From: Candidatus Bathyarchaeota archaeon
Lineage (GTDB): Archaea; Thermoproteota; Bathyarchaeia; Bathyarchaeales; Bathycorpusculaceae
Direction: 5' to 3'
NCBI GenBank assembly: GCA_963775465.1
Contig: CAVZIW010000010.1
Location: 32,001-96,000 of the forward strand
DNA: 64,000 nucleotides
The notes beneath the pieces were generated by a model. The model was not told the DNA's origin. It searched no databases and worked only from the letters and a program-made list of their open reading frames with translations. Shown here piece by piece: positions 1-64,000 of the stretch; the stretch's first letter is position 1; the number at the start of each line of letters is the position of its first letter. Both the position numbers and the translations under genes were made by a program.

Positions 1-1
1 G

Positions 2-556
2 GCAGGAACTGAAAAAGGCGGTTTTGTCTACACGTACTTCTCAGCTCCATTTTGTCAAGTTTGTCCGATGAAGCCTCTTTGTATACTCTCGGAAACAAGT
101 GTTGGTTTAATGAGGCCAGAATGGATAGTTCAAAACACAACAGGGCAGTTCTGGCAGTTAGGGTATTTCATAACTTCGACTAATTTGATCATTTTTGGTT
201 TGGTTACATTGGCGGCTTTCTTTTTTAGGCGTTCATGGTGCCGCATCTGCCCGCTTGGAGCTTTGCTCGCACTCTTTAACCGTTTTGCTCCCTTTCGATG
301 GATTAGCGGGGTTCGCCTCAATAAGGTTGAGGAGAAATGCACTAAGTGTGGAATCTGTAAACGGGTTTGCCCAACTCAAGTAAAAGAAGTCTATGAACAA
401 AAGAGCGGTGATGTCGCGAGTTCACAATGTATTTATTGTTTGCGTTGTGTGGAGATGTGCCCTAGCGAAGATTGTTTGCAGTTTAAGTTTGCTGGAAAAA
501 CGGTTTGTAAGTCTAGGAATTGGTTAATTAAATCGGATACGATTATTGGAGAATAA
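2..556 (+). CDS. Membrane 4Fe-4S protein (NapH/MauN-like), 5'-truncated by the window edge
   Basis: Frame is open from base 2 (APFCQVCPMKP). Contains WCRICPLG and two CxxCxxCxxxCP ferredoxin motifs. Confidence 0.8.
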   Translation, partial: AGTEKGGFVYTYFSAPFCQVCPMKPLCILSETSVGLMRPEWIVQNTTGQFWQLGYFITSTNLIIFGLVTLAAFFFRRSWCRICPLGALLALFNRFAPFRWISGVRLNKVEEKCTKCGICKRVCPTQVKEVYEQKSGDVASSQCIYCLRCVEMCPSEDCLQFKFAGKTVCKSRNWLIKSDTIIGE

Positions 557-1497
557 TGAGATTGAAAAGTACATCTAAAAAAACGATATTTTTTGTGATC
601 ATGTTAGCTTTTTATTTGTCGCTCCTGGTTACTATTGAGCCCGTTAGTTCACAACCTCCCTTACCAACAATTCTTATCCAACCTGACGGCACTGTTTCTC
701 CCCCGTCAGCGCCTATAATCCAGAAAGGTAACACCTACACTTTTACTGATAATATCTATTCTACTCTAAAGATTCAAAAAAGCAATATAGTGCTTGATGG
801 TGCAGGGTACACGCTTTATGGTTCATACAACGGAACAGCGATGGATGTGTGGGTATTAGGTGAAGGGCCAGATCAGTTACCTCAAGGTATCTTGGCGCAA
901 TATACGATTGGCATAGATTTAGCAAGCAGAACCGTGGAAGGAGTTTCAATCAGCAATCTGAATATACGCAATTTCAGTATTGGTATGTACATCTGGACCA
1001 AAAACAACACAATAACAGGAAATGCTGTTTACAACAACATCGTGGGCATACTGCTTTCCGGCGAAAATGAAACCGTCACTCAAAACTATATTTCTCAAAA
1101 CCAAAGGGGGCTATTCTTTGGTTTTAACAATCAAGGTGACACAATACCCCAAGACATTGAAATCAACCATAACGACTTTGAAAACAACGTGATCCAACTT
1201 AATGGCTGCGAATGCAAAGATTTCAACACAACTGAACCACCACACTGCTGGGACAACGGTAGAGAAGGCAATTTTTGGAGTGATTATAACGGAACTGATG
1301 CAAACAATGACGGCATAGGTGATACACCATACGTAATTGATCTCTTAAATCTAGATCGCTATCCCCTCATGCAAAGTCCCATTCAACCGGACTCTCCGAC
1401 ATTAATCTCCTTTGAGACGATAGGTTTGGGCGTTTTAGCGGCTGTTGTATTGGTTGCTGTGTCTTTAATCGTTTGGAACAGACGTAAAAGAATGTAG
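556..1497 (+). CDS. Secreted, membrane-anchored NosD/CASH right-handed beta-helix protein
   Basis: Signal peptide, N-x-I-x-x-N repeats, GNFWSDYNGTDxNxDGIGDTPY motif and a C-terminal TM helix with a basic tail. Confidence 0.8.
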   Translation: MRLKSTSKKTIFFVIMLAFYLSLLVTIEPVSSQPPLPTILIQPDGTVSPPSAPIIQKGNTYTFTDNIYSTLKIQKSNIVLDGAGYTLYGSYNGTAMDVWVLGEGPDQLPQGILAQYTIGIDLASRTVEGVSISNLNIRNFSIGMYIWTKNNTITGNAVYNNIVGILLSGENETVTQNYISQNQRGLFFGFNNQGDTIPQDIEINHNDFENNVIQLNGCECKDFNTTEPPHCWDNGREGNFWSDYNGTDANNDGIGDTPYVIDLLNLDRYPLMQSPIQPDSPTLISFETIGLGVLAAVVLVAVSLIVWNRRKRM

Positions 1498-1554
1498 TTT
1501 GTTTCCAGTATTCTTTTATTCTGTTTTTGAAATTATGTTTCGAAGGTTTGTTAA

Positions 1555-2148
1555 ATGAAGGTTGTTGCTTTTAATGGGAGCGCTCGAAAAGACGGAAACA
1601 CTGCTGCTTTAATTCAGCGCATTTTCAAAATTCTAGAGGCAGAAGACATCGAAACTGAATTCGTTCAGCTTGCAGGCCAGCAAATTCACGGTTGCACTGC
1701 ATGTGGAACCTGCCGCAAGCTTAAAAACAAAGAATGCAAGATCGTAAATGACAATGTTAACTTGTATATACAAAAAATGGTTGAGGCCGACGGCATTATT
1801 CTTGGTTCACCCACCTATTTTTCCATGATGAGTAGCGAAATGAAAGCATTAATTGACCGAGCAGGTTTTGTGGGAAGATCGAACGATGATTTGTTTAAAC
1901 GCAAAGTAGGCGCAGCTGTAGTTGCTGTACGTAGGGCAGGAGGTATTCCAACCTTTGACGCTATAAACCACTTCTTTCTTATCAGTCAAATGATTGTTCC
2001 TGGTTCCTCTTACTGGAATGTCGGAGTAGGTTTGAGCAAAGGGGACGTCGAAAAAGATGAGGAAGGCATGAAAACTATGGAAGATTTAGGCAGAAACATG
2101 GCTTGGTTGCTCAGAAAGTTGAATTCGTCTGAACATAAAGAGCTTTAA
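1555..2148 (+). CDS. Iron-sulfur flavoprotein / NADPH-dependent FMN reductase family
   Basis: GSARKDGNT, CxxCxxC-x-C and GSPTYF motifs. Confidence 0.85.
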
Positions 2149-2178
2149 ATCCCAAACCTCCCCTATATATCTTGAAAG

Positions 2179-2514
2179 GTGACTTTGATGGTAAAGAAAG
2201 GATCCGAAGAATCTCATGATGCTTGCGTTTTGGCGATTGCGGAAGAACTAAAAAAAGATAAATGGGAAGTCAAAGCCAACTTGGAAGGTTGGAATAAACC
2301 TGAAAAAGTTGGTCCGATGGTTCCTGACGTGGTCGCGCAGAAGAAGGGTTGTTTGACAAGACTATGTCAAGTGGCAACTGAAGAAATGTTCCAAGGGGAC
2401 AAGGCACGTTATGTGGAATTCAAGAATTACTGTGATGAGTATGATTACAAGTTTTTCATTGTTAAGGATGGAAAACGCCAAGAGATTGACCCCAGAAGTT
2501 TAGTAAAAAAATAG
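2179..2514 (+). CDS. Hypothetical protein, degenerate PD-(D/E)XK-like fold
   Basis: ORF containing VPDVVAQK...LCQVAT. Confidence 0.55.
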   Translation: MTLMVKKGSEESHDACVLAIAEELKKDKWEVKANLEGWNKPEKVGPMVPDVVAQKKGCLTRLCQVATEEMFQGDKARYVEFKNYCDEYDYKFFIVKDGKRQEIDPRSLVKK

Positions 2515-2660
2515 CTGAAAAGGAAAATCGGTTATATCAGGTGATTGAAAACATACAGATTGCCTAGAGCTAAAGGTTGCTTGTAAGTTGGAGCTAAGTT
2601 GTGTTAATTAGAAAAATAGTTTTTTTAATTTTAATTTTCGAGGAAAAAACCTAAGTAACT

Positions 2661-2692
2661 AATACTTGAATCTTAAAGTCAAGTATTTTTTT
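2661..2692. terminator. Inverted repeat followed by a T-tract
   Basis: AATACTTGA-N9-TCAAGTATT, then a T run, between convergent ORFs. Confidence 0.4.
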
Positions 2693-2780
2693 ATCGTGAT
2701 TGTTTTTTTGCTGCTGCAAGTCCGATTGGGCATTTTCTGTATCTGGGTACTTCGAACTCGAAGAGAGAAGTTTTCTTCAT
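2691..2780 (-). CDS. Putative 29-aa basic small protein
   Basis: Hand-translated MKKTSLFEFEVPRYRKCPIGLAAAKKQSR. A TTTTAAATA TATA-like box lies upstream on the minus strand. Confidence 0.35.
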   Translation of the reverse strand: MKKTSLFEFEVPRYRKCPIGLAAAKKQSR

Positions 2781-2885
2781 TTTAGTTCGTCGTTGATTTG
2801 TGTACTTTTTATTTAAAACGTTTTCGCTCTAAATGTAGTGTTTTTCTCATTAAACAGACGCTATAAGAGATTTGCGTCTACTTTG

Positions 2886-3515
2886 TTAATAGAAGCATTG
2901 AATGTATTCTCGAACTTTGAATTTCACACCTAAATTATTTGCGAGCGCTTGCACTTTGGCTAAATTGACTTCCGGTAAACGAACAGCTGTTGCCTCAACT
3001 TCAAGCAACTTTTTGGTTCTGCAAATAAAATCGAGTAGGGCTTCATAGGCTTCTGGAAAATTTGGCTTGCAGATTTCCATGTATTTTTCTTTGGTTTCTG
3101 CGTTTAAGCTAACGCTTACTTTTTCGATTCCTGTATTCTTCATTTCCGCGGCGACATCTCTTCCTGGATTGAGGAGGTAACCATGTCCATTTGTATCTAC
3201 TCGCATTTTTAGTGGCCTACCATAATATTGTCTAACCCATTTGGCGACTTCAAGCAATGCATCCAATCGCTCTGTTGGCTCGCCAAAACCGCAAAAGACT
3301 AATTCATCCCAGTTTCGCAAATGCAAAACCTCGGATAATTCGGTTTTAATTTCTTTGACGGTGGGCTCTTCTTTGAGTTTTAGGTTGAATCCTCCAACCC
3401 CGCGTTTGTATTTGCGTATGCAGAAGTAGCAGCAATTGGAGCATTGGTTTGTTATGTTGAGATAAAGCGTGTTGTCTAGCCAATACACCGTTTTAGGTCT
3501 GTCGTTCTCAACCAT
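2886..3515 (-). CDS. TatD-associated radical SAM protein
   Basis: LYLNITNQCSNCCYFC, VFCGFGEPT and DTNGHG motifs. Confidence 0.85.
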   Translation of the reverse strand: MVENDRPKTVYWLDNTLYLNITNQCSNCCYFCIRKYKRGVGGFNLKLKEEPTVKEIKTELSEVLHLRNWDELVFCGFGEPTERLDALLEVAKWVRQYYGRPLKMRVDTNGHGYLLNPGRDVAAEMKNTGIEKVSVSLNAETKEKYMEICKPNFPEAYEALLDFICRTKKLLEVEATAVRLPEVNLAKVQALANNLGVKFKVREYIQCFY

Positions 3516-3677
3516 ATTTTGTTTTCACTGCCAACAATTTTTCAATGAAAACTACGCTCTTATACCCTATAGATGTACCTCTCTTTGAGATTTTATCTTC
3601 AGACAGGTGGATTTATTTCAGGTTTTGCGAATACTTTTTGTCTACCAGAAGGCAATAGTAAGAGATGTGAACGTTCG

Positions 3678-4550
3678 GTGTCTCTTATTTCAAGCTTTGA
3701 TCCATGGCGTTCTGGCCTTTGCACTTGCCCACCTAAGCTTACTTTTAACCCTTACACTGGATGCGACCATCAATGCCTCTACTGTTACGCTTCAAGTTAC
3801 ATCTCCAACTTTAAAGATTGCCACCCAAAAAAAGACTTAATCGCAAGATTAAGGCGGGAAGCGGCAAAGCTTAGTGGCCAAACAATATCTATTGCCAACT
3901 CTTCTGACCCTTATCCGCGAAAAGAAGCCTCTGAATGCTTAACTAGGCGGTGTCTTGAGGTGTTAGCGGGTTGCAACTGTAAAATCCAAATCATAACAAA
4001 AAGCAACATAGTTGCTCGAGATGACGACCTCTTGAGCAAGATTCCCGCAACAGTTGCTTTAACAATAACAACGGATAACGAATTTTTAGCTAGCATTATT
4101 GAGCCAAATGCGCCAAAACCTTTTCAGCGAATTAGAGCTGCTCAGGACTTAATCGAGGTAGGTGTTCCTGTTTCTGTTCGCATCGACCCAATCATCCCCA
4201 ACATAAATGACCAACCCCAAAAACTTATAAAAACTCTTGCAAACATCGGGGTTAAGCATATAACCTGTTCGACTTACAAAGCAAAATCTGACAACTGGAA
4301 ACGTCTGAATGATGCATTGCCTAAAGTAATGGAACAGCTTAAACCGCTGTATTTTCAAGAAGGAGAAAAAATCGGCGGAAGTGCACTCTTGCCCAAAAAT
4401 TATCGCTTCAAACTCCTTAAAAACGTGAGGGAGCAGGTTTTAGCGATGGGGCTACAGTTTGGGGTGTGCAGAGAAGGGATGACCGAGCTGAACACCGCGG
4501 TATGTGATGGGTCATGGCTTTTGCCCAAAACAAAAGGAGGCTTTGTTTAA
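3678..4550 (+). CDS. SPL-like (spore photoproduct lyase family) radical SAM protein
   Basis: NPYTGCDHQCLYCYA, SSDPYP, ITKS and RIDPIIP motifs. Likely GTG start at 3678 (the ORF is open from 3573). Confidence 0.8.
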   Translation: MSLISSFDPWRSGLCTCPPKLTFNPYTGCDHQCLYCYASSYISNFKDCHPKKDLIARLRREAAKLSGQTISIANSSDPYPRKEASECLTRRCLEVLAGCNCKIQIITKSNIVARDDDLLSKIPATVALTITTDNEFLASIIEPNAPKPFQRIRAAQDLIEVGVPVSVRIDPIIPNINDQPQKLIKTLANIGVKHITCSTYKAKSDNWKRLNDALPKVMEQLKPLYFQEGEKIGGSALLPKNYRFKLLKNVREQVLAMGLQFGVCREGMTELNTAVCDGSWLLPKTKGGFV

Positions 4551-5653
4551 TGCAGAATCGTGTGATTATGCTGGCGGATTTTGATTATTTTTTTGCCCAA
4601 TGTGAGGAACTTCGTGACCCTTCAATTAAAGATAAGCCTGTGGTTGTGGGAGTTTATTCTGGCCGTACTGAGGATAGCGGGGCGGTGTCTACTAGTAATT
4701 ATATTGCTCGCGAATTTGGTGTGAAGTCCGGTTTGCCTTTATTTATGGCTAAACGTAAATTGGAGGGTACGGATGCTGTTTTCTTCAAGGTTGACCATAA
4801 ATATTATGACCAAATCAGTGATCGAATAATGCAGATTTTCCGAACATATGCTAGTAGCCTTGAGCAGGTCAGTGTGGACGAAGCTTATTTGGACGTTACT
4901 GAGGAGGTTGATGGAAGCTTTGAAAAAGCTATGGAGTACGCCCAGACGATCAAGGCAGATGTAAAAGTTCAAGTTGGCATTTCTTTTTCTATCGGTGTTG
5001 GTCCGAACAAACTTCTTGCCAAAATTGCTTGCGACAGCCAAAAACCTGACGGTTTAACTATTGTGAAACCTGAAGATGCGGAATCTTTTCTTGCGCCCCT
5101 TTCAGTTGATTGCCTTTTAGGTGTCGGTAAAAAAACCAACAAGCGTATGGAGCAGATGGGCATTAGAACTATCGGTGATCTTGCCAAGTACGATTGCCAG
5201 AGGCTGATTGAAGTTTTCGGCAAAACTGTGGGAATATACTTTCATAATGCAGCTAATGGTATAGATAACGAACCCGTTATGGAACAGGGTGATGCCGGAT
5301 CCATCAGCCGTATAGGTACTCTAAAGCAGGATACGCGAGACCTGGATTTTATTTTGCAGAAAACCGATGAACTAATCGAAGATATCCACAAGGACGTTTC
5401 GGCTAAGAAGTTGAGTTTCAAAACTGTGTCAATCTACATGGTAATGGTGGATTTAAGCAGTAAAACACGTTCTGTAACATTAGATCAACCTGTAAAAGAT
5501 AAGGAGACAATTAAACGAAATACCCGCAGCTTGTTTGAGAAGTTTCTGGGAGAATCTACTCTTGAAATCCGAAGAGTCGGTGTGAAAGTTTCAGGGTTTA
5601 GCAAAGAAGAGCCTAATCAGAGGCAGTTAACAACCTTTTTCCAGAGTACATGA
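4550..5653 (+). CDS. dinB: Y-family DNA polymerase IV (Dpo4/Dbh)
   Basis: DFDYFFAQ, NYIAREFGV, SVDEAYLD and KPDG motifs, with a C-terminal PIP-box-like QRQLTTFF. The ATG overlaps the upstream stop (TAATG). Confidence 0.95.
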   Translation: MQNRVIMLADFDYFFAQCEELRDPSIKDKPVVVGVYSGRTEDSGAVSTSNYIAREFGVKSGLPLFMAKRKLEGTDAVFFKVDHKYYDQISDRIMQIFRTYASSLEQVSVDEAYLDVTEEVDGSFEKAMEYAQTIKADVKVQVGISFSIGVGPNKLLAKIACDSQKPDGLTIVKPEDAESFLAPLSVDCLLGVGKKTNKRMEQMGIRTIGDLAKYDCQRLIEVFGKTVGIYFHNAANGIDNEPVMEQGDAGSISRIGTLKQDTRDLDFILQKTDELIEDIHKDVSAKKLSFKTVSIYMVMVDLSSKTRSVTLDQPVKDKETIKRNTRSLFEKFLGESTLEIRRVGVKVSGFSKEEPNQRQLTTFFQST

Positions 5654-5774
5654 ATTTTTTTGCCTGATTGCTGCAAATTGATGGTTTCTAAATTGGGTTA
5701 CATCAGCACTTTCTTTGAACCCGTGACGGTAACCTTTTTTTCCAGGAAATATTGATACTATTTAGTGATTCTTT

Positions 5775-6362
5775 TTGTCTTCTCCTAAAAAAATGTTGCC
5801 GCCTGATCAAACCGCTACAGCCCGTATCTTGCGTTGGGGGAGTGATCATCCAGGAATAACTTCAGTTAACCCTCAACTGAAAAGAGAAAAGTACACGTTG
5901 ACTATCGACGGTGAAGTTGATAAGCCTGTTACACTTAGCTGGATTGATTTTTTGGCGTTACCCAAAACAGTTTCTATTAGTGATTTTCACTGTGTAGAGG
6001 GATGGAGCGTTTTGGATTGTAGCTGGGAGGGTGTTCTAATCCGAGACATTGAAAATCTAGTCAAGCCTCGAGATGTCGCGCGCGCTGTTTCTTTTGAGTC
6101 TGCTGACAACTATCTAACGTCCCTATTCCGTGAAGAGCTAGCCGGTGATGACGTATTGTTAGCTTACAAACTTAACGGTGAATTTCTTGAAGAAGGTTTG
6201 GGGGCCCCTGTGCGTCTAATCGTGCCAGATAAGTATGCTTACAAGAGTGCCCTTTGGGTGGTGAGACTGCGGTTTACGAGAAATAAGGAGTTGGGTTTTT
6301 GGGAGCGCCGAGGTTATAGTGACAGTGCGGATGTGTGGCGAAATGACCGTTTCAGGCGCTAA
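5775..6362 (+). CDS. Molybdopterin-dependent oxidoreductase (sulfite oxidase/MsrP-like catalytic domain)
   Basis: DFHCVEGWS, GAPVRLIVP, YAYKSALWV and GFWERRGY motifs. Confidence 0.85.
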   Translation: MSSPKKMLPPDQTATARILRWGSDHPGITSVNPQLKREKYTLTIDGEVDKPVTLSWIDFLALPKTVSISDFHCVEGWSVLDCSWEGVLIRDIENLVKPRDVARAVSFESADNYLTSLFREELAGDDVLLAYKLNGEFLEEGLGAPVRLIVPDKYAYKSALWVVRLRFTRNKELGFWERRGYSDSADVWRNDRFRR

Positions 6363-6514
6363 CTTACCAAGATGTTTCTTAGAATTAGACGCTTTGCAGG
6401 ATATTTTTTTGTTATTTTCAATACTTACTGCTGATTCATAAGAGATTTTAAAGCGATGGAAAATGTTTATAAGTTAACTTTGATATCGCGTTGTCTCTTT
6501 AAGAGGTAGAAAAA

Positions 6515-6664
6515 ATGTCACAGCAAAATGATCTGAGGCGTAAAGAAGACTTTCAAGCAATCGTCGAATCATCCACTAATTTGCCGAAAGATAGTCGGAA
6601 GAATGAGTCTTCACAGAAACGTAAAGACGACGCAGAACAAGCGCTTTACCTGACTAGAATATAG
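6515..6664 (+). CDS. Putative 49-aa small protein
   Basis: Hand-translated MSQQNDLRRKEDF...ALYLTRI, with a GAGGT RBS and a TTTATAA box upstream. Confidence 0.45.
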   Translation: MSQQNDLRRKEDFQAIVESSTNLPKDSRKNESSQKRKDDAEQALYLTRI

Positions 6665-6741
6665 TCTTCAATTTTTTCTTGATGGTTGTACTCTTTTATA
6701 GTTGTGTCCCTTCGTTTAGTTGTTGCAGGAGAAGCTAAACC

Positions 6742-7185
6742 TTGAATTACACGCAAACTTCGCTAGGGAGAATTTTTGTGCTCCGGCTTCACCAGAACGA
6801 ACGTTTACACGAAATAATAGAGAGCTTCGCAAAAGAAAAACGGGTCAAAAGTGGGATGTGCTTTTTTTTGGGCGGTGCAGAAGACAAGAGTAAAGTTGTT
6901 GTTGGACCTAAAGATGGCAAAGCAACCCTTCCTGAACCTATGATTACTCTGTTAAAAGGCGTGCATGAAGGCTATGGGGTAGGCACGATATTCACTGATG
7001 AGGCAGGTGCGCCAAAGTTACATATGCATGCAAGTTTTGGCAGAAACGATAATACCGTATCTGGTTGTGTTAGGAAGGGTGTAGATGTCTGGCAAATTGG
7101 TGAAGTTGTGATTTTCGAATTTTCTGGGGGTTCAGCGAAAAGAGCAAAAAATAAGGAAACTGGTTTTGAGCTCTTGGAGTGCTAG
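6742..7185 (+). CDS. PPC/DUF296 domain protein
   Basis: GRIFVLRL and LHMHASFG (HxH) motifs. Confidence 0.8.
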   Translation: MNYTQTSLGRIFVLRLHQNERLHEIIESFAKEKRVKSGMCFFLGGAEDKSKVVVGPKDGKATLPEPMITLLKGVHEGYGVGTIFTDEAGAPKLHMHASFGRNDNTVSGCVRKGVDVWQIGEVVIFEFSGGSAKRAKNKETGFELLEC

Positions 7186-8792
7186 CCTAAGAAGCGTACT
7201 AGGAAGATTCTGTGTCCCATCCAGCCGTTGTAGTCTCCCCAGAAAGGTTGATCCTGCGGATCACCGAACCGTCCAGTATTGTAGATCATTTGTTCCACCT
7301 GGGTGTAGTCTAATGTTGAGTTAAAGAATTTTGTATTTATTCCGAAATCATAGAGAATTATGTACTTCACGTTTCGCTCCACACAAAGGTTGAGGAATTC
7401 TGTGATGTTGAAATTTGGAGTAAAAGCATCAACAGCTAAAGAGGGGTATTGCCAAATTTGGTCGCCAGACATGTTCTTAGGTAAGTAAAAGCGAAACATG
7501 TCTTGACTAAGAAGGTTAAAAGAGCAGACCAATACAGCAGATTGAGTTTGACTTAAATTTCCTGCCAAATAGCTGGCAGCCTCTTGTATTGGAATGTGAA
7601 TTTGGTCACGAACTGTCATTTGATAAGCGTCATAGCTGCTGTAAGCGACTGCAGAAGCTATAACGATTATGAAAAGGGCTGCTGCGATCTTTTTTCTCCG
7701 ATCGGAGTTTATGCCTTTTTCTTGAGGTTTCCAACTTCGAACTCTTGCGTATAGAAAAATGATAAAACAAGCAGCTGAAATGGCTAAAATTGGGAATAAA
7801 GGCGTCACATAACGCCACTGTCGGTTAGGAATCCACGTGAAAAATCCGTAAATAACCAAAAACCAGGTTAGAAGAAATATATCTTGTTTACTTCTTCTGT
7901 AAGCAAACAATCCTAATCCGCAAAGTCCCAAAATGAATATGGGCAACGAGATCGGGTGAACAGGTATGTCTTTGAATGGCCATGCCATTTCCATTAAATA
8001 ATAAATGGGGAGAGGTTGGAAACGGTTACTGTAAGCGGGGCGGTCTTGTCCACCCTCACTTATAACGTATTGAATTGTTTCAAATTTGGTTACTCCGTTG
8101 TAATGGTAAATCATGAAAAACCAAGGCATTACCACTAAAACCGCAACCAATACAATTACCAGAAGCTTTGCCAGGTTCAACGTGAGTTTCTTTCTGGAAA
8201 GGAACAGAATACTCAAGAACATCGCTATAGCCGCTACAACAATCTGGTATTTAGCGAGAATACCAATTCCCAAAGCTAAACCACTAAAAATTAGTGTCTT
8301 GTTGGAGTCTTTGGTCAACCAACTGTAAAATGTGAACATAACCAAAGTGAAGAAAAATATAAGCATGGTTTCAAGTAAGGTGACTCGCGATAACCAGAAA
8401 AAACCTGGCATAGTGCCCAGAAGAACACTTGATATTAATGCTGTTTTTGTTCCGTAGGTTTTTTTCACAAACAGGAACAACAAGCCAATTGCCAACATTG
8501 CAAATGTGGTAGCTACTAATCGCCCCGCAATTTGATCGGCTCCAAAGATTTTTAAGTACCCAGTTGTGACCAAATCAAAGATTGGTGGGTAGTACCCGTA
8601 AGTAGTCATGTAACTCCAAATTTGTCCACGTACGAGTAGTGTGCCGCCATAAAGGTGGGGCATTTCATCCCACTGAACAGACATATACCCGATTTGATAG
8701 AGAGCAGCGACAGCAAAGATAATCAAGAAAACCAGCAAAACCAATTTGTAGCGATGCTTTTTTGCGAACCCTACCTTGGTTTGTGTGGACAT
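7182..8792 (-). CDS. GT-C membrane glycosyltransferase (PMT/ArnT-like, GT39/83)
   Basis: WDEMPH, YYPP, multiple TM helices, LAKY and WRYVTP motifs. Confidence 0.8.
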   Translation of the reverse strand: MSTQTKVGFAKKHRYKLVLLVFLIIFAVAALYQIGYMSVQWDEMPHLYGGTLLVRGQIWSYMTTYGYYPPIFDLVTTGYLKIFGADQIAGRLVATTFAMLAIGLLFLFVKKTYGTKTALISSVLLGTMPGFFWLSRVTLLETMLIFFFTLVMFTFYSWLTKDSNKTLIFSGLALGIGILAKYQIVVAAIAMFLSILFLSRKKLTLNLAKLLVIVLVAVLVVMPWFFMIYHYNGVTKFETIQYVISEGGQDRPAYSNRFQPLPIYYLMEMAWPFKDIPVHPISLPIFILGLCGLGLFAYRRSKQDIFLLTWFLVIYGFFTWIPNRQWRYVTPLFPILAISAACFIIFLYARVRSWKPQEKGINSDRRKKIAAALFIIVIASAVAYSSYDAYQMTVRDQIHIPIQEAASYLAGNLSQTQSAVLVCSFNLLSQDMFRFYLPKNMSGDQIWQYPSLAVDAFTPNFNITEFLNLCVERNVKYIILYDFGINTKFFNSTLDYTQVEQMIYNTGRFGDPQDQPFWGDYNGWMGHRIFLVRFLG

Positions 8793-8978
8793 AGGGTTAA
8801 TGCTGGTGTTTTGGGATATGTTTAGCGACCCCTTTTATGGAAAGAGAATTAGTGAATCGACATCTAAAAAGACTTTGCCAAAGCTCCCAAAATGTTGTTC
8901 TTTAAAATTTGAGGGATATACGCAAGTCATTTATGGGTAAGAATAGTTTGTTTTTGCGTTCAGGAAGAGTAATACAAT

Positions 8979-9704
8979 TTGAAAAACAGCCAGCCCACCA
9001 AGGAAATTTCAATTCTGTTGCCTGCCTTTAACGAGGCCGTCCAGATTGAACGATGTATCCTTGAAGTGGAAAAAGCTGTCAAAGCGCTTTCAAAATCTTA
9101 CGAAATAATCGTGTCAGAAGACGGTAGCACAGACGGAACTGCGGAAATCGTTGAGAGAATGGCAAAAAATAACCCAAACCTTTTCCTTCTGCATTCGCCA
9201 ACGCGCCTTGGAAAAGGGAAAGGCATCAAGAACGCCCTTAGTTTCTCAAAAGGCAGAATTATAACATTCATGGACGTTGATTTAGCAACTGATCTCGATT
9301 GTTTGCCAGAACTTCTAAAGGTAGTTAAAGAAAATCGTGGAATGGCAATAGGGTCAAGACATGTTAAGGGTTCAGTTGTTCAGCGTCGATTATCCAGAAC
9401 TTTGTTTAGTTTAACCTACAACGTACTGGTTCGACTGCTGTTTTTAGACGGAATAAATGATCATCAATGTGGCTTTAAGACTATGAGTCGAGATGTTGCC
9501 GAAGTTGTATTGAGCAGTTCTAAATCTGACGGATACTTTTTTGATACAGAAATGATTGTCAGGTGCAAAAACCTTGGCTTTTCTGTTGTTGAAGTCCCTG
9601 TCAAATGGTCGGAGAGAAACAAAGGCGGCTCGAAAGTTAACCCCGCTAGAGATTCAAAAAAGATTGGCATGGACATGTTGGCTTTTAGATTTAGGCATAA
9701 ATAA
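8979..9704 (+). CDS. GT2 dolichyl-phosphate glycosyltransferase
   Basis: PAFNE, EDGSTDGT, DVDL, DHQCGFK and FDTE motifs. Confidence 0.85.
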   Translation: MKNSQPTKEISILLPAFNEAVQIERCILEVEKAVKALSKSYEIIVSEDGSTDGTAEIVERMAKNNPNLFLLHSPTRLGKGKGIKNALSFSKGRIITFMDVDLATDLDCLPELLKVVKENRGMAIGSRHVKGSVVQRRLSRTLFSLTYNVLVRLLFLDGINDHQCGFKTMSRDVAEVVLSSSKSDGYFFDTEMIVRCKNLGFSVVEVPVKWSERNKGGSKVNPARDSKKIGMDMLAFRFRHK

Positions 9705-9769
9705 TTTTTTTCATAAAGAGGAGTCATCTAATTAGGCAATTTTGAACTATTGCTCCAGGTTCTCCTGTT

Positions 9770-10420
9770 TTATTTTTCCCTCATTCTTTTCAGCTTTTGG
9801 AACTCATACATGAGGTTCAAGTTAAAAGGGACAGCTTTCCCAACGGCTTGACAGCGACCTTTAACAATTGCCTCTGCAATTAATTCAACACTGGGTTCAT
9901 CGACTTCAATAACAGTATAACCATAGCCAATTTGTGGTCCATAATGTGCGTCAGTTCCTCCGACATGGGAGAGATTTAAGCGCTCAGCTGTTTGAGAGGC
10001 TTTCTTAACGCTTCTTTTGAAAGGAAATGCTCTAGCGTTTATAATCTCGATAGCATCAAAGGTGCCACAGACACTTTCTTTTAGACCGCTCTTGAACAAT
10101 ACAAACGGGTGACAAGCAATAGCCACCCCTCCTGAATTATGAATGCGTTCCACTGTCTCTGCGGCATTTAAACCACTGGGAATCAATTCCTTTACATTCA
10201 ACGCTACGATGTGTCCATCGCTACTGGAAACCTCCATACCTGGAATTATCAAAAAATCGGTTTCTTCTGCAATCTTATAGGCGCCATCTAGGTAATTATG
10301 ATCCGTTACTGCAACAGCGTTTAATCCACTTTTTTTTGAGTAATAGATAAGGTCTTTGGGCGTTATTAGTGAATCATTTGAATAAGTAGTATGGACATGC
10401 AGGTCAGCTTTGATTTGCAT
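9770..10420 (-). CDS. PHP-domain phosphoesterase
   Basis: DLHVHT, AVTDHN, HP and GGTDAH motifs. Confidence 0.85.
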   Translation of the reverse strand: MQIKADLHVHTTYSNDSLITPKDLIYYSKKSGLNAVAVTDHNYLDGAYKIAEETDFLIIPGMEVSSSDGHIVALNVKELIPSGLNAAETVERIHNSGGVAIACHPFVLFKSGLKESVCGTFDAIEIINARAFPFKRSVKKASQTAERLNLSHVGGTDAHYGPQIGYGYTVIEVDEPSVELIAEAIVKGRCQAVGKAVPFNLNLMYEFQKLKRMREK

Positions 10421-10432
10421 TGCTTAGCCTCA

Positions 10433-12163
10433 CTACTTAGGTTGATTTCCCATTTTAACTCTTATTTGCGCCAGTTGCTCGTCAAGTTTTTCTTCGTCAG
10501 TTTCTACTTTGTGGAACAAAGGTATAGGTTTGGAGATTTTGTGCCCAGCTTCAACAGGTTTTAAAGCATCGAACCATTTTTCTTCGTGAACATTTCCATT
10601 GAGTTGCAAGGTTTGCCAAATCTGTTCTGCTGTTTGAGGCATAAAAGGCTCCGATAAAGTGGCTAAAGCCTTAACAACTTGCGCCGCAACGTAAAAGATT
10701 GAACCTGCTTTTTCCTTGTCAGTTTTCATCAGATTCCAGGGTTCTTTGGTATTTAGATACTGATTGCCTATTCGGCTTATTCCGATTAATGTGTTTGCCG
10801 CAGATTGTAGTCGGCAATCTTCAAGTTCTGTAGCGGCTTGTTCTACTTTTGTCTTTATCGTCTGTAGTAATGCCTCATCATCTTTGTCTATTTTGGACGG
10901 GGCTGGAATGTGCCCTTCAAACTTGCTGGCAATAAAAGAGAGAGTGCGGTGAATGAAGTTGCCGTATGTATCGTTTAAGTCTGCGTTAATTTTGTCGCTA
11001 AAGGCGCTCCATGTAAAGTTGGTATCCTTGCTCTCAGGGCGAGTCGCAATCAGGAAGAAGCGCCAATAGTCTACAGGGAACATTTCCAAAGCTTCGTCGA
11101 TCCAGATTCCGACTCGTTGGCTCTTTGAAGCTTTTTGACCTCTAAACTGAAGGAACTCAGTAGCAGAAACATTCCACGGCAAGTTATATCCTTGTCCTGA
11201 AGCCAGAAGGAGTGCTGGTAGAATTATGGTGTGGAAGGGTATGTTATCTTTGCCTACAAAATAGAGCGTTTTAGCATCTTTATCAAACCAGAATTTCCGC
11301 CATTTCTCCGGTTTTCCAAGACGTTGGCATTGTTCGATCGTTGCAGAAACATAACCTAGAACCGCATCAACCCATACATAGATGGTTTTTCCCTCTGCAC
11401 CTTCAAATGGCGCTGGGATGCCCCATTCGACGTCACGTGTTACGGCTCGGGGTTTTAAGCCTTCTTTTATCCAGTTTAAGCTAAAATTTTTAACATTAGC
11501 TGGCAACTGCTGATTTTCTCTGAGGTATCGAGTTAAGGGGTCAGCAAGTTTAGAGAGATCAATGTACCAGTGCTTTGTTGTTTTCACTGTAGGTTTACTT
11601 TTGCAGATCACACAGTACGGTTCAACAAGTGAAGTGGGTTCAAGGAGCTTGCCGCACATGTCGCATTGGTCACCACGGGCTTTCTCACAGCCACAGTAAG
11701 GGCATTTGCCTTCTACAAATCGATCTGGTAAAAATCGTTGATCATGGTCGCAATAGAGCATTTGGGTCTCTTTGCTTAATATATAGCCGTTTTGTTGGAT
11801 TTCAAGTAAAGTTTTTTGAACAAACTGTTTATGGATGGGGCTCTCTGTTGTTGTGTAATTGTCAAAGGATGCATTCCATTTATGGAAGAGTTCGGAGACT
11901 TTGGCGTGATTTTTGTCTGTTAGGGTTTTTGGCGTAATGCCTTGTTTAATTGCTTCAACCTCAATTGGTGTGCCGTGAGTATCAGATCCGCTAACCATTA
12001 GCACGTCACTGCCTTTGAGCCTGTAATACCTTGCTGCAACATCTGCCGAAAGGACCGATCCCACTAAATTACCAAGATGTGGCGTAACGTTGATGTATGG
12101 CCAAGCGGAGGTAACTAAAACTTTTTCTGGCAACCTAATCTCCAACAAACGGTTAAGTACCAA
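10433..12163 (-). CDS. metG: Methionine--tRNA ligase
   Basis: TSAWPY, HLGN, Zn knuckles, YVWVDA, GKDNIPFH and KASKS motifs. Confidence 0.95.
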   Translation of the reverse strand: MVLNRLLEIRLPEKVLVTSAWPYINVTPHLGNLVGSVLSADVAARYYRLKGSDVLMVSGSDTHGTPIEVEAIKQGITPKTLTDKNHAKVSELFHKWNASFDNYTTTESPIHKQFVQKTLLEIQQNGYILSKETQMLYCDHDQRFLPDRFVEGKCPYCGCEKARGDQCDMCGKLLEPTSLVEPYCVICKSKPTVKTTKHWYIDLSKLADPLTRYLRENQQLPANVKNFSLNWIKEGLKPRAVTRDVEWGIPAPFEGAEGKTIYVWVDAVLGYVSATIEQCQRLGKPEKWRKFWFDKDAKTLYFVGKDNIPFHTIILPALLLASGQGYNLPWNVSATEFLQFRGQKASKSQRVGIWIDEALEMFPVDYWRFFLIATRPESKDTNFTWSAFSDKINADLNDTYGNFIHRTLSFIASKFEGHIPAPSKIDKDDEALLQTIKTKVEQAATELEDCRLQSAANTLIGISRIGNQYLNTKEPWNLMKTDKEKAGSIFYVAAQVVKALATLSEPFMPQTAEQIWQTLQLNGNVHEEKWFDALKPVEAGHKISKPIPLFHKVETDEEKLDEQLAQIRVKMGNQPK

Positions 12164-12306
12164 CCTTATTAAAATTGCTATAATAAACGCAATGAGTTCA
12201 AAGTCGATTTTAACCTCTTTTACTGTGGCTGGGTATTTAAAAATCTTGGATTCTTTGGGAATGCTTAAATTTTAAAGTTACAATACCCGTAACTTGAGGA
12301 CTGCCT

Positions 12307-13380
12307 TTGCCTTATTGTCGAAGATGCGGAACCAAACTTGATGAAACTGCACATTTCTGTTATAAATGTGGAACGCCAGGTGCTTTACCTTACTCGTACC
12401 TGCCGCCCCCGCCTCCTAAATCTCAAGTTCCTCTGAGAAAAGATCCAGTCATAGTAATTGCAATTGTCTTAATGTCAATATTGCTTGCAAGCGTTTTTGT
12501 AGCAATTTTGCTTAGTGCACCTTTTGCAACAATTAATATAGAACAAACTTACCAAGACAATACCGCTAACATTGATATGTTAAACCTAAACTTTCAATCT
12601 AGTGCTGCAAAAGTTACAATCTTTACTCAAAAAATTAACGACAATAATTTCTTGATTGCAATTGATGGGATAGCTTCGAAAGGTATGTTTAGTGGCGAAA
12701 CTGGTAACCCCATAGCATTAACCACTTATAATGGCACCGAAGACGGCGTTTTAACAATAACAATTATCCTTGAAGAATCAACTGCTTTTTCTAGGTTAAC
12801 AGTGGACTGTACGATTTATGTTAACCCTGAATTGAAACTAAGTCTTAACGTAACCTCCAAAGCGGGACAGGTCAGCTTAACCGCCGATAAAGAAGCGACC
12901 TTTCAAAATCTTAATCTTCAGAGTTCTGCGGGGCAAGTTCAAGCAAACCTGCAGAATGCAACGATTGAGGGAAATTTGTCTCTTAAAACTCAAGCTGGAA
13001 GAGTGGATTTTAGAGTAAGCCAGGTCAAAGTTGAAGGGAACAATACAATCACTCTGCAGGCTAACACTGGATCTATAAATATGGATATTAATGAAACTAA
13101 GACTCTTCAAGGAAACCTCTATGTTAACGCTCTTACGGATTTGGGTTCTATAAACTTGGATTTAGCTGTGGATAGTGGTGTTGCAGCAAAGGTGACTTCC
13201 CAAACTAGCCTTGGAAGTATCCATATTACGCAAAAGAATTTTTCAGGTAGTCAATCTCCAATTCAATCGAACAATTACCCTGATCAGAGTAACATTGAAA
13301 TTAACAACAAGACTAACCTCGGCAGCATCAATATAAACGCAAACTATCAATCTGTAACAAGCCCAAACACTAGAAACTAA
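12307..13380 (+). CDS. Zinc-ribbon + TM + DUF4097/adhesin-like beta-solenoid protein
   Basis: N-terminal CxxCG...CxxCG, one TM helix, then repeated (T/S)xxGx(V/I) units. Confidence 0.7.
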   Translation: MPYCRRCGTKLDETAHFCYKCGTPGALPYSYLPPPPPKSQVPLRKDPVIVIAIVLMSILLASVFVAILLSAPFATINIEQTYQDNTANIDMLNLNFQSSAAKVTIFTQKINDNNFLIAIDGIASKGMFSGETGNPIALTTYNGTEDGVLTITIILEESTAFSRLTVDCTIYVNPELKLSLNVTSKAGQVSLTADKEATFQNLNLQSSAGQVQANLQNATIEGNLSLKTQAGRVDFRVSQVKVEGNNTITLQANTGSINMDINETKTLQGNLYVNALTDLGSINLDLAVDSGVAAKVTSQTSLGSIHITQKNFSGSQSPIQSNNYPDQSNIEINNKTNLGSININANYQSVTSPNTRN

Positions 13381-13442
13381 AAACATCAAGAAAGCCCTAA
13401 ATGTTTAAAACTCTCTACAGACCTTTTTAGGATAATAAAGAG

Positions 13443-13682
13443 GTGAATTTTTTGGTACAAATAACTCGTCAACAACTCCAAGAAAACAACGGAAAAAATG
13501 GGAAACCAGCCTATGTTGCTTATCAAGGCAAAGTCTACGAAGTTACAGACAGTAGCTTCTGGATGGAAGGAGACCACCTAGGAATGCATGAAGCAGGCAA
13601 AGATTTAACAGAAGAATTAGAAATGGCGCCGCATAAAGACGAAAATCTTCAGAGAGTAAAATTAGTAGGTGACTTGGTTTAG
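13443..13682 (+). CDS. Cytochrome b5-like heme/steroid-binding protein
   Basis: YVAYQGKVYEVT, WxxGxH, HxAGKDLT and APH motifs. Confidence 0.85.
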   Translation: MNFLVQITRQQLQENNGKNGKPAYVAYQGKVYEVTDSSFWMEGDHLGMHEAGKDLTEELEMAPHKDENLQRVKLVGDLV

Positions 13683-14914
13683 AAAATGAAGTTTAGCACA
13701 GAATCAACTCTGTGCAAAGCTTCAAACACATTTTTTATGTCTTTAACACTCAAAGTTTCCCTTGTTTTGTAAAGTTCATTAACTGTTGTGTTCAGGCAAT
13801 CAAAGGCCGATTTTACGTCTAAATCGTTGTTCATATTGCGTTCAAAATCAACTTTTATTTTCTTTGTTGTCTCTTCATGTTTTGCATTTTCATTAGTTGC
13901 TTTTATTTCTGTTATCTCAGAAATCATTTTTCTGAAACTATCTAACATTTGGCTCGTTTCTGCTATCTTTTCATAAGTAAAATTCAGTTTTTTCCTATAG
14001 CATCCATAGATTAAGAAGAACCTCAATTGATCACCGCTAAAACCCTGAGTGGAAACATCGCTTGTATAGAGTACATTGCCTTTGCTTTTGGACATTTTTG
14101 CGCCATCAACAAAAAGATGACCGCCATGAAGCCAGTAGCGTGAAAACTGTTTTCCTGAACATGCCTCTGCAACCGCCAGTGTGTAGTCGTGATGTCTGAC
14201 CAAATTGTCAATTCCTCCGCAGGCAACATCAATAGAAAAACCCATTTGTTTTGTTACTATTGCTGCATCTTGAATGTTCCAAGCCGGTCTGCCTCTGCCA
14301 ATTGTTGTATCGTAGCAAAAATCTTCTCGGTCGCAGCCATGCCACAAAACAAAGTCGCCTTTATTCCAAGGTGTTCCAGGATAAGTATCCAAATGGAAGT
14401 GTCGTTTCTGTTTGGGCCATTTTGTAATGTCAAGGTGTGCAAGTTTGCCAAAACCACCGAACTTTAGGGGGTCATAATATGCGTTTTTTTTGCCATTGTA
14501 AGAGTACCAATAAGCATATCCATTTTCGAGAAGTTTAGAAATTAATTTGACTGATTGATCAACTGCTTTTGATGCTCTAATTGGGTAGGTTGGCTTTTTG
14601 ATTCTTAATAGCTCAAAATCTTTAAAAAAAACGTCTTCGTTTTTTGCTGTCAACTCTTCAACTGTCACTTTTTCTTTTTTAGCTTGTAAAATTGCTTTGT
14701 CTTCGATATCTGTTAATGTCATTAATCGCTCGACTTTGTAGCCTTGGTATTCCATGTATCGTTGGAAGATGTCTTCGAAAAGGAAGGTGCGGAAGTTCCC
14801 GATGTGGGCCCGTTGATATGTTGAGGGACCACACGTGTACATTTTGACCTTCATGTCTTTGGCTGGTTTGAACCCTTCAATTTTGCAAGTTAATGAATTG
14901 AAAATTTTCAGCAT
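13679..14914 (-). CDS. Cysteinyl-tRNA synthetase paralog (truncated, atypical active site)
   Basis: YTCGP, HIGN, DFVLW and KMSKSKGN are present. GRPAWNIQD replaces GRPGWHIEC, and the protein ends after the helical DALR region. Confidence 0.8.
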   Translation of the reverse strand: MLKIFNSLTCKIEGFKPAKDMKVKMYTCGPSTYQRAHIGNFRTFLFEDIFQRYMEYQGYKVERLMTLTDIEDKAILQAKKEKVTVEELTAKNEDVFFKDFELLRIKKPTYPIRASKAVDQSVKLISKLLENGYAYWYSYNGKKNAYYDPLKFGGFGKLAHLDITKWPKQKRHFHLDTYPGTPWNKGDFVLWHGCDREDFCYDTTIGRGRPAWNIQDAAIVTKQMGFSIDVACGGIDNLVRHHDYTLAVAEACSGKQFSRYWLHGGHLFVDGAKMSKSKGNVLYTSDVSTQGFSGDQLRFFLIYGCYRKKLNFTYEKIAETSQMLDSFRKMISEITEIKATNENAKHEETTKKIKVDFERNMNNDLDVKSAFDCLNTTVNELYKTRETLSVKDIKNVFEALHRVDSVLNFIF

Positions 14915-14923
14915 TTTTTGGTT

Positions 14924-15460
14924 TTACTCAGTTGGATTTTGTTCTTGTTCGATTTGTCTTAATGTATTTTTTGCTTCCTCGACGTGGCGTTCTGCTTTAG
15001 TTTGCGAAACAAAAACGTGTCGAACAATACCCTTCTTATCGATAATGTATGTTACTCGCCCTGGGATTATTCCCATAGTTGAAGGTACACCATACAGTTC
15101 TCGCACTTTATTATCCACATCTGCAAGAAGAATAAATGGTAGTCCGTAATGTGTGGCGAAGGATTTGTGCGATTCTACGCTTTGCCCGCTTACTCCAATG
15201 ACTTCAGCTCCTAATTCTGTCAGTTCTTCATAGTTATCCCTAAAAGTGCATGCCTCCTTGGTGCAGCCTGATGTTTCATCTTTAGGGTAAAAATAGAGAA
15301 CTATGTTTTTCTTGCCCAAATATTCTGAGAGAGTTACATTGTCCCCCATCTGTGAAGGAAGTGTGAAATCAGGTGCTTTATCTCCTGCTTTAACTTGCAA
15401 AAAATCACCGAACAATATTGACTTTAATAGGCTATTATTGTTTTCGTAGATCAAAATCAA
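14924..15460 (-). CDS. bcp: Peroxiredoxin Bcp/PrxQ
   Basis: LYFYPKDETSGCTKEAC and RVTYIID motifs. The true start is probably near LQVKAGD. Confidence 0.9.
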   Translation of the reverse strand: MILIYENNNSLLKSILFGDFLQVKAGDKAPDFTLPSQMGDNVTLSEYLGKKNIVLYFYPKDETSGCTKEACTFRDNYEELTELGAEVIGVSGQSVESHKSFATHYGLPFILLADVDNKVRELYGVPSTMGIIPGRVTYIIDKKGIVRHVFVSQTKAERHVEEAKNTLRQIEQEQNPTE

Positions 15461-15500
15461 ATGTTATAAATGGCAATGTGTATAGAAACATGGCGATTGT

Positions 15501-16100
15501 TTGGAAAAAACATTGAATGCTGTCAACCATCAATGTCACGCTATATATTTTGTTGCTTCTGGGGTTCCAGTTGTTTTTTTCCACGGTTTATCCTATACTG
15601 GTAAGATTTGGCAACAGATCGGCGTAACTGACCTCTTAACTGAGAAGCGCATTCCTTTCTTAGCATTGGATATGCCATATGGGATGAGAAGTCAATGTCA
15701 ACCAAAAACGCGTAGCCCAGAAAAAAACATCCTTTTTGCAAATGAAGCAATCAACTCTGTTTTCGAGTCTCAAACTCCTATTTTGGTTGGTGCAAGCATC
15801 GGCGGAAACATTGCACTCAGATACGCAACACGGTTTCCTGCTAAAGGTTTGTTATTGATTGCCCCTGCAAGATCTCTTGAACCAGACATTCTAAAGGCGT
15901 ATAATCAATTCAAATTTCCCTCAACTATTGTTTGGGGTTCCGAAGATAATATCGTTGCAAGTGAAGACATGCGTACTTTGGTTGATAAGTTGCCAAACGC
16001 AAAACTAGTTATCTACGATGGCGCAGGTCATTCTGCTTACAAGGACCAATCTGATCGTTTTAAACATGATTTACTTGAGTTATACGCAAGGTCAGAATAG
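15501..16100 (+). CDS. Alpha/beta hydrolase
   Basis: HG, GASIGG nucleophile elbow, WGSED and GAGH motifs. Confidence 0.85.
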   Translation: MEKTLNAVNHQCHAIYFVASGVPVVFFHGLSYTGKIWQQIGVTDLLTEKRIPFLALDMPYGMRSQCQPKTRSPEKNILFANEAINSVFESQTPILVGASIGGNIALRYATRFPAKGLLLIAPARSLEPDILKAYNQFKFPSTIVWGSEDNIVASEDMRTLVDKLPNAKLVIYDGAGHSAYKDQSDRFKHDLLELYARSE

Positions 16101-16124
16101 GCAGTTTTGCAGGAGTATGTTGGC

Positions 16125-16682
16125 TTAGTGTGGTTTAGCTTTTATTATATAATGGTGAGGTCCGGCATCCCTCGCGTCTATCAAAGTGAACCCTGCTGCC
16201 TTCATTAGCCCTTCGGCATATTCTTCGCTGAACCTAATGTTGATAGGTGGACCAAACGGCATCGCTATTTTTTTCCAATCCAAGTCAACTAGCATTCCTG
16301 TTGGCTTGATCATTTGCCAAGCATTGTCAAGCACTTTTGCGGGGTTGCTAAAGTCATGTAAATCCATGCTGTAAAATATGAAGTCGGCGCAATGGCTGCA
16401 AAAAACAGTATCTTCGGCTTTTCCTGCTTTTGTGGTTATGTTGGTTAAGCCCTCGGAAGAAGCTTTGAGTTTTAGTTTCTCAATGGCTTGACTGTCGACA
16501 TCGATAGCGTAGACTCTTCCTTTTTCACCAACTTTTTTTGCAGCTAGAATACTAAAGAAGCCGTCGCCGCACCCAACATCAACAAAAGTCATGCCTGAAT
16601 GTAATTCATGCAAAATAATTTCTGGATTGTACCATGAGCGTCTGGTTGCTTCGTCGAGGCTGAATCCACCGTGACATCCCAT
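16125..16682 (-). CDS. Class I SAM-dependent methyltransferase
   Basis: DVGCGDG motif I and DW...GPP...R motif. Confidence 0.85.
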   Translation of the reverse strand: MGCHGGFSLDEATRRSWYNPEIILHELHSGMTFVDVGCGDGFFSILAAKKVGEKGRVYAIDVDSQAIEKLKLKASSEGLTNITTKAGKAEDTVFCSHCADFIFYSMDLHDFSNPAKVLDNAWQMIKPTGMLVDLDWKKIAMPFGPPINIRFSEEYAEGLMKAAGFTLIDARDAGPHHYIIKAKPH

Positions 16683-16691
16683 AAGCTGGCA

Positions 16692-16988
16692 CTACTTTTC
16701 CAGGAGTTGTCGAATTTGTTTTTCGTGTGTTTGGCGAGTTGTGAGGGGGTAAATCTCTCTGTCTAAGTCAAAGAACATTGGATCTTGCCCGATGATTTTG
16801 GAGAGTTTTTCGTCTGATTCAGCGTTGACAATTAACATACTTCCCTGTTGCCCAATTAAGTGGTAGTAGGTTTCTAGAGTTTTTTCTTTTTCTAAGTCTT
16901 CAAAATACTTGAATTGCAGCGGAAGCATCCTTGACCATTTTTCAATCGAAACTTCACGTTTAACTTTTTGAATTATTAGGAATTTCAT
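16692..16988 (-). CDS. Dimeric alpha+beta barrel protein (muconolactone isomerase/YCII-like)
   Basis: Size and pattern match (GSMLIVNAES...DPM...EIYPL). Confidence 0.55.
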   Translation of the reverse strand: MKFLIIQKVKREVSIEKWSRMLPLQFKYFEDLEKEKTLETYYHLIGQQGSMLIVNAESDEKLSKIIGQDPMFFDLDREIYPLTTRQTHEKQIRQLLEK

Positions 16989-17071
16989 AGCTCATTCCAT
17001 ACAAAGGTAACTGGGGTTAACTATAAAGCCTTTTTAAAAAATGGAAAAATTGAGATTGAAGAGGGCGAAGT

Positions 17072-17215
17072 TTATTCTTTCTTTTCTCCGTGTCCCTTCC
17101 ACATTTCCTGCATTCTCATGGGCATTTTTGACATTGCATCTTTGGCTAGATCCATCAATTGTTCATTAACTTCAAGTTCAACTGTTATCTTTAGTTTGCC
17201 TTTTTTTTCTGCCAT
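17072..17215 (-). CDS. 47-aa small protein
   Basis: Hand-translated MAEKKGKLKITVELEVNEQLMDLAKDAMSKMPMRMQEMWKGHGEKKE. It starts directly after the upstream stop, with GGAGGTG upstream. Confidence 0.6.
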   Translation of the reverse strand: MAEKKGKLKITVELEVNEQLMDLAKDAMSKMPMRMQEMWKGHGEKKE

Positions 17216-17216
17216 T

Positions 17217-17522
17217 TCAGTCATGGAACCACCTCCTGTATCTGTATAACTGTTGAGGAAAAAGGTTAGAGAGAAGATGCACAGCTTGTTTACCTGTTAG
17301 CTCCAAGTCGATTTCGATTCGATAATGAAACTTGCCTAAACGTTTTGTGTGGGTTTTGTATTTACCGATTACTTCAGTATCCCTGAAGCGGTGTAATTGT
17401 TGATTAACAAGAAGCGTTATTGCTGTGGGTGCTAAGGGTTCAAAGACAAGAGCCGTTCTGAACAACACTCGGATAGCGCTTCCTATGAGCGATTCTGAAA
17501 TCGATGCTCGATTATTTGCCAT
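17217..17522 (-). CDS. Hypothetical protein
   Basis: ORF coupled to the downstream small ORF. Confidence 0.55.
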   Translation of the reverse strand: MANNRASISESLIGSAIRVLFRTALVFEPLAPTAITLLVNQQLHRFRDTEVIGKYKTHTKRLGKFHYRIEIDLELTGKQAVHLLSNLFPQQLYRYRRWFHD

Positions 17523-17655
17523 GATTTTTCCTCAAAATTTAAGCTACAAAATCGAGATATTATCTCCTAAATCATTAATCCTTTACTTGATTAAAAACTT
17601 TTTTAGAGACGAATTTTTAAGTTACTCCAGAAATTAAAGTCAAGGCGTTCTCTAA

Positions 17656-18159
17656 ATGTCACTTGAAGAAATACAGATGCAAATTTACGGTTGCAAAAAA
17701 TGCCGTCTCTGGCAAGGAGCAAAGCACGCTGTTCCAGGCGAAGGACCATTAAACTCCAAAGTAATGATTGTTGGGCAAAATCCGGGTTCGGATGAAGATG
17801 AAACGGGGCGGCCGTTTATTGGCAGGGCAGGAAAATACCTCACAAAAACCCTTGCTGATTTCGGAATAAACCGTGAAGAAGTATTCATAACAAATATAGT
17901 GAAACATGTTTCACCAGGAAACCGCAAGCCTCTTCCAGATGAAGTAGTTGCATGCCTACCTTATCTGACTGAGCAAATCAGAATAATTAAACCAAAAATT
18001 ATTGTTCTTCTAGGCGCCTCTGCAAAAGAAACTCCCCGACAGCAAGGAATAGAATACTTCGAAGTTGTTCATCCTTCCGCTGCCATGCGATTTACAAAGA
18101 TGCGTGAACGATTCAGAACACAAATCGAGCAATTAGCAAACCGCATTAACCGAATTTAG
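17656..18159 (+). CDS. Uracil-DNA glycosylase family 4 (variant motifs)
   Basis: CxxCxL, VPGEG, GQNPGxDE, GRPFIGRAG and HPSA motifs. Confidence 0.85.
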   Translation: MSLEEIQMQIYGCKKCRLWQGAKHAVPGEGPLNSKVMIVGQNPGSDEDETGRPFIGRAGKYLTKTLADFGINREEVFITNIVKHVSPGNRKPLPDEVVACLPYLTEQIRIIKPKIIVLLGASAKETPRQQGIEYFEVVHPSAAMRFTKMRERFRTQIEQLANRINRI

Positions 18160-18267
18160 CTAACTACCCATATCACGGGCTAAATGTCATATTCATTTTA
18201 CAGATAGTGCGCTCTTGTAGTAAAGGTAACTCTAGATAATCCATCTTGGAGATATAATTTCTAAAAT

Positions 18268-18897
18268 TTACTTCATTGGTTGCCTTATTATGGTTCTCAA
18301 TTTCTCTGGTGCTATCCTGCCGGGGTTGTTTAGATAGATTTCATGATGTTTGCCCCTTAGAGTGTACCCGATGTTTTGAATAAACTCATGTATCTTCGCG
18401 ATGGTTGCTCCTTCGCTTGAATATGGTCCAATATACATGATTTGCGCGGCCTTCCCCTCGAAGAAACTTTCAAACCGTATTTTAGCGATCGCTGGCAGGT
18501 CTTTCTTTTTCTTTATTTGTTCAATTGCTTCTTTTACGTCTTCAGAGGTAACATATTGGGGTTGCATTATCATCGCGGTCCATTTCCATTCGTCTTTGCG
18601 ATCTGCGCTGAATTTTGTCATGTCGTCAGCCCACCATAATCCCTCTAGAGGCAAAACCACATAGTCGACATCTCTGCTTTTTTTGATCATGAACTTGAGA
18701 GTATATGAAACACTAAACAATGCTTCAATTGCCACTATGTACTCAGGGGAATTGTTGGGGGATCTCTGTCCGTCAACCATAAGAAAATTCATAGCTGGCA
18801 CGTCAACAACTGTGACTTCTTTAGATGAAGCATTGTAGAATTCTTTACACTGTTTTTTTATATCCACTTTATCCATAATAATCCAATCAAACTCCAA
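18268..18897 (-). CDS. GyrI-like small-molecule-binding domain protein
   Basis: PLEGLWW, GPYSSE, HHEIYL and LRTIIRQP motifs. Confidence 0.85.
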   Translation of the reverse strand: MEFDWIIMDKVDIKKQCKEFYNASSKEVTVVDVPAMNFLMVDGQRSPNNSPEYIVAIEALFSVSYTLKFMIKKSRDVDYVVLPLEGLWWADDMTKFSADRKDEWKWTAMIMQPQYVTSEDVKEAIEQIKKKKDLPAIAKIRFESFFEGKAAQIMYIGPYSSEGATIAKIHEFIQNIGYTLRGKHHEIYLNNPGRIAPEKLRTIIRQPMK

Positions 18898-18986
18898 TCC
18901 TGCCTAAGACAATAAATAATTTTTTGCATTAGGCGATAGAATTTTGATTTTTAAATTTAGGAATTGAAAAAAACCAGAGTTCATGA

Positions 18987-21053
18987 TTAGGTTGCTCTTG
19001 GATTTATAGCGCCTTTGGTGTAGGGAATGAACTCGCGAATTTGCTCAATAGAGACCTTGCCTGCTTTTTCCCGTTGGTCTTTTGACAACTTGAGCGTTAG
19101 TGTCTTGAGAGTCTGCTTAAGCAAGTCTTTCCCCATGTTATCTCCAGGACTTATGATAATATATGATTTTGTTTTGGCTTTAACAGCATCTATCGGACCG
19201 CCAACAAAAACGGTTTCTTCGCCTACAACCAGGCCGACTGCGACTCGAAGTGGTGTATTCCTATACCAATTACGTTTCCCAGAAACAAAGAACGCTCCAT
19301 GAGGCACAGACTCGCCAGATGGACCACTTTTACTGAGCTGATCGACTTTAACCCAGTAAACATCCACCGATCCTGCATTCTCACGCCAAGCCCTAGAAAA
19401 AGACGCTGCGAATTCACTAGCTTCTTTTAGGGTTTGTTCGCCGATCGAGTTTCCTTCTGCTTTGACGACAACAAACGGCGCTCCTGTGATTTCTGCGTGG
19501 AAAACAACATCTTCCTGTGAGGTGTACTTCTTGACCAAAACTTCGTTACTGACAGTATCTTTGCCCGCAACCACCAACAAACCCTCCGATGAAAAAAACC
19601 AACGGAATTTTTCATACCACTCCCTGTTTGCCATTTCTTCTTTACGTTTAGAGAGGGCTTCCATAATTTCAGCAGGTTTGAGACTTTTCATGTGCTCCGC
19701 TTCGGCTAACTCGCGCTCAGCTCTTGATAGTTTGCGTTTCGAATCTTGCAGAGCTGACAGGGCACCCTGAGCTTTTTCTTTTGCGTGTTTGCCACGTTCA
19801 TAATATCTATTCGCGTTATCAAAAAGCGAATCCCGCAAGTTAAAGCTAAAATGAAAATTGTCTAAATCTAGGTTTAAGGCCAGGTTTTTGCCGTCAAACG
19901 ATTCAACATATATTGCAGGAATCTTGCCGGCTTTTTTAGCTGCCATAACGGTTGAGATAATTTTGTCCCAGTCGTGTCCCTTCTGGTTTGCTTTTATAAG
20001 TTGTTCTTGGAACGTTTGAAACATATTAAAATGGGCGTAGATTGTATCGCCGATCTGCTTGTCCTTCTCAGATTTCTTCTGATCCTCTACGATAGATTTC
20101 TCTTGTTCAGCTACCACTCGTTTGAGGCGTTGGGTTTCCTGTTTTAATTTGTCAGTCTCGATGCTTCCAGCTGCTTTCTCAGCAACAGTTACTCGCAAAT
20201 AAAACTCATCCAAAGCTTGATTGAAAGATTCGTAAACCTGAACTTTCAAACCCTCATAACGTTTGAGTTTGAAAGGGACGGCATCTAAATAGTCACCGTT
20301 CTTATCCAAGATTATACTCGGCTCAAACTTACACTCCAAAACAGGCAAAAGCAAGCTTTGAAGCGCCTCAAAAATCGCTTTAACTTCATCAACGGTCAAA
20401 TCATTGCTGGGTTTAGTTTTTTCTACTTGTGCCCTAAGCAAAAGCTCTTCAGCGTAAACTCCACCAATACCCAAAGACCTTGCTAATCCTCGAACAACTT
20501 CTACATTGGCAGTGCTTTTTAAGATATCTTGGAGTTCGAGCATGGATACTTTGAAGGGGTTTTTTCCGCTAGAAGGTGGAAGCACAAGAGTTACTTTGTG
20601 CAAGATGTCGCGGTCTCTCATCTTCTTAAATTCCAAAGCTTGGATGATTGCGTCTTTCTCGTTTGTCAAGATAATGTTACCGTCGCCGAAAAGTTCCACC
20701 ACTAACTTGAGCATTCCAATTTTGGTTTCAAAGGTAATTGTTACGATTCTCTCAAATCCAGCTTGCTCAATTCCTCTTAACCACGAATCACGCAGATACT
20801 TGCGCATCATCATGCAGAAAGCTGGGGGCTCAGCGGGGCTTTCTTCCGCATAGCTTGTCGAGTGGAGCCTTCTGCCTGCTTCAACCACCAGTCTTATGGG
20901 TGGATTGTCGGTTTTGTGCAGTTTAAAGATTAAAGTTTTTTCTCCGAATTGGTAGATGTTATTCACTCTGGAATTAGGGATTAGCGTTTTTAGTTCTTCA
21001 GTTGCTGCAGCTATATCAAAGCTTGTAAATTCTTTTTTACGCAACTCTTGCAC
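18987..21053 (-). CDS. rqcH: Ribosome rescue factor RqcH/NEMF (NFACT family)
   Basis: ELFGDGNIIL, coiled coil, WYEKFRWF, AGKD...NE and HA motifs. Confidence 0.9.
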   Translation of the reverse strand: MQELRKKEFTSFDIAAATEELKTLIPNSRVNNIYQFGEKTLIFKLHKTDNPPIRLVVEAGRRLHSTSYAEESPAEPPAFCMMMRKYLRDSWLRGIEQAGFERIVTITFETKIGMLKLVVELFGDGNIILTNEKDAIIQALEFKKMRDRDILHKVTLVLPPSSGKNPFKVSMLELQDILKSTANVEVVRGLARSLGIGGVYAEELLLRAQVEKTKPSNDLTVDEVKAIFEALQSLLLPVLECKFEPSIILDKNGDYLDAVPFKLKRYEGLKVQVYESFNQALDEFYLRVTVAEKAAGSIETDKLKQETQRLKRVVAEQEKSIVEDQKKSEKDKQIGDTIYAHFNMFQTFQEQLIKANQKGHDWDKIISTVMAAKKAGKIPAIYVESFDGKNLALNLDLDNFHFSFNLRDSLFDNANRYYERGKHAKEKAQGALSALQDSKRKLSRAERELAEAEHMKSLKPAEIMEALSKRKEEMANREWYEKFRWFFSSEGLLVVAGKDTVSNEVLVKKYTSQEDVVFHAEITGAPFVVVKAEGNSIGEQTLKEASEFAASFSRAWRENAGSVDVYWVKVDQLSKSGPSGESVPHGAFFVSGKRNWYRNTPLRVAVGLVVGEETVFVGGPIDAVKAKTKSYIIISPGDNMGKDLLKQTLKTLTLKLSKDQREKAGKVSIEQIREFIPYTKGAINPRAT

Positions 21054-21197
21054 CGTTTGAGGTCTATATTATATTCCACTATGAAATAACCATTTACGCT
21101 TACTTGGCAAAAAGATAGGTTGAGCAGGCAGAAACGGTTAATACTTAGGCATCTTTTTTAAGTAAGAACAAAATATATGTGCCAAGGATAGATTCAC

Positions 21198-21494
21198 ATG
21201 ACCCCTTTAGTTCGCCTCTACTGGATAAGAGTCACATTAGGAATAATCGCAGCCGCAATATCTGCAGTAATGGCTGAGTTAATCGGGACCCTAACTGACA
21301 TCACAACACTTGTAAACAGCATAACCATAGCCTTACTGATATATTTCATAACATACTACATTCTTCGAGCAGTCTTCAGAGACAAAATAGAAAAGCCCTC
21401 AAAAATCCTGAGTACAGGAATAGGAATGTACTTTTTTGCGTGGATAGCCTTCTTTGTCTTATTCTACACGATAATCCACATAGTAGTCGCATAA
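21198..21494 (+). CDS. Three-TM small membrane protein, EMC6-like
   Basis: Three hydrophobic helices and a G...YFFAW..F.V..YT C-terminal pattern. Confidence 0.55.
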   Translation: MTPLVRLYWIRVTLGIIAAAISAVMAELIGTLTDITTLVNSITIALLIYFITYYILRAVFRDKIEKPSKILSTGIGMYFFAWIAFFVLFYTIIHIVVA

Positions 21495-21511
21495 AAAAAT
21501 TTTATTATTAT

Positions 21512-21961
21512 TTATTTTTCTTGATTCTTCTGGAGAAAATTCCCCATAGTCACTTGACTCTTATCACTGCGAAGTGTCTCAACCTTTTCAGGTACAGCAG
21601 CTTTGCCATTTGGGCTGGGAATTTCCATACGAGTTAAGATACGCATGCAGTCTGCCCAAGCAGAAAAATACCCGCGGTCAAAATCAGCATGCAATCCATT
21701 GCCCATCTGATCAAGAAACTCTTTTCGGTAAGCGTGCAAGGCAACCTTGTCACTTAAGTCAAGTTTAGAAAAGAAAGCGTAGTCATCAGAACTACTTTTT
21801 CTGGAAAGATACATACCGTAGAGTGCTCTAAAGTACCCTCGGTTCCAATCTGTTTTCTGCATTTTTTGTTTAACACGTTCCAGTTCACGCTCAGCTTCGG
21901 CAAACTGCCTGCCAACGATGAGCTGGAAGTACCTTGTAACTAAAGCTTGAGATATCGGCAT
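21512..21961 (-). CDS. Hypothetical protein downstream of radA
   Basis: 149-aa ORF, 2 bp from the radA stop, with two RGYF repeats. Confidence 0.7.
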   Translation of the reverse strand: MPISQALVTRYFQLIVGRQFAEAERELERVKQKMQKTDWNRGYFRALYGMYLSRKSSSDDYAFFSKLDLSDKVALHAYRKEFLDQMGNGLHADFDRGYFSAWADCMRILTRMEIPSPNGKAAVPEKVETLRSDKSQVTMGNFLQKNQEK

Positions 21962-21963
21962 AT

Positions 21964-23016
21964 TTAGCGTCCACGTGATTTAGTTGCTTTCTCTTCTTCA
22001 GAGACATCTTCTATTCCGTTTTCGGTGACTTTAAGGATTTCCTCTCCTTCGGGCAAATATGGGCTTGAAACCAGCCTTGCGATTCGTATGGGTCCATGGG
22101 AAGCACGACGCAAGTAAATGCGAGTGTGACTAGTGTGACCAACAATATTTCCACCAATTGGGTGGATAGCGTCGCCAAAGAACTGGTCAGGTTTTGCCAT
22201 AACTTGATTAGTGACGACAGCCGCTGCATTAAACGCGCGAGATAACGCGACAAGCTTATGCATATGCTTGTTAAGTCTTTGTTGGCGTGACGCCAACATT
22301 TCTCTGCCTATGTATTCGCTTCGGAAATGTGCGGTTAACGAGTCAATTATGATGAGTTTAATATTGTTTGCTTTGATTATTTCGTCAGCGTTCTCCAAGA
22401 GAAACATCTGATGATCGCTTGTGTAAGCTTCTGCATAAATAATGTTTTTAACAGCCTCTTCAGGTTCTAAACCTGCGAATCTTGCCATTTGCACTATGCG
22501 TTCAAGCCTAAACGTGTTTTCTGTGTCAATATAGAGAGCTGCGCCGTTTAACCCCCCTTTTTCAGGAGGAAGTTGAACATTAACGCACAACTGGTGGCAC
22601 ATTTGGCTCTTACCGCAACCATATTCACCGTAAAACTCAGTTATGGTTTGGGTTTCTAAACCACCATCAACCATTTTGTCCAATGCTTTACTGCCCGTGG
22701 TGATTCGTGCTACAGATTTGCGCATTTTGAACAATTCGTCAGCGCGAATAAATGCTATCCCGATGGAAGATCGTGCGGCTTCTATAATTTGGAAAGCTTT
22801 CTTCTCGCTAACACCGACTGGGTCAAGTTCCCTGCTGGTTGCCATAGCTACGGATTCCACGGTATGGTAACCGAGGTCACGCAGTTTAGCCGCGGTTGCG
22901 GGACCAACTCCTGGCAGGTCTTCTATAAACTCGTATTTTTTCTTATTTGCTTCCATTTGAGCCTGTCTATCGCTGAATTCTTCTGCAGGACCATCGTCTT
23001 CAGACATAAATTTCAC
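21964..23016 (-). CDS. radA: DNA repair and recombination protein RadA
   Basis: HhH N-domain, GEYGCGKSQ Walker A, YIDTENTF, IIDSL and TNQV motifs. Confidence 0.97.
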   Translation of the reverse strand: MKFMSEDDGPAEEFSDRQAQMEANKKKYEFIEDLPGVGPATAAKLRDLGYHTVESVAMATSRELDPVGVSEKKAFQIIEAARSSIGIAFIRADELFKMRKSVARITTGSKALDKMVDGGLETQTITEFYGEYGCGKSQMCHQLCVNVQLPPEKGGLNGAALYIDTENTFRLERIVQMARFAGLEPEEAVKNIIYAEAYTSDHQMFLLENADEIIKANNIKLIIIDSLTAHFRSEYIGREMLASRQQRLNKHMHKLVALSRAFNAAAVVTNQVMAKPDQFFGDAIHPIGGNIVGHTSHTRIYLRRASHGPIRIARLVSSPYLPEGEEILKVTENGIEDVSEEEKATKSRGR

Positions 23017-23076
23017 ACTTTTATGTTGATGTATAATACGAGCTATTTAAAACACGCGAATAGACATACATTTTTC

Positions 23077-23709
23077 TTAGTGGAGGGCTAGTTGAAAGTG
23101 AAATTTTAAAGTACAGATTTCTCCTTTGATATTCACCTTCCGCATATTCACAAAAAATTTAGGGAGGAATAACGCCCATTCGTGAGCATTCTTCTTTGAG
23201 ACTACTTTAATGTTTTTTAAGGATTGACATTTCTGGACATATTCGTCGCCTTCAAGGGTGCTTTGACGGAAGTCGCTGATTAACTGTTGTATCTCCATGG
23301 TAATCTCATAGATCCTTGCTTTAATTTGATCCATATAAGAGACCGCTTATTCCTGAACAATCACTTCGGAAGGTGTCAAAGCTGTCTTTATTACGCCGTC
23401 TTCAATACGTAGGATTCGAGTTGATACTCGAGCGACGCTGGGGTCATGTGTAACCATGATCATAGTTTTACCCAGTTCCTGATTATTTTTAACAAGGTAG
23501 TCCGCTATGATTCTTGGATTTGCCGTATCCAATTCGCCAATAGGTTCATCTGCAAGTATGATAGGTGCGTCATTAGCTAGAGCGGAAGCTATTGTGATTC
23601 TTTGTTGTTCTTCTCCAATTAATTCTTCAGGCTTATGACGAGTTCGGTCTTGTAGTCCAACGGTATTGAGAAGATCTTGAAAGCGTTGTTTTTGTTCCCG
23701 CGTGGACAA
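23077..23709 (-). pseudogene. Remnant of a MacB/LolD-type ABC ATPase (C-terminal half) plus downstream fragment
   Basis: Degenerate signature (ELIGEEQQR) with ILADEP and VTHD present. No Walker A, and the ORF is split. Confidence 0.7.
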
Positions 23710-23915
23710 GTTTGGTAATAATTGTCAGAGTCGATCTAGCGTGGTGGGGATTTTGAAAATTAATGCTCTATCAGGTGTATTCTATATGATTTCCAGATTT
23801 TTTATGTGGTCTTCTTTCTGAAATAATGTGTTTTGATGTTGTTGCAATACTTGCGCAACCACAAATTTTCATAAGTAATCTTTCAGAAGTATTACTTTAT
23901 ACTGGAAGAGTTCTT

Positions 23916-24041
23916 GTGGCTAAATGTCCTAACTGCGGAACAGAAGTTGCTAAACCGAGCCGTTCATTGAGGAATCATTTTTTCTGCGTTGAAGCCTATA
24001 ACTGCAAAAATTGCAAGATAACTTTCAAAGTGAAACATTAG
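23916..24041 (+). CDS. Small Zn-ribbon protein (Cren7-like pattern)
   Basis: GTG start; AKCPNCGTEVAKP...YNCKNCKITFKV. Confidence 0.6.
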   Translation: MAKCPNCGTEVAKPSRSLRNHFFCVEAYNCKNCKITFKVKH

Positions 24042-24115
24042 CGCATGCTTGATAATTCTGCATTTAGGAAAGATTTTTAATACCGATATAATTTAGATTC
24101 TTTTGGCTGTTACCC

Positions 24116-24334
24116 TTGGATAGATTACAAGCTATGGCTATGTTGAAAGAGTTGGCTGTTAATGATTTAGTTGACCCTACCTATGTGTCGATGGTTGAAG
24201 CAAAGCCAAACCATTTTCAGATTCAAATTAAATGTGATTACAATAGACTAAAAATAGAAGAGTACGCAAAAAAAAACGGTTTAACTATATCTGAGGATAA
24301 AGACCGAAAATACTTAGTAATTTTCAAGCCATAA
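24116..24334 (+). CDS. Small hypothetical protein, paralog of 56295..56513
   Basis: MDRxxAxxxLKE(L/I) start and (V/I)F(K/R) end are shared with the paralog. Confidence 0.65.
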   Translation: MDRLQAMAMLKELAVNDLVDPTYVSMVEAKPNHFQIQIKCDYNRLKIEEYAKKNGLTISEDKDRKYLVIFKP

Positions 24335-24504
24335 CTGTAAATCTTCTACTCTTGAGATCACCTTCACCCTTCTGCAACTTTTTGATCTTTAAATAAAAGC
24401 AAAATGTCCTTAGACTTTTTTTGGACCTTGGATGCAAAAGAACTGAATATTAAAAAATTGGGCGCCAGAAACAATTAAATCGCCAAGTTCATTTCTATAA
24501 GAAC

Positions 24505-25899
24505 ATGAATAATTTTCTGGACTCTCTCAAGCAAGAAAATATGAGTCTATTTACCGATTTCTACGAATTGACAATGTGTGCAGCCTACTTTGATAATAAT
24601 AACTTTGAACCTGCAACATTTGACCTCTTTATACGTCGTCTTCCAGAAAACCGATCATACTTTCTTTTTGCCGGTTTAGAACAATCGTTACAGTATCTGC
24701 AGACTATCAACTTTTCTGAAGAACATTTAGCTTACCTAAAAAACCAGGGCTTTGGAGAGGACTTTCTGGATTATTTATCTGGATTTAGCTTTTCGGGTGA
24801 TGTGTGGGCTATTCCTGAGGGCACAGTAGCTTTTCCCAATGAACCACTAATCCGCATAACTGCCCCAATAATCGAGGCTCAGTTGGTGGAAACATTCCTT
24901 CTAAACACCGTTAACCTGCAAACAATGATGGCAACTAAAGCTTCACGTATAGTCCACGCTGCAAAAGGCAAAGCCATAATTGAATTCGGTTTGCGTCGCG
25001 AGCACGGTATTGACGCAGGAATGAAGGTGGCACGGTCAAGCTACATTGCAGGCTGTCAAGGATCCAGCAATGTTTTGGCAGGCTTGACTTATGAGATTCC
25101 AGTGTTTGGTACTATGGCGCACTCATTTGTGATGTCATATGCAAAGGAAATTGATGCTTTTCGCGCTTTCTCCAAGACTTTTCCAAATAACTCAACTCTA
25201 CTTATCGATACTTACAATGACATTGCAGGTGCAGAAAAAGCCGCTGAAGTAGCTAAAGAACTTGAAGCAAAGGGATTTAGACTTGGTGGGATCCGACTTG
25301 ACAGCGGAGATTTAACAAAAACAAGTAAACAGGTAAGGAAAATACTTGATGAGCAAGGCTTGGGGTACGTTAAGATTTTTGCAAGCGGGGACCTCGATGA
25401 ATATCAAATTAGCAAACTGCTAAAGGATGAAGCACAAATCGATGCGTTTGGAGTAGGCACAAAAATGGGAACATCCGCCGACCGACCGTATCTTGATGTA
25501 ATTTACAAGCTATGCGAAACGATGAACCCTGAAGGGACCTTTTCGCCGATAATGAAACTAAGCAAGGACAAAAATACCTTGCCTGGGCGAAAACAGGTGT
25601 TCCGTTCTAAATCCAAGGAGGGCGTTTACCAAAAAGATACAATTGCGCTTGCTGAAGAAAAAATTGAGGGTGATCCCTTGCTCTCGAGAGTAATGGAGAA
25701 TGGCAAGTTGTCCTACAAGCTGCCATCTTTAAAGGAAATCCGATGCTCTGCACAGGAAAACATGTTCCAGTTACCTGCCCCGTACAAGGAATTAACTAAC
25801 GCTCCAACATATCCTGTTGAATTGAGTTTGAAACTTCAAGACTTAATTAAAACTTTAAGAAGCCAACTAACACAAAACGAAATTCTCCATAAATCCTAA
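24505..25899 (+). CDS. pncB: Nicotinate phosphoribosyltransferase
   Basis: TDFYELTM, EFGLRR, GTMAHS, LIDTY, RLDSGD and FGVGT motifs. Confidence 0.95.
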   Translation: MNNFLDSLKQENMSLFTDFYELTMCAAYFDNNNFEPATFDLFIRRLPENRSYFLFAGLEQSLQYLQTINFSEEHLAYLKNQGFGEDFLDYLSGFSFSGDVWAIPEGTVAFPNEPLIRITAPIIEAQLVETFLLNTVNLQTMMATKASRIVHAAKGKAIIEFGLRREHGIDAGMKVARSSYIAGCQGSSNVLAGLTYEIPVFGTMAHSFVMSYAKEIDAFRAFSKTFPNNSTLLIDTYNDIAGAEKAAEVAKELEAKGFRLGGIRLDSGDLTKTSKQVRKILDEQGLGYVKIFASGDLDEYQISKLLKDEAQIDAFGVGTKMGTSADRPYLDVIYKLCETMNPEGTFSPIMKLSKDKNTLPGRKQVFRSKSKEGVYQKDTIALAEEKIEGDPLLSRVMENGKLSYKLPSLKEIRCSAQENMFQLPAPYKELTNAPTYPVELSLKLQDLIKTLRSQLTQNEILHKS

Positions 25900-26019
25900 A
25901 GAACGCGAAAAAATTCAACTCATCTATATAAAGAATAATCCAATAACCTGTGAAAATGGCAAACACTTAATAGCCTTTCCAGAAAAGGTGTAACTCTAAA
26001 TCCAAACGGAGAACCAATA

Positions 26020-27225
26020 TTGCAAAATCAACCGGCTATAATAGCTGTTGGAAGAACAAAGTTTGGCGAATACTACGGCAAAGAACCAGAAAAGCTAATC
26101 GAGGAAGCTTGGCTTGCAGCTTCAAATGACTGCTGTATCGAACGTAAAGACCTCGAAGCGTGCTATATGTCTGACTGTCTTCTTCCCATCACAAACAAAC
26201 TGGGATTAGAAGAAGGGTTCCTCTCAGAATTAACCGAACTCCATGTACCCATGGAAGTAACCCGTTCCTTCAGCGCAGCACTTCTTACCGCTTGCCATGC
26301 TATTCAAGCAGGCGTTTATGGCACTGTTTTAGTTGGTGGAATAGAAAAAATGACTGACCGCTGGGACAAAATACGTGATGATCTTATGTTACTTGATGAC
26401 CCGTGGAGTTACTTTGCAGGTGGCACCCCTGAATCTAACCATGAATTAATGCTTCGCGCTTACATTAAAAAACATAATATTACAGGTCAAAATCTGGACA
26501 CGCTAAATCTGGCTCTCGCCGAGATAGCAGTCAAGAACCACGCCAACGCATCCAAAAACAAGTATGCTCAGTACCAAAGAAAAATTACTGTTGAACAAGT
26601 TTTAACCGCAAGAAAGCAATCTCATAAATCATTAGGGCTTTACGATTTTGCCCCCATATCTGATGGAGCATCTGCATTAATTCTCACCAATGAGTCTGTT
26701 GCAAAAGAAATAAGTGATCGACCGATCCACATTTTAGGACTTGGCGCAGGAACTGACTTCCTAAATTACCCGGCGCGGGAGGACCTATCCCGTTTTATCG
26801 CCGCTGAATATGCCATGAACACTGCTTCAAAAATGGCTAACATAGCGCCCTCAGATTTGCAGGTTTTTGAGGTTAATGATCAATCTACAGTGATGGAGAT
26901 GATTTCACTGGAAGATTTAGGTTTATACAGGCCTGGAACTGCTTGGAAAAATATTCATGAAGGTTTACAGAATAGCGAAAATAGCTACACTAAAAAGGGT
27001 ACACCCCTTTATGTGAACACTGATGGTGGTCTAAAAGCGGACGGCAACCCATTAGGGGCAACCGGCGGTGCACAGATTTTTGAGGTTTTCCATCAACTCC
27101 GCGGAACTGCAGATGAAAGGCAAATTAAAAATGCTGATGGCGTGCCAAAACAGGGCTGTGTCGTTGAATTTGAGGGGTTTGGAACCAAAGCTTATGCCAC
27201 AATACTAGGAGACAAAACTAGATGA
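26020..27225 (+). CDS. Thiolase-fold protein lacking catalytic residues (pseudo-thiolase)
   Basis: GRTKFG, GGIEKM, PISDGA and NxxGGLK are present. The ACASG loop is absent, EVHDC is EVNDQ and GHP is GNP. Confidence 0.85.
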   Translation: MQNQPAIIAVGRTKFGEYYGKEPEKLIEEAWLAASNDCCIERKDLEACYMSDCLLPITNKLGLEEGFLSELTELHVPMEVTRSFSAALLTACHAIQAGVYGTVLVGGIEKMTDRWDKIRDDLMLLDDPWSYFAGGTPESNHELMLRAYIKKHNITGQNLDTLNLALAEIAVKNHANASKNKYAQYQRKITVEQVLTARKQSHKSLGLYDFAPISDGASALILTNESVAKEISDRPIHILGLGAGTDFLNYPAREDLSRFIAAEYAMNTASKMANIAPSDLQVFEVNDQSTVMEMISLEDLGLYRPGTAWKNIHEGLQNSENSYTKKGTPLYVNTDGGLKADGNPLGATGGAQIFEVFHQLRGTADERQIKNADGVPKQGCVVEFEGFGTKAYATILGDKTR

Positions 27226-28730
27226 GTAGCGAACCTATCGAACGCCGGGTTTCGTACTTAGGAGATCGCCTTAAGGCTTGTCGTTGTCAATGCTGCGGCA
27301 AAGAATACTTCGAAGTACGCGACTACTGCAGCATTTGCGGCAGAAAAAGTTACGGAAAAATGGCTAGCATAGATCTATTTTTCGATAAAGGAAAACTTGA
27401 ACTTGCAACTTACATAAACGAACCCACAAACAAATTCATGAAACTTTCAAGTTTTATCTACGGAATCGTCTCTTTTCATGATGGCAAAATTCGGGTGCCC
27501 GCTAGACTAACCGACCAATTGCTTTGTGACGGTCAAGATGTTGACATATCAAGTTTTGAAGGCAGAGAAGTAATCCCAAGGTTCCGAAGACGCTATTCAG
27601 TCGGAAAAGGCGATGTAATTCCAACAATCTCATTAGCTTTCACCCTTGCAGATGAGTACTATCCTCACCAAGAATACAAAATCGTCCAACCAACTAAGGA
27701 ATATGAACTTCCAGGTATCATCGGCTATGGAGTCTACACTTCTCGTTTCCGTATTAAAGAAAGAAATTTGGAGCGCGCTGTACCATTCATAGATGAAGAC
27801 TCTGTTACAGCTTCCGTTGAAGCTGGAAAACTAGCGCTTATCCATTCGGGTCTGGATAGTTCGCTTGTAGGTAAAGTCTATGTTGGTTCTGAATCAAACC
27901 CGTATGCAGTTAAGCCAATTGCGTCCAAGGTAGCGCAGGTCTTGAAATTAGGTGAAGAAGACGACGATATACAAGGTGTTGACGCAGTGGACACAGAATT
28001 TGCGTGCAAAGCAGGTTCAAGCATGTTTAAGGATGCAGCTGCTCTCGTGAGTTATCCCCGTTCAAACATAAAAAACGCGATGGTAATAGGTGCAGATAAT
28101 TCGCAAGCAGCTCCACGCGGATGCCCCGGAGGCGAACTCGATACCTTTGTAGGTTATGGTGCCGCTGCATTTCTCTTTGGAAAATTAGATGTCATCGCAG
28201 AAGTTGAAGGTTGGTATTCTTGTACCTCAGACACACCTGACTTTTGGCGTCGCGATGGGGAACCATTTCCAAGCCACGGAGGACGTTTTACAGGCGACCC
28301 AGCTTACTTCAAACATGTTCGCAAAGCCGCTAGCAAACTCATGGAACAATCCAACTTGCAAGCATCCGACATTAACTATTTTGTGCCCCATCAACCAAAC
28401 CCAACGTTTCCAGTTAGAATAGCAAAAGAACTAGGCTTCAAAGACGAACAATTCTCTCCTTCACTAGTGATAAACAAGTTTGGTAACACATATTCCGCTT
28501 GCTCTCCTGCAGGTCTAGGTTCAGTACTTGACATTGCAGAACCTGATCAACGAATCTTAATGGTTAGCTACGGTTCAGGAGCCGGAAGCGACGCATACCT
28601 TCTACGAACCACAAGCCAAATTCTCGAAAAGCGAAAACGCCAAAAAATTAATGTGAAATCCCAAGCTGAAAACCCCTTCATAGAATATGTCGATTACACA
28701 ACCTATAGAAGACTCAAACTAGGAATGTAA
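27222..28730 (+). CDS. DUF35 (Zn-ribbon + OB) fused to hydroxymethylglutaryl-CoA synthase
   Basis: N-terminal CxxCG...CxxCG and OB fold. C-terminal GSES, FACKAG, HQPN, GNTYS and SYGSGAGSD motifs. Confidence 0.9.
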   Translation: MSSEPIERRVSYLGDRLKACRCQCCGKEYFEVRDYCSICGRKSYGKMASIDLFFDKGKLELATYINEPTNKFMKLSSFIYGIVSFHDGKIRVPARLTDQLLCDGQDVDISSFEGREVIPRFRRRYSVGKGDVIPTISLAFTLADEYYPHQEYKIVQPTKEYELPGIIGYGVYTSRFRIKERNLERAVPFIDEDSVTASVEAGKLALIHSGLDSSLVGKVYVGSESNPYAVKPIASKVAQVLKLGEEDDDIQGVDAVDTEFACKAGSSMFKDAAALVSYPRSNIKNAMVIGADNSQAAPRGCPGGELDTFVGYGAAAFLFGKLDVIAEVEGWYSCTSDTPDFWRRDGEPFPSHGGRFTGDPAYFKHVRKAASKLMEQSNLQASDINYFVPHQPNPTFPVRIAKELGFKDEQFSPSLVINKFGNTYSACSPAGLGSVLDIAEPDQRILMVSYGSGAGSDAYLLRTTSQILEKRKRQKINVKSQAENPFIEYVDYTTYRRLKLGM

Positions 28731-28832
28731 GAACTAGAAATTTTATTCTTTTATTTCATTGAACACAAAAGTTTTGGACTTGTTAAAGCCTTTAAATAAG
28801 TAGTTGTAAATACAGGCAATTGTGAATGAGCT

Positions 28833-29696
28833 ATGAGTCAGTGTTTGATGCTTTTTTCTGACGGTGGAGCACGTGGAAATCCAGGTCCAGCAGCCATCGC
28901 ATTTGTAGCCTTAAACGAAGGAGGCGAAATAATAAAGACGGCTGCCCAATTCATTGGTATTCACACAAACAACCAAGCTGAATATCGAGCACTCTTGTTA
29001 GGTTTAAGCTTTGCTAAAGGTACCAAAACCCAAGAGGTTATCTGTCACCTCGACAGCGAACTGGTTGCAAAACAACTCAACGGCGAATATACCGTAAAAA
29101 ACTCTCAGCTTCAACAACTCTGGCAAAAAGTCCAAGAACAAAAACGATACTTTAAACAAATTATTTTTGTTAATGTTCCAAGAGAGCATTCTCAAATCCA
29201 AAGAGCAGATGCACTAGTTAACAAAACTTTAGATGAACAAGCTGCAAAAATATCAACTAAAGGATTAATCGAATTAAATCAGACTTCGAATGGTGAAGTG
29301 GAAAGTAGTATGTTTGTACATGCTAGTATTCGCACAAGCAATATGGAGCGGTCAATAGATTTTTACTCAAAATTTTTAGGGTTAAGAGTTAAGAGTCGCC
29401 GAGAAATCAAGCAGACCAACGCGGAAATAGCTTTTCTCCAAGATTCCCAAAGTAAAGGTTGCACACTAGAGTTGACATTTTATCGTGATCAAGAAAAGTT
29501 TGATCAGCCACCCTATGAAAATCGACTATTTGACCATTTAGGTTTCATAATCTTCAACATGGAAGAAACTATTTCCTGCTTGAAAAACGCTGGTGTGACT
29601 GTGACGGATGAACCCTTCAAACTAAATGAGAACACAACAATTGCTTTTATTGAAGACCCAGACGGAACCTTGATTGAGTTAATCGAACATAAATAA
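28833..29696 (+). CDS. Ribonuclease HI fused to a glyoxalase/VOC domain
   Basis: DGGARGNPG, NNQAEY, LDSEL and ADAL, followed by HxxIR...FY...LG, LELT, DHLGF and EDPDGTLIEL. Confidence 0.85.
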   Translation: MSQCLMLFSDGGARGNPGPAAIAFVALNEGGEIIKTAAQFIGIHTNNQAEYRALLLGLSFAKGTKTQEVICHLDSELVAKQLNGEYTVKNSQLQQLWQKVQEQKRYFKQIIFVNVPREHSQIQRADALVNKTLDEQAAKISTKGLIELNQTSNGEVESSMFVHASIRTSNMERSIDFYSKFLGLRVKSRREIKQTNAEIAFLQDSQSKGCTLELTFYRDQEKFDQPPYENRLFDHLGFIIFNMEETISCLKNAGVTVTDEPFKLNENTTIAFIEDPDGTLIELIEHK

Positions 29697-29720
29697 ATTA
29701 TTTCACAACTAAAACGCAAA

Positions 29721-30377
29721 CTAAAACAAATAAATAAGCCAGCATTTCCATGTAGCAAATATTATCTTTAAATTAGCCTTATTATTTCCACCAATACGAG
29801 GCTTACTGCGTCTTGACGGAGCTACATAATTGATTTCGCCCACCTTAAAACCATGCTTTCTTGCAGCAACTAAAAATTCACCGCCAAAAGTTTCCCCACC
29901 AAGAATATTCTGAGTAATTGCTTGTTTTTTATAAGCTCTGAAATTCGAGAAAAAATCCGAAACTCCAATCGTTTTACCCAATGTTTTAGATGCTAATCTC
30001 TCTGAGAAACGAGGTACAACTGTTCGGGAAGCTACTACTACATCATAAACATTTAATTTTTCTACTAAGGCAAGTATCTTTTCAGGTGTGTTCTCTAAAT
30101 CAGAATCAATGGTTACTATTATTGAAAATCTAGATAGTTTTGCCCCAAACAGTAGACCCTTTGTCTGTCCTTCTCTAACTTTGCCAACAGCAATATCTGC
30201 AAACTGTTTTGCAACTTCAAGAGTTCCATCCAATGAACTATCATCAACAACGATTATTTCATGAGGTATTCCACTGAGTGTTTGGTTGACTCTACGTATT
30301 AGCTCTTCAATATTTTCTTTTTCGTTCCAAGTAGTAGTCACGACGGATACACCGTCAATTTTGAAGTTTGAATCCAT
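29721..30377 (-). CDS. GT2 glycosyltransferase
   Basis: WNEKENI, VDDSSLDGT and DSDL motifs. Confidence 0.8.
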   Translation of the reverse strand: MDSNFKIDGVSVVTTTWNEKENIEELIRRVNQTLSGIPHEIIVVDDSSLDGTLEVAKQFADIAVGKVREGQTKGLLFGAKLSRFSIIVTIDSDLENTPEKILALVEKLNVYDVVVASRTVVPRFSERLASKTLGKTIGVSDFFSNFRAYKKQAITQNILGGETFGGEFLVAARKHGFKVGEINYVAPSRRSKPRIGGNNKANLKIIFATWKCWLIYLF

Positions 30378-30590
30378 TAGGTTCCATAAGCCTCTTTGAA
30401 GGTTAAAAGTTCTTTTGCTTCTAAAAATTTTCTTCTTTTTCTCCTTCTTTTTTATGTCTTGTTTTTCTTTTCAATCTTGGGTTTTTCAGTCATACTACAG
30501 TGAGATGTAACATCGTAATGTTAAAATAATTGGAGGACTGATGTGTTAACGAATTTCAAAATTAGGATAAATTAATAGAAGGAATGAAAA

Positions 30591-31895
30591 ATGAGCAAAA
30601 GCGATAAACCCCACTTAAACCTTATAATCATGGGGCACGTTGATGCCGGAAAATCAACATCAACTGGGCACCTACTATACTTAGCAGGAGCAATTGACGA
30701 AAGGACAATCAAATCGTATCAAGACGAAGCAGAAAAAATGGGCAAAGGCACATTTGCATTTGCTTGGGTCCTTGACAACCTCAAAGAAGAACGTGAGCGA
30801 GGTGTTACAATTGACCTTAGATTCCTGCAGTTCCAAACCAAGAAATATAATTACACGGTAATTGATGCACCTGGTCACAGAGACTTCGTCAAGAACATGA
30901 TTACAGGCGCAAGTCAAGCAGATGCCGCAGTTCTGTTTGTTTCATCCAAAAAAGGTGAATTCGAAGCAGGTATCGGCGCAGGTGGACAAACAAGAGAACA
31001 TGCATTCTTAGGTTTCACTTTGGGTATCCGACAAGTTATCGTTGCAATTAATAAGATGGACGATATCTCATCTAACTACAGCCAAGAAAGATACGACGAA
31101 ATTAAGAATGAAGTTTCTAGAATGCTCAGAATGGTTGGCTATAAAGTTGATAAAATTCACTTTGTTCCATGTTCAGGATGGACAGGCGAAAACCTGCTTA
31201 AGAAAAGCGATAAAATGCCATGGTATACAGGTCCAACCCTCATGGAAGCATTTGATATGTTGGAAATACCAAGCAAACCAACTAACAAGCCCCTTCGTGT
31301 TCCAGTTCAAGATGTTTACACTATCACAGGTATCGGTACGGTTCCAGTGGGCAGAGTAGAAACAGGCACACTCAAGCCAGGAGCAAAAATCATCTTTATG
31401 CCATCAAACAAGACAGCTGAAGTTAAATCAATCGAAATGCACCACACTAGCATTCCAATCGCAGAGCCAGGCGACAACATTGGCATGAACGTTAGAGGAA
31501 TCGCAAAAAATGACGTTCACCGAGGAGATGTCGCTGGTCCAGCTGAAAACCCACCAACAGTTGCAAAAGAATTCATCGGACAAATCATTGTTATCTATCA
31601 CCCAACAGCTATCGCCGCAGGATACACACCAGTCCTCCACTATCATACAGGACAAATCGCAGTTAAATTCACTGAACTCATAAAGAAAATTGACCCACGC
31701 ACTGGACAAGTATCCGAAGAGCACCCAAGCTACCTCAAAACAGGAGATGCTGCTTGGGTACGAATGGAACCACTTCACCCCATCGCAATCGAAACCTTCA
31801 CTGATTTCGCAGAACTCGGTAGATTTGCAATTCGAGACATGGGCACAACTGTTGCAGCAGGCGCCGTTAAAGAAATAACTAAAAAGGGATTATAA
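30591..31895 (+). CDS. tuf: Translation elongation factor EF-1 alpha
   Basis: [37 protein letters not shown] and GRFAIRDMG motifs. Confidence 0.97.
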
Positions 31896-32097
31896 ACCTC
31901 CCTTTACCATTTTTGTGTTTGTTATTTTAACGAAATTCTAAATAATTATTTCCTGTTTTAGAGGTAACTTAAGTCTTATACGCAACAATTATTGTTTCTC
32001 TTTAAGTTCGTCTGTTCCTTTTTGGATGTTGTAACTAAGCAACAACCACAAGCACATATATGCTCTTTTATCAATGCGTACTTTAAGGTGGGTATGA

Positions 32098-32244
32098 ATG
32101 AATTGTCGAGAAGGAGAATCTTGTTTAATACGAAGACCTCTCACCGCTGAACAGGAGTCAGAACTTATCTCACTAAGAGATGTACCTCTTGAAGTTAGAC
32201 GTGAAGAAGCGAAAAAGCCTTTATTCTTAAAACGATATGAATGA
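32098..32244 (+). CDS. Putative 48-aa small protein
   Basis: Hand-translated MNCREGESCLIRRPL...PLFLKRYE, with an AGGTGG RBS. Confidence 0.45.
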   Translation: MNCREGESCLIRRPLTAEQESELISLRDVPLEVRREEAKKPLFLKRYE

Positions 32245-32373
32245 GAAAGAATCTTCACGTTTGATCGCAAGATCCTATTTTTAATGCTTTATTTCTGAAA
32301 CGATTTTGTTATTGTCCGAGCGGAAGTAAAATAAACTTGAGTTCTGGTTACTCTATGCATTAGGGTTGCTTCT

Positions 32374-33105
32374 ATGTCTGGATCAGAAACGCTCGTTCCT
32401 TTCATTAGAGAGAAAAAGAAGCCTGGCGAAGAACCGACAATAATAGTTGATACCCGCGAAGCAAGTAGCGCCAAAAAAATTTCCACTGGTCTAATTGAAA
32501 AGGGGGTTAATGTTAAGACTGAGATGCTAGAGAAAGGCGACTATATTCTTTCTGACCAGTGTGCGGTTGAACGGAAAACCGTTAACGATTTTGTCTACAC
32601 CTTGACTAGGCGTTATCTTTTTGAGCAGCTGTTTAGGCTAAAAGATGTTTATCCCAGGTCTCTTATTGTTTTGGAAGGTTACCTGCCTATTATTTACAAA
32701 TACAGTAGCATCCAACCGCAAGCAGTCTGGGGCGCCATGTTTAATCTGGCAAAAAACGGTATAGCCATAGTTAACACTGCTTCACAAAAAGAAACCATTG
32801 ATTTTCTCTACACGGCAGCAAGACAAGAGCAAATTGTTGAAAAAAGAAGTGCAATTGTGCATGCTTTCAAAAAGTGTGATACGTTGTCTGATGCTCAAAT
32901 CTACTTCATTGCAAGTTTGCCTAGTATTGGACGCGAAAAAGCAACGGCTATTTTAGATTCTTACCAAACGCCTCTTAACGCATTGATTAATGTGGACGAT
33001 TGGGAAAAAACCGTTCACGGTTTGGGTCCAGTTATCACAAATCGAGTCAAAGACGTTTTGAGTATTCCCTATAAAAACAAGGATTGTGAAGAGGAAAAAA
33101 CCTGA
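32374..33105 (+). CDS. xpf: Short-form XPF/ERCC4 structure-specific endonuclease
   Basis: VDTRE, GDY, VERKTxxD and a tandem HhH tail. Confidence 0.85.
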   Translation: MSGSETLVPFIREKKKPGEEPTIIVDTREASSAKKISTGLIEKGVNVKTEMLEKGDYILSDQCAVERKTVNDFVYTLTRRYLFEQLFRLKDVYPRSLIVLEGYLPIIYKYSSIQPQAVWGAMFNLAKNGIAIVNTASQKETIDFLYTAARQEQIVEKRSAIVHAFKKCDTLSDAQIYFIASLPSIGREKATAILDSYQTPLNALINVDDWEKTVHGLGPVITNRVKDVLSIPYKNKDCEEEKT

Positions 33106-33171
33106 TTTAGTCAATTATCAAATTCCATTTGTATTAGCAATTTTTAAGAACGCCCAGTCTCAAATATTGGT

Positions 33172-33711
33172 ATGAGTCGTTTTGTAGCTTTCCTTAGAGG
33201 AATAAACGTTGGAAGCCATATTGTCACTAAAGAACAACTAAAAGAAGCGTTCGCTTCATTAGGATTTCACAACGTGTCCACTTTCGGACAAAGCGGCAAC
33301 GTGATCTTCGAAACTAGCAACTTAGCACCTGAAGAATTAATAACTAAAATCGAAAACAAACTGCGAACAATTTTGGGTTACGAGGTTTCCGTTTTCGTGA
33401 GGACAATTTCACAGCTAAAACACGTGATCCAGCGCAATCCTTTGAAAGTCCCTGTTGAAGGCACAAGTTCTTTGGTTACATTTCTTTCAATTGCACCGGT
33501 AAAAGTGACATTTCAGTTGCCTCTGGTAATTCCAAAATCCACCGCTCAAATTCTCATAATTAGGGATTCTGAAGTTTATAGTGCAACCCATGGTGGAGGA
33601 GAAGGTGCATTACCCAATCCATTCATAGAATCGGAATTAAAAATTAAAGCGACCACCCGAAACATTAAAACAATTCGACGGATCGTTGAAAAATATGATT
33701 TGCCTGATTAG
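33172..33711 (+). CDS. DUF1697 family protein
   Basis: FLRGINVG, QSGNVIF and TTRN motifs. Confidence 0.85.
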   Translation: MSRFVAFLRGINVGSHIVTKEQLKEAFASLGFHNVSTFGQSGNVIFETSNLAPEELITKIENKLRTILGYEVSVFVRTISQLKHVIQRNPLKVPVEGTSSLVTFLSIAPVKVTFQLPLVIPKSTAQILIIRDSEVYSATHGGGEGALPNPFIESELKIKATTRNIKTIRRIVEKYDLPD

Positions 33712-33808
33712 CTATTGTTAACCAAGAAAAGATCGATTATCTATTTCAACCTTCAGTATGCGAGAAAATTATTTAACAATCCTCTAATACTCTAGAGAAA
33801 GAGGTTAG

Positions 33809-34198
33809 TTGGATCTGAATCCGGTGGGTTTGTGGACTTTGCATTTTGATTGGGGTCCAAAAGGCGCTTACAATTGGACGCCTTTATATTTTAACTTTGA
33901 CGGCACATTTGCTTACTTAGCAGGGGCTAATGAAGGTACATGGGCACAGGTGGATGACCTAATAGTTTGGCGGTTCAAACGGCTTCTAAACCAAGAAAAC
34001 AATACTGTTTATTCTGGAAATGCTACTAGAAATTTCATGTCAGGCATAATGTTTTCATTTCAGGGCGAAAAGGGACATTGGTATGCAGTCAAAAAAGGGA
34101 CTAGAGTGTTTTCTCGAGAAGAAAACGAATCAATACCTTACCTGGTTGATAGAGAAAGCAAACAAAAACTTGATGCTTCAGGTAGAAAAATTATTTAA
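33809..34198 (+). CDS. Hypothetical beta-rich protein
   Basis: ORF with a GAGGT RBS. Confidence 0.6.
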   Translation: MDLNPVGLWTLHFDWGPKGAYNWTPLYFNFDGTFAYLAGANEGTWAQVDDLIVWRFKRLLNQENNTVYSGNATRNFMSGIMFSFQGEKGHWYAVKKGTRVFSREENESIPYLVDRESKQKLDASGRKII

Positions 34199-34223
34199 GA
34201 AAACATAGTGGTTCAAAGCCTTT

Positions 34224-35106
34224 TCAGGAAGCTGAAACTATCATGTAAGTGGCGTAAACAAACACTGCAACAGATATGATAAACATAGTTCCTAATAAAA
34301 GAACCAAACCTCGCTCATACTTTCCAAACTTCAAAGTCAAGATAGCGTTAATTATCGGAAGCACGGCACCAATTCCAGCCACCCATAGTAGTTCCGATTT
34401 TTCGCCAAAGCGGTTGGGCACTCCATCAAACCCGAAATGCAACGGAATAATCTGAGGAAGTTGTACATAAACCCAAAAGAAATATACCAGAAAAGAAACG
34501 TATGTTATTGAAACTGACAAAACTTGAATATACGCAGATTTCTGGATAGATTGCGTGTGTTGCGCTATTTCTTTGCCAGTTTGGCCCTTAAAGAGATACC
34601 TCTTTTCTTCTATAGCTTTAAGAAAATATTCAGGATCCTCTGGAGATATCGCAATTTTTTCCCCGTCATCCAAAGTGAGTACGATAAATTTTCCCTCAAT
34701 TCTTGTTGCGTACACATTAGCATTTCCGATGTTGGTTTTATAAAAACCCCAATGGAATCCTGGAAGGCTAGCTCCAAACAGACGCAAAACAAGTTTAAGA
34801 TCTGCAATTTCTACTTCTACAATTCGAGCATAAACTATTCTCTTTCGGATTAAACCAAAAATTACTGCAAGATTTTTGCCTAGACAATTCATATCGTGCG
34901 CTGCCAGTGGAAAGGGAAAAGTAAGCAAGCAGAAAAATCACCCCAATCAGTACCGTGAACATTAAAGCAGAAAAAAATATTGGGCCTTGCAGAGTCAAAA
35001 AAAGAATTATACCTATTGGGATTGCGATTATGAGGATGAAGATTAAGCCATAGTACTTTGTTTTTTCTGAATGGTGCGCCTTGAAAATCTCTAGATTGTT
35101 TGACAT
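34224..35106 (-). pseudogene. Frameshifted membrane protein: 2TM + bacterial PH domain + DUF1648
   Basis: ORF 34795..35106 joins ORF 34224..34928 by a one-base shift near 34880. Contains ISPEDP and LPxxIPLHFGFDGVPNRFG. Confidence 0.7.
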
Positions 35107-35876
35107 ACCGCGTTTCTATTCATGACTGAAAATTAATAAACCTGTATCCTGATGTTTGCTTGTTTCTAACCAAAATCATATTAACAAAATTATTTTATAT
35201 ACACGTAAAGAAAGCATGAGACCAGTAGAAAAGCTGATAATTAAAATGCAGGGCGAGTCAGAGCCTTAATGTTGTTCACGGCCCATCAAGGTTTGTCTTG
35301 GTCGCTTCATGGTCTTTCACCGTTTTGACCATGTTGCTCAAGCCTTTTTGCAACATTGCTGTTCAGCCCATCGAAGCAGATTCTTTGTCGCGTACCGATT
35401 TTCTTGCTGTTTCAACCGATGCGCTCTTTGCTTCAATGCATCGCCTTTAAAGCGTACTCCCCGACCTGCAATAACATATTACCCAACCATCCAATATAGG
35501 CAATTCTGAGCAAATAGAACGCAAATATGTCTCAACTATCTAATTCATTTTATCTTTTGGGGACAAATGTGGATGATGCTTCGTCAATATTCTCCAACGG
35601 TCTAATTCCTTAGCTGCAAATTTTGACATAAACAGTGCAATTTGACATGAACAACGCAACTTTTTAAAAAATTGGGCAAGAGTTGGTGTCTGTTTACATA
35701 GTGCAAAAACTGCAATTGGAACAGCAAAAAATTGTTTGATGTTCTATTTACTAGATGATCCGGAAGTATGAATAAAAAAAGCTTCCGAATCAGATCACTG
35801 TCTAAGCTTAAGCTTTTTCAGAAAATGGATTGCAAACTTCTATATGTTAGATAATATAGCTTTGAAATAGAAGAGA

Positions 35877-36071
35877 TTGATTATGAGATTGGAACGTTAT
35901 AAATCAATTAGAAAAAAACCGAAAAGAGATAACACAATAACTAAATCCAAAAAACGTATGCTTGCAAAACCCAAAACATCCACTTCTGCAGCTGTACCAA
36001 AATTGCGTGAAATCTACTCTGAAAAAATTGAGTGGGCAACACGCTTAATTCCGAAACCAAAAGAAGAATAA
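35877..36071 (+). CDS. Hypothetical basic small protein
   Basis: ORF only, with a TATA-like box upstream. Confidence 0.35.
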   Translation: MIMRLERYKSIRKKPKRDNTITKSKKRMLAKPKTSTSAAVPKLREIYSEKIEWATRLIPKPKEE

Positions 36072-36589
36072 ATGAATCAACGAAAATAGTTTCAATTGAG
36101 GCAGGTTGATTGATGAACCCCTGAGGCTCAGGATGCAAAAGGTTCAAAACTGACAGAATTCATAAGCACGAGCCGAATCGGATTTAACCTAATTCACAAG
36201 CTTATTGCTATTTTAGCAGTCGGTTCTATCATGCATTTCTATTCCCAAGCAGTTTCGAGGAGCATAGGTTATTATAAAAGTGTGTCTTGTGCTATTCTTC
36301 ACTTTTATAGTCGTCCACTTATCGGCGTATTTTTCTCTAAAGATTTTTTCAGATTATGCTTTGTATTTCTCTGCCATCATACCATTTTTGATTCAAGTGT
36401 TTAATATTTTAACTATATAGTTGATTATATTTTGATTTATGTTGAATTCTGCATATGATAATTGACTATTAATTTTTAGTGTTTGGATATTGCAAAATGT
36501 TATATACTATTAGTTATGGAAAATAGCAGTTTAGTTGAGTGAATAGGCTTATGGCTTTTTTGCTCAATAAATTAAATGGAGAAAAAAAT

Positions 36590-39217
36590 ATGAAAATATT
36601 TAAAACTAAAGCGATAGCTACTGCAATATCTTTGCTTCTGGTGCTTAGCGTTGTTGTCTCTATCTCTAGCCTTCCTTCTGCTGATGCTTACAATACTTCA
36701 ACTCAAGATGCCATTGATGCTGGTATGAACTGGGATTTGCCCCAGGATGCTTCGAATCTTAGGCTTTTGATGTGGGAGCGGTATCAAGATCATATACCTA
36801 CTCAGGTGTATATGGTTATGTCGCCTAACCCGGTTGGTGTTGGACAGCAAGTTTCTTTTGTGTTGTTTATGCCCCAGCAGCCTCGAGGCGCAAACGCAGC
36901 TAATGACATTAGGTATTCCTACACTGTTGATGTTACTGATCCTAATGGTGTTAAAACAACTCTTGGACCTATCAAGTCTGACTCTACAGGAACTGCATAC
37001 ACGTTATACTCACCCTCAGAAGTTGGAAACTACACTGTTACCGTGAATTTCCTTGAATTACTCTATCTCTGGCAAGGATCAAGTACTGAACGAGACTATT
37101 ACGGTGTTACCTATAATAGTGCATCGTACACAAAGAATTTGATTGTCCAGCAGGAACCTGTTTTACCTACAGGTTGGACTGACCAACCCTTACCTACAGA
37201 GTACTGGGTTCGACCAATTGAAGGCACAAACACTCCCTGGTACCAGGTAGCAAGCAATTATCTCAGCGGTCCTGGCGACAATGACCTATATGGATCAGGA
37301 AACCAGTTCCAGAGGTATGGCGTTGCCCCTAACAGCGCGCACATTCTGTGGACAAAAGTCACTGAAGACGGCGGCCTAGTTGGCGGAGAGCAATTCTCTG
37401 TTCCTGGAGAAGTTTTCAATGCAGGTCACCAATATCAGACTCGGTTTACTAACCCAATAATCATGTGGGGACGTCTCTACTACGAGCTTCCAGTTACATG
37501 GGCTGGCGTTAACGGCGGCTGGATTTGTGTTGACTTAAAGACAGGCGAAACAATCTGGGAAAATAGGGACATGGGTGCATCTGGTACCGGTATATCTGAC
37601 CCGGCTTTCGGCTACTACTATGACTTAGACAACATGAATAATCACGGTGTTGTAACTCCCGGTTGGCTATTCTCAAGCAACTTTGGACACTCGATCCATC
37701 CACGCTACGGCATATATGACCAACTTCAATTAACTGGCGTTCCTTCTGGTTTTGAGGTACGCGCACAACAAGGCGAACATATCCGCGTCCAAGTTACCAG
37801 CAGCGGCAACATGTATCAATGGAACTCAAGCAAAGTCTTTGACGACTCTGAAAGCGGAGTACAAACAGCCAATAATCCCACGGATTTCGACTTTAACGTT
37901 TCAACTCCGTGGAGTGTTGGAATGTCTAGCATAAGCGTACAAGAAGTCGTTCTTGGCGAATACATCTTTGGCAGAAACGGCAGTCACCCAGTAGGCACAG
38001 GCGGTCCACGCTTTGACTATCCAAGTCCAGTAACTATATGGGCAGCAAGTCTAAAACCCGGAAGTGAAGGTCAACTTCTATACATGAAAAACATTGACAC
38101 AATACCAAATCCACCAGACGGCGGCGAAATCATGATGGAACGCGTCGGAGAAGGAGTAGCAGTTTTTGTGAAGCTCTTTGAACGACAATGGATTGGCTAT
38201 GACACCCAGACTGGCAATAAACTTTGGGAGTCAGATCCTCCGGAAGCAGAATTTAATCCATTTGGCTACTATAGCTTCCCAAGCTTGATTCATACTGAAT
38301 CTACTGCTATAGCTGACGGAAGATTGTTCACTGGTGGCTATACCGGAGCTGTGATGTGCTACAACCTAACTACTGGTCAAAAGATTTGGCAGTATGAAGA
38401 CTACACTGGCAGAACTGTATTTCCATACTTTACTTTGATGCTTGGCACGGTTGCTGATGGTAAAATCTTTGTTGGCACTCATGAGCACTCTGCTGATACA
38501 CCGCTGTTTAAAGGAAACAAAGTTCGCGCAATCAACGTTACTGACGGCTCTGAAGTTTGGGCTATGTATGGCTGGGCTCATCCTTACACGTTTGCTGTTG
38601 CTGATGGCACTTTGATCTACTGGAACAACTATGATCATCAGGTGTATGCTGTTGCGAAAGGGCCAACTTCGATGACTGTTGAAGCGCCTCATGCTGGTAT
38701 TGCTCTGGATCAAAGTCTCGTGATTACTGGTACTGTTATGGATATTTCAGCTGGTACACGTCAGCATGAGCAGGCTATGCGGTTCCCCAATGGTGTTCCT
38801 GCTGTTTCTGAGGATAGCATGAGTCACTGGATGGAGTATGTCTATATGCAGAAAGCTCGACCGACTAATGCTACTGGTGTTGAAGTATCTATCGATGTGG
38901 TTGATTCTAATGGCAACTACCGAAACATTGGCACAACTACTAGTGATGCAAACGGCGTGTTTAGTTTGGATTGGATGCCTGATATTTCAGGAAAGTATAC
39001 TGTGATTGCATCGTTTGCCGGCAGCGAAGGTTATTGGCCTTCACATGCAGAAACTGCTTTCGTAGTTGACGAGGTAGCACCAACAACAGCGCCAACGGAG
39101 GCTCCGCAGCAGTCTGCAGCTGACATGTACTTTGTTCCCGCAGTCGCAGGAATCATCGTAGCAATAGTGATTGTTGGCATTATGCTGGCTCTATTGCTCA
39201 TAAAGAAACGGCCATAA
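36590..39217 (+). CDS. Secreted, membrane-anchored PQQ-like beta-propeller protein (paralog 1)
   Basis: GGAGA RBS with ATG at 36590, signal peptide, PNPVGVGQ, PTEYWxRPI, TGxxxW propeller repeats, and C-terminal Ig-like domain + TM + KKRP. Confidence 0.85.
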   Translation: MKIFKTKAIATAISLLLVLSVVVSISSLPSADAYNTSTQDAIDAGMNWDLPQDASNLRLLMWERYQDHIPTQVYMVMSPNPVGVGQQVSFVLFMPQQPRGANAANDIRYSYTVDVTDPNGVKTTLGPIKSDSTGTAYTLYSPSEVGNYTVTVNFLELLYLWQGSSTERDYYGVTYNSASYTKNLIVQQEPVLPTGWTDQPLPTEYWVRPIEGTNTPWYQVASNYLSGPGDNDLYGSGNQFQRYGVAPNSAHILWTKVTEDGGLVGGEQFSVPGEVFNAGHQYQTRFTNPIIMWGRLYYELPVTWAGVNGGWICVDLKTGETIWENRDMGASGTGISDPAFGYYYDLDNMNNHGVVTPGWLFSSNFGHSIHPRYGIYDQLQLTGVPSGFEVRAQQGEHIRVQVTSSGNMYQWNSSKVFDDSESGVQTANNPTDFDFNVSTPWSVGMSSISVQEVVLGEYIFGRNGSHPVGTGGPRFDYPSPVTIWAASLKPGSEGQLLYMKNIDTIPNPPDGGEIMMERVGEGVAVFVKLFERQWIGYDTQTGNKLWESDPPEAEFNPFGYYSFPSLIHTESTAIADGRLFTGGYTGAVMCYNLTTGQKIWQYEDYTGRTVFPYFTLMLGTVADGKIFVGTHEHSADTPLFKGNKVRAINVTDGSEVWAMYGWAHPYTFAVADGTLIYWNNYDHQVYAVAKGPTSMTVEAPHAGIALDQSLVITGTVMDISAGTRQHEQAMRFPNGVPAVSEDSMSHWMEYVYMQKARPTNATGVEVSIDVVDSNGNYRNIGTTTSDANGVFSLDWMPDISGKYTVIASFAGSEGYWPSHAETAFVVDEVAPTTAPTEAPQQSAADMYFVPAVAGIIVAIVIVGIMLALLLIKKRP

Positions 39218-39278
39218 AAAAACAAAATCAACAAAACAACAACCTTCCCTTTTTTTGTTTAGTGCATTGGAAAAATAT

Positions 39279-39381
39279 GGGGGCTGAGAAGGCTCTGGTT
39301 AAACTTCAAAATAGCCATAGCTATTAAAAGAGAGTTTGCATTTTCTCTTTTCTCCAAATTTCCAGAGCCTCAGCAAACCCT
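39279..39381. mobile_element. MITE-like element with imperfect terminal inverted repeats
   Basis: GCTGAG(AA)GGCTCTGG ... CCAGAGCCTCAGC inverted pair. The right end recurs at 62848-62868 (19/21 identical). Confidence 0.45.
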
Positions 39382-39532
39382 GCTTTCAGTCAATGGAATA
39401 TGTCTCTCTCAATTTTATAAGGTAAAAAGCTGGCTGATTTTTCAAAAAACTCTAATTGAACCCAGATTTGAACTATTCACAAAACCTCAATAGTTTCAAA
39501 AGTGTGAGGATCGCATTTGATGGATTGATTAC

Positions 39533-39576
39533 AAAGTACTTTGTAATGCAAAGTTATATATTTTGGAAAGTACTTT
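39533..39576 (+). promoter_or_regulatory. Promoter with palindromic operators around the TATA box
   Basis: AAAGTACTTT at 39533 and 39567, ACTTTG-N5-CAAAGT at 39538-39554 and TTATATAT at 39554. Confidence 0.6.
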
Positions 39577-39592
39577 ATATGATTGGTGAAAT

Positions 39593-40213
39593 ATGGTGGC
39601 TAAAGAACCAAACTTAAAAGAAATTGAAAGAAAAACCTACATCTCATATCACCAAGACGGATTGCTTGACATATTCGCGAGTTTATACATCGTAGGTTTT
39701 TCTATTGGAATATTGTTAGACTTCATTTGGGATTACAGCTTCGGGTTATTTATCCCAGGATTCTTGGTTATTTTAGTTTTGCCCCTTTGGATAGCTGCAA
39801 AAAGAAAGATAACAATGCCCCGCATCGGGTACGTTAAATTTGGCACTGGCGGAAAGAAAGTAACTATTATTTTCACAGGGCTCATGGTTGTCGGCGCATT
39901 TTTCTTTTTGGCTTTTGCTTTGCTCGTTAAGTCATCATCTTGGGCTGACTTCATCTTTACAAATGGACTAATTTTAGTCGGAATCGGCGGTTTAACCATC
40001 AGCTTTTTGTTTGGATATGCAACAGGCCTCAAACGTCTATATGCATATGGGGTATTAGCGTTAGCTCTATTTGTGGGTGGACACTTTCTAAGTGTCTTTT
40101 TCGCTTACTTAGTTTTAATGCTTGGAGTTGCAGTAATGCTGGTTGGCTCTTATTTGTTGATTCAATTCGTCAGAAAGTATCCATTGAAAGGTGAAGACTC
40201 CGTTGTTCAATAG
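39593..40213 (+). CDS. Multi-pass membrane protein
   Basis: About 6 hydrophobic helices, with DGLLDI and ITMPRIGYV. Confidence 0.75.
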   Translation: MVAKEPNLKEIERKTYISYHQDGLLDIFASLYIVGFSIGILLDFIWDYSFGLFIPGFLVILVLPLWIAAKRKITMPRIGYVKFGTGGKKVTIIFTGLMVVGAFFFLAFALLVKSSSWADFIFTNGLILVGIGGLTISFLFGYATGLKRLYAYGVLALALFVGGHFLSVFFAYLVLMLGVAVMLVGSYLLIQFVRKYPLKGEDSVVQ

Positions 40214-40529
40214 CGATGCAGACATCCAAAATGTAGACCGATTGATACATGAACCCAGTAGGTTGATGATAATGGCGCAGCTTTATGTAGTTGAGAGCGC
40301 TGACTTCCTGTTCCTTCAGCACCAAACAGAAATGAGCTCTGGAAATCTCTCCGCTCATCTTAAAAAGCTAGAAGGAGCCGGATATATTGACGTAACTAAA
40401 GATTACATTGACAGAAAACCCCACACAACTCTTGCATTAACAAAGAAAGGTCGAGACGCTTTCAAACAATATAGAAAAAGAGTTAAAAAATTTGTAGAAA
40501 AAATACCTGATGAAGTATTTGACAAATAG
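40191..40529 (+). CDS. Winged-helix transcriptional regulator (HTH_34/MarR-ArsR-like)
   Basis: IHEPSRLMIM, GNLSAHLKKLE and LTKKGR motifs. Confidence 0.85.
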   Translation: MKTPLFNSDADIQNVDRLIHEPSRLMIMAQLYVVESADFLFLQHQTEMSSGNLSAHLKKLEGAGYIDVTKDYIDRKPHTTLALTKKGRDAFKQYRKRVKKFVEKIPDEVFDK

Positions 40530-40578
40530 ATATGCTTTGAGACTGCTTCAATACTTTTTAAAACAGGAATTTAGGGAG

Positions 40579-40593
40579 TGGTGGGGCCGCTGG
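40579..40593 (-). repeat. att-like tRNA-Pro 3' end remnant
   Basis: Reverse complement is CCAGCGGCCCCACCA, resembling the 3' acceptor of archaeal tRNA-Pro. It lies about 45 bp from the integrase stop. Confidence 0.6.
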
Positions 40594-40637
40594 TTTCCTA
40601 TGGACTTGATCCGAAAAAAGTACTGTTTTTTGGTGTT

Positions 40638-42089
40638 TTATTCTGAAACCTCCCTCTTTATGAGTTTCTTTAGCTCTTCAGCGAGAAGCGACAGTTGGTG
40701 CTCATTTGTTTGTACTGAGGTTTCAGTTATGTTCCCCCGCAATAATGCGTCTCTGGTTAGAAGTTCTTCAGGGTTTTCTCCCCAGGCGCGAATTATCTCC
40801 TTTAGTTGCGTAATTCTGTTGGCTTGTGTTTTTGGTCTTATGGCTAATCCTGCTGACTGGTACATGTTTCTGAGTGTTTCTACGCCTAGGCTTTGGACGT
40901 CTTCGTAGGTGTCTACTGTGTGTCCCATCATGTAATTGATGATTTCCGAGTCAATCTTTACTGCGCTCATCTGGGTCCTAAAGAATTTTCTGAGGCTATG
41001 TGTTCTGACGCTATACATCCAGCTGTCTGGTAGTTTTTTGGCGATTTTTGTGCTTACCACTAATTCGTGAACTATTTGACCTATAGTTTTCTCGGTAACG
41101 CCAATTACTCTGTCGGCGACACGGCTGTTTCGTATTAATGGTGAGTCGTCTGTTAGCTCTTCGGGCGGCGTTCTCTTGTTCCCGCGTTTTCTGTCCTCGA
41201 TGTATAGTTTTAGCAGGTGGCTTGCTTCTGCGTTGATGAAGGTATCGTAGTCGTGGTATTTTCCTTTGGTGATGTCTGCTTCAACGTGGATGTGGATGGG
41301 TACTCTGTTGGCTTCTAAGTCTTCGCGGACATGTCTGTATTTGAGTTTGGCGAATGTTCCTTCTCTGAATCCGCCTGTTGCTATAGCGGCGATTATGAAG
41401 CTTTCTCGGGTGGCTGATTTGTCTAGCATTAGGGTGATTTCTTCTGGTTTGGGTGCTCTGTCTTTGTAGACGGCTTTGCGTCTGAGAGGTTCTAAGAGCT
41501 TTACTTCAGCGCCGTTTACATGGTAGAAGGTTTTGACGGCTTTTATGCAATTGTTAACTGAGTTGGGTTTTAATCCATTGTCTTGAAGTTCTGCTACATA
41601 GTCGTTTAGGAAGCCGCTGTGATTTTGTACTTTAAGTGGATCGGGGATTGCTCCTACTGGTTTTATGTCCTGTATTATTGTGTCGGGGCTATGTCCTAGC
41701 CAAGTTGCGTATTTTCTTAGTTTGACTGTGTACATTAGACAGCTTTGATTTGAGGCTGAGCAGTGTCTGAAGAAGTGGCGTGCAACTTTTATTAGGCTCT
41801 TATTTTCGAAGATGTATGGGATTATGCTTGGTTGGTAGCTTAGGCAGGATTTTATGATGTATTCGACTAAGCCGATTTCTTGAGTTTCTAGGATTTTGTT
41901 TTGGTCTATGCTTATTGGTGTTCTGAGTTTAAAATCGTTTAAGCTTCTCTCAATGATGATGGTGTCTTGTTGGAATATCAGCGGCAGTTTAAGGTTTTTC
42001 AGTTGTTCAACGGATAGTTTGCGTGTTCGAGTTATAGCGGGGGCTATGGTTTTTGCTCTTTGGATCATGGTTTCTTCTCTCCCTTGCAA
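40638..42089 (-). CDS. Tyrosine recombinase/integrase
   Basis: Catalytic set present: R (GFREG), K (ITKGK), HSLR, MGH and Y (DTYED). Confidence 0.9.
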   Translation of the reverse strand: MQGREETMIQRAKTIAPAITRTRKLSVEQLKNLKLPLIFQQDTIIIERSLNDFKLRTPISIDQNKILETQEIGLVEYIIKSCLSYQPSIIPYIFENKSLIKVARHFFRHCSASNQSCLMYTVKLRKYATWLGHSPDTIIQDIKPVGAIPDPLKVQNHSGFLNDYVAELQDNGLKPNSVNNCIKAVKTFYHVNGAEVKLLEPLRRKAVYKDRAPKPEEITLMLDKSATRESFIIAAIATGGFREGTFAKLKYRHVREDLEANRVPIHIHVEADITKGKYHDYDTFINAEASHLLKLYIEDRKRGNKRTPPEELTDDSPLIRNSRVADRVIGVTEKTIGQIVHELVVSTKIAKKLPDSWMYSVRTHSLRKFFRTQMSAVKIDSEIINYMMGHTVDTYEDVQSLGVETLRNMYQSAGLAIRPKTQANRITQLKEIIRAWGENPEELLTRDALLRGNITETSVQTNEHQLSLLAEELKKLIKREVSE

Positions 42090-42571
42090 GTGGGGGAGTG
42101 AGTTTTTCGCTCCGTTGGTCGGAACGCATACTCATCCTTAACTATAGGCTGTGAAGAATTTAAGATCCGTTGAACGGTTTCCTGTGAAATCTGAGCTTTG
42201 ACTTTTAGTATTTCTAGCGCAATTATGTCTGATTTTAACAAGACCAAGCCAGAGGCCTTAGGATCGCCTCCATGCAGAGTCGGCGGTCCCGCATCTCTAT
42301 CCCAAGACAAAATAACATAAAGCTCGCAATCGTAGACGAGCCAACCAACAGCTTCTCTGATTTGAGGTTGCATCGCCAAAGCAGAGCTCCGGTTATACAG
42401 AACATGGTCGCGGTAGCGGACCAATATTAGGTTGAGAAGTGAGTTTAGGGGGCTGGTTTTTGCAGAACCTTCAATTGGCTCTGACTTGCAAGAATTGGAA
42501 TAGGCTTTAGTGTCAAATGCGTATTCCTCTGCAGGGATGATAAGACCAGCCTTTCCTTGCTCATCAACCAC
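42065..42571 (-). CDS. Hypothetical mobile-element protein
   Basis: ORF overlaps both neighbours in the integrase operon. Confidence 0.55.
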   Translation of the reverse strand: MVDEQGKAGLIIPAEEYAFDTKAYSNSCKSEPIEGSAKTSPLNSLLNLILVRYRDHVLYNRSSALAMQPQIREAVGWLVYDCELYVILSWDRDAGPPTLHGGDPKASGLVLLKSDIIALEILKVKAQISQETVQRILNSSQPIVKDEYAFRPTERKTHSPTCKGEKKP

Positions 42572-42849
42572 TAGTGCGAAGCCCCCTTTTTGAGATCTTT
42601 TTTCTTCCCATATAGGCTGTCGATTACCATAGTTTTAATCTGAACCAGAATAGTTGGGTGTCCATCAAGGTGAATGCCCTCAAATCGGTAGCCTTCTTCT
42701 AGAAACATAAGAATCCAATCAAGATCAAGCTGCTCACCAGGAATAACTATGCAATCCCCCAAGTCTTCGACGGGTAAAACTGCAAAGTTTTGCTTTAGAT
42801 CTTCAAATGCAATCATCGGCGACACCCTCCTGACAATATTATAATGCAA
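42571..42849 (-). CDS. Hypothetical mobile-element protein
   Basis: ORF with GGAGG upstream of an internal ATG (MIAFEDL). Confidence 0.55.
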   Translation of the reverse strand: MHYNIVRRVSPMIAFEDLKQNFAVLPVEDLGDCIVIPGEQLDLDWILMFLEEGYRFEGIHLDGHPTILVQIKTMVIDSLYGKKKDLKKGASH

Positions 42850-42885
42850 TATGTGGTGGGGGAATCAAACAAGCTAAGGGGTGAT

Positions 42886-43020
42886 GTGTTCTTGTTTAGG
42901 GAGCTCTTAGAATGGGGGAGAGGTGCTCTAAAAATTGATAGAAGGCTAATGGCGTGGTGCTTAAACACGCAAAATCTCCCAAAAAGCAAAACTTCTAGAA
43001 AGCTTTTTCCCCAAGAACAC
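42886..43020. other. Long nested inverted-repeat structure in non-coding leader
   Basis: Nested pairs GTGTTCTTG/CAAGAACAC, AGCT/AGCT, TAGAA/TTCTA, GGGAGA/TCTCCC and GCGTG/CACGC. Confidence 0.55.
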
Positions 43021-43026
43021 TGCCTC

Positions 43027-43182
43027 TTAGTTTGTTGAAGGTTTGTATTTTTCTGAGAGTCTTCTTAAGGCGTCTTTTATGACGTCGGCTCTGCTTGAGT
43101 AGCCGTGGGTTCCGACTAGAGGGTCGAGTGTTTCGTTGACTATGTTGCAGGGGAGTTTTATGGTTACGTATTCATGCGTCAT
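43027..43182 (-). CDS. 51-aa ribbon-helix-helix (CopG-like) protein, missing from the ORF track
   Basis: MTHEYVTIKLPCNIVNETLDPLVGTHGYSSRADVIKDALRRLSEKYKPSTN, with a GGTGA RBS. Confidence 0.8.
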   Translation of the reverse strand: MTHEYVTIKLPCNIVNETLDPLVGTHGYSSRADVIKDALRRLSEKYKPSTN

Positions 43183-43333
43183 TTAATCACCTATTATTAA
43201 TTGATTTGTATCAGCCACGTTGAATTTAAGGTTTTTTTGCAAGCTATTAGTAATCTATAACAACCCTATGGCTGAATAATTGCCAAAAATACTTAAACAA
43301 GCACGTTACTAATACATTACTAAAGGAATAAAA

Positions 43334-43726
43334 TTGCCAAGAAAAATAGAAAAAGACCCAACCGAGGGCGACTATACAACCATAAAACTCCCAAACGACC
43401 TAGTCACTGCAATGGATAAATTAATCGGCACTTACGGCTTTAAGAGCCGCGCGGAAATCGTCAAAGAAGCCCTCCGCGAACTCCTAACCAAATACAAACC
43501 TCCACTGCCACGCTATGACCACTTTAACATGGGTGTCCACGGCGTAAGAATTACCGACCGACAGCTCCACAGAATAGCTGACATCCGCTTTAGTCCGGAA
43601 GGAATATACTGCGAACTAGACGAGAGCGAGAATTGCGGACATATAGAATTTGCGTTAACTGTTCCAGAAATCAAAGAAATAATCCGCAATAAAAGAAGCG
43701 AAGGCTGGAACCTCCCAGACATCTAA
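43334..43726 (+). CDS. RHH regulator with C-terminal SWIM-like Zn site
   Basis: YTTIKLP...SRAEIVKEALRELL, followed by CxxD...CxH. Confidence 0.8.
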   Translation: MPRKIEKDPTEGDYTTIKLPNDLVTAMDKLIGTYGFKSRAEIVKEALRELLTKYKPPLPRYDHFNMGVHGVRITDRQLHRIADIRFSPEGIYCELDESENCGHIEFALTVPEIKEIIRNKRSEGWNLPDI

Positions 43727-43780
43727 GATCGTAGATAACCCCCGACCTTACGCATTTCATATTTTTCTGATTAGTTAAAA

Positions 43781-44041
43781 TCACTGATAGACGCTTTTTC
43801 TTAGACCTATCGCTACAACGTAGACTGTTTTGTCTTTCTCAGAAACTGTATATATTAATCGTAGTTTTCCAATACGCAGACTATAGCTCTCTTTTAAGTC
43901 TCCGTGAAGCCTCTTTCCAGCATACGCATCCTCTTCTAAACTAATCAAGCACTCTTGGACGTTTGCTTTGTCTTTTCCCTCTAACTTTTTGTAGAAACGC
44001 TCAATTTGCCTTGATAAAACAACCTTATACTTAGGCTTCAA
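43781..44041 (-). CDS. RelE/ParE family toxin
   Basis: YKVVLS, KRLHGDL, YSLRIGKLRLIY and RKSVY motifs. Confidence 0.85.
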   Translation of the reverse strand: MKPKYKVVLSRQIERFYKKLEGKDKANVQECLISLEEDAYAGKRLHGDLKESYSLRIGKLRLIYTVSEKDKTVYVVAIGLRKSVYQ

Positions 44042-44264
44042 CGTGCTCTTCCTTCAGAAGGGAACGCAAATCCTTGACTCTTCCAGCCTTAATGTCATCT
44101 TGACCTTGCTTGATAGCTTTCATCATTTCTTTATCACTTAAAACATCGATGGTTTCCATAAGTTCACTCATCAGCTTTGTAGCTTCATCTAGTTTTTGTT
44201 TGGTTTCAAAAAGAAGTTTGCGGTCTTCTTCATCTAAATACGCAGTTTTAGCCATCAAATCCAC
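44031..44264 (-). CDS. Antitoxin of the RelE pair
   Basis: Lies upstream of and overlaps the toxin. LMETIDVLSDKEMMKAIKQGQDDIKAGRV resembles a Phd/YefM-type toxin-binding tail. Confidence 0.75.
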   Translation of the reverse strand: MDLMAKTAYLDEEDRKLLFETKQKLDEATKLMSELMETIDVLSDKEMMKAIKQGQDDIKAGRVKDLRSLLKEEHVEA

Positions 44265-44341
44265 CGATCTACTTAGATAATACTGATGCAGCTGAGACTA
44301 ATAAATTTGAAAAAGCCTACTGCTTAATGTTGGTATAATTT

Positions 44342-44704
44342 TTACCCTTTTTTTAGTTGGAGGTCAAATCTTTTGACGAGTCGTTTTAGCTCTCTTTTTT
44401 CTTTACCATCATAGAAGAGGTCAATGATTTCATCTCTTCCTTTCTCAGTTAACTTCAACAAAACATCTGAGCTACCCTCAGGGTCTTTAACAACACTCCA
44501 AGAGTCACCCTCCCGCAGCTCATTAAGAAAATTTTCACGGTCCACTTTAGGATTCAAATCCTTGAAAAGAGAATAGAACATAATCCCACTATGGACTGCA
44601 AGTGTATATTTGACAGCGACTTTGTAAATTGGAGGTTTCTTCTCAAGTAGCTCCAGTAGCTCTTCTTTGGCACTCTTTGCCTTGTGAACATTACTTTTTT
44701 CCAT
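44342..44704 (-). CDS. Hypothetical protein (possible winged helix)
   Basis: LKLTEKGR motif; coupled to the PolX gene. Confidence 0.55.
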   Translation of the reverse strand: MEKSNVHKAKSAKEELLELLEKKPPIYKVAVKYTLAVHSGIMFYSLFKDLNPKVDRENFLNELREGDSWSVVKDPEGSSDVLLKLTEKGRDEIIDLFYDGKEKRELKRLVKRFDLQLKKG

Positions 44705-44710
44705 TTTGTG

Positions 44711-45361
44711 TTACCTCGTTTCTTCTGCTTTCACTGTAGTCTTGATATTGACCTTCATCGGTTGCTTTGTTGGAGTGTTACAATGTTCAGGAAGCATCCA
44801 AACGGGTTTGCTGTTCATTATCTCCCGTTCGGAGGGCAAAGGATATGGCAAACCCAACGCTTCAAACACGCTGGTCTCGTTTTCTCCAGCAACTGCCACG
44901 CTGTCTTTGATTAGGCCTTCACTGTACTTGAGCCGCATCCCTTTGCAAAATGCGTGTGCAGCAAGCCACATATTATGTTCAGCTGAACCCGTTCGGACAA
45001 GTAGGTGAATGCCGAAAGTGGATGGCTGAGCTCGATAGAAGTCCACTTGGAAAAAGCCGTTTTGGCAGGGCACAAAGGCTTTAATGACGCTGTTGCCTGA
45101 GCAGTTAGGTTTAGATTTTAATTGTTTTAGTTTTTCATTTATCTTTTGCCAATCAGCATCGTTTTTTGCTACTACAACAAAGTCAATATCATGTACCGTT
45201 GTTTTTTGTCGTCTTATGCTGCCTGCAACCTCAATCAACTCGCATAGAGGTTCCACAGTTGTTTTAATTGAGGCGGCTATTTTTTGGGCTTGTGTTAAAT
45301 CCAGTTTATCGATAATTTTAGCTGTATCTTGAGGAAATAATGTGGCTTGTCTTTTCATCAT
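44711..45361 (-). CDS. Minimal family X DNA polymerase (palm + thumb only)
   Basis: AGSIRR, HDIDFV, VDF, TGSAEHN and ExxVFxALGLPYxxPxERE motifs. Confidence 0.85.
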   Translation of the reverse strand: MMKRQATLFPQDTAKIIDKLDLTQAQKIAASIKTTVEPLCELIEVAGSIRRQKTTVHDIDFVVVAKNDADWQKINEKLKQLKSKPNCSGNSVIKAFVPCQNGFFQVDFYRAQPSTFGIHLLVRTGSAEHNMWLAAHAFCKGMRLKYSEGLIKDSVAVAGENETSVFEALGLPYPLPSEREIMNSKPVWMLPEHCNTPTKQPMKVNIKTTVKAEETR

Positions 45362-45761
45362 TTTATCACTTACAGTTATAGTTCCTAATTAGTTTGTTTG
45401 AGATAGGTGCTTAGTGGGTTTGCCAGAGACGTTTATAGGTTATTTGTTTGAGCATAGTTCATCACGCAGTTGTTCTACAACGACTCACCTTTGTGTTTTC
45501 TTTTGAGGCTATCCAGGAGAACGGAATAATGTTGGAGAACACAGCAGGTCTTAAAGTTGCAATTATAGAGAAAGAGCTTGAGATAAACGATGGCACTTCC
45601 AGCTTCAAGTTTCCATCTGGAAAAAAACACAAATAAGACCTCGAAATCTGGGGGGGTATAGTAGGAAAGCCTTCCGCAAAATATCTTATAATCAGAACAT
45701 ATAAAATGATTATAATTTGTTTTAACCTGACTTATCCTATACCACAAATTTGTGAAAGACC

Positions 45762-46385
45762 TTAGCCCTTTCTTCGAGCTCCACAATTTGGGCAGAAAAC
45801 TGAAGTTTGGGGCATTAATCCGGCACAATATGAGCATGGAATCAAAACAACTTCTCGAGTAACCTCTTTCATGATTGCAGGCGAATTTTGACCAGGCTGA
45901 GGCCTCGCGACCTGGATCTCGTATTCCTGCGTTTGTATGACCGGCCTTCCCACTGATTCCATGACAGCCCTCAACATCCACTTTACGTTGTGGTCAATGC
46001 TGTAGAGCGTCTGCTGAGCTGCAAAAGATATGCCTATCGCGTAATTGTACGTAGCCCCAAAACCTTGAGGTATAGTTGAGGCACCAAAAACCTTGCAGCT
46101 GCCATTGCAGATTTCTGCTCTGTCCCAATACTCGCTTTGCTGCGTCCCATACTGGCTGCTCCAAGTCTTAGTTTTCTTTATGCTCTCAATGCAGCTCAAC
46201 CGCACAAGAACTTGGTTTACCACGAATTCCTCATCGGAAGCCACCTTTAATTTACCAGTTACTTGCTCCCCCAGAGAATACTGCGATTTGTCCGCGTACA
46301 ATTCGATTCTTGCTTTCGGCAGAGTTGCCCCGGGCGGATTCAGAATTTTGGACAGCCAACTTGGACACATAGAGCGACCGCTCAC
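45762..46385 (-). CDS. Arrestin-N/Spo0M-like beta-sandwich + C-terminal Zn ribbon
   Basis: YxxGExVxGxL, VxWxLxAxxxxxGRP and CxYC...FCPNCG motifs. Confidence 0.65.
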   Translation of the reverse strand: MSGRSMCPSWLSKILNPPGATLPKARIELYADKSQYSLGEQVTGKLKVASDEEFVVNQVLVRLSCIESIKKTKTWSSQYGTQQSEYWDRAEICNGSCKVFGASTIPQGFGATYNYAIGISFAAQQTLYSIDHNVKWMLRAVMESVGRPVIQTQEYEIQVARPQPGQNSPAIMKEVTREVVLIPCSYCAGLMPQTSVFCPNCGARRKG

Positions 46386-46498
46386 TTTGGTATATTGACT
46401 ATACGTTTATCTTAAAAGACTTGTGAATCAACAATTCTGCATTTCCGTAAGCGCGCGCTAGCATTTGATTGAAAAATCGAAAAATTGAGGATTTCCAA

Positions 46499-46648
46499 TT
46501 ATTTCTTCACTTGCAAGAGCTTGTCCCTAACTGCCTCAGCCACAAACTCTGCCCTTGAGCGATATCCCAAGATCTTCTTTTCCAAAATTTTGTCGACTTC
46601 ATCAGCCAATTCGACAGGCAGTTTCACATTAACGTATCTTCGGGGCAT
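46499..46648 (-). CDS. 49-aa ribbon-helix-helix protein, missing from the ORF track
   Basis: MPRRYVNVKLPVELADEVDKILEKKILGYRSRAEFVAEAVRDKLLQVKK. Confidence 0.8.
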   Translation of the reverse strand: MPRRYVNVKLPVELADEVDKILEKKILGYRSRAEFVAEAVRDKLLQVKK

Positions 46649-46675
46649 AGTCAATGGTTCAGCGGAAGCTTTTAT

Positions 46676-47008
46676 GTGTTTGATGGATCACTTATGAAGC
46701 ATAGGTGCTATCGGTTGAAACAACCTTTAGAACGTCAAATCCTTGTCTTCCTAGGTCTCATGCTCGGCATACTTCCAGGCCTATTTTTCATCAGGTACTT
46801 TTCAGAACATCCGCCAAAACCAAACTGTTTCTCAGAGCCCAAATTTACCACTCAGTGCTTTCAATGCATTTGGGCAAATAAATGTCGGCCTTCTGCTGCT
46901 CCCGATTGTTTCGGTTCACTCTGCAACACCTGCAAATGGTTTGACGGCATATGTTGCGTGCATCCAGCTGTGTCAGTTAACTTGATTGCTCAGGACAGAC
47001 TGCGGTGA
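46676..47008 (+). CDS. Small TM protein with Cys-rich repeats
   Basis: One TM helix and two CF...CxxCxW...C units. Confidence 0.5.
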   Translation: MFDGSLMKHRCYRLKQPLERQILVFLGLMLGILPGLFFIRYFSEHPPKPNCFSEPKFTTQCFQCIWANKCRPSAAPDCFGSLCNTCKWFDGICCVHPAVSVNLIAQDRLR

Positions 47009-47370
47009 TGAGTTCTTGTCCTGATTGCGGATTCGCAGGAGACTTTGAAGTTATAAGGGAGATCGAAGACGCTGATCTTCTCATCACTAAACTTCGGTGC
47101 GAAAATTGCGGTTGCCAGTTTGATGTAATTGAACGCAAAGAATTAACTTATGAAATTACGAAGCATGGCAACATCGGAAAGGCGCTGGCAGTTGAAGTGA
47201 CGCAAAGTGAGCGAAAAGAATTTGAAAATAGACTGGTGGATTTGCAAAAACTGCTCAGCAAGATATTTGGACTATATTCGGGTGATGCGGCGCTGATGAC
47301 AATACTGCATAATGAGCTGCAAGAGGCAATATTGATAACAAGAAACTTTAGCCGAAACCTGAAACGGTGA
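47005..47370 (+). CDS. Zn-ribbon protein with helical C-terminus
   Basis: CPDCG...CENCG motifs. Confidence 0.55.
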   Translation: MMSSCPDCGFAGDFEVIREIEDADLLITKLRCENCGCQFDVIERKELTYEITKHGNIGKALAVEVTQSERKEFENRLVDLQKLLSKIFGLYSGDAALMTILHNELQEAILITRNFSRNLKR

Positions 47371-47668
47371 AAGCGAAAAGACTTGCTGCTCACATACCTA
47401 AGACAATGCATACAAGAATGGTATGTCTTAGGCCGGTGAGTTAATTCCCTTGATAGCCTAAGGTTTTCCGGGAGAATAGAGATAAAGAGCTATTCGTCAG
47501 AACGTGTAAAATTAATAAAATATTTTTGGATCTACCTTATCTCATGCCGGTCAAATTCCGGAAGACCTTTACGCCGATCATTGTCTGCAGCGTTTTCGGG
47601 ATATGAAGGAAGATCTTCAGAGTTTTAACTAATCATCCACACACGTAAGTTGGACTCAAAGAGTCGTC

Positions 47669-47995
47669 TCAAGGCAATGAGATAGGATCAACTGATACTT
47701 TTATCGCGGCATACAAGGGCGAGCTCGTTCTTATCGCTTTTTCCACGTCATCTCTTGATGGAAGGGCAACTTTTGTGTTTTCTACGAGGCGCTGGAGCAT
47801 CTCTTGGCTGACTCTGATATTGTATTGCGACTCTAAAAGACCTGCAACCATCCGTTCAAATTGCCCGCGTTGCCTTGCCGGAATGGGAAGCGGAACTGGA
47901 ATAAGGGCAACTGGATTTGGCGGTTTTGGCAGCGGCGATGGTATTGCCTCTACCTTTCTAACTGGTTCGTTCGGTTCAGACAAAACATTCACCAA
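47669..47995 (-). CDS. Hypothetical Pro-rich protein
   Basis: ORF only. Confidence 0.45.
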   Translation of the reverse strand: MVNVLSEPNEPVRKVEAIPSPLPKPPNPVALIPVPLPIPARQRGQFERMVAGLLESQYNIRVSQEMLQRLVENTKVALPSRDDVEKAIRTSSPLYAAIKVSVDPISLP

Positions 47996-48318
47996 TCCAT
48001 TATTGTTTGAGTTTTACTTAAAAAATTTTTAGATGAGCCCAATCAGTGCGTACAGTGTTTTTGTGCATGCGAAAATTTCTTTAGCTAAGGGCTTCCATAA
48101 TCCACAAGCGAAGGTTTGGCAGTTTGGCTCGCAAAAAAATCGTTCTCTTGACCGTAGCTCTCGTTGTTGTCACTCCTCGGCTTGTTCGATGGAATGCTCA
48201 TCCTAAATTACATATATCCTGCCTCAATTCATATAGACGTATGCACCAACGTTAATCTACTGTATTATAACTTTTTATTAAGCGCCCGCTTAGAGTTGGT
48301 GAGTTCGCCGATCATACG

Positions 48319-49029
48319 TTACTTCGACAATATCTCGTAGGTGAATTCAACCTCGTTTGGTTTTGTATGTGAATGAAGCCCAACACCGAGATTGTCAAAT
48401 TTGTCTGTGAAGGTAGCTGCGTAATAGCAAATCTGATCGTCCTTGTTCATTTCCAATATTTTTCCTATAAGTGGAATTACCCCTCCAGCCAAGTCCGTGA
48501 CCGTTGAGAGCATAGGATTAGCTGTTGTCGCCAAAGTGGTTAGGACTTTCTGGATGTCTTTGAACCCTTGGTTGTCGTTGACAGCTTTAAGAATTTCTGC
48601 AGCATCTCTTTGGGGCTGGTCACTTTCCACTATTTGTAGCCTAATGTCCAAGTACCGAGGTAACTTCCCAGGAGAATTCTGATATATTGCTAATCCGTTT
48701 CCTCCAATGTCTAAAACATCGCCTTTCTTGACATTTATAAATGTCTTTACATCGTATGATAACGGTTTTTCCTCTGAACCATCGGCAACTGAATAAACCA
48801 AATAGATTTCTGCATTTTTATCCCATGCCGGTTCATGGATGTTCAATATTCTGACTTTTTTTAACCTGATCATTACATCCGTAATACTGGAGTCCAAAGT
48901 CATGCGCATTAAGTTTGACGACATACTTTTCGAGAAACGCCTGCGTTCTAAATTCTCTATTAATTCCAAACTTGGTTGCTCTACAATGTCAGGCATTACA
49001 TCTGCTTTTTCTAACACAATAAATGGCAA
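48319..49029 (-). CDS. Hypothetical protein: beta-sandwich-like with an inserted amphipathic helical segment
   Basis: 236-aa ORF divergent from the protease-MBL operon, with a GGTGA RBS. Confidence 0.7.
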   Translation of the reverse strand: MPFIVLEKADVMPDIVEQPSLELIENLERRRFSKSMSSNLMRMTLDSSITDVMIRLKKVRILNIHEPAWDKNAEIYLVYSVADGSEEKPLSYDVKTFINVKKGDVLDIGGNGLAIYQNSPGKLPRYLDIRLQIVESDQPQRDAAEILKAVNDNQGFKDIQKVLTTLATTANPMLSTVTDLAGGVIPLIGKILEMNKDDQICYYAATFTDKFDNLGVGLHSHTKPNEVEFTYEILSK

Positions 49030-49176
49030 TCAAATCACCATATTATGGATGTGTTTTTTATCATATAAAATCTTTCGCTAGAATCAATATATTTTTTAAC
49101 AAAAAAAATTATTAGATTATCATAAATCAGTCAAACAGTTTTATTTGCTTGCAAATGAATTGTATACTGAGCAGAA

Positions 49177-51039
49177 ATGCAAGCAAGACTCCCTTTAATG
49201 ATTCAAGATCCCTCAACTTCAAAAAAATATAAAGATTTACCAAACTTAGGGCTGGAGGGCTTCAATCCGAAGAATGAGGAGTTCTTTCTATCAGGTCCCA
49301 TTTCCAAGCAGATCGCCGTTCTGGATTTTGATCCGGAAACAGGCAAATTGGTTAAAGGTGCAAAATGGCACAAACCACCACCAAAACGGAAAAGGGGTTG
49401 GTACGAAAACGACGGGGAAGATGAGGAAAAAAAGAGGCGATTTGACGAATACGACAAACTGAATCTGGAAGATTTGACAGCTCCGGCTTTCTTGCAAGTA
49501 AACACCTTTGCTACTGTACTTAAAACAATTTACATGTTACGCGAGAGCGAGAAGGAAAAGGACAAAGATAAAGGGGATACATTAGGGCACTCAATTACTT
49601 GGGCTAGCGGTTTGCCCCAACTGCTTGTGATTCCTAGAGCCGGACGAATGAAAAATGCGTTTTATCATAGAGAATCTAATAGCCTCCAGTTCTTCATGTT
49701 TTCTCCCAAAGATAATCCTGATCAAACGGTTTACACGTGCCTTTTTCGAGACATAGTTGCCCACGAAACAGGACACGCTATAGTAGATGCAATCGCCCCT
49801 GACCTATATCATGCCCAACAGAGTCAAGCGCTGGCAATGCATGAATCCATAGCCGATCTAACGGCTCTTCTCATGGCCATATCGAGTTGGAATCTTAATA
49901 GAATCGTTCTCAAGAAAAACCACGGTATTATCAGAGATTCCAACGACTTCAGCACTATCGCCGAAAACTGGAGAACAGAATTAGAGGAAGGGGGTAGACA
50001 TATGCGAAACTTGCTAAACAATAAGACTCTAAATTCCCTAAGGAGCGATGAATGCCATGAACTCAGCGAGGTTTTAAGTGGAGCCCTGTACAATGTGTTT
50101 CTGAAAATATATGAAGACTTCAAAGATGAACTAGAACCTCACTATGCCAAAGATCCAAGATTTAGTCGGAATCTTTGGTTACACGTTTCTCGTTCTGCTC
50201 TTTATGACTATGCTGCTGAACGCTTCAAACAGATGATTTTTCGGGCACTTGATTATCTGCCTCCCGGTGATGTCTCATTTGTTGACTATGGACGAGCAAT
50301 AGTAGCTGCCGATTCTGTCGGATACTATGGAGAAGAACGCACTCTAAAAATTCGTGACTGGATTACAAACGAGTTTTTTAATAGAAATATTATTAATGAC
50401 AAAGATGCGTTGGACGTTAGCACTTTTTTCAAAGATGATGCGTTGAATGGTTTTGATGTTTCGAATCTCTGCAAAAGTGACTGGGAGGCTTATCGATTCG
50501 CAAACAGCCCCGAAGGTCGTAGGTTGTTGTGCATACCACCTGAAATACCCTTTGAAGTACTCTCCCCTCGATTAGAGGTTAGAAAGAAACCGATTGGAAA
50601 GCCACCTCTCTGTGATCCGGCTAACATCCAAGAAACTCATGAGTGTATTTTCAAGGTTGCCTGGGATCCTATTGAAAAGAACCCGATTGGATCGGGCTAT
50701 CCGGAAAATCGCCGATTCAGAGTTGGAACAACTTTAGCACTATATTGGGAAGATGGAACTGTCCTGGCACTTTTATCTTCTGCTCCACCGCACAAAACAA
50801 ACACTGACAAACGCTACACAAATCAGAAACAGCGGTCCATTGTAGCCGATGAATTTAACGAAAAATCTGAGAACCGAACCAATTTCGTAAAATGCCTAAT
50901 TAAAGAAGGCTTGCTCAAGTTTAATCAACATTCATTTGGTCCAGACGGGCGCACTCCTCTGCTTTCCTGCATTCAAGCTGAAGATTTGGATGGTATAATG
51001 CGAATAAGAGGAGCTGCAAAGATGTTACATATCATTTAA
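49177..51039 (+). CDS. Cytoplasmic gluzincin metalloprotease (thermolysin/M4-M36-like)
   Basis: NAFY, DIVAHETGH (HExxH), HESIAD (ExxxD) and a later His (CHELS). No signal peptide. Confidence 0.85.
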   Translation: MQARLPLMIQDPSTSKKYKDLPNLGLEGFNPKNEEFFLSGPISKQIAVLDFDPETGKLVKGAKWHKPPPKRKRGWYENDGEDEEKKRRFDEYDKLNLEDLTAPAFLQVNTFATVLKTIYMLRESEKEKDKDKGDTLGHSITWASGLPQLLVIPRAGRMKNAFYHRESNSLQFFMFSPKDNPDQTVYTCLFRDIVAHETGHAIVDAIAPDLYHAQQSQALAMHESIADLTALLMAISSWNLNRIVLKKNHGIIRDSNDFSTIAENWRTELEEGGRHMRNLLNNKTLNSLRSDECHELSEVLSGALYNVFLKIYEDFKDELEPHYAKDPRFSRNLWLHVSRSALYDYAAERFKQMIFRALDYLPPGDVSFVDYGRAIVAADSVGYYGEERTLKIRDWITNEFFNRNIINDKDALDVSTFFKDDALNGFDVSNLCKSDWEAYRFANSPEGRRLLCIPPEIPFEVLSPRLEVRKKPIGKPPLCDPANIQETHECIFKVAWDPIEKNPIGSGYPENRRFRVGTTLALYWEDGTVLALLSSAPPHKTNTDKRYTNQKQRSIVADEFNEKSENRTNFVKCLIKEGLLKFNQHSFGPDGRTPLLSCIQAEDLDGIMRIRGAAKMLHII

Positions 51040-51056
51040 AAATAGAAGGTATATTC

Positions 51057-52292
51057 ATGGATAAGATTCGAGTACGCGCATATAACGTTCTCTTTGGTGA
51101 CGCTTTCTTAGTCACATTTCCAGAAACTAAGTTAGACGGCACAGTTGAAACTCGGAACATCCTTATTGATGTTGGAAATCTTCTTCGCAAAGGTGGCAGT
51201 GATAAGGTTTTCAAACCGGTTGTAGAGGACATCCTCAAAGAACTCAACGGCAGACCGCTTGATCTTTATATTATGACGCATGAACATCTCGATCATGTTC
51301 AGGGTTTGCCATATGCCGAAGAAAAACTGTACACAGAAACTGATGATGAACTTGCAAAGAGACTCAAGACCCGTTACACATGGCTCACCGCCTCATCTGA
51401 GGATGGATACTACGAAAAACACCCCAAGGCGAAGGAGAAACATTTGGAGTTCTCTGCTACCTACAAAGAAATTGACAGATTCATGCAAACACTAGAAGCA
51501 GACGTGCCTTTAACAGATAGATTATTATGGCTCAATAACTCGGACAATACCAAAAACTGTGTAAACTACTTGAAGGGGATAGGTGAGAAGACATTTTACG
51601 TTTCTCGTGCATGCGCTAGACACAAAGGAATAGTTTTTGATCCTAATGAGTGCCACCCCTTTAGCGAAGCTAGAATTGAAATTCTGGCTCCGGAAGAGGA
51701 TACATCCATTTACTATTCAAAAACTAGAATTGCACCAATGAGCTTGGGTGTCACTGAGACTTCAACTGGAAGCGGGAAGCGCCCGTCTCTAACGGATGTA
51801 TTTCCCCCTTCTGGAGTGGACGCTGGAGCTTTCTATGAATTAGTTAAAATGAGAAGAGATGGGCATTTTGATAACCTGCTTGCAATCGACAAAGCTGCCA
51901 ATAACACTAGCGTTGTGTTTTGTCTTGAATGGCGTGATTTTCGATTGCTTTTCCCAGGTGATGCGGAAAAAGAGAGCTGGAATGTAATAAACGACGTTTT
52001 TCCAAGTATTCTCAAACCGGTGCATTTCTTGAAGATAAGCCATCATGGAAGCCACAATGGGACTCCAGAACAAACGATATTAGAGAAAATATTGCCACAG
52101 ACCAGAGTTGACGACAAACCACGCAAAGCGCTTCTTTCTGCCACAAGTGAAGAAGTATACACAAACGTCCCTGACCCACAAACAGTAGATCGGATTAGAC
52201 AACGCTGCGACAACCTTTACGAAGTTGAAGAAGTAGAACTCGGAAAACACATAGATATCGAGTTTGAGGCAGAACGTATTAGCTCTGAATAA
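51057..52292 (+). CDS. ComEC/Rec2-type metallo-beta-lactamase-fold hydrolase (putative nuclease)
   Basis: GDAFL, LIDVG, THEHLDH, NNTS, LFPGDAE and KISHHGSHNGT motifs. Confidence 0.85.
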   Translation: MDKIRVRAYNVLFGDAFLVTFPETKLDGTVETRNILIDVGNLLRKGGSDKVFKPVVEDILKELNGRPLDLYIMTHEHLDHVQGLPYAEEKLYTETDDELAKRLKTRYTWLTASSEDGYYEKHPKAKEKHLEFSATYKEIDRFMQTLEADVPLTDRLLWLNNSDNTKNCVNYLKGIGEKTFYVSRACARHKGIVFDPNECHPFSEARIEILAPEEDTSIYYSKTRIAPMSLGVTETSTGSGKRPSLTDVFPPSGVDAGAFYELVKMRRDGHFDNLLAIDKAANNTSVVFCLEWRDFRLLFPGDAEKESWNVINDVFPSILKPVHFLKISHHGSHNGTPEQTILEKILPQTRVDDKPRKALLSATSEEVYTNVPDPQTVDRIRQRCDNLYEVEEVELGKHIDIEFEAERISSE

Positions 52293-52636
52293 ACAACTTT
52301 TCGAATTAACCACTAACAAGAAAGCAGCCATTGAAGAGAATCAACTGCATGCAAAGGTTGAGGTTTCCGAGTTGCAATATGGAGTTTGCATCATTTCTTC
52401 TAGATTCTTAGAGTTTTAGAGTCTTAGATTCATAGAGTCAATTTTCTGAAGAATTTTTTTTGACATAGCGTCGATTGTATAGCTTTTTAGCTAAGGTTTT
52501 CAATTTTTGGAGGGGTATAGAGAGGTCTTTCTGATTTTATTTAATCATCAGAACCTATAAAAATTAAATAATAATATTCGTGTGGCATGTTTCTATGCCG
52601 CCCAATCCGAGGAAGACCTAAGCGAACTCAAAGCTT

Positions 52637-53368
52637 TTGAGCATAAAACGCATATTTAGAGCTATGGCGCTATCTAAATTCATGGTCTTTGCGCTGGCTC
52701 TTGCTATTTCGTTCCCTCTGTGCATGGCAGAACTCACTCCAATTCCTGGAGGATATGACCCCGGCTGGGATATCGGTCCGGCAAGACCCAGTGAGTTTTT
52801 CACGATTCCGCCGAATGGAGGCAGTACAAGTTTTGTCTTCAAGTCTCTAGATTTAGAAGTCACCATAAAGGGCGCTGAAAACCAGACGGAAGATGTTCGT
52901 GGCGAATTCAGCGCAATAAAATACCTCGGCAATCCTATGGCTCGTGCAAGCTTACCATCTGACTTCAAGGCAGCAACTTTTGTCTTAGTTTCTTGCTTTG
53001 GCGTGAGTGACAGTGACATTGCTCCAAACGGCATAAAGATGAGCTTTAGCTATGATCCTGAAAAGGTCGGAAGCCCGCGGCAGATATTGAGGTATGATCC
53101 AGAAAAAGGCGTGTATTCTCCGCTTCAAACGGTTGATGATTCGCAGGCAAAAACATTGACTGCCATCATATCGACTACGCAAGGGCTCTATGCAATTGGG
53201 GGAAGCGAGCCTTCACAGCTTATTTGGGTGGCAGCCGTTGTTTCTGTCATAGTTGCAGTTGTTGTCGCAGCAATGTTTTTGATCATAAGGAAAAAGGGTC
53301 ATCTAAAGCCTTCCACAAACTGGGGTATAAAGGCTTTGCAGATTTTATCTTATCACCAGAACATATAA
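52637..53368 (+). CDS. Secreted, membrane-anchored surface protein
   Basis: Signal peptide, then a C-terminal TM helix with a basic tail. Confidence 0.65.
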   Translation: MSIKRIFRAMALSKFMVFALALAISFPLCMAELTPIPGGYDPGWDIGPARPSEFFTIPPNGGSTSFVFKSLDLEVTIKGAENQTEDVRGEFSAIKYLGNPMARASLPSDFKAATFVLVSCFGVSDSDIAPNGIKMSFSYDPEKVGSPRQILRYDPEKGVYSPLQTVDDSQAKTLTAIISTTQGLYAIGGSEPSQLIWVAAVVSVIVAVVVAAMFLIIRKKGHLKPSTNWGIKALQILSYHQNI

Positions 53369-53579
53369 AATACAACAAATAATTTTGAGGTTGTCTAATT
53401 CTATCCGCTCCAATCGGCGACAGACCTTTTGCCCGAATGTTTATGATTTAAGGATTGATTTTGGACACTTTTTTTCGGCAATAATCTTGACCAAAAAAAG
53501 ACATTTTCTTTGCCAAATTGGCAAGTCACCTATCCCTTTGAAAAAATAGGCTTCTTCAACCTGGGATTGTCTGGGATTA

Positions 53580-53783
53580 TTAGTTTGTTTTTACGTTAAG
53601 TGCGTTATTTGCCAGCTTATAATTCATAAACGCAATTAATCTAGGGCAATTTTGGAATTCATCCTTTTCGCAAAATCTTGACAATGCATCACTGTCAACA
53701 TTCCAGGGTGAGGTTTCAACTGAGGCTAGGCAAGTTTTTGTTTTATCTTCGTCTTTTCCTATTTCAAGACACACACATTGCAT
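53580..53783 (-). CDS. Small Cys-rich protein
   Basis: MQCxCL...C...C...FxxCPR pattern. Confidence 0.55.
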   Translation of the reverse strand: MQCVCLEIGKDEDKTKTCLASVETSPWNVDSDALSRFCEKDEFQNCPRLIAFMNYKLANNALNVKTN

Positions 53784-53914
53784 TCAAAGCACCTAATCTT
53801 AATTCTTGATTAATGCTTAAAATAATTTCTCAAATCTTCTTATTTTTAATACATAATATGAAAAATTATAAATATTGATTAGCCTAAATTTATCTTGTCG
53901 GAAGTGTTCTCTAC

Positions 53915-55150
53915 TTGAAAAGTGAACCAAACGACTCTGAGAAATCGAAAAACCCGATATCTGGCAAGATCGTGTTTGCTGCAGTTCTGGTAGCGACATT
54001 AGCTGTATCAAGTTTTTTAGGTTTCTATAGCCTTTGGGCTGACCAAGCTTTCAACATAGAAATAAAAAATCCCGTAGAAGCAAGGTTTCTTGATGGCAAC
54101 ATAACCTGCTTTGTCTACAATTTAACATATTCTGTAGAGAACTATTTTCCTTTTAAAAATTATACTATTTACCCCAAAATAGCAAAGAATAATTCTAACA
54201 TTTATGAACCGATCGATAATACTGCAAAAGCATTCTCTGACAATAAAATCACAATTTCTTCTTTTGAGATAAAAACAACATATGGAGACAAAGAACTCTT
54301 TTCACCGTATAAAATTATTGATCCAAGAGTTCTCCCAGTTGTGCACACTCCGGGCTTGGCTAAAACCACGCTTATCATCAATTGGAGTTACAATCAGACT
54401 ACGATGGAGGGTGGTCAATCTGACTCTTTTGCTTTATTATTAACAAATAATCCAAACTCAACTGCCACTCGTGTTTCAGGGGATGACTTGTTGCCTAGGA
54501 AGAGTTTTGATCTTTTGTGGAATACTCTTCCTTTCGTTGTCTTTTGGGCTTTGGGGGTTGTGGTTTCCTGGATAGTTTTTGAACAAGGCAAAATTAAGGA
54601 TGCGTTTGGTAATTTAACAAATTTTGATGTTGAAAGCTATCAAAAAGCTGGAAATGCTGAAAAGAAAAAATTGGAAGACAACTTAAATGAAATTATAGCT
54701 TTCCCGAAAAAAGAAAAAAGTTGGAATCGGCTATGGTTTGGATTGAGCATGTTTATAGTCAAAAATTTGACCAGCAAAAAATGTAAAGAATATAGCGAAG
54801 GTAGCTTCAAAGTCTCTCCATACATGAAAAGGTCTCTCAAGGATATCTTTGGAAAGTATGAAAAAAATACGCTTGAGAAGATTGAGGACACACTTCCTGA
54901 GATTAAAACAATTCTCATATTTTTTGGCTTTCTGGCTTCATTAGGCCTTACTTTTTCTTTCAACATCGGAGCAGTTGGAGCATTAATTTACGTGGTGATT
55001 TTATTCTATGTTTTTTTCAATATGGGGGCATCCATTCAATTTGTCTGGAAATCAAAAACAGACCGTAACTGGATAATTGCAACTTTTATTATAGCACTGG
55101 TCATAGTAGTCCTTTCAAGCATAGTTTCAGTTCTGCGAGTTTTATCATAG
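53915..55150 (+). CDS. Hypothetical multi-pass membrane protein
   Basis: 411-aa ORF with N-terminal TM, extracellular domain and further TMs; low GC. Confidence 0.65.
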   Translation: MKSEPNDSEKSKNPISGKIVFAAVLVATLAVSSFLGFYSLWADQAFNIEIKNPVEARFLDGNITCFVYNLTYSVENYFPFKNYTIYPKIAKNNSNIYEPIDNTAKAFSDNKITISSFEIKTTYGDKELFSPYKIIDPRVLPVVHTPGLAKTTLIINWSYNQTTMEGGQSDSFALLLTNNPNSTATRVSGDDLLPRKSFDLLWNTLPFVVFWALGVVVSWIVFEQGKIKDAFGNLTNFDVESYQKAGNAEKKKLEDNLNEIIAFPKKEKSWNRLWFGLSMFIVKNLTSKKCKEYSEGSFKVSPYMKRSLKDIFGKYEKNTLEKIEDTLPEIKTILIFFGFLASLGLTFSFNIGAVGALIYVVILFYVFFNMGASIQFVWKSKTDRNWIIATFIIALVIVVLSSIVSVLRVLS

Positions 55151-55388
55151 ATATAGTTGAGGATAATTTTGGTTTAATTGCTATGATCAATGCTAAAGCG
55201 TTTTTAATCAAAGCCTTCCAAAATCTGGGTCCCATAGTGGGGTCAGGTCTTCTGAAATCATCAGAATATATAAAAATACAAAATTTCTCTCGCTTTACCC
55301 GCCAGTTTCTGAAAGACCTTTTGCCCCAATTACTGTACTCAATGAACTTGTGCCTAAATTTTTCTGCGCAAGTGTGCAGAGACTCTAC

Positions 55389-55622
55389 CTAATGCTCAAC
55401 GATCATAAGCGTCAGGATCGTGACAATACCAACTAACTGCGTCAAATTGTATTTGATTATCTCCCTGAGTCTGTCGATCGAATTTGCACTAACCTTGATT
55501 AAGAAATCGTAAACACCATACAAAGCGTGAGCTTCCTCAACGCCACTGACCTGCTTTATTCTTTGAAGAACATTTTCTTTCCCTGCAATGTCCGTATTTA
55601 CCAAAATTAACGCTGAAACCAT
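55389..55622 (-). CDS. Stand-alone Lrp/AsnC ligand-binding (RAM) domain protein
   Basis: MVSALILVNT...GVEEAHALYGVYDFLIKV...TLMIV. Confidence 0.85.
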   Translation of the reverse strand: MVSALILVNTDIAGKENVLQRIKQVSGVEEAHALYGVYDFLIKVSANSIDRLREIIKYNLTQLVGIVTILTLMIVEH

Positions 55623-55632
55623 ATCTATCCCT

Positions 55633-55797
55633 TTAGCCGTGAGTTTGCTTAGGTTGAGCGCAGTAAAAGTTGCCGTTGAGCTTGACAAGCGATGGGCATT
55701 TTCCGTCTTGACAGTTACTCAGCCATTGGCATGGGGCTTTTACATCGTGGACTCTAGGCATATAGGTTGGATGTGATTTTTTAATCATGTTTTCCAT
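55633..55797 (-). CDS. 54-aa four-Cys small protein
   Basis: Hand-translated MENMIKK...PCQWLSNCQDGKCPSLVKLNGNFYCAQPKQTHG, with a GAGG RBS. It ends 11 bp before the Lrp start. Confidence 0.55.
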   Translation of the reverse strand: MENMIKKSHPTYMPRVHDVKAPCQWLSNCQDGKCPSLVKLNGNFYCAQPKQTHG

Positions 55798-55950
55798 TTT
55801 GATTCCTCAAAAATCAGTATAATGGATATTGCAAAATCGCTGTTTTAAAAATATGTGATTGCAGGATAGCTACAACAAGCTTGCTTGCTAAATCATTGCA
55901 TACAAGCATGTTATGTCCTAACCAGGGAAGCGAAATCGGAGTGATAATTC

Positions 55951-56040
55951 ATGAACCGGCAACCTGAGATATTCCTCGGCGATCTATCATCTGAGACACA
56001 GAAAAGAGTCCTCAAGTTCCTCAGAATCAAAAACTCCTAA
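55951..56040 (+). pseudogene. Small ORF, possibly frameshifted
   Basis: GGAGTGA RBS, then MNRQPEIFLGDLSSETQKRVLKFLRIK. An alternate frame continues TPKEANLES. Confidence 0.35.
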
Positions 56041-56138
56041 GAAGCTAACCTCGAGTCTTTCCATTGTTTGTGTTGTTTCTTTGAGGTGACAACATATCTT
56101 ATTATGGATTTTCTACCATAATACTTTGTTTTTAAGAA

Positions 56139-56321
56139 ATGAAACAAGTTTTGCTGACAAAATGCCCAATCTGCGGAAAAAGCCCAGGTAAACCAGTGAA
56201 ATCTCTGAAAAACTGTTGTTTCCAAATTGAAGGATATGCCTGCAATGCTTGCGGGGCATCCTTTAAAGTGACAAACGAGGTAATTTTTGGCTGTTTAACG
56301 AAAAACAGTGTAATCGTCTAG
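56139..56321 (+). CDS. Small Zn-ribbon protein, paralog of 23916..24041
   Basis: KCPICG...KPVKSLKN..F.IE.Y.C..C...FKV. Confidence 0.6.
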   Translation: MKQVLLTKCPICGKSPGKPVKSLKNCCFQIEGYACNACGASFKVTNEVIFGCLTKNSVIV

Positions 56322-56513
56322 TTCTGAGATTTCCACGTTGTGCTTGAGCATTATGCGTCTTAGGCAGTCCCGTTCGAATTGGGGGCAAATCCATTTGGCT
56401 TTCAAGATATAGCCTGATTCAGTTTCCGATATGCTTACGGCTTGCGCTTCGATGAATGATTCGCATTCATGCATGATTTCTTTTAGCAGCAAGACAGCGC
56501 CTGCCCGATCCAA
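56295..56513 (-). CDS. Small hypothetical protein, paralog of 24116..24334
   Basis: MDRAGAVLLLKEI...VFR, with an AGGTGG RBS. Confidence 0.65.
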   Translation of the reverse strand: MDRAGAVLLLKEIMHECESFIEAQAVSISETESGYILKAKWICPQFERDCLRRIMLKHNVEISELDDYTVFR

Positions 56514-56855
56514 TTGCCCACCTTGAAATGAGCGTATTTCCTGAAGGGCATTTAAGAGTTTCCTATGATCCTCAAAAACAAAATAAATTTCGGCCTTAAC
56601 TAGACAGCCTTAGCTGAGGGATCATTCAATTACCCTCGGATAATCTTACCCAGCCGATGAGCAGAGAGCCCATGTCGGGGGTTATCAAAAAGAATGTTGA
56701 AGTGGACCGGGAAAATTTGCCCCTTCACGGAGCCATAGATTCACCCGCATTTTCCCTTTCTTATTTTAGTTGAACCATCTCTTGATGCCTTTTATAAATT
56801 AATAAAAATATTACTGCAACTGCATAAATATTTAATAAATATAATTCCTATTTTT

Positions 56856-57329
56856 ATGTTAAGGCGATTTTTCTTGACGATTGAAGAAAATAAGGCAACC
56901 CTGAGAAGATTTATTGAAGCCTACAATAATCGTAATTTAGAAATATTTGAAGAATTAGTGGAACCCGATTTCATAGATCGCACCCACCGACAGAAAGGCA
57001 GGGAACCATTCAAAAAACTTTTCACCCTAGCCTTTGCGGGCTTCCCCGACTGGCATGAAGAAATCGAAGATATGGTTGCTGAAGGGGAAAAAGTCTGGGT
57101 GAAGGTTAAGGCAACTGGAACGCATACTGGCAACTGGGAGCTTCTTGGAATTTCCCTACCTGCAACAGGCAAAAAAATAACAATGCCTATGGTCTTCTTC
57201 TTTAGAATCATAAACGGTAAACTCGTCGAAACAGGCGAACTCGACGATCAACTCGACTTCTTCCACAAGATGGGACTAATAGAATACACTCAAAAAGGCG
57301 AAAAGCTCCTCTCCCAAACACCAACATAA
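56856..57329 (+). CDS. SnoaL-like ester cyclase (NTF2 fold)
   Basis: EENKA, FPDW, MVAEGEKV, GTHTG and PATGK motifs. Confidence 0.85.
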   Translation: MLRRFFLTIEENKATLRRFIEAYNNRNLEIFEELVEPDFIDRTHRQKGREPFKKLFTLAFAGFPDWHEEIEDMVAEGEKVWVKVKATGTHTGNWELLGISLPATGKKITMPMVFFFRIINGKLVETGELDDQLDFFHKMGLIEYTQKGEKLLSQTPT

Positions 57330-57345
57330 AATAAAGGTTCCCGCT

Positions 57346-57804
57346 TTGATAAAATTCGAGGTTAAAGAAATAATCAACCGATCGGTGGATCAGGTTTTTG
57401 CTTTTATAGCTGAAGGCGAAAACAACTCTAAATGGAATTCCGCAGTCACATCGGTTACAAAAATCTCTCACGGCCCAGCCAAAAAAGGATCACAATACTC
57501 TATGACTCGAAATCTTCCAAACGGAACCGCAAAAAACATTTACGAAATAGTTGATTACGAACCAAACCGGACTCTTACTATCAAAATTACTTCAGGTCCA
57601 ACTCCATTTACTTATCGTTATGAATTCAAACCCGTAGGCGACGCAACCGAAGTTTCGATGAAAGCTGAGGTGGATAAGGAAGGACTTGTTGAAGTCTTAG
57701 GGCTGAAAGCTAAAATCGCACCTGAATTGGTACTATCCGGATTGCTTAAAAAAGGGGTAGAAACAAACTTCCAGGCGCTAAAGAAAATTCTGGAGTCTGC
57801 CTAA
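57346..57804 (+). CDS. SRPBCC/START-like ligand-binding protein
   Basis: INRSVDQVFAF, WN, YEPNR and LKKILES pattern. Confidence 0.8.
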   Translation: MIKFEVKEIINRSVDQVFAFIAEGENNSKWNSAVTSVTKISHGPAKKGSQYSMTRNLPNGTAKNIYEIVDYEPNRTLTIKITSGPTPFTYRYEFKPVGDATEVSMKAEVDKEGLVEVLGLKAKIAPELVLSGLLKKGVETNFQALKKILESA

Positions 57805-58148
57805 TTTAGCAAAGAAACTGCTTTCACAAACGTTTTCTTGCTTGAATTTGTCTTCGAATATTCGTTGAATAGGTAGACGACGAGTAGGGCGCACGCAGCT
57901 GCCACTGAGCGTTTAACCGATATGATGCTCGGCAGAGTAGCGAATTTAGAAGAACCAGATTCAGGTCAGGTTGTTAAGGGCCAGAAGAAGCTCGGGGATT
58001 ATGTTAGATGAATCAAGCTGACAAGCACTTTGCAGGATCGTTCTGATTGAACATGGCTTCGAGTACATTACTGAGTTTCAAGGTGCGAAAATCTTCAGGA
58101 AACGCAAGCTTTAGCAGAAGTTTACCCTCCTGCTTGTTTACATCTGTA

Positions 58149-58174
58149 TGATGCAGGGGTGGGATTCGAACCCA
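58149..58174 (-). repeat. tRNA 3' remnant (T-arm + acceptor, tRNA-Leu-like)
   Basis: Reverse complement is TGGGTTCGAATCCCACCCCTGCATCA. No 5' half is adjacent. Confidence 0.65.
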
Positions 58175-58406
58175 AGTGAGAGGGAGATATCACCCGCAAA
58201 ACCTTCTTTTCTTTTTTTGATGCCGTTTTGAGGTGGATGTGCTTAAGGATTAGTAGTATAGTAAGAGTAAATAGCAACTTTTTGAAGTCGAGAGAGATTA
58301 AAATTTTGTTCCTTCCTCCAAAAAAATCTTGAAACAAGAAACTAACTAACCAATAGCAGAGCAATCAGGGCGCGCGCTGCCTTGTCCCGAAATTAAGTGT
58401 AAAAAA

Positions 58407-58601
58407 ATGTTGCCCACCAAAATATACACCCGCAGTTTACCGAATAAGCAACATAGGCAAATTCGACCGCACGGCCAGATTGCAACGTTCTGCTGTAACC
58501 GATGCAAAATTCTCCTATGCTACAAATGCAACCTCAACATGGCAATTAGAGGGCTAAAGAAAAGTGGGAAATGCCACATGTGCGGAGGAAAACTGCACTG
58601 A
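58407..58601 (+). CDS. Small Cys/His-rich Zn-finger-like protein
   Basis: CCxxCxxxxCxxC...CxxC pattern. Confidence 0.4.
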   Translation: MLPTKIYTRSLPNKQHRQIRPHGQIATFCCNRCKILLCYKCNLNMAIRGLKKSGKCHMCGGKLH

Positions 58602-58744
58602 ATCTCAATATTATTTGCTACAAATTATCAAAGAAACGAAGAACCATCTAACTAGCTATTTTATAGAATCTAATGCAGAACTTAATCATTCTATATTTTT
58701 CCAATACTTTTAAAAACTTAAAAAAAAGGAAAGATTGTTTTTGT

Positions 58745-61309
58745 TTATGGCCGCTTTCGTAGCATCAGTAACGCCAGTATAATTCCAACGATAAAGATTG
58801 AAACTATTATTCCAGCAACGGCTGGAACAAAGTACATGTCAGCGACAGATTGCACTGGAGCTTCAGTTGGCATTGGAGTTGCAGGAGCTGGATCAACTGC
58901 AAAAGAGGTCACTGCGTGTGATGGCCAGTAAGATTCGCTGCCTGCAAAAGAGGCGTAAACAGTGTATAGACCTTCTATGTCAGGTTTCCAGTTATAGGTG
59001 AAAAATCCGTCAGTGCTTGTTGTGGTACCGATTTCGCGGTAGTTTCCATTTGAGTCAACAACGCTCAGTACGATTGGAACGCCTATTGTGTCTGTAGGGC
59101 GAGGTTTCTGCATGTAAACGTAGTCCATCCATAGACCTTGACTTGCATCTGAAACTGCAGGAACACCGTTGGGGAAACGTGCAGCTTGCTCGTTTTGATT
59201 TGTGCCGGCAGCAATATCTGTAATTGTACCTTGAATTAATACACTACTTCCCAAGTTAACAACGTTATTTGGCACACTGACTGTCGTTGCGCTTGGTCCT
59301 TTGCCAATACAGTATAGTTGACCATCATAATAGTTGTAGTATACCCAAAATCCGTCTGCGACAACAGTGCCATCCCGACCGAGTTGTCCTCCGAATGCAT
59401 CAAGAGTAAAGATTTCTGTTCCGTCAGTTGCATTAACACATCTTGCAAGTGCCCCTTTCCACATTGGCGTATCAGGTGAGTGTTCACTAGACATCATGTA
59501 GACTTTTCCGTCAGCAAGAGCATATATGAATGTAGGGTATCTACCCCAAGATGACTGCAGATTTGTACTTGTGCTGTTTCCTGTTCCACCATTTCCGTAG
59601 CTCCATAACAGTGTTCCATCTTTAGTATCCCAGCAATATAGCACTCCATCCCATCCTATGTTGTAGAGACGTCCGTATGCGGTAGCTGGAGTTAAGCCGA
59701 CAGTGCCCAAATCGAAATATGCTAAGTCAGAAGCACCTTCAACAGGAGGGGTCTGCCACATTAAATCTCCCGTGTCAAGATTGTAACCTATCTGCAATGA
59801 TGTTTCTTTGTCTCGGAACATTATAACTCGGTTGACTGGATCTATTGCGGTTAATCGACGTGTTACGTTGTTAGGCGGCGCTGAATAATCTTTCATCCAT
59901 AACAATGAGCCTTCGTGGCCTGGTTTCAGACTAATAGCCCACATAGTGTACGGATCTGGGGTGAGAAATGAACTAAATCCGGCAAAGGAGGTCGTTCCTA
60001 AAATTATGTCACCAACTAACGCGTACCTTATGGCTGTTGACGTTGGCAGTTCTGAGGGTAAGGTGACATTCCAGTCATAACGCTCCGGTAAGCTTGCATC
60101 TATCTCGCTATTGATCCATCCTGCAGGGTTAGTACCGGAAAGAGGCAGTAGTCTGGAAGAGTTCCATTGAGCAAGCCAATGATTTCTCAAGTCAATCTGG
60201 TAGCGCAGTATTTCTCCTTTTGGTCCAGCTGCAGCAAAACCTGAAGGCACATTAGTAACATTCAAACCGGTTAGCTGTCCCGTGCGGGGGTCAATTGCCT
60301 GCCATGTCTGAGTGCTAAATCCAGAAGTTACCATAAGCAAACCATCTGGCATTACGCCATGCTGATTCTCATAGTCAAGAGCATAATAGTAGCCAAATGA
60401 TGGAACCCCAACACCTGTAGTATTGAAGGTCCATAGTTCTTCTCCAGTTCGTAGATCGACCGCTGCATATCCGCCGTTGCTTCCGTAATTCTGGTAGGGC
60501 ATTTCAAAGAACAACCTACCACCCATCGCTATTGGGTTGAGAAATCGCGGATTATAAGTGAGCCCTTGATAGAAGGTTTCACCCGGTGTTCCTAAGCCGC
60601 TTCCTCCTACAACACCTGCATCACTGAGGGGTTTGGTCCACATTACGTGTGCGCTACCAGGTGCTGTGCCGTCTGGTTGGTATAATTGATGTGCTGTATT
60701 TCCAGATATGTATGGACTTCCTAGCCAGTTTGACGCAATTGTCCACCAGTCAGTGTTTTGTCCTTCGATGGGTCGTGTCCAGTATTCTGTTGGCAAGGGA
60801 TAACTGTTTATGGGAGCAGGTAAAGGTTCGTCTTGCACGGTTATTTTTACTGTCTTGCTAGTTGCACCTAGAAAGACTGTGTTGGTCCATTGTCTCATCG
60901 TGGAAGTGTCATTCCATGTATATACCTGATCAGGAAAGCTAAACACAAAAGAATAAGTGCCAACCTGGTCAGGGGTATATGAAGCCACTTGCCCGTTTCC
61001 TGTATCTTGAATGACAGGCCAATACATGGTTTCATTTTTTCCATCGGGTTTTGTGATCGTTAGGGTGTAGTCGTGTCTTCTTATGTCATTAGTTACTGCT
61101 GCACCAGGAAAAGTTGGGTTAGCGAACATGATTATTGTAAGTTTTTGCCCTACACCTATTGGGTCTGGTGACACGTCAAGGAGTGGCCAAGATTGTGTTT
61201 TTGACTCCGCACTAGCAGGTTGCAGAAATACAATGGAAACAAGCGTTGACATTAGCAGAAGCATACATATTATAGTTACAAGTTTTTTTTTTGAAAATTG
61301 CGATAACAT
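58745..61309 (-). CDS. Secreted PQQ-like beta-propeller protein (paralog 2)
   Basis: Same architecture and motifs as 36590..39217 (PxGVGQ, PTEYWTRPI, RFPNGVPAVS, ADMYFVPAVAGII). Confidence 0.85.
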   Translation of the reverse strand: MLSQFSKKKLVTIICMLLLMSTLVSIVFLQPASAESKTQSWPLLDVSPDPIGVGQKLTIIMFANPTFPGAAVTNDIRRHDYTLTITKPDGKNETMYWPVIQDTGNGQVASYTPDQVGTYSFVFSFPDQVYTWNDTSTMRQWTNTVFLGATSKTVKITVQDEPLPAPINSYPLPTEYWTRPIEGQNTDWWTIASNWLGSPYISGNTAHQLYQPDGTAPGSAHVMWTKPLSDAGVVGGSGLGTPGETFYQGLTYNPRFLNPIAMGGRLFFEMPYQNYGSNGGYAAVDLRTGEELWTFNTTGVGVPSFGYYYALDYENQHGVMPDGLLMVTSGFSTQTWQAIDPRTGQLTGLNVTNVPSGFAAAGPKGEILRYQIDLRNHWLAQWNSSRLLPLSGTNPAGWINSEIDASLPERYDWNVTLPSELPTSTAIRYALVGDIILGTTSFAGFSSFLTPDPYTMWAISLKPGHEGSLLWMKDYSAPPNNVTRRLTAIDPVNRVIMFRDKETSLQIGYNLDTGDLMWQTPPVEGASDLAYFDLGTVGLTPATAYGRLYNIGWDGVLYCWDTKDGTLLWSYGNGGTGNSTSTNLQSSWGRYPTFIYALADGKVYMMSSEHSPDTPMWKGALARCVNATDGTEIFTLDAFGGQLGRDGTVVADGFWVYYNYYDGQLYCIGKGPSATTVSVPNNVVNLGSSVLIQGTITDIAAGTNQNEQAARFPNGVPAVSDASQGLWMDYVYMQKPRPTDTIGVPIVLSVVDSNGNYREIGTTTSTDGFFTYNWKPDIEGLYTVYASFAGSESYWPSHAVTSFAVDPAPATPMPTEAPVQSVADMYFVPAVAGIIVSIFIVGIILALLMLRKRP

Positions 61310-61441
61310 AGAATTTACTTTCTCCTATTTCTTAGGTAACTATTAATTTTGCAAGAAAAACAATTAAGACTAACTCATTGGGAGAGAGTTTAATTTATAT
61401 ATCCTATATCCCCACCCAAACTATAGTAGAGTTAGGCATGG

Positions 61442-62132
61442 ATGATAAACAAAGACGCAGATAATTCGGTCAAAGATGAAGAAATCGTAGTAAATAAAGT
61501 ATACGAACTAATGGAAACCCTTGACACGGTCAAAAAATACAATGTACTCCAAAAGCATTTTAATAAATTCGCCATTATCGTTATCAGCTCTATCGTTCTT
61601 TTAATAGTCATCAACACTTACCTAAATCTCTCCGGTTTGTTGAATAATTTCACTCAACCCCAACGATTCTTTCTGACATTTCTTCTTATAGTAATACCTC
61701 TAAGTGGAGATGCTGTTGGCATTCTATATATAAGACGAAAAATCAATGCTGTCAAAACAGGCGAGTGGAAAGATGAGCTTTCCAAAGGGTTCCCCTTTGC
61801 CCTAAAAATGCTTTCAGAAATTAATTGGGATTTATCTTTCGACGTTGCCTCATCGAGTAAACTGAGTTATGCAATGTACGGTCTAGTGAAAAGGGGTAGC
61901 CTACTGGACTGTAACCTATTTCGCATTAGGCTTTGCCTTCAACCTTACCTCTTTTTTAATACTGAACCAAACAAGAGTGTTTGGTGGAGCTTCATTGTGG
62001 ATTTCACTTCTCATAGTTTTTGCATATTTGAAAACGGATCTTTCTAGACGTTTTAATGAGATTCGAGAGCTAGATAAACTGCACTGGGATCTGCGGAGAG
62101 TAAGTTATGAGGTCAGAAACGCAGAGATATAA
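61442..62132 (+). pseudogene. Membrane protein with a +1 frameshift at an A4G4 run (about 61889-61896)
   Basis: The shifted frame gives GVAYWTVTYFALGF...DLSRRFNEIRELDKLHWDLRR...AEI, ending at 62132 and overlapping the next gene. Confidence 0.65.
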
Positions 62133-62403
62133 ACCAGATCTTTATGTTATAGCTCGAATCATTAAAGTACTTAAAGAAAAAGACCACTTGCATAAGACTG
62201 CTCTTGCTACTTGCACAGGTTTGTCTTATGATAAATTAATCAAGTATCTTGCATGGTTGTCAGAGAAAGGCTTCATTGAAATCAACAAAGAAGAGTTTGT
62301 TGTTTTGACAAAACAGGGATCCGAAGCATACGATGAACTTGTACAGTGGATAATGAAGAATATAGGTCAGCTAAAGTTTCCCAGATTGCGCTTAAAAACA
62401 TAG
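62107..62403 (+). CDS. Winged-helix DNA-binding protein (HTH_45-like)
   Basis: KTALATCTGLSYDKLIKYLAWLSEKGFI...LTKQG. Confidence 0.8.
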   Translation: MRSETQRYKPDLYVIARIIKVLKEKDHLHKTALATCTGLSYDKLIKYLAWLSEKGFIEINKEEFVVLTKQGSEAYDELVQWIMKNIGQLKFPRLRLKT

Positions 62404-63230
62404 TTTTTTTGCTTTTTACCTTATTGTATGGGCTATTCTTTAGTCTAACGATTTGCTACAATCAAGAGAACTCGTTTTTCCTCTTCTGCGCGTGCTTTGT
62501 TACTTACTGAGGCCAGTATGTCACTAACCTACTCAATAGCTTTTGTTAACTTTAGTCATATAATCAACTAATAAGACTTCAAAACTCGGGCCATAATAAG
62601 GATCTCGATAAAATTAAAGAATTAAACAAATCGCAATTTCCTGATGTTGAACTTCTTTATGTTACGACTGGACCAGCTGAGAGCTTCCTTCGGGTTACTA
62701 AATCGACGCCTTTTGAGAGGCAGGATTTTTCTGTGCGATTACTCTACAATATTGAAGGGTTGTAGATTCTTTTTAGTTTCTTGAGGGCAAAAATACCATA
62801 CAATAACCATAGTGAGTTAGGTTATTCATTCTCCTTTAACCTAAAAATCCAGAACCCCAGCAAACCCTTAATGTTTTGCATAAATCCTATTTCTTTTTAG
62901 ATATATTGAATGTTGTGTTGTTTGTGCTGTCTTGTTTTTAATATTTATTTTTCATGGACCTGATTTTGTAAGTAAAATGTTCAGTTTGAAATTATACAGT
63001 TTTTCATGTTATTTATTCTATTAATTTATATAGCTAATATTTTGTCGAACTAATTCGATTAAAAACTTAATTGCTTATATAGAATGATTCATAACATCGT
63101 TATAAAATTAATATAATCGTAAATTTGCAAAGTTATATATACTAATTGCAAACAAAATATGCACTCTGTTAAGCAAATTTATTCTAGTGAACTTGTTTAA
63201 CATTAAAGAAATAAAATTGGAGAAAATAAA

Positions 63231-64000
63231 ATGAAAAAACTAAACAAGAAATCATTCTCTTTAATTTCATTGTTTCTAATGCTATCAATGGTTATCCCCT
63301 TTGCAGCCGTTCCTGCTACAACTGCCCACACACCAGCATGGGAGATTCCCTCTTTCGCTTACATTGCTGCGCAACCAAGTCCCGTGGGCGTAGGGCAACA
63401 AGTACAGGTTTACATGTGGGTTGACGCACCTTTAACATCAGCCTCCGAAGCCAACGACATAAGAAGACACGACTACACCCTAACGATCACAAAGCCTGAT
63501 GGAATTAAAGAAACAGAGCAGTGGCCAATCATTTGGGATACAACCGGCGTACAATTTTATTCATTCACACCCGACCAAGTTGGCGACTACACTCTGCTAT
63601 TTGAGTACAAAGGCCAAGAATATACTTGGAACACAACGTACTCTACAAGAACTTGGGCAGGAGATATTTTTCTGGCAGACAGCGCAACAACAACATTAGT
63701 TGTGCAACAAGAACCATTAACTCCACCTATACTAAGTTATCCAATCCCAAGCGAATACTGGACTAGACCCATAGAAGGACAGAATACCGATTGGTATAGT
63801 ATCTCCTCCAACTGGCTCAATTCTCCATTCAATTGGGTCGGAGACAGTGGCACACAGGGTGCAGTGTCATCTTGCGATACCCAAGGCGGTTACGGCAGAT
63901 TACAGCCAGACGGTATTGCACCTAACAGCCCACACATAATGTGGACAAGACCTATGCAGGACGGCGGAGTTGTTGGCGGCGACATATATGCTGTCGAAGG
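63231..64000 (+). CDS. Secreted PQQ-like beta-propeller protein (paralog 3), 3'-truncated by the window edge
   Basis: GGAGA RBS, MKKLNKK signal peptide, PSPVGVGQ, NDIRRHDYTLTITKPDG and PSEYWTRPIEGQNTDW. Confidence 0.85.
   Translation, partial: MKKLNKKSFSLISLFLMLSMVIPFAAVPATTAHTPAWEIPSFAYIAAQPSPVGVGQQVQVYMWVDAPLTSASEANDIRRHDYTLTITKPDGIKETEQWPIIWDTTGVQFYSFTPDQVGDYTLLFEYKGQEYTWNTTYSTRTWAGDIFLADSATTTLVVQQEPLTPPILSYPIPSEYWTRPIEGQNTDWYSISSNWLNSPFNWVGDSGTQGAVSSCDTQGGYGRLQPDGIAPNSPHIMWTRPMQDGGVVGGDIYAVE

Follow-up and report, generated by a model that had tools for sequence, protein, structure and literature searches.

The window analysed here, a 64,000-nt stretch of a Candidatus Bathyarchaeota contig, contains two overlapping genes: the first encodes a thiolase-fold protein in which every catalytic residue has been replaced, and the second encodes a fusion of a DUF35 domain with an HMG-CoA synthase (HMGCS) in which the catalytic residues are all intact. 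Archaeal isoprenoid lipid synthesis is believed to rely, in its first two steps, on a thiolase/HMGCS/DUF35 complex that draws the unfavourable thiolase reaction forward by channelling. The best explanation of the Cys-less ORF is that it is orthologous to the thiolase subunit of this complex and now probably serves HMGCS as a partner that has no catalytic role but contributes structure and part of the CoA cleft, a reading to which, as a whole, we assign a probability of about 0.6. The features of the two genes are as follows.

26008-26011, forward strand: GGAG, 8 nt 5' of the TTG start codon (26020-26022) of the thiolase-like gene
26020-27225, forward strand: Cys-less thiolase-fold protein, 401 aa, TTG start
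27208-27211, forward strand: GGAG, 10 nt 5' of the HMGCS ATG
27222-27225, forward strand: ATGA overlap of the thiolase-like stop and the HMGCS start, translational coupling
27222-28730, forward strand: DUF35-HMGCS fusion ORF, 502 aa, ATG start
27222-27640, forward strand: DUF35-like N-terminal domain (approximately aa 1-140), zinc ribbon C22/C25/C36/C39 followed by an OB-like part
27699-28730, forward strand: HMG-CoA synthase domain (approximately aa 160-502), tetrad E224/C262/H390/N422 intact

The 401-aa protein belongs to the thiolase superfamily and has the SCP2/archaeal-type thiolase fold, with N- and C-terminal domains and a five-layer architecture. Pfam searches returned Thiolase_C_1 (3.8e-25) and Thiolase_N (2.8e-10), PF00108 and PF22691 both lying above their cut-offs, and the alignment of its orthologues begins at the same first residues. 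Its sequence match in the PDB is 6esq_A (4.9e-45), which is also the top Foldseek match of the model (TM 0.86); Foldseek also listed 6ok1 and 9myr. The AF2 monomer model has a pLDDT of 84.6 and a pTM of 0.89, with residues 114-135 disordered (pLDDT <50).

Four motifs of the protein differ from those of canonical thiolases. The nucleophile stretch reads PMEVTRSFSAALL, as opposed to TEAACGSSGVAL in the canonical thiolase of the same genome; the loop (PMEVTR-SFS) is 4 residues shorter, contains Arg82 and has no Cys, the canonical nucleophile aligning in or beside the deletion. HDCF is replaced by NDQS (EVHDCF to EVNDQS; N286-D-Q288-S), GHP by GNP (GHPVGATG to GNPLGATG; G-N343-P), and the fourth motif, NVGGSG (NxGGxG), by EFEGFG(TK) (E383xEGFGTK390). 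Thus the nucleophilic Cys (CxS), the HDCF motif and the GHP His expected of an acetoacetyl-CoA thiolase are all absent, and the curated NCBIfam scores fall below their cut-offs, i.e. 265.9 versus 420 for NF004720 and 212.2 versus 600 for NF053570 (AcCoTHIOL_METTL). In PMC12960953, the His of HDCF is shown to be essential in the archaeal complex by the H284A mutation. One annotation source calls proteins of the Cys-less kind 'acetyl-CoA C-acetyltransferase'. The first-pass annotation of this DNA, which read the loop as MEVTRSFSA, was right that the Cys is missing, but its ungapped alignment was slightly off because the loop is 4 residues shorter. The changes from EVHDC to EVNDQ and from GHPxGATG to GNPLGATG that it listed both appear in the alignment, and the ORF is, as it stated, of full length (401 aa) and overlaps the next gene by ATGA (27222-27225).

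The HMGCS part of the downstream gene is an archaeal HMGCS, scoring 356.8 bits against NF003274 (cut-off, 244) and matching 6esq_I at 9.5e-75, and the gene is the sole HMGCS in the source genome. Its tetrad was located by counting along the 6esq_I alignment, with the numbering taken from PMC12960953; E224, C262, H390 and N422 are invariant in 20/20 HMGCS sequences, so that not only the Glu, Cys and His initially described as intact but also the Asn are preserved. For residues 17-132, the PDB search returned the DUF35 chain 6esq_E (2.9e-7; profile, 1.9e-8), and the zinc-ribbon residues C22, C25, C36 and C39 are invariant, which assigns the initially proposed N-terminal domain to DUF35. The fusion N-terminus gave no Pfam DUF35 match at E<=0.01, indicating that the fused domain is divergent.

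Among 251 genomes sampled in the class, 63 carry the Cys-less gene and the fused HMGCS, which are adjacent in all 63, and nearly all carriers come from one order of Bathyarchaeia. Five genomes of one family (f11) have neither gene and encode a different, approximately 457-aa HMGCS-like protein. The pair was retained, with the thiolase-like frame open at full length, in 34/34 loci, all of which specify Arg82, Gln288 and Asn343; E383, E385 and K390 are also invariant, and in total 103 of the 401 columns show no variation across the order. Within a single genus, the residue at the HDCF His differs between loci (Asn in 13, Tyr in 20 and Cys in 1 of 34, the 20 with Tyr reading YDQS), and in L050, the earliest branch, the positions of Gln288 and Asn343 are occupied by Pro and Ser, respectively. 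No Cys was present among the invariant or at least 90% conserved columns of 25 family members. Values of dN/dS (NG86), calculated from those within-genus pairs whose dS was below 1.5 (5 of 153), were 0.058 (0.034-0.078) for the Cys-less gene, 0.031 for the canonical paralogue, 0.023 for HMGCS and 0.077 for DUF35; one 'canonical' locus (L070 of G019), a different paralogue with 43% identity, was excluded from these pairs. The Cys-less gene is under purifying selection, with a dN/dS similar to that of its working paralogue, and the substitutions, for which a check across relatives had been proposed, are family-wide and not a genome-specific decay. The loss of all catalytic residues could suggest a decaying pseudogene or an annotation artefact, but this explanation is refuted by the open frames in 34/34 loci and the dN/dS of approximately 0.06, is further opposed by the invariant columns, and has next to no probability. 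RNA-library contigs matching the window comprise seven pieces of 151-241 nt from three runs of two studies, of which four have an identity of at least 99%. Portions of each gene are represented, but no piece crosses from one gene into the other. The pieces argue weakly against decay; being contigs, they cannot show transcription or co-transcription.

In the phylogenetic tree, the Cys-less proteins (17 rows) form a clade with an SH-aLRT value of 100 and a stem of 0.74. This clade is sister (99) to thiolases from other orders whose genes precede a fused DUF35-HMGCS gene; these thiolases keep the Cys, HDCF and GHP motifs in 10 of the 11 readable loci. The search for another thiolase suggested by the first-pass annotation identified a canonical one in the same genome on a different contig (C8:128163-129311; 497 bits, above the cut-off), which is followed by a standalone DUF35 gene. 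The two thiolases share 34% identity and are separate paralogues on the tree. The canonical thiolase and DUF35 pair was present in 17 of the 18 same-genus loci fetched for it, and the canonical thiolase is kept in 133 of the 151 genomes of the order.

Approximately 11 of these 151 genomes, each at least 90% complete, contain the Cys-less match alone. No second thiolase was detected in G117, G220, G033 and G241, as confirmed with a second family, no standalone DUF35 in these four and G059, and no convincing 3-hydroxyacyl-CoA dehydrogenase in G117, G220 and G033. HMG-CoA reductase is present in G117, G220, G033 and G059, and the genomes without a second thiolase carry the same Cys-less motifs. 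A malonyl-CoA route (NphT7-like) was considered and rejected: neither an acyl-CoA carboxyltransferase nor a second FabH-like gene was found in any of the five genomes searched (0/5 each), which included G117, G220 and G033 for both genes and G059 for the former. In a synteny comparison aimed at real loss of the canonical thiolase, its CbiB-like neighbour was not found in G117, G220 and G059, but this gene is non-syntenic also where relatives retain the thiolase. Part of the missing thiolases could be due to assembly gaps of roughly 5%, and these genomes may have another source of acetoacetyl-CoA or a different chemistry.

Docking of DUF35 onto the Cys-less protein, as in the complex initially proposed, is predicted by a complex model of the two proteins (ipSAE 0.82; best of three controls, 0.00). 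Of 157 solved complexes, 116 reach the ipSAE mark used, as do 2 of 215 mismatched pairs; at least 95% of contacts are shared between the runs, and the pLDDT of the Cys-less partner is at least 91. However, a similar complex has already been solved, so that the score of 0.82 indicates likeness rather than binding and may reflect memory of 6ESQ. All predicted contacts of the fusion lie in residues 10-139, i.e. in the DUF35 domain, and those of the partner in residues 116-147, 201-204 and 249-256, so that the stretch disordered in the monomer would fall in the predicted DUF35 contact region. In the model, the catalytic domain of HMGCS does not touch the Cys-less partner, and the predicted interface is not significantly enriched in invariant residues (11/30 versus 103/401; Fisher p=0.11).

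Since all catalytic residues have been lost yet the protein is well conserved, it is probably a structural partner. The replacement of the acyl-accepting Cys, the HDCF residues and the GHP His would have abolished thiolase activity, and the subunit would have been retained because HMGCS requires a partner. The DUF35 adaptor fused to HMGCS may clamp the loop region at approximately residues 114-147, and the thiolase-fold subunit probably still provides its half of the CoA-binding cleft shared between the enzymes; PMC12329534 describes such a shared CoA site for the solved complex. Acetoacetyl-CoA would be produced elsewhere, here presumably by the canonical thiolase and DUF35 pair, and HMGCS would condense it with acetyl-CoA. 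The initial proposal of a pseudo-enzyme scaffold is thus upheld in each part examined (the residue loss and its conservation, the second thiolase, the mirror arrangement relative to PhlABC and the predicted docking), with 'scaffold' itself standing as an interpretation. Several observations weigh against a purely structural role. A pure scaffold leaves the approximately 11 near-complete genomes that lack another thiolase without a visible source of acetoacetyl-CoA, the replacement residues R82, Q288, N343 and E383/E385/K390 are themselves invariant and not obviously needed by a mere scaffold, and the predicted interface shows neither enrichment in invariant residues nor contact with the HMGCS catalytic domain.

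The first two of these observations also speak for a non-canonical catalyst, in which the Cys-less subunit and HMGCS still turn acetyl-CoA into HMG-CoA; Cys262 of HMGCS would be the only covalent catalyst, and a remodelled pocket (Arg82, Gln288, Asn343, Glu383/385 and Lys390) would serve either to bind or activate the second acetyl-CoA or to keep the acetoacetyl arm in place. Some genomes possess the pair and HMG-CoA reductase with no other thiolase-superfamily gene or acyl-CoA carboxyltransferase, three of the thiolase-lacking genomes also lack 3-hydroxyacyl-CoA dehydrogenase, and the order-wide replacement residues recur unchanged in genomes without a second thiolase. We nevertheless consider such a catalyst unlikely: there is no conserved Cys for an acyl-enzyme, the HDCF His position varies within one genus, L050 departs at two of the pocket residues, the canonical thiolase is kept in most genomes, and the literature searched offers no precedent. 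Its stronger form, in which the pair is a self-sufficient mevalonate entry and no thiolase is needed, is quite unlikely. The single Cys of HMGCS would then serve both carbon-carbon bond formations, while the remodelled, invariant pocket of the former thiolase (Arg82, Gln288, Asn343 and EGFGTK) would reach over the shared CoA cleft to position or activate the CoA-bound partner. If true, it would account for those near-complete genomes of the order in which HMGCS and HMG-CoA reductase occur without a working thiolase, FabH-like enzyme or acyl-CoA carboxylase, and might cover many such Thermoplasmatota too.

It is improbable that the thiolase fold has been repurposed for another CoA-ester reaction feeding or regulating HMGCS, e.g. 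an aldol or retro-aldol reaction of the Ltp2/Sal type or a decarboxylation as in thiolase-like proteins. DUF35-bound thiolase-fold aldolases do lack the nucleophilic Cys and have Tyr in place of the HDCF His (YDHF and YDCY; PMC12329534), recalling the YDQS of the Cys-less family; the pocket residues are invariant, and Foldseek lists the aldolase structures 6ok1 and 9myr among its hits. However, the Tyr position is Asn in the window protein and Cys in one of its relatives, no counterpart of the other catalytic residue (Tyr or Cys) was identified, the sole partner is HMGCS and not a hydratase, no acyl-CoA carboxylase that could provide malonyl-CoA was found in the five genomes searched, and the proteins matched best by structure and by sequence are true thiolases from the HMGCS complex. 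A further explanation is that the Cys-less subunit joins the canonical thiolase, either in a mixed oligomer or with the canonical pair docked on the complex, so that channelling is preserved with one live and one dead subunit. Such live/dead pairs are known in the thiolase superfamily, as in KS-CLF of type II polyketide synthases, and both thiolases and two DUF35 modules occur together in most genomes (133/151; 17/18 genus loci with the pair). The 34% identity between the two paralogues and the lack of a second thiolase in some genomes make this arrangement highly improbable.

A thiolase subunit of the complex has apparently been silenced yet conserved throughout an abundant Bathyarchaeia order and, independently, in Thermoplasmatota. 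Either the subunit is essential to HMGCS in a non-catalytic capacity and channelling is dispensable, or HMG-CoA is made by a chemistry not yet described. The finding bears on metagenome pathway reconstructions that score 'acetyl-CoA C-acetyltransferase' and on the engineering of mevalonate entry.

In the Thermoplasmatota, HMGCS-thiolase-DUF35 operons place a Cys-less thiolase beside HMGCS. These thiolases, which include that of a cultivable Thermoplasma (L134), similarly lack the nucleophilic Cys; the Cys of HDCF is usually missing as well, and so, in many cases, is the GHP His. They form a separate lineage, however, with a loop of normal length and, in most members, an intact His in the HD motif, and their DUF35 is encoded by a gene of its own. 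Cys-less homologues are also present by name in Heimdallarchaeia. No description of the Thermoplasmatota operon thiolases was found in the papers searched, nor of a Cys-less HMGCS-partner thiolase in the literature searched.

The closest known system is the solved complex 6ESQ, in which all three modules have their best PDB match (6esq_A, 6esq_I and 6esq_E); the genes are likewise adjacent, and a DUF35-to-thiolase contact is predicted here. In contrast to 6ESQ, the thiolase subunit has no catalytic residue left and DUF35 is fused to the HMGCS N-terminus instead of being a separate protein; the replaced residues argue against canonical channelling from acetyl-CoA in a complex with the Cys-less subunit. 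The gene order also differs, since thiolase precedes HMGCS here, whereas HMGCS precedes thiolase in the 65 compared loci with HMGCS beside a thiolase, where a DUF35 match lies downstream in 52 and upstream of HMGCS in one (L124).

Ltp2-ChsH2(DUF35) and Sal-Shy(DUF35) (6OK1 and 9MYR; PMC12329534) resemble the present pair in having a thiolase fold without the nucleophilic Cys, often with Tyr for the HDCF His, and a bound DUF35 domain fused to the partner enzyme. Unlike it, they are active retro-aldolases that have a hydratase as partner and use a defined pair of catalytic residues, either Tyr/Tyr or Tyr/Cys; the window protein has Asn at the Tyr position of YDxF/Y (Asn, Tyr or Cys in its family), its partner is HMGCS, and the similarity is weak (6ok1_A, 7e-6). 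The bacterial PhlABC, MucABC and PfACAT/HMGS-DUF35 complexes (5M3K and 9VBO) are, according to PMC12960953, also tripartite with one silenced thiolase-superfamily subunit, and an HMGS-DUF35 fusion exists in Pseudomonas fluorescens. Those complexes act in secondary metabolism or thiolysis, whereas the present pair belongs to the archaeal mevalonate pathway. In them, the E-C-H-N tetrad is missing from the HMGS-like subunit, and the Cys is retained in the thiolase-like one; the window encodes an intact HMGCS and an apparently silenced thiolase, in line with the mirror arrangement of PhlABC that the first-pass annotation had proposed.

Two ORFs were called, each preceded by GGAG at 8–10 nt from its start; they overlap in an ATGA that joins the first stop codon to the second start codon:

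26020–27225, + strand, thiolase-fold ORF of 401 aa with a TTG start (the Cys-less thiolase)
27222–28730, + strand, DUF35-HMG-CoA synthase (HMGCS) ORF of 502 aa with an ATG start (the fused HMGCS)

The product of the first ORF matches Pfam Thiolase_N and Thiolase_C_1, and its nearest solved relative in a PDB sequence search is 6esq_A (E = 4.9e-45), the thiolase of the Methanothermococcus thermolithotrophicus thiolase/HMGCS/DUF35 complex. The same chain is the top superposition (TM 0.86) of its AlphaFold2 monomer model (pLDDT 84.6, pTM 0.89). The protein has a thiolase fold and scores well below the curated NCBIfam thiolase cut-offs (265.9 vs 420 and 212.2 vs 600). The second product was assigned to archaeal HMG-CoA synthases by NF003274 (356.8; cut-off, 244), and its HMGCS part matches 6esq_I, the HMGCS chain, at 9.5e-75. 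Its additional N-terminal domain of ~140 residues has no Pfam match at E ≤ 0.01, matches the DUF35 chain of the 6esq complex at 2.9e-7 (1.9e-8 by profile) and contains four invariant zinc-ribbon cysteines. Directly 3′ of the fused HMGCS lies a 287-aa ORF (28833–29696, +) encoding an RNase H-like and glyoxalase/VOC domain fusion. Elsewhere in the window, series of 167–620 aa ORFs lacking any Pfam hit (E ≤ 1e-5; 40638–42571, −; 48319–55150) are found close to two large PQQ-repeat/Ig-like proteins (36539–39217 and 58745–61309).

The Cys-less thiolase was aligned with the canonical thiolase of its own genome and with 6esq_A.

Motifs of the Cys-less thiolase compared with the canonical sequence
Nucleophile loop: canonical TEAACGSSG; window TR----SFS, 4 residues shorter and without Cys
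HDCF motif: canonical EVHDCF; window EVNDQS
GHP motif: canonical GHPVGATG; window GNPLGATG
C-terminal loop: canonical NVGGSG; window EFEGFG(TK)

The three substitutions listed in the first-pass annotation are therefore all real, but reading the first motif without gaps, as was done there, conceals a deletion, and the C-terminal loop is a fourth altered motif. The HMGCS tetrad, placed by counting along the 6esq_I alignment from the archaeal numbering E82/C114/H238/N270 given in PMC12960953, corresponds to E224, C262, H390 and N422, each invariant in 20/20 orthologues. Motif alignments and the intact tetrad thus confirm the pairing of a Cys-less thiolase with an intact DUF35-HMGCS.

The same Cys-less protein was found in relatives by whole-genome search (57–98% identity), and 34 loci were read: that of the window genome itself, 21 of congeneric genomes and 12 of genomes in other families of its order. 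In all 34, the thiolase-like gene is full-length and open, the fused HMGCS follows directly, and Arg82, Gln288 and Asn343 are present; the His position of HDCF varies (13 N, 20 Y, 1 C). Of the 401 positions in a 25-member alignment, 103 are invariant, and no Cys is invariant or conserved even at the 90% level. Against a library of 50%-identity clusters, a single full-length cluster (64% identity) represents the family, and the next match is at 39%. Median dN/dS values (NG86; based on the 5 of 153 within-genus pairs whose dS was below 1.5 for each of the four genes) were 0.058 (range 0.034–0.078) for the Cys-less thiolase, 0.031 (0.030–0.074) for the canonical thiolase, 0.023 (0.020–0.056) for HMGCS and 0.077 (0.044–0.155) for the standalone DUF35. 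Within the genus, identity to the window's copy is 69–79% for the Cys-less thiolase vs 77–88% for the working paralogue. By these sequence comparisons, the Cys-less protein evolves somewhat faster than the working paralogue, yet under strong purifying selection. The open frames, conserved replacements and low dN/dS rule out genome-specific decay, one of the outcomes that the first-pass annotation had named as overturning its interpretation.

At E ≤ 1e-90, 63 of the 251 genomes sampled from the class encode the Cys-less protein, namely 62 of 68 within the window's order and 1 of 183 outside it (G075), and by coordinates the fused HMGCS immediately adjoins it on the same contig in 63/63 carriers. 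Where the fused HMGCS is absent, the Cys-less thiolase is absent too: five sampled genomes of one family (f11) have neither, and in their place carry an HMGCS-like ORF (~457 aa) with no more than 85–97 bits on the archaeal HMGCS model (41197–42411 of contig C14 in G034; counterparts in G081, G087, G256 and G270). The DUF35-HMGCS fusion is also present in 13 sampled genomes outside the order (~40–53% identity), most others having an unfused HMGCS of ~350 aa. A thiolase lies directly upstream in all 11 fetched other-order fusion loci, with canonical residues wherever readable in 10 and a degenerate sequence in L048. A maximum-likelihood tree built from 57 rows places the Cys-less clade (SH-aLRT 100; 17 rows; long stem, 0.74) as sister (support 99) to these active thiolases linked to DUF35-HMGCS fusions, and the genome's other thiolase in a different paralogue group. 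The likely order of events is fusion, then silencing: DUF35 would have joined HMGCS first, and at the base of the window's order the operon thiolase would have lost its catalytic apparatus, yet been retained. The L048 gene (4600–5784, −; genome G044), in the clade upstream of fused DUF35-HMGCS, has no Cys loop, reads HDATS and keeps GHP, and protein P0124 of the same clade has no Cys, HDSY and GNPLGATG; these may be intermediates or independent losses.

The nucleophile Cys is also missing in 15 of 21 representative homologues aligned, the named members of whose clusters belong to Thermoplasmata and Heimdallarchaeia. A genome-record search seeded with 13 aligned Cys-less representatives, and so biased towards such proteins, gave 80 loci (L071–L150), 65 with HMGCS beside the thiolase. 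Of the 33 labelled Thermoplasmatota in this biased draw, 27 have a Cys-less thiolase adjoining HMGCS, 2 have one but show no HMGCS within the fetched stretch, and 4 keep the Cys. Here the thiolase lies inside an HMGCS-thiolase-DUF35 operon (e.g. L134:3489–4655), with loops such as EAAGASGG and EASTASGG, and the HDCF Cys and GHP His are also often missing. Unlike in the Bathyarchaeia family, loop length is kept and the His of the HD motif mostly so, which makes this an independent loss.

The source genome, 92% complete and in 15 contigs, encodes a single HMGCS and two thiolase-family genes. The second is the active thiolase that the first-pass annotation had proposed to look for: a canonical gene on another contig (C8:128163–129311; 497 bits, above the cut-off) with CGSSG, EVHDCF and GHPVGATG, overlapped at its end by a standalone DUF35 gene (134 aa). 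Of the 18 loci fetched for this pair from the same genus, 17 have it and the 18th is another paralogue. In the window genome, the simple reading works, with acetoacetyl-CoA presumably made by this pair. Tandem arrays of three thiolase-family genes are found in several of the order's genomes (G031:C9:1062–5525, G029:C42:5612–9525, G025:C29:27362–30902 and similar); taken with the missing Cys in 15 of the 21 aligned homologues, they suggest that mixed sets of live and dead thiolases may be common in archaea. The source genome itself (G000) has an intact HMG-CoA reductase gene (C6:232703–233800) and a second copy at a contig start (C5:131–1226) broken by one TGA and two TAA.

A two-chain model of the Cys-less protein and the fused HMGCS, built on their own alignments (20 and 25 rows), gave an ipSAE of 0.82 (best of 3 controls, 0.00); the ipSAE mark is attained by 116/157 solved complexes and 2/215 mismatched pairs. 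Contact agreement between runs was at least 95% and partner pLDDT at least 91. All contacts of the HMGCS chain fall within residues 10–139, the DUF35 domain, and those of the Cys-less protein within 116–147, 201–204 and 249–256; its residues 114–135 include many invariant positions and are disordered in the monomer model. Over the whole predicted interface, enrichment of invariant residues is not significant (11/30 vs 103/401, p = 0.11). Because a like complex is already solved, the pass of this model shows likeness to 6ESQ, not binding by the window's copy. According to PMC12329534, DUF35 holds thiolase and HMGCS together in the solved complex, and the two enzymes have a common CoA-binding site; hence our proposal that the Cys-less subunit is kept for its structural contribution and its part in the CoA cleft. 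The conserved pseudo-thiolase would serve HMGCS as a structural and CoA-cleft partner, linked to it through the fused DUF35 adaptor, and a separate thiolase would supply acetoacetyl-CoA. We give this best-supported mechanism a probability of about 0.6; the conserved Cys-less thiolase, the intact HMGCS and the separate canonical thiolase support the earlier suggestion of a pseudo-enzyme scaffold.

A non-canonical catalytic role of the pair is unlikely, and is kept alive by two observations together: the replaced active-site residues are themselves invariant, and some near-complete genomes have no visible second thiolase or other acetoacetyl-CoA source. A thiolase above the family cut-off was found in 133 of 151 order genomes that are each at least 90% complete, and in ~11 the only match falls where the Cys-less protein scores (G355, G117, G146, G220, G241, G318, G326, G033, G059, G310 and G311). 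In G117, G220, G241 and G033, searched with two thiolase families, coordinates confirm that the sole match is the Cys-less gene; the Cys-less proteins of genomes lacking a second thiolase have the same motifs as that of the window. Searches found no standalone DUF35 in these four or G059, no acyl-CoA carboxyltransferase in G117, G220, G033 and G059, all of which have HMG-CoA reductase, and no convincing 3-hydroxyacyl-CoA dehydrogenase or second FabH-like gene in G117, G220 and G033. As ~5% of each genome is unassembled, chance should produce several single-match cases; it accounts less easily for the two sampled genomes of one genus (g20) and for one genome with a completeness rating of 100%. 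The bolder version, a thiolase-independent route to HMG-CoA, is more doubtful still.

This form of the complex matters because the silenced thiolase is found in two or more archaeal lineages, and because some genomes have no visible alternative acetoacetyl-CoA source. Neither open PMC papers nor bioRxiv, searched in full text, yielded an account of a catalytically silenced thiolase paired with an active archaeal HMGCS; a preprint (bioRxiv 10.1101/2024.07.05.601840) mentions that archaea have multiple thiolase/DUF35 pairs. The nearest paper, PMC12960953, describes the bacterial mirror case, including one HMGS-DUF35 fusion: there HMGS is silenced and the thiolase live, whereas in the window the thiolase is silenced and the HMGCS tetrad intact. 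The Cys-less thiolase and fused HMGCS are a new form of the known thiolase/HMGCS/DUF35 complex.

Follow-up and report, generated by a model that had tools for sequence, protein, structure and literature searches.

A predicted cytoplasmic thermolysin-fold protease paired with a ComEC-like MBL protein in a Candidatus Bathyarchaeota genome: a candidate metalloprotease-type gated pro-nuclease module

Two studies of November 2025 described the proteolytic gating of ComEC-like MBL proteins by trypsin-like, caspase-like and S8 proteases (PMC12799240; PMC12642450). It was only late in that year that the proteolytic licensing of latent death effectors emerged as a common logic of bacterial immunity, and solely for serine or cysteine proteases that are fused to, or serve, known sensors. 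MBL proteins and α/β-hydrolases are among the main effectors licensed in this way (Evans et al., PMC12642450). The bioRxiv study of Evans et al. (2025) names three protease classes, no metalloprotease among them, and its main text does not mention metalloprotease, metallopeptidase, zinc, gluzincin, thermolysin or archaea (PMC12642450). In Hachiman (HamMAB), Avs1/2/4, Lamassu and DRT, as presented there, a ComEC-like MBL of ~375-410 aa with gating insertions is encoded next to and upstream of a serine protease that is fused to a sensor (STAND, HamA or others), and the MBL is cut after conserved isoleucines in two disordered loops (PMC12799240; PMC12642450). The S8-associated MBL clade, the third clade of Evans et al. 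(2025), has as its partner a cytoplasmic protease of a normally secreted type (PMC12642450). In Canu (KaeCanABC; Tuck et al. 2025, Science, PMC12799240), the gene for the MBL pro-nuclease lies downstream of that for a stand-alone caspase-like cysteine protease with an Ig-like domain, which is accompanied by a CanB subunit and lacks any fusion to a classical defence enzyme; insertions separate the metal motifs of the nuclease, the distribution of the loci is patchy and they are mobile, and anti-phage activity has been demonstrated.

The pair described here lies in a window of 64,000 nt from Candidatus Bathyarchaeota (GCA_963775465.1, CAVZIW010000010.1:32001-96000), where two plus-strand ORFs were confirmed at 49177-51039 (gene 1, 620 aa) and 51057-52292 (gene 2, 411 aa). 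A 17-bp spacer (51040-51056, +), with an AGAAGG stretch ahead of the gene 2 ATG, separates them as the initial sequence-only reading had it, and both genes are probably carried on one transcript. The A+T-rich intergenic region upstream (49030-49176, +), common to gene 1 and a divergent ORF (48319-49029, -), is presumed to hold the promoter of gene 1. As in Canu, the MBL gene follows a stand-alone protease gene, the nuclease insertions fall between the metal motifs, no classical defence enzyme is fused to the protease and the loci are mobile and patchy; unlike in Canu, the protease is an M4/M36-like zinc enzyme, most loci have no third conserved gene in the place of CanB, and there is a docking handle with a cis/trans swap, which does not figure in the sections of PMC12799240 that describe Canu. 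Activity against phage is on record for Canu (PMC12799240) and is a prediction for the present pair. Gene order is reversed relative to Hachiman, Avs, Lamassu and DRT, in which the MBL gene comes first (PMC12799240; PMC12642450), and the S8-associated clade resembles the pair in its recruitment of a cytoplasmic protease from a normally secreted family but differs in catalytic class (PMC12642450). The placement of the pair inside an integrase island, as proposed at the outset, is only weakly indicated: a tyrosine-recombinase-like ORF of 483 aa does lie 7 kb upstream (40638-42089, -; context only), but it scores 22.4 bits against Phage_integrase, under the Pfam cut-off of 27.1, and neither a tRNA gene in the window nor a flanking direct repeat of >20 nt around the pair was found. 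As two flanking genes were likewise not found in five same-genus genomes, the borders of an island are not defined.

Gene 1 encodes a putatively cytoplasmic protease with a thermolysin/fungalysin-like fold and with neither signal peptide nor propeptide. Its AF2 model (pLDDT 91.7, pTM 0.94) aligns with M36 at Z 26.1 (rmsd 3.4, 317 residues) and with thermolysin at Z 21.4 (rmsd 3.9, 282 residues), and a Foldseek search with the model returned aureolysin (E 2.8e-6), all pointing to the two-lobe thermolysin fold. The HETGH motif (residues 196-200; 49762-49776, +) aligns with thermolysin HELTH and supplies two zinc ligands and the catalytic Glu, while HESIAD (residues 222-227; 49840-49857, +) aligns with thermolysin NEAISD and supplies the third zinc ligand Glu and the gluzincin Asp, so that HExxH and a Glu ligand in a downstream ExxxD motif place the protein in MEROPS clan MA(E), M4/M36-like. 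Upstream lies NAFY (residues 160-163; 49654-49665, +), which we take to be the counterpart of the substrate-binding edge strand of thermolysin, N112-W115. Across 49 sequences N160, A161 and Y163, H196, E197 and H200, and H222, E223, A226 and D227 are invariant, bearing out the full set of gluzincin motifs (NAFY, HETGH, ESIAD) first read from the sequence. No family in Pfam, PADLOC or NCBIfam was matched above cut-off, the best Pfam score being that of Peptidase_M13 (13.5 bits vs 24.5), and a PDB profile search reached thermolysin at E 0.026 over the active-site stretch only. Membership of the M4 or M36 family proper was rejected, as no M4 or M36 Pfam model was listed up to E = 1. A secreted pre-pro-enzyme of that type was also rejected, because the protein has no hydrophobic N-terminus and aligns with mature thermolysin from residue 1, which lines up with mature residue 5 in the model alignment. 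A simple hydropathy scan of both proteins (19-residue Kyte-Doolittle windows) showed no membrane- or signal-like segment in gene 1 (top mean 1.29) or in gene 2 (top mean 0.88), in keeping with the original claim that neither product carries a signal and that gene 2 has no TM segment. Alignments with M4 structures cover the 620-residue model from residue 1 up to about 406-413, which leaves the predicted extra C-terminal region of about 200 aa beyond the thermolysin-like core; M36 fungalysins align farther, as far as residue 566. Gene 1 thus has in common with thermolysin (M4) and fungalysin (M36) the two-lobe gluzincin fold (Z 21-26), HExxH with Glu-xx-x-Asp and the NAFY edge strand, and differs from them in having no signal peptide, FTP/PepSY-type propeptide or Pfam M4/M36 match, in its apparently cytoplasmic location, in the ~200 additional C-terminal residues and in its dedicated partner. 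No sensor domain is recognisable in the protease, and in the three long relatives inspected it is not joined to a STAND, helicase or similar sensor.

Gene 2 (51057-52292, +) encodes a ComEC-like MBL-fold protein, a predicted latent DNase. The ComEC/Rec2 nuclease domain is the closest solved fold and sequence match for its core; a fold search with the AF2 model (pLDDT 87.5, pTM 0.89) put the ComEC beta-lactamase-like domain first (9ic4; E 2.5e-11, TM 0.73 on target). The HxHxDH metal motif is THEHLDH (residues 74-80; 51276-51296, +), in which H75, E76, H77 and H80 are invariant and D79 is at least 90% conserved among 40 sequences, and NNTS (282-285), GDAE (301-304) and SHHGS (328-332), together at 51900-52052 (+), form the C-terminal metal-binding half of the core, which aligns to ComEC residues 148-212 and has S285, D302, A303 and H330 invariant in the same 40. 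The ComEC-like MBL core therefore has its metal motifs intact, as the sequence-only reading had it, and the invariant HExxH, Glu and Asp of 49 proteases together with the conserved HxHxDH, D302 and H330 of 40 MBLs suggest that both proteins are built as active enzymes. A ComEC/Rec2 competence protein proper was rejected (no hydrophobic segment; TIGR00361 30.9 bits vs a cut-off of 190.05), and unlike ComEC/Rec2 the protein has no membrane domain and carries ~110 inserted residues. The insertion lies in the inter-motif region between HxHxDH and NNTS (residues 90-281; 51324-51899, +): positions 3-88 and 269-334 of the MBL family profile align to 9ic4 chain residues 2-78 and 148-212, leaving ~180 profile positions between the blocks vs ~69 in 9ic4, which agrees with the early impression that this stretch of ~200 aa is unusually long. 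For its first part (insertion 1, residues 90-175) the model shows well-folded helices (pLDDT mostly >90), which sets it apart from HamM, where two disordered loops are described. Only gene 2 and a few other sequences have residues 187-194 (gaps in 33-37 of 40 rows), and the low-pLDDT stretches are blocks at 189-194 and 231-250. The latter contains the low-complexity loop picked out in the sequence-only reading (GVTETSTGSGKRPS, residues 231-244) and a variable, low-complexity linker, the gate loop (residues 232-249; 51750-51803, +; pLDDT 58-72), which shares its sequence position with the second gating insertion of canonical gated MBLs (PMC12799240). The conserved stretch just before it (residues 219-231; 51711-51749, +; family consensus YYGRFxP[ML]ALG) is a candidate cleavage region. 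Compared with one LmuA-type MBL and one S8-linked MBL, gene 2 has the same length and the same insertion placement at 19-20% identity.

No named system had been expected from PADLOC and none emerged: there is no model for the protease, and gene 2 gave only partial matches to MBL components of Lamassu, DRT, PDC-M48 and Avs1, namely LmuA-MBL (2.3e-17, covering residues 3-90 and a second stretch only), RTasMBL, PDC-M48B (four models, best E 2.7e-10 over residues 280-351) and Avs1a, the NCBIfam Avs1a model reaching 41.5 bits vs a cut-off of 420. Gene 2 thus has no full-length match to a curated gated-MBL model in PADLOC or NCBIfam, gene 1 matched no PADLOC model, those of the candidate system PDC-M48 included, and the 13 window neighbours of the pair gave no PADLOC match.

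The MBL gene lies directly downstream of the protease gene, on the same strand and with close spacing, in 65 of 80 related loci from many phyla. This pairing is far beyond chance and gives the MBL an adjacent, co-inherited protease gene of a class (zinc) unlike the three published ones. No third conserved gene was detected, as clustering of 720 ORFs found no other gene in more than 12 loci and both 12-locus clusters were antisense ORFs over the pair itself. The protease family runs to thousands of members (at 50% identity, 1255 clusters match at E up to 1e-30) in Bacteria and in Archaea (Bathyarchaeia, Promethearchaeota, Thermoplasmata and Theionarchaea) and is common in Myxococcota, Actinomycetota and Chloroflexota. 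Its proteins are labelled 'hypothetical' or, wrongly, 'serine protease' in databases and none is named; mislabelled and with no PADLOC model, the family is invisible to present defence finders. Gene 1 was found in one of 41 related genomes, the window's own (0/24 of the same genus, 0/16 of the same order), relatives in Bacteria and Archaea share 45-50% identity across domains, and in a quick tree the window protease falls together with sequences from Bathyarchaeum, Promethearchaeota and Anaerolineae (SH-aLRT 99). There are 67 matching plasmid records, 35 of them typed conjugative. The best reading is that the cassette is accessory and mobile and moves horizontally between Bacteria and Archaea.

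A scan of the two nearest ORFs of at least 150 aa on each side (200 ORFs of 60 loci) gave a credible PADLOC neighbour in only 7 of 60 loci, three at E up to 1e-10 (L043, L046, L061) and four at E up to 1e-5 (L013, L021, L030, L035), so the tie to defence islands is weak. Further PADLOC matches in L025, L027, L029 and L071 were rejected as defence genes, being an oxidoreductase and ABC transporters by Pfam or likeness, and in the 40 Pfam-scanned loci the neighbours are mostly housekeeping, metabolic or transport genes. On a Rhizobium phaseoli conjugative plasmid, the cassette, there a trio, is set between an S8 and lysozyme/amidase pair, an FRG/pYEATS PDC-S15 gene (6e-66), a SIR2 gene and a pair of S8 protease and LmuA-type MBL (2.3e-46), the last of these 2.5 kb from the gluzincin-MBL pair; Septu genes also occur beside the pair on conjugative plasmids. 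In an Acidobacteriota clade (L013, L015, L017), a form with an astacin partner has a pseudouridine synthase gene on one side and thymidylate synthase/DHFR genes on the other, a conserved synteny that looks vertically inherited. A non-immune role is a rival reading, which we regard as unlikely: the pair would be an accessory module of stress or turnover (such as the controlled digestion of the cell's own DNA and protein during starvation or development, or the processing of DNA that has been taken up), or its MBL would act on a small molecule. The absence of a recognisable defence neighbour in 53 of 60 loci, the metabolic and transport genes, the Acidobacteriota synteny and the frequency of the family in taxa with complex life styles (the three bacterial phyla above) would all suit such a role, and in their Discussion Evans et al. 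consider that some protease-effector modules may act in stress (PMC12642450); against this stand the patchy occurrence of the pair, its crossing of domains at that level of identity and its carriage by conjugative plasmids with Septu, SIR2 and PDC-S15 genes as neighbours, and also the fact that the nearest solved fold of the MBL is a DNA nuclease and its nearest HMMs are defence MBLs.

What is new here is a motif of ~20 aa, the handle, which is MBL-internal or a protease tail depending on the locus. In gene 2, it occupies residues 250-269 (51804-51863, +; PPxGVDAGAFYxLVxxRR), right after the variable loop, with P251, G253, V254 and F259 invariant in 40 MBLs. By a strict pattern it was found inside the MBL in 59 of 65 loci with an MBL (the six without a match include two truncated at contig ends and one with a frameshift) and on the protease in none of these 65. 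Where the MBL is missing (15 loci), it forms an in-frame C-terminal tail of the protease in nine; three others stop at a contig edge and three have neither, which makes 9 of 12 evaluable loci, and a looser pattern run over six frames of the 15 gave no further match. A further 145 cluster representatives, newly collected, added two tailed proteins; the 120 closest homologues had no such tail. Seven tails have an identical core (PPPGVDAGAFYDL) preceded by a variable linker. Loci with an astacin partner retain the handle in cis, which speaks for a role in the protease itself (structure or autoinhibition) beyond substrate recruitment.

Prediction of the protease-MBL complex gave ipSAE values of 0.79, 0.78 and 0.75 (median 0.78) vs 0.00 for the best of three controls, scores that express the model's own confidence and are not a measurement; 58 of 80 solved complexes attain this ipSAE mark, as do 2 of 110 mismatched pairs, a rough calibration since our own alignments were used. 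The runs share at least 88% of contacts, with a partner pLDDT of at least 77 and 95-102 confident contacts. Sequence searches of the PDB with both proteins returned only ComEC and thermolysin chains, so to our knowledge there is no solved complex of this kind that the prediction's pass could echo. The tightest predicted contacts with the protease involve MBL residues 251-265, which are the handle that was found independently by the motif swap; alternate residues among 222-233 also touch the protease, and residues 305, 333 and 338, beside the GDAE and SHHGS metal motifs, are in the interface. On the protease, the predicted contacts form three patches: residues 38-58 (49288-49350, +), with G40 and P41 invariant and L38, D39, A47, D50 and G56 at least 90% conserved; residues 146-173 (49612-49695, +), the strands around NAFY, with Q148, L149, P153, A155, G156 and R165 invariant; and residues 576-597 (50902-50967, +) in the C-terminal extension. 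Triggering through the C-terminal domain, as first suggested, is not supported; in the model residues 576-597 help to hold the MBL motif. So large an interface, reaching to the metal motifs, would also be expected of an inhibitor-type, toxin-antitoxin-like heterodimer with no activating cleavage, in which one partner masks the other (the protease covering the active face of the nuclease, or the MBL handle plugging the protease like a propeptide) and which would fire by dissociation or degradation of one partner and not by cutting of the gate loop. A protease with no propeptide of its own, and a handle that loci lacking the MBL retain as a tail in cis, as expected of an element that regulates or completes the protease, would fit this arrangement, yet we judge it improbable: the invariance of every catalytic residue in the protease shows selection for proteolysis, cleavable tethers are typically laid out as here, with a variable linker next to a conserved docking element, and the published MBL relatives, as described, are activated by cleavage (PMC12799240; PMC12642450). 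That the two genes are unrelated neighbours with an accidental likeness to a system is barely conceivable, given the order, strand and close spacing kept in those 65 of 80 loci, the motif swap and the complex prediction against its controls.

We therefore hold, with a confidence a little better than even, that the pair is a metalloprotease-type, self-contained protease-effector module of the gated pro-nuclease kind. Gene 2 would be a ComEC-like DNase held latent by the insertions between its metal-binding motifs, and gene 1, a cytoplasmic thermolysin/fungalysin-fold protease with no propeptide, would hold the nuclease via the handle (MBL 250-269), docked in a pocket of N-lobe sheets and the C-terminal extension, which would set the variable loop and the conserved stretch (~220-249) beside the catalytic cleft. 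On a trigger signal, most likely virus infection, the protease would cut the gate, and the freed nuclease would degrade DNA and stop the infected cell by abortive infection or growth arrest. Other latent effectors, an astacin-like pro-protease or a lipase-like α/β-hydrolase, can take the place of the nuclease as partner of the protease. The zymogen switch envisaged in the sequence-only reading fits the linkage, the catalytic conservation, the insertion placement, the complex model and the motif swap; latency, cleavage, DNase activity, the trigger and the immune role are inferred. That reading is supported in part, but the pair is no new kind of system: proteolytic MBL gating has already been published (PMC12799240; PMC12642450), and the metalloprotease would add one more class of protease to an established principle.

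More tentatively, and at somewhat less than even chances, we propose that the locus is the founding archaeal case of a fourth, metalloprotease class of licensed immune effectors, a minimal two-gene module exchanged between Archaea and Bacteria, in which the protease would be both sensor and activator, the handle would license it in trans (nuclease) or in cis (tail), and the protease would be a hub rewired to at least three latent effectors, namely the MBL DNase, an astacin-type pro-protease and a lipase-like α/β-hydrolase. If so, the family would add a zinc-protease class with thousands of members to the licensed effectors and reach into Archaea, for which we know of few abortive-infection mechanisms; with no separate sensor, the protease itself would have to read the signal, and the handle would offer a concrete target for mutation in the question of how a protease recognises its pro-effector and is held in check by it. 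With astacin as partner, the module would amount to a protease cascade in bacteria. An astacin(+PPC) partner occurs in eight loci, with Pfam Astacin on seven ORFs (L010, L011, L013, L014, L015, L039, L079) and L017 counted by clade and shared synteny only, its longest ORF having no Pfam match; these partners lack a hydrophobic N-terminus and share a conserved pro-segment that bears Cys/Asp. A lipase-like α/β-hydrolase gene lies directly upstream of the protease in L054, L055, L062, L064, L071 and L082 and is fused to it in P0268, and an S8-gluzincin fusion also exists (P0270).

The pair consists of two long open reading frames, a zinc protease (gene 1, 49177-51039 (+)) and a ComEC-like MBL (gene 2, 51057-52292 (+)), with a spacer of 17 bases containing AGAAGG between them. 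Every motif named in the sequence-only reading was recovered at its position in both products, and neither product shows a segment hydrophobic enough for a signal peptide or membrane anchor, the top 19-residue Kyte-Doolittle means being 1.29 (gene 1) and 0.88 (gene 2). The motifs of the 620-aa protease are NAFY (160-163), HETGH (196-200) and HESIAD (222-227), and H196, E197, H200, E223 and D227 are invariant across 49 gene 1 sequences. Pfam gave nothing above its cut-offs for this protein (the top match was Peptidase_M13, 13.5 bits versus 24.5), no PADLOC family matched and NCBIfam returned nothing meaningful. Its AlphaFold2 model, made with 49 homologues (pLDDT 91.7, pTM 0.94), has aureolysin and thermolysin as top Foldseek matches (E 2.8e-6 to 1e-5). 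With VIA-align it matches M36 fungalysins over model residues 3-566 (317 aligned, Z 26.1, rmsd 3.4) and thermolysin over 1-406 (282 aligned, Z 21.4, rmsd 3.9). In a profile alignment the HExxH...ExxxD stretch of the family falls on that of thermolysin (E 0.026). Because the alignment to mature thermolysin begins at residue 1, gene 1 has no propeptide; about 200 residues follow the M4 core. Gene 1 is therefore a cytoplasmic propeptide-less gluzincin forming its own family inside the thermolysin clan.

The MBL (411 aa) holds THEHLDH (74-80), a low-complexity loop (231-244), NNTS (282-285), GDAE (301-304) and SHHGS (328-332), and 40 MBLs paired with members of the protease family all have H75, H77, H80, D302 and H330, at least 90% of them having D79 as well. 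It passes the Pfam Lactamase_B cut-off over residues 31-86 only, and its model (pLDDT 87.5) is nearest to the ComEC beta-lactamase-like nuclease domain 9ic4 (E 2.5e-11; TM 0.73 on a 266-residue target). The gene 2 family profile matches the ComEC domain in two blocks with about 180 positions between them, versus about 69 in ComEC; this is a net insertion of about 110 residues, and the spacing had therefore rightly been called long for this family. MBL models of Lamassu, DRT, PDC-M48, Avs1 and 6A-MBL (PADLOC, NCBIfam) match the conserved ends of gene 2 and not its middle, with scores far under all curated cut-offs (Avs1a, 41.5 bits versus 420). PADLOC, from which no named match had been expected, gave none for gene 1 and partial ones to MBL components for gene 2. 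Compared with an LmuA-type MBL (locus L021) and an S8-linked MBL (locus L082), gene 2 is of equal length and has its extra segments equally placed, at 19-20% identity.

A word-indexed search gave 1113 relatives of gene 1 at E <=1e-3 among 7999 scored candidates; the matches listed were all unnamed or called 'hypothetical', and no Pfam domain was present in any of them. An exhaustive search of representatives clustered at 50% identity found 3774 clusters at E <=1e-3, 2733 at <=1e-10 and 1255 at <=1e-30. Taking one genome per species, 148 stretches contained a gene 1 relative, and the best 80 of these 148 were kept as the locus set. In 65 of the 80 loci a gene 2 homologue (38-55% identity) follows in the same orientation, starting at most about 100 bases from the end of the protease match, so that the proposed linkage of the two genes is borne out. 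No third conserved gene was found among 720 clustered ORFs, none other being common to over 12 loci; both clusters of that size consist of antisense ORFs over the pair itself. Two loci, L005 (9437-12859) and L049 (4456 to the contig end), carry in tandem after the first pair a second gluzincin that is strongly diverged (26-32% identity) and in L005 has its own MBL of 482 aa; therefore the architecture reaches beyond the gene 1 family and exists in two or more distant families. In public annotation and automatic cluster naming, distant members of the gluzincin family are called 'serine protease', which looks like a propagated misannotation, perhaps derived from S8 fusions.

The most informative result, and one that is new here, is the occurrence in cis or in trans of a motif of about 20 residues (PPxGVDAGAFYxLV, MBL residues 250-269), which we call the handle. 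Residues 232-249 of the MBL form a variable 18-residue linker between two conserved stretches, with the consensus YYGRFxP[ML]ALG before it and PPxGVDAGAFYxLVxxRR after it; P251, G253, V254 and F259 of the handle are invariant. The strict handle pattern was matched by 59 of the 65 MBLs, and in none of these 65 loci does the protease carry the handle. Among the 15 loci that lack an MBL, nine encode a tailed protease, that is, one with the handle at its C-terminus, three run into a contig end within 160 bases, and three (L064, L066, L070) have neither MBL nor tail; a looser pattern in six frames of these 15 loci gave no further match. In the tailed forms the ORF continues for 35-44 residues beyond the usual ...MLHI end, through a variable Pro/Ala/Ser-rich linker and then the handle to a stop, except in L010, which has no stop and reads straight into the next domain. 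Seven tails have an identical motif core and differing linkers, and divergent tailed forms are seen in L020, from a Roseicyclus genome, as well as in the cluster representatives P0155 and P0245. As the handle is found either in the MBL or in a protease tail, the motif therefore stays with the protease whatever its partner. A quick tree search with SH-aLRT support and no bootstrap grouped the tailed forms into a single Acidobacteriota clade, with L039 and the distant L020 besides; all of them may share one origin.

The predicted complex of the full protease with MBL residues 1-380 gives an independent pointer to the handle. Its ipSAE, which is the model's own confidence and no measurement, was 0.79, 0.78 and 0.75 (median 0.78) versus 0.00 for the best of three controls; of 80 solved complexes 58 attain that mark, as do 2 of 110 mismatched pairs, counts that are rough because the alignments were self-built. 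The runs share at least 88% of contacts, with partner pLDDT of at least 77. All of the tightest predicted contacts involve MBL 251-265, within the handle, packed on protease residues 38-58, 146-173 and 576-597, and further contacts involve alternate residues of MBL 222-233, as in an extended strand, residues 150-156 in the first insertion and, next to the metal site, 305, 333 and 338. On the protease, the contact patches hold many invariant non-catalytic residues (G40, P41, Q148, L149, P153, A155, G156). Searches of PDB sequences for a solved template gave ComEC and thermolysin chains only, and we know of no solved complex of the protease-MBL kind on which the model could have drawn for its score.

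The principle of proteolytic gating was set out in two studies of November 2025. In the first, HamM, Avs1a and CanC are ComEC-like MBL 'gated' pro-nucleases in which two insertions block the active site and are cut by trypsin-like or caspase-like partner proteases (PMC12799240; Tuck et al., November 2025). The main text of a second study places protease-associated MBLs in three clades, trypsin-like, caspase-like and S8, and likewise shows an α/β-hydrolase as a zymogen effector (PMC12642450; Evans et al., November 2025). The words 'metalloprotease' and 'thermolysin' are absent from both main texts and 'metallopeptidase' from that of PMC12642450; in the main text of PMC12799240 'zinc' occurs in one reference title only and 'archaea' only in general statements and a reference, the latter word being absent from the main text of PMC12642450. 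Figure S2 of PMC12799240, which lies outside the text compared, may already show a metalloprotease clade. We found no paper joining a pro-nuclease with a metalloprotease or naming PDC-M48, and a search for metallo-beta-lactamase and metalloprotease in anti-phage defense systems found nothing related.

The pair is, in our judgement, slightly better than evenly likely to be a protease-gated pro-nuclease module built around a metalloprotease. The metalloprotease would bind the second insertion of the nuclease through the handle and, on a signal, would cut the gate adjacent to it (the MBL variable loop and the conserved stretch before), and the cut would release the DNase. We put this reading no higher because no sensor is recognisable in the protease, few neighbours are defence genes and the handle also occurs in cis. 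The observation behind the sequence-only reading is real. The switch it proposed, in which the protease cuts the MBL to free a nuclease, was well guessed: published work has since made such a mechanism the accepted one for other classes of protease. Novelty relative to the published systems lies in the zinc-protease class, the stand-alone two-gene form and the presence in Archaea (the SSU rRNA gene of the source genome scores 1474.5 bits with the archaeal model versus 1097.5 with the bacterial one), together with the cis/trans handle and the astacin and hydrolase alternatives.

We scanned the two nearest ORFs of at least 150 aa on each side, 200 ORFs from 60 loci, with PADLOC (E <=1e-5 for a first batch and <=1e-10 for a second) and, for the first batch only (121 ORFs of 40 loci), with Pfam. 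The association with defence islands that had been anticipated proved weak, a credible defence-type neighbour being present in seven of the 60 loci: an AAA_15/AAA_21 ATPase (L013; HEC-01A, 1.3e-54), an LmuA-type MBL (L021; 838-2058, directly upstream, 2.9e-53), SIR2-PtuA with PtuB (L030), a PDC-M05A nucleotidyltransferase (L035), a further MBL (L043), a trypsin-like protease directly upstream (L046) and PDC-M06B (L061). The Pfam-scanned neighbours are mostly metabolic or transport genes. This weak association counts against a defence reading, and a role in non-immune stress or turnover is an unlikely alternative. The following PADLOC matches were discarded: mad3/mad8 in L027 and L029 (ABC transporters by Pfam) and in L071 (by likeness only), an oxidoreductase in L025 (a luciferase-like monooxygenase by Pfam) and REase_II in L030 (an HhH-GPD protein by Pfam), the last locus being counted through its Septu/SIR2 genes only. 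The LmuA/Avs1a-type gated MBL of L021 precedes the gluzincin gene by about 430 bases in the same orientation, with a 135-aa ORF and no visible serine protease between them, an arrangement in which one protease may serve two nucleases.

Plasmids give a stronger defence picture, drawn from two hand-picked records only out of 67 matching plasmid records (35 typed conjugative). Rhizobium phaseoli pRphaR630c (L082) carries a hydrolase-protease-MBL trio amid protease-effector and defence-type genes, including an S8 subtilase with a phage-tail-lysozyme/amidase (2568-5344), an S8 subtilase with an LmuA-type MBL (12108-15291; 2.3e-46), an FRG/pYEATS gene (PDC-S15, 6e-66) and DUF3616 and SIR2 genes; the two S8 pairs belong to one island. 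On a Rhizobium ruizarguesonis plasmid, 3.5 kb separate a Septu pair (PtuA 2.5e-151) from a divergent protease whose MBL is split. Among 50,697 phage records only two partial gluzincin-like matches were found (43-45% of the query, 26-28% identity), and viral sequences make up 88% of one ESM Atlas cluster of M36/M4-like proteins, so that viruses may encode relatives of the protease.

In eight Acidobacteriota loci the gene after the tailed protease was read as an astacin-like metzincin. Seven ORFs match Pfam Astacin (L010, L011, L013, L014, L015, L039, L079), five of them PPC as well, and L017, whose longest ORF has no Pfam match and whose translation seems to be in the wrong frame, was grouped with them by clade position and shared synteny only. 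At these loci the handle is kept in cis, which points to a role, additional or alternative, in restraining or completing the protease; this is compatible with an inhibitor-type complex, which we consider improbable. The astacin-like partners begin with an acidic, non-hydrophobic segment bearing a conserved Cys and Asp, as would be expected of a cytoplasmic zymogen with a Cys/Asp switch, which they may be. L010 is a single ORF of 985 codons (5959-8916) encoding protease, linker, handle and astacin plus PPC domains; this fusion is natural or else an artefact of assembly or of a frameshift. In L013, L015 and L017 the cassette sits between pseudouridine synthase and thymidylate synthase/DHFR genes with synteny kept, which suggests vertical inheritance in this lineage; L014 is a further member of this tail clade. 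A 437-aa lipase-like α/β-hydrolase (LCAT/PGAP1/DUF676 matches) lies directly upstream of the protease in L054, L055, L062, L064, L071 and L082, a clade of Alphaproteobacteria and Desulfobacterota in which L072 holds a partial copy and L064 has lost the MBL and retained the hydrolase gene. Rare fusions place an LCAT-type hydrolase (P0268) or an S8 subtilase (P0270) at the N-terminus of a distant gluzincin domain. Only three relatives were found among proteins of 1086-3100 aa, none with a known sensor, which is weak as a negative.

Within the window, PADLOC matched none of 13 neighbour ORFs and no tRNA gene was found. Direct repeats bracketing the region were likewise not found, there being just three 20-nt pairs (85-90%) that do not enclose it. 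Two flanking proteins searched in five genomes of the same genus gave nothing, and among 41 related genomes gene 1 was found in the window's genome only (0 of 24 of the same genus). Pfam points to a tyrosine-recombinase-like ORF 7 kb upstream of the pair (sub-threshold), an RHH protein and a 216-aa Pol-beta-type nucleotidyltransferase (44711-45361 (-); DNA_pol_B_thumb 1.1e-11, palm 7.9e-4), followed by a 120-aa ORF of no named family (44342-44704 (-)). The PDC-M05A nucleotidyltransferase of the Thermoplasmata locus L035 also lies just upstream of the pair. A 207-aa arrestin-like protein (45762-46385 (-)) has weak arrestin-N-like matches and a C-terminal zinc-ribbon-like CxxC...CxxC. Three paralogous large proteins of 850-890 aa (36539-39217 (+); 58745-61309 (-); 63231-63998 (+), running off the window) have N-terminal signal-like segments, with a hydrophobic C-terminal anchor in the two complete ones, and from these features look like cell-surface proteins. 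They flank the variable region that holds the protease-MBL pair.
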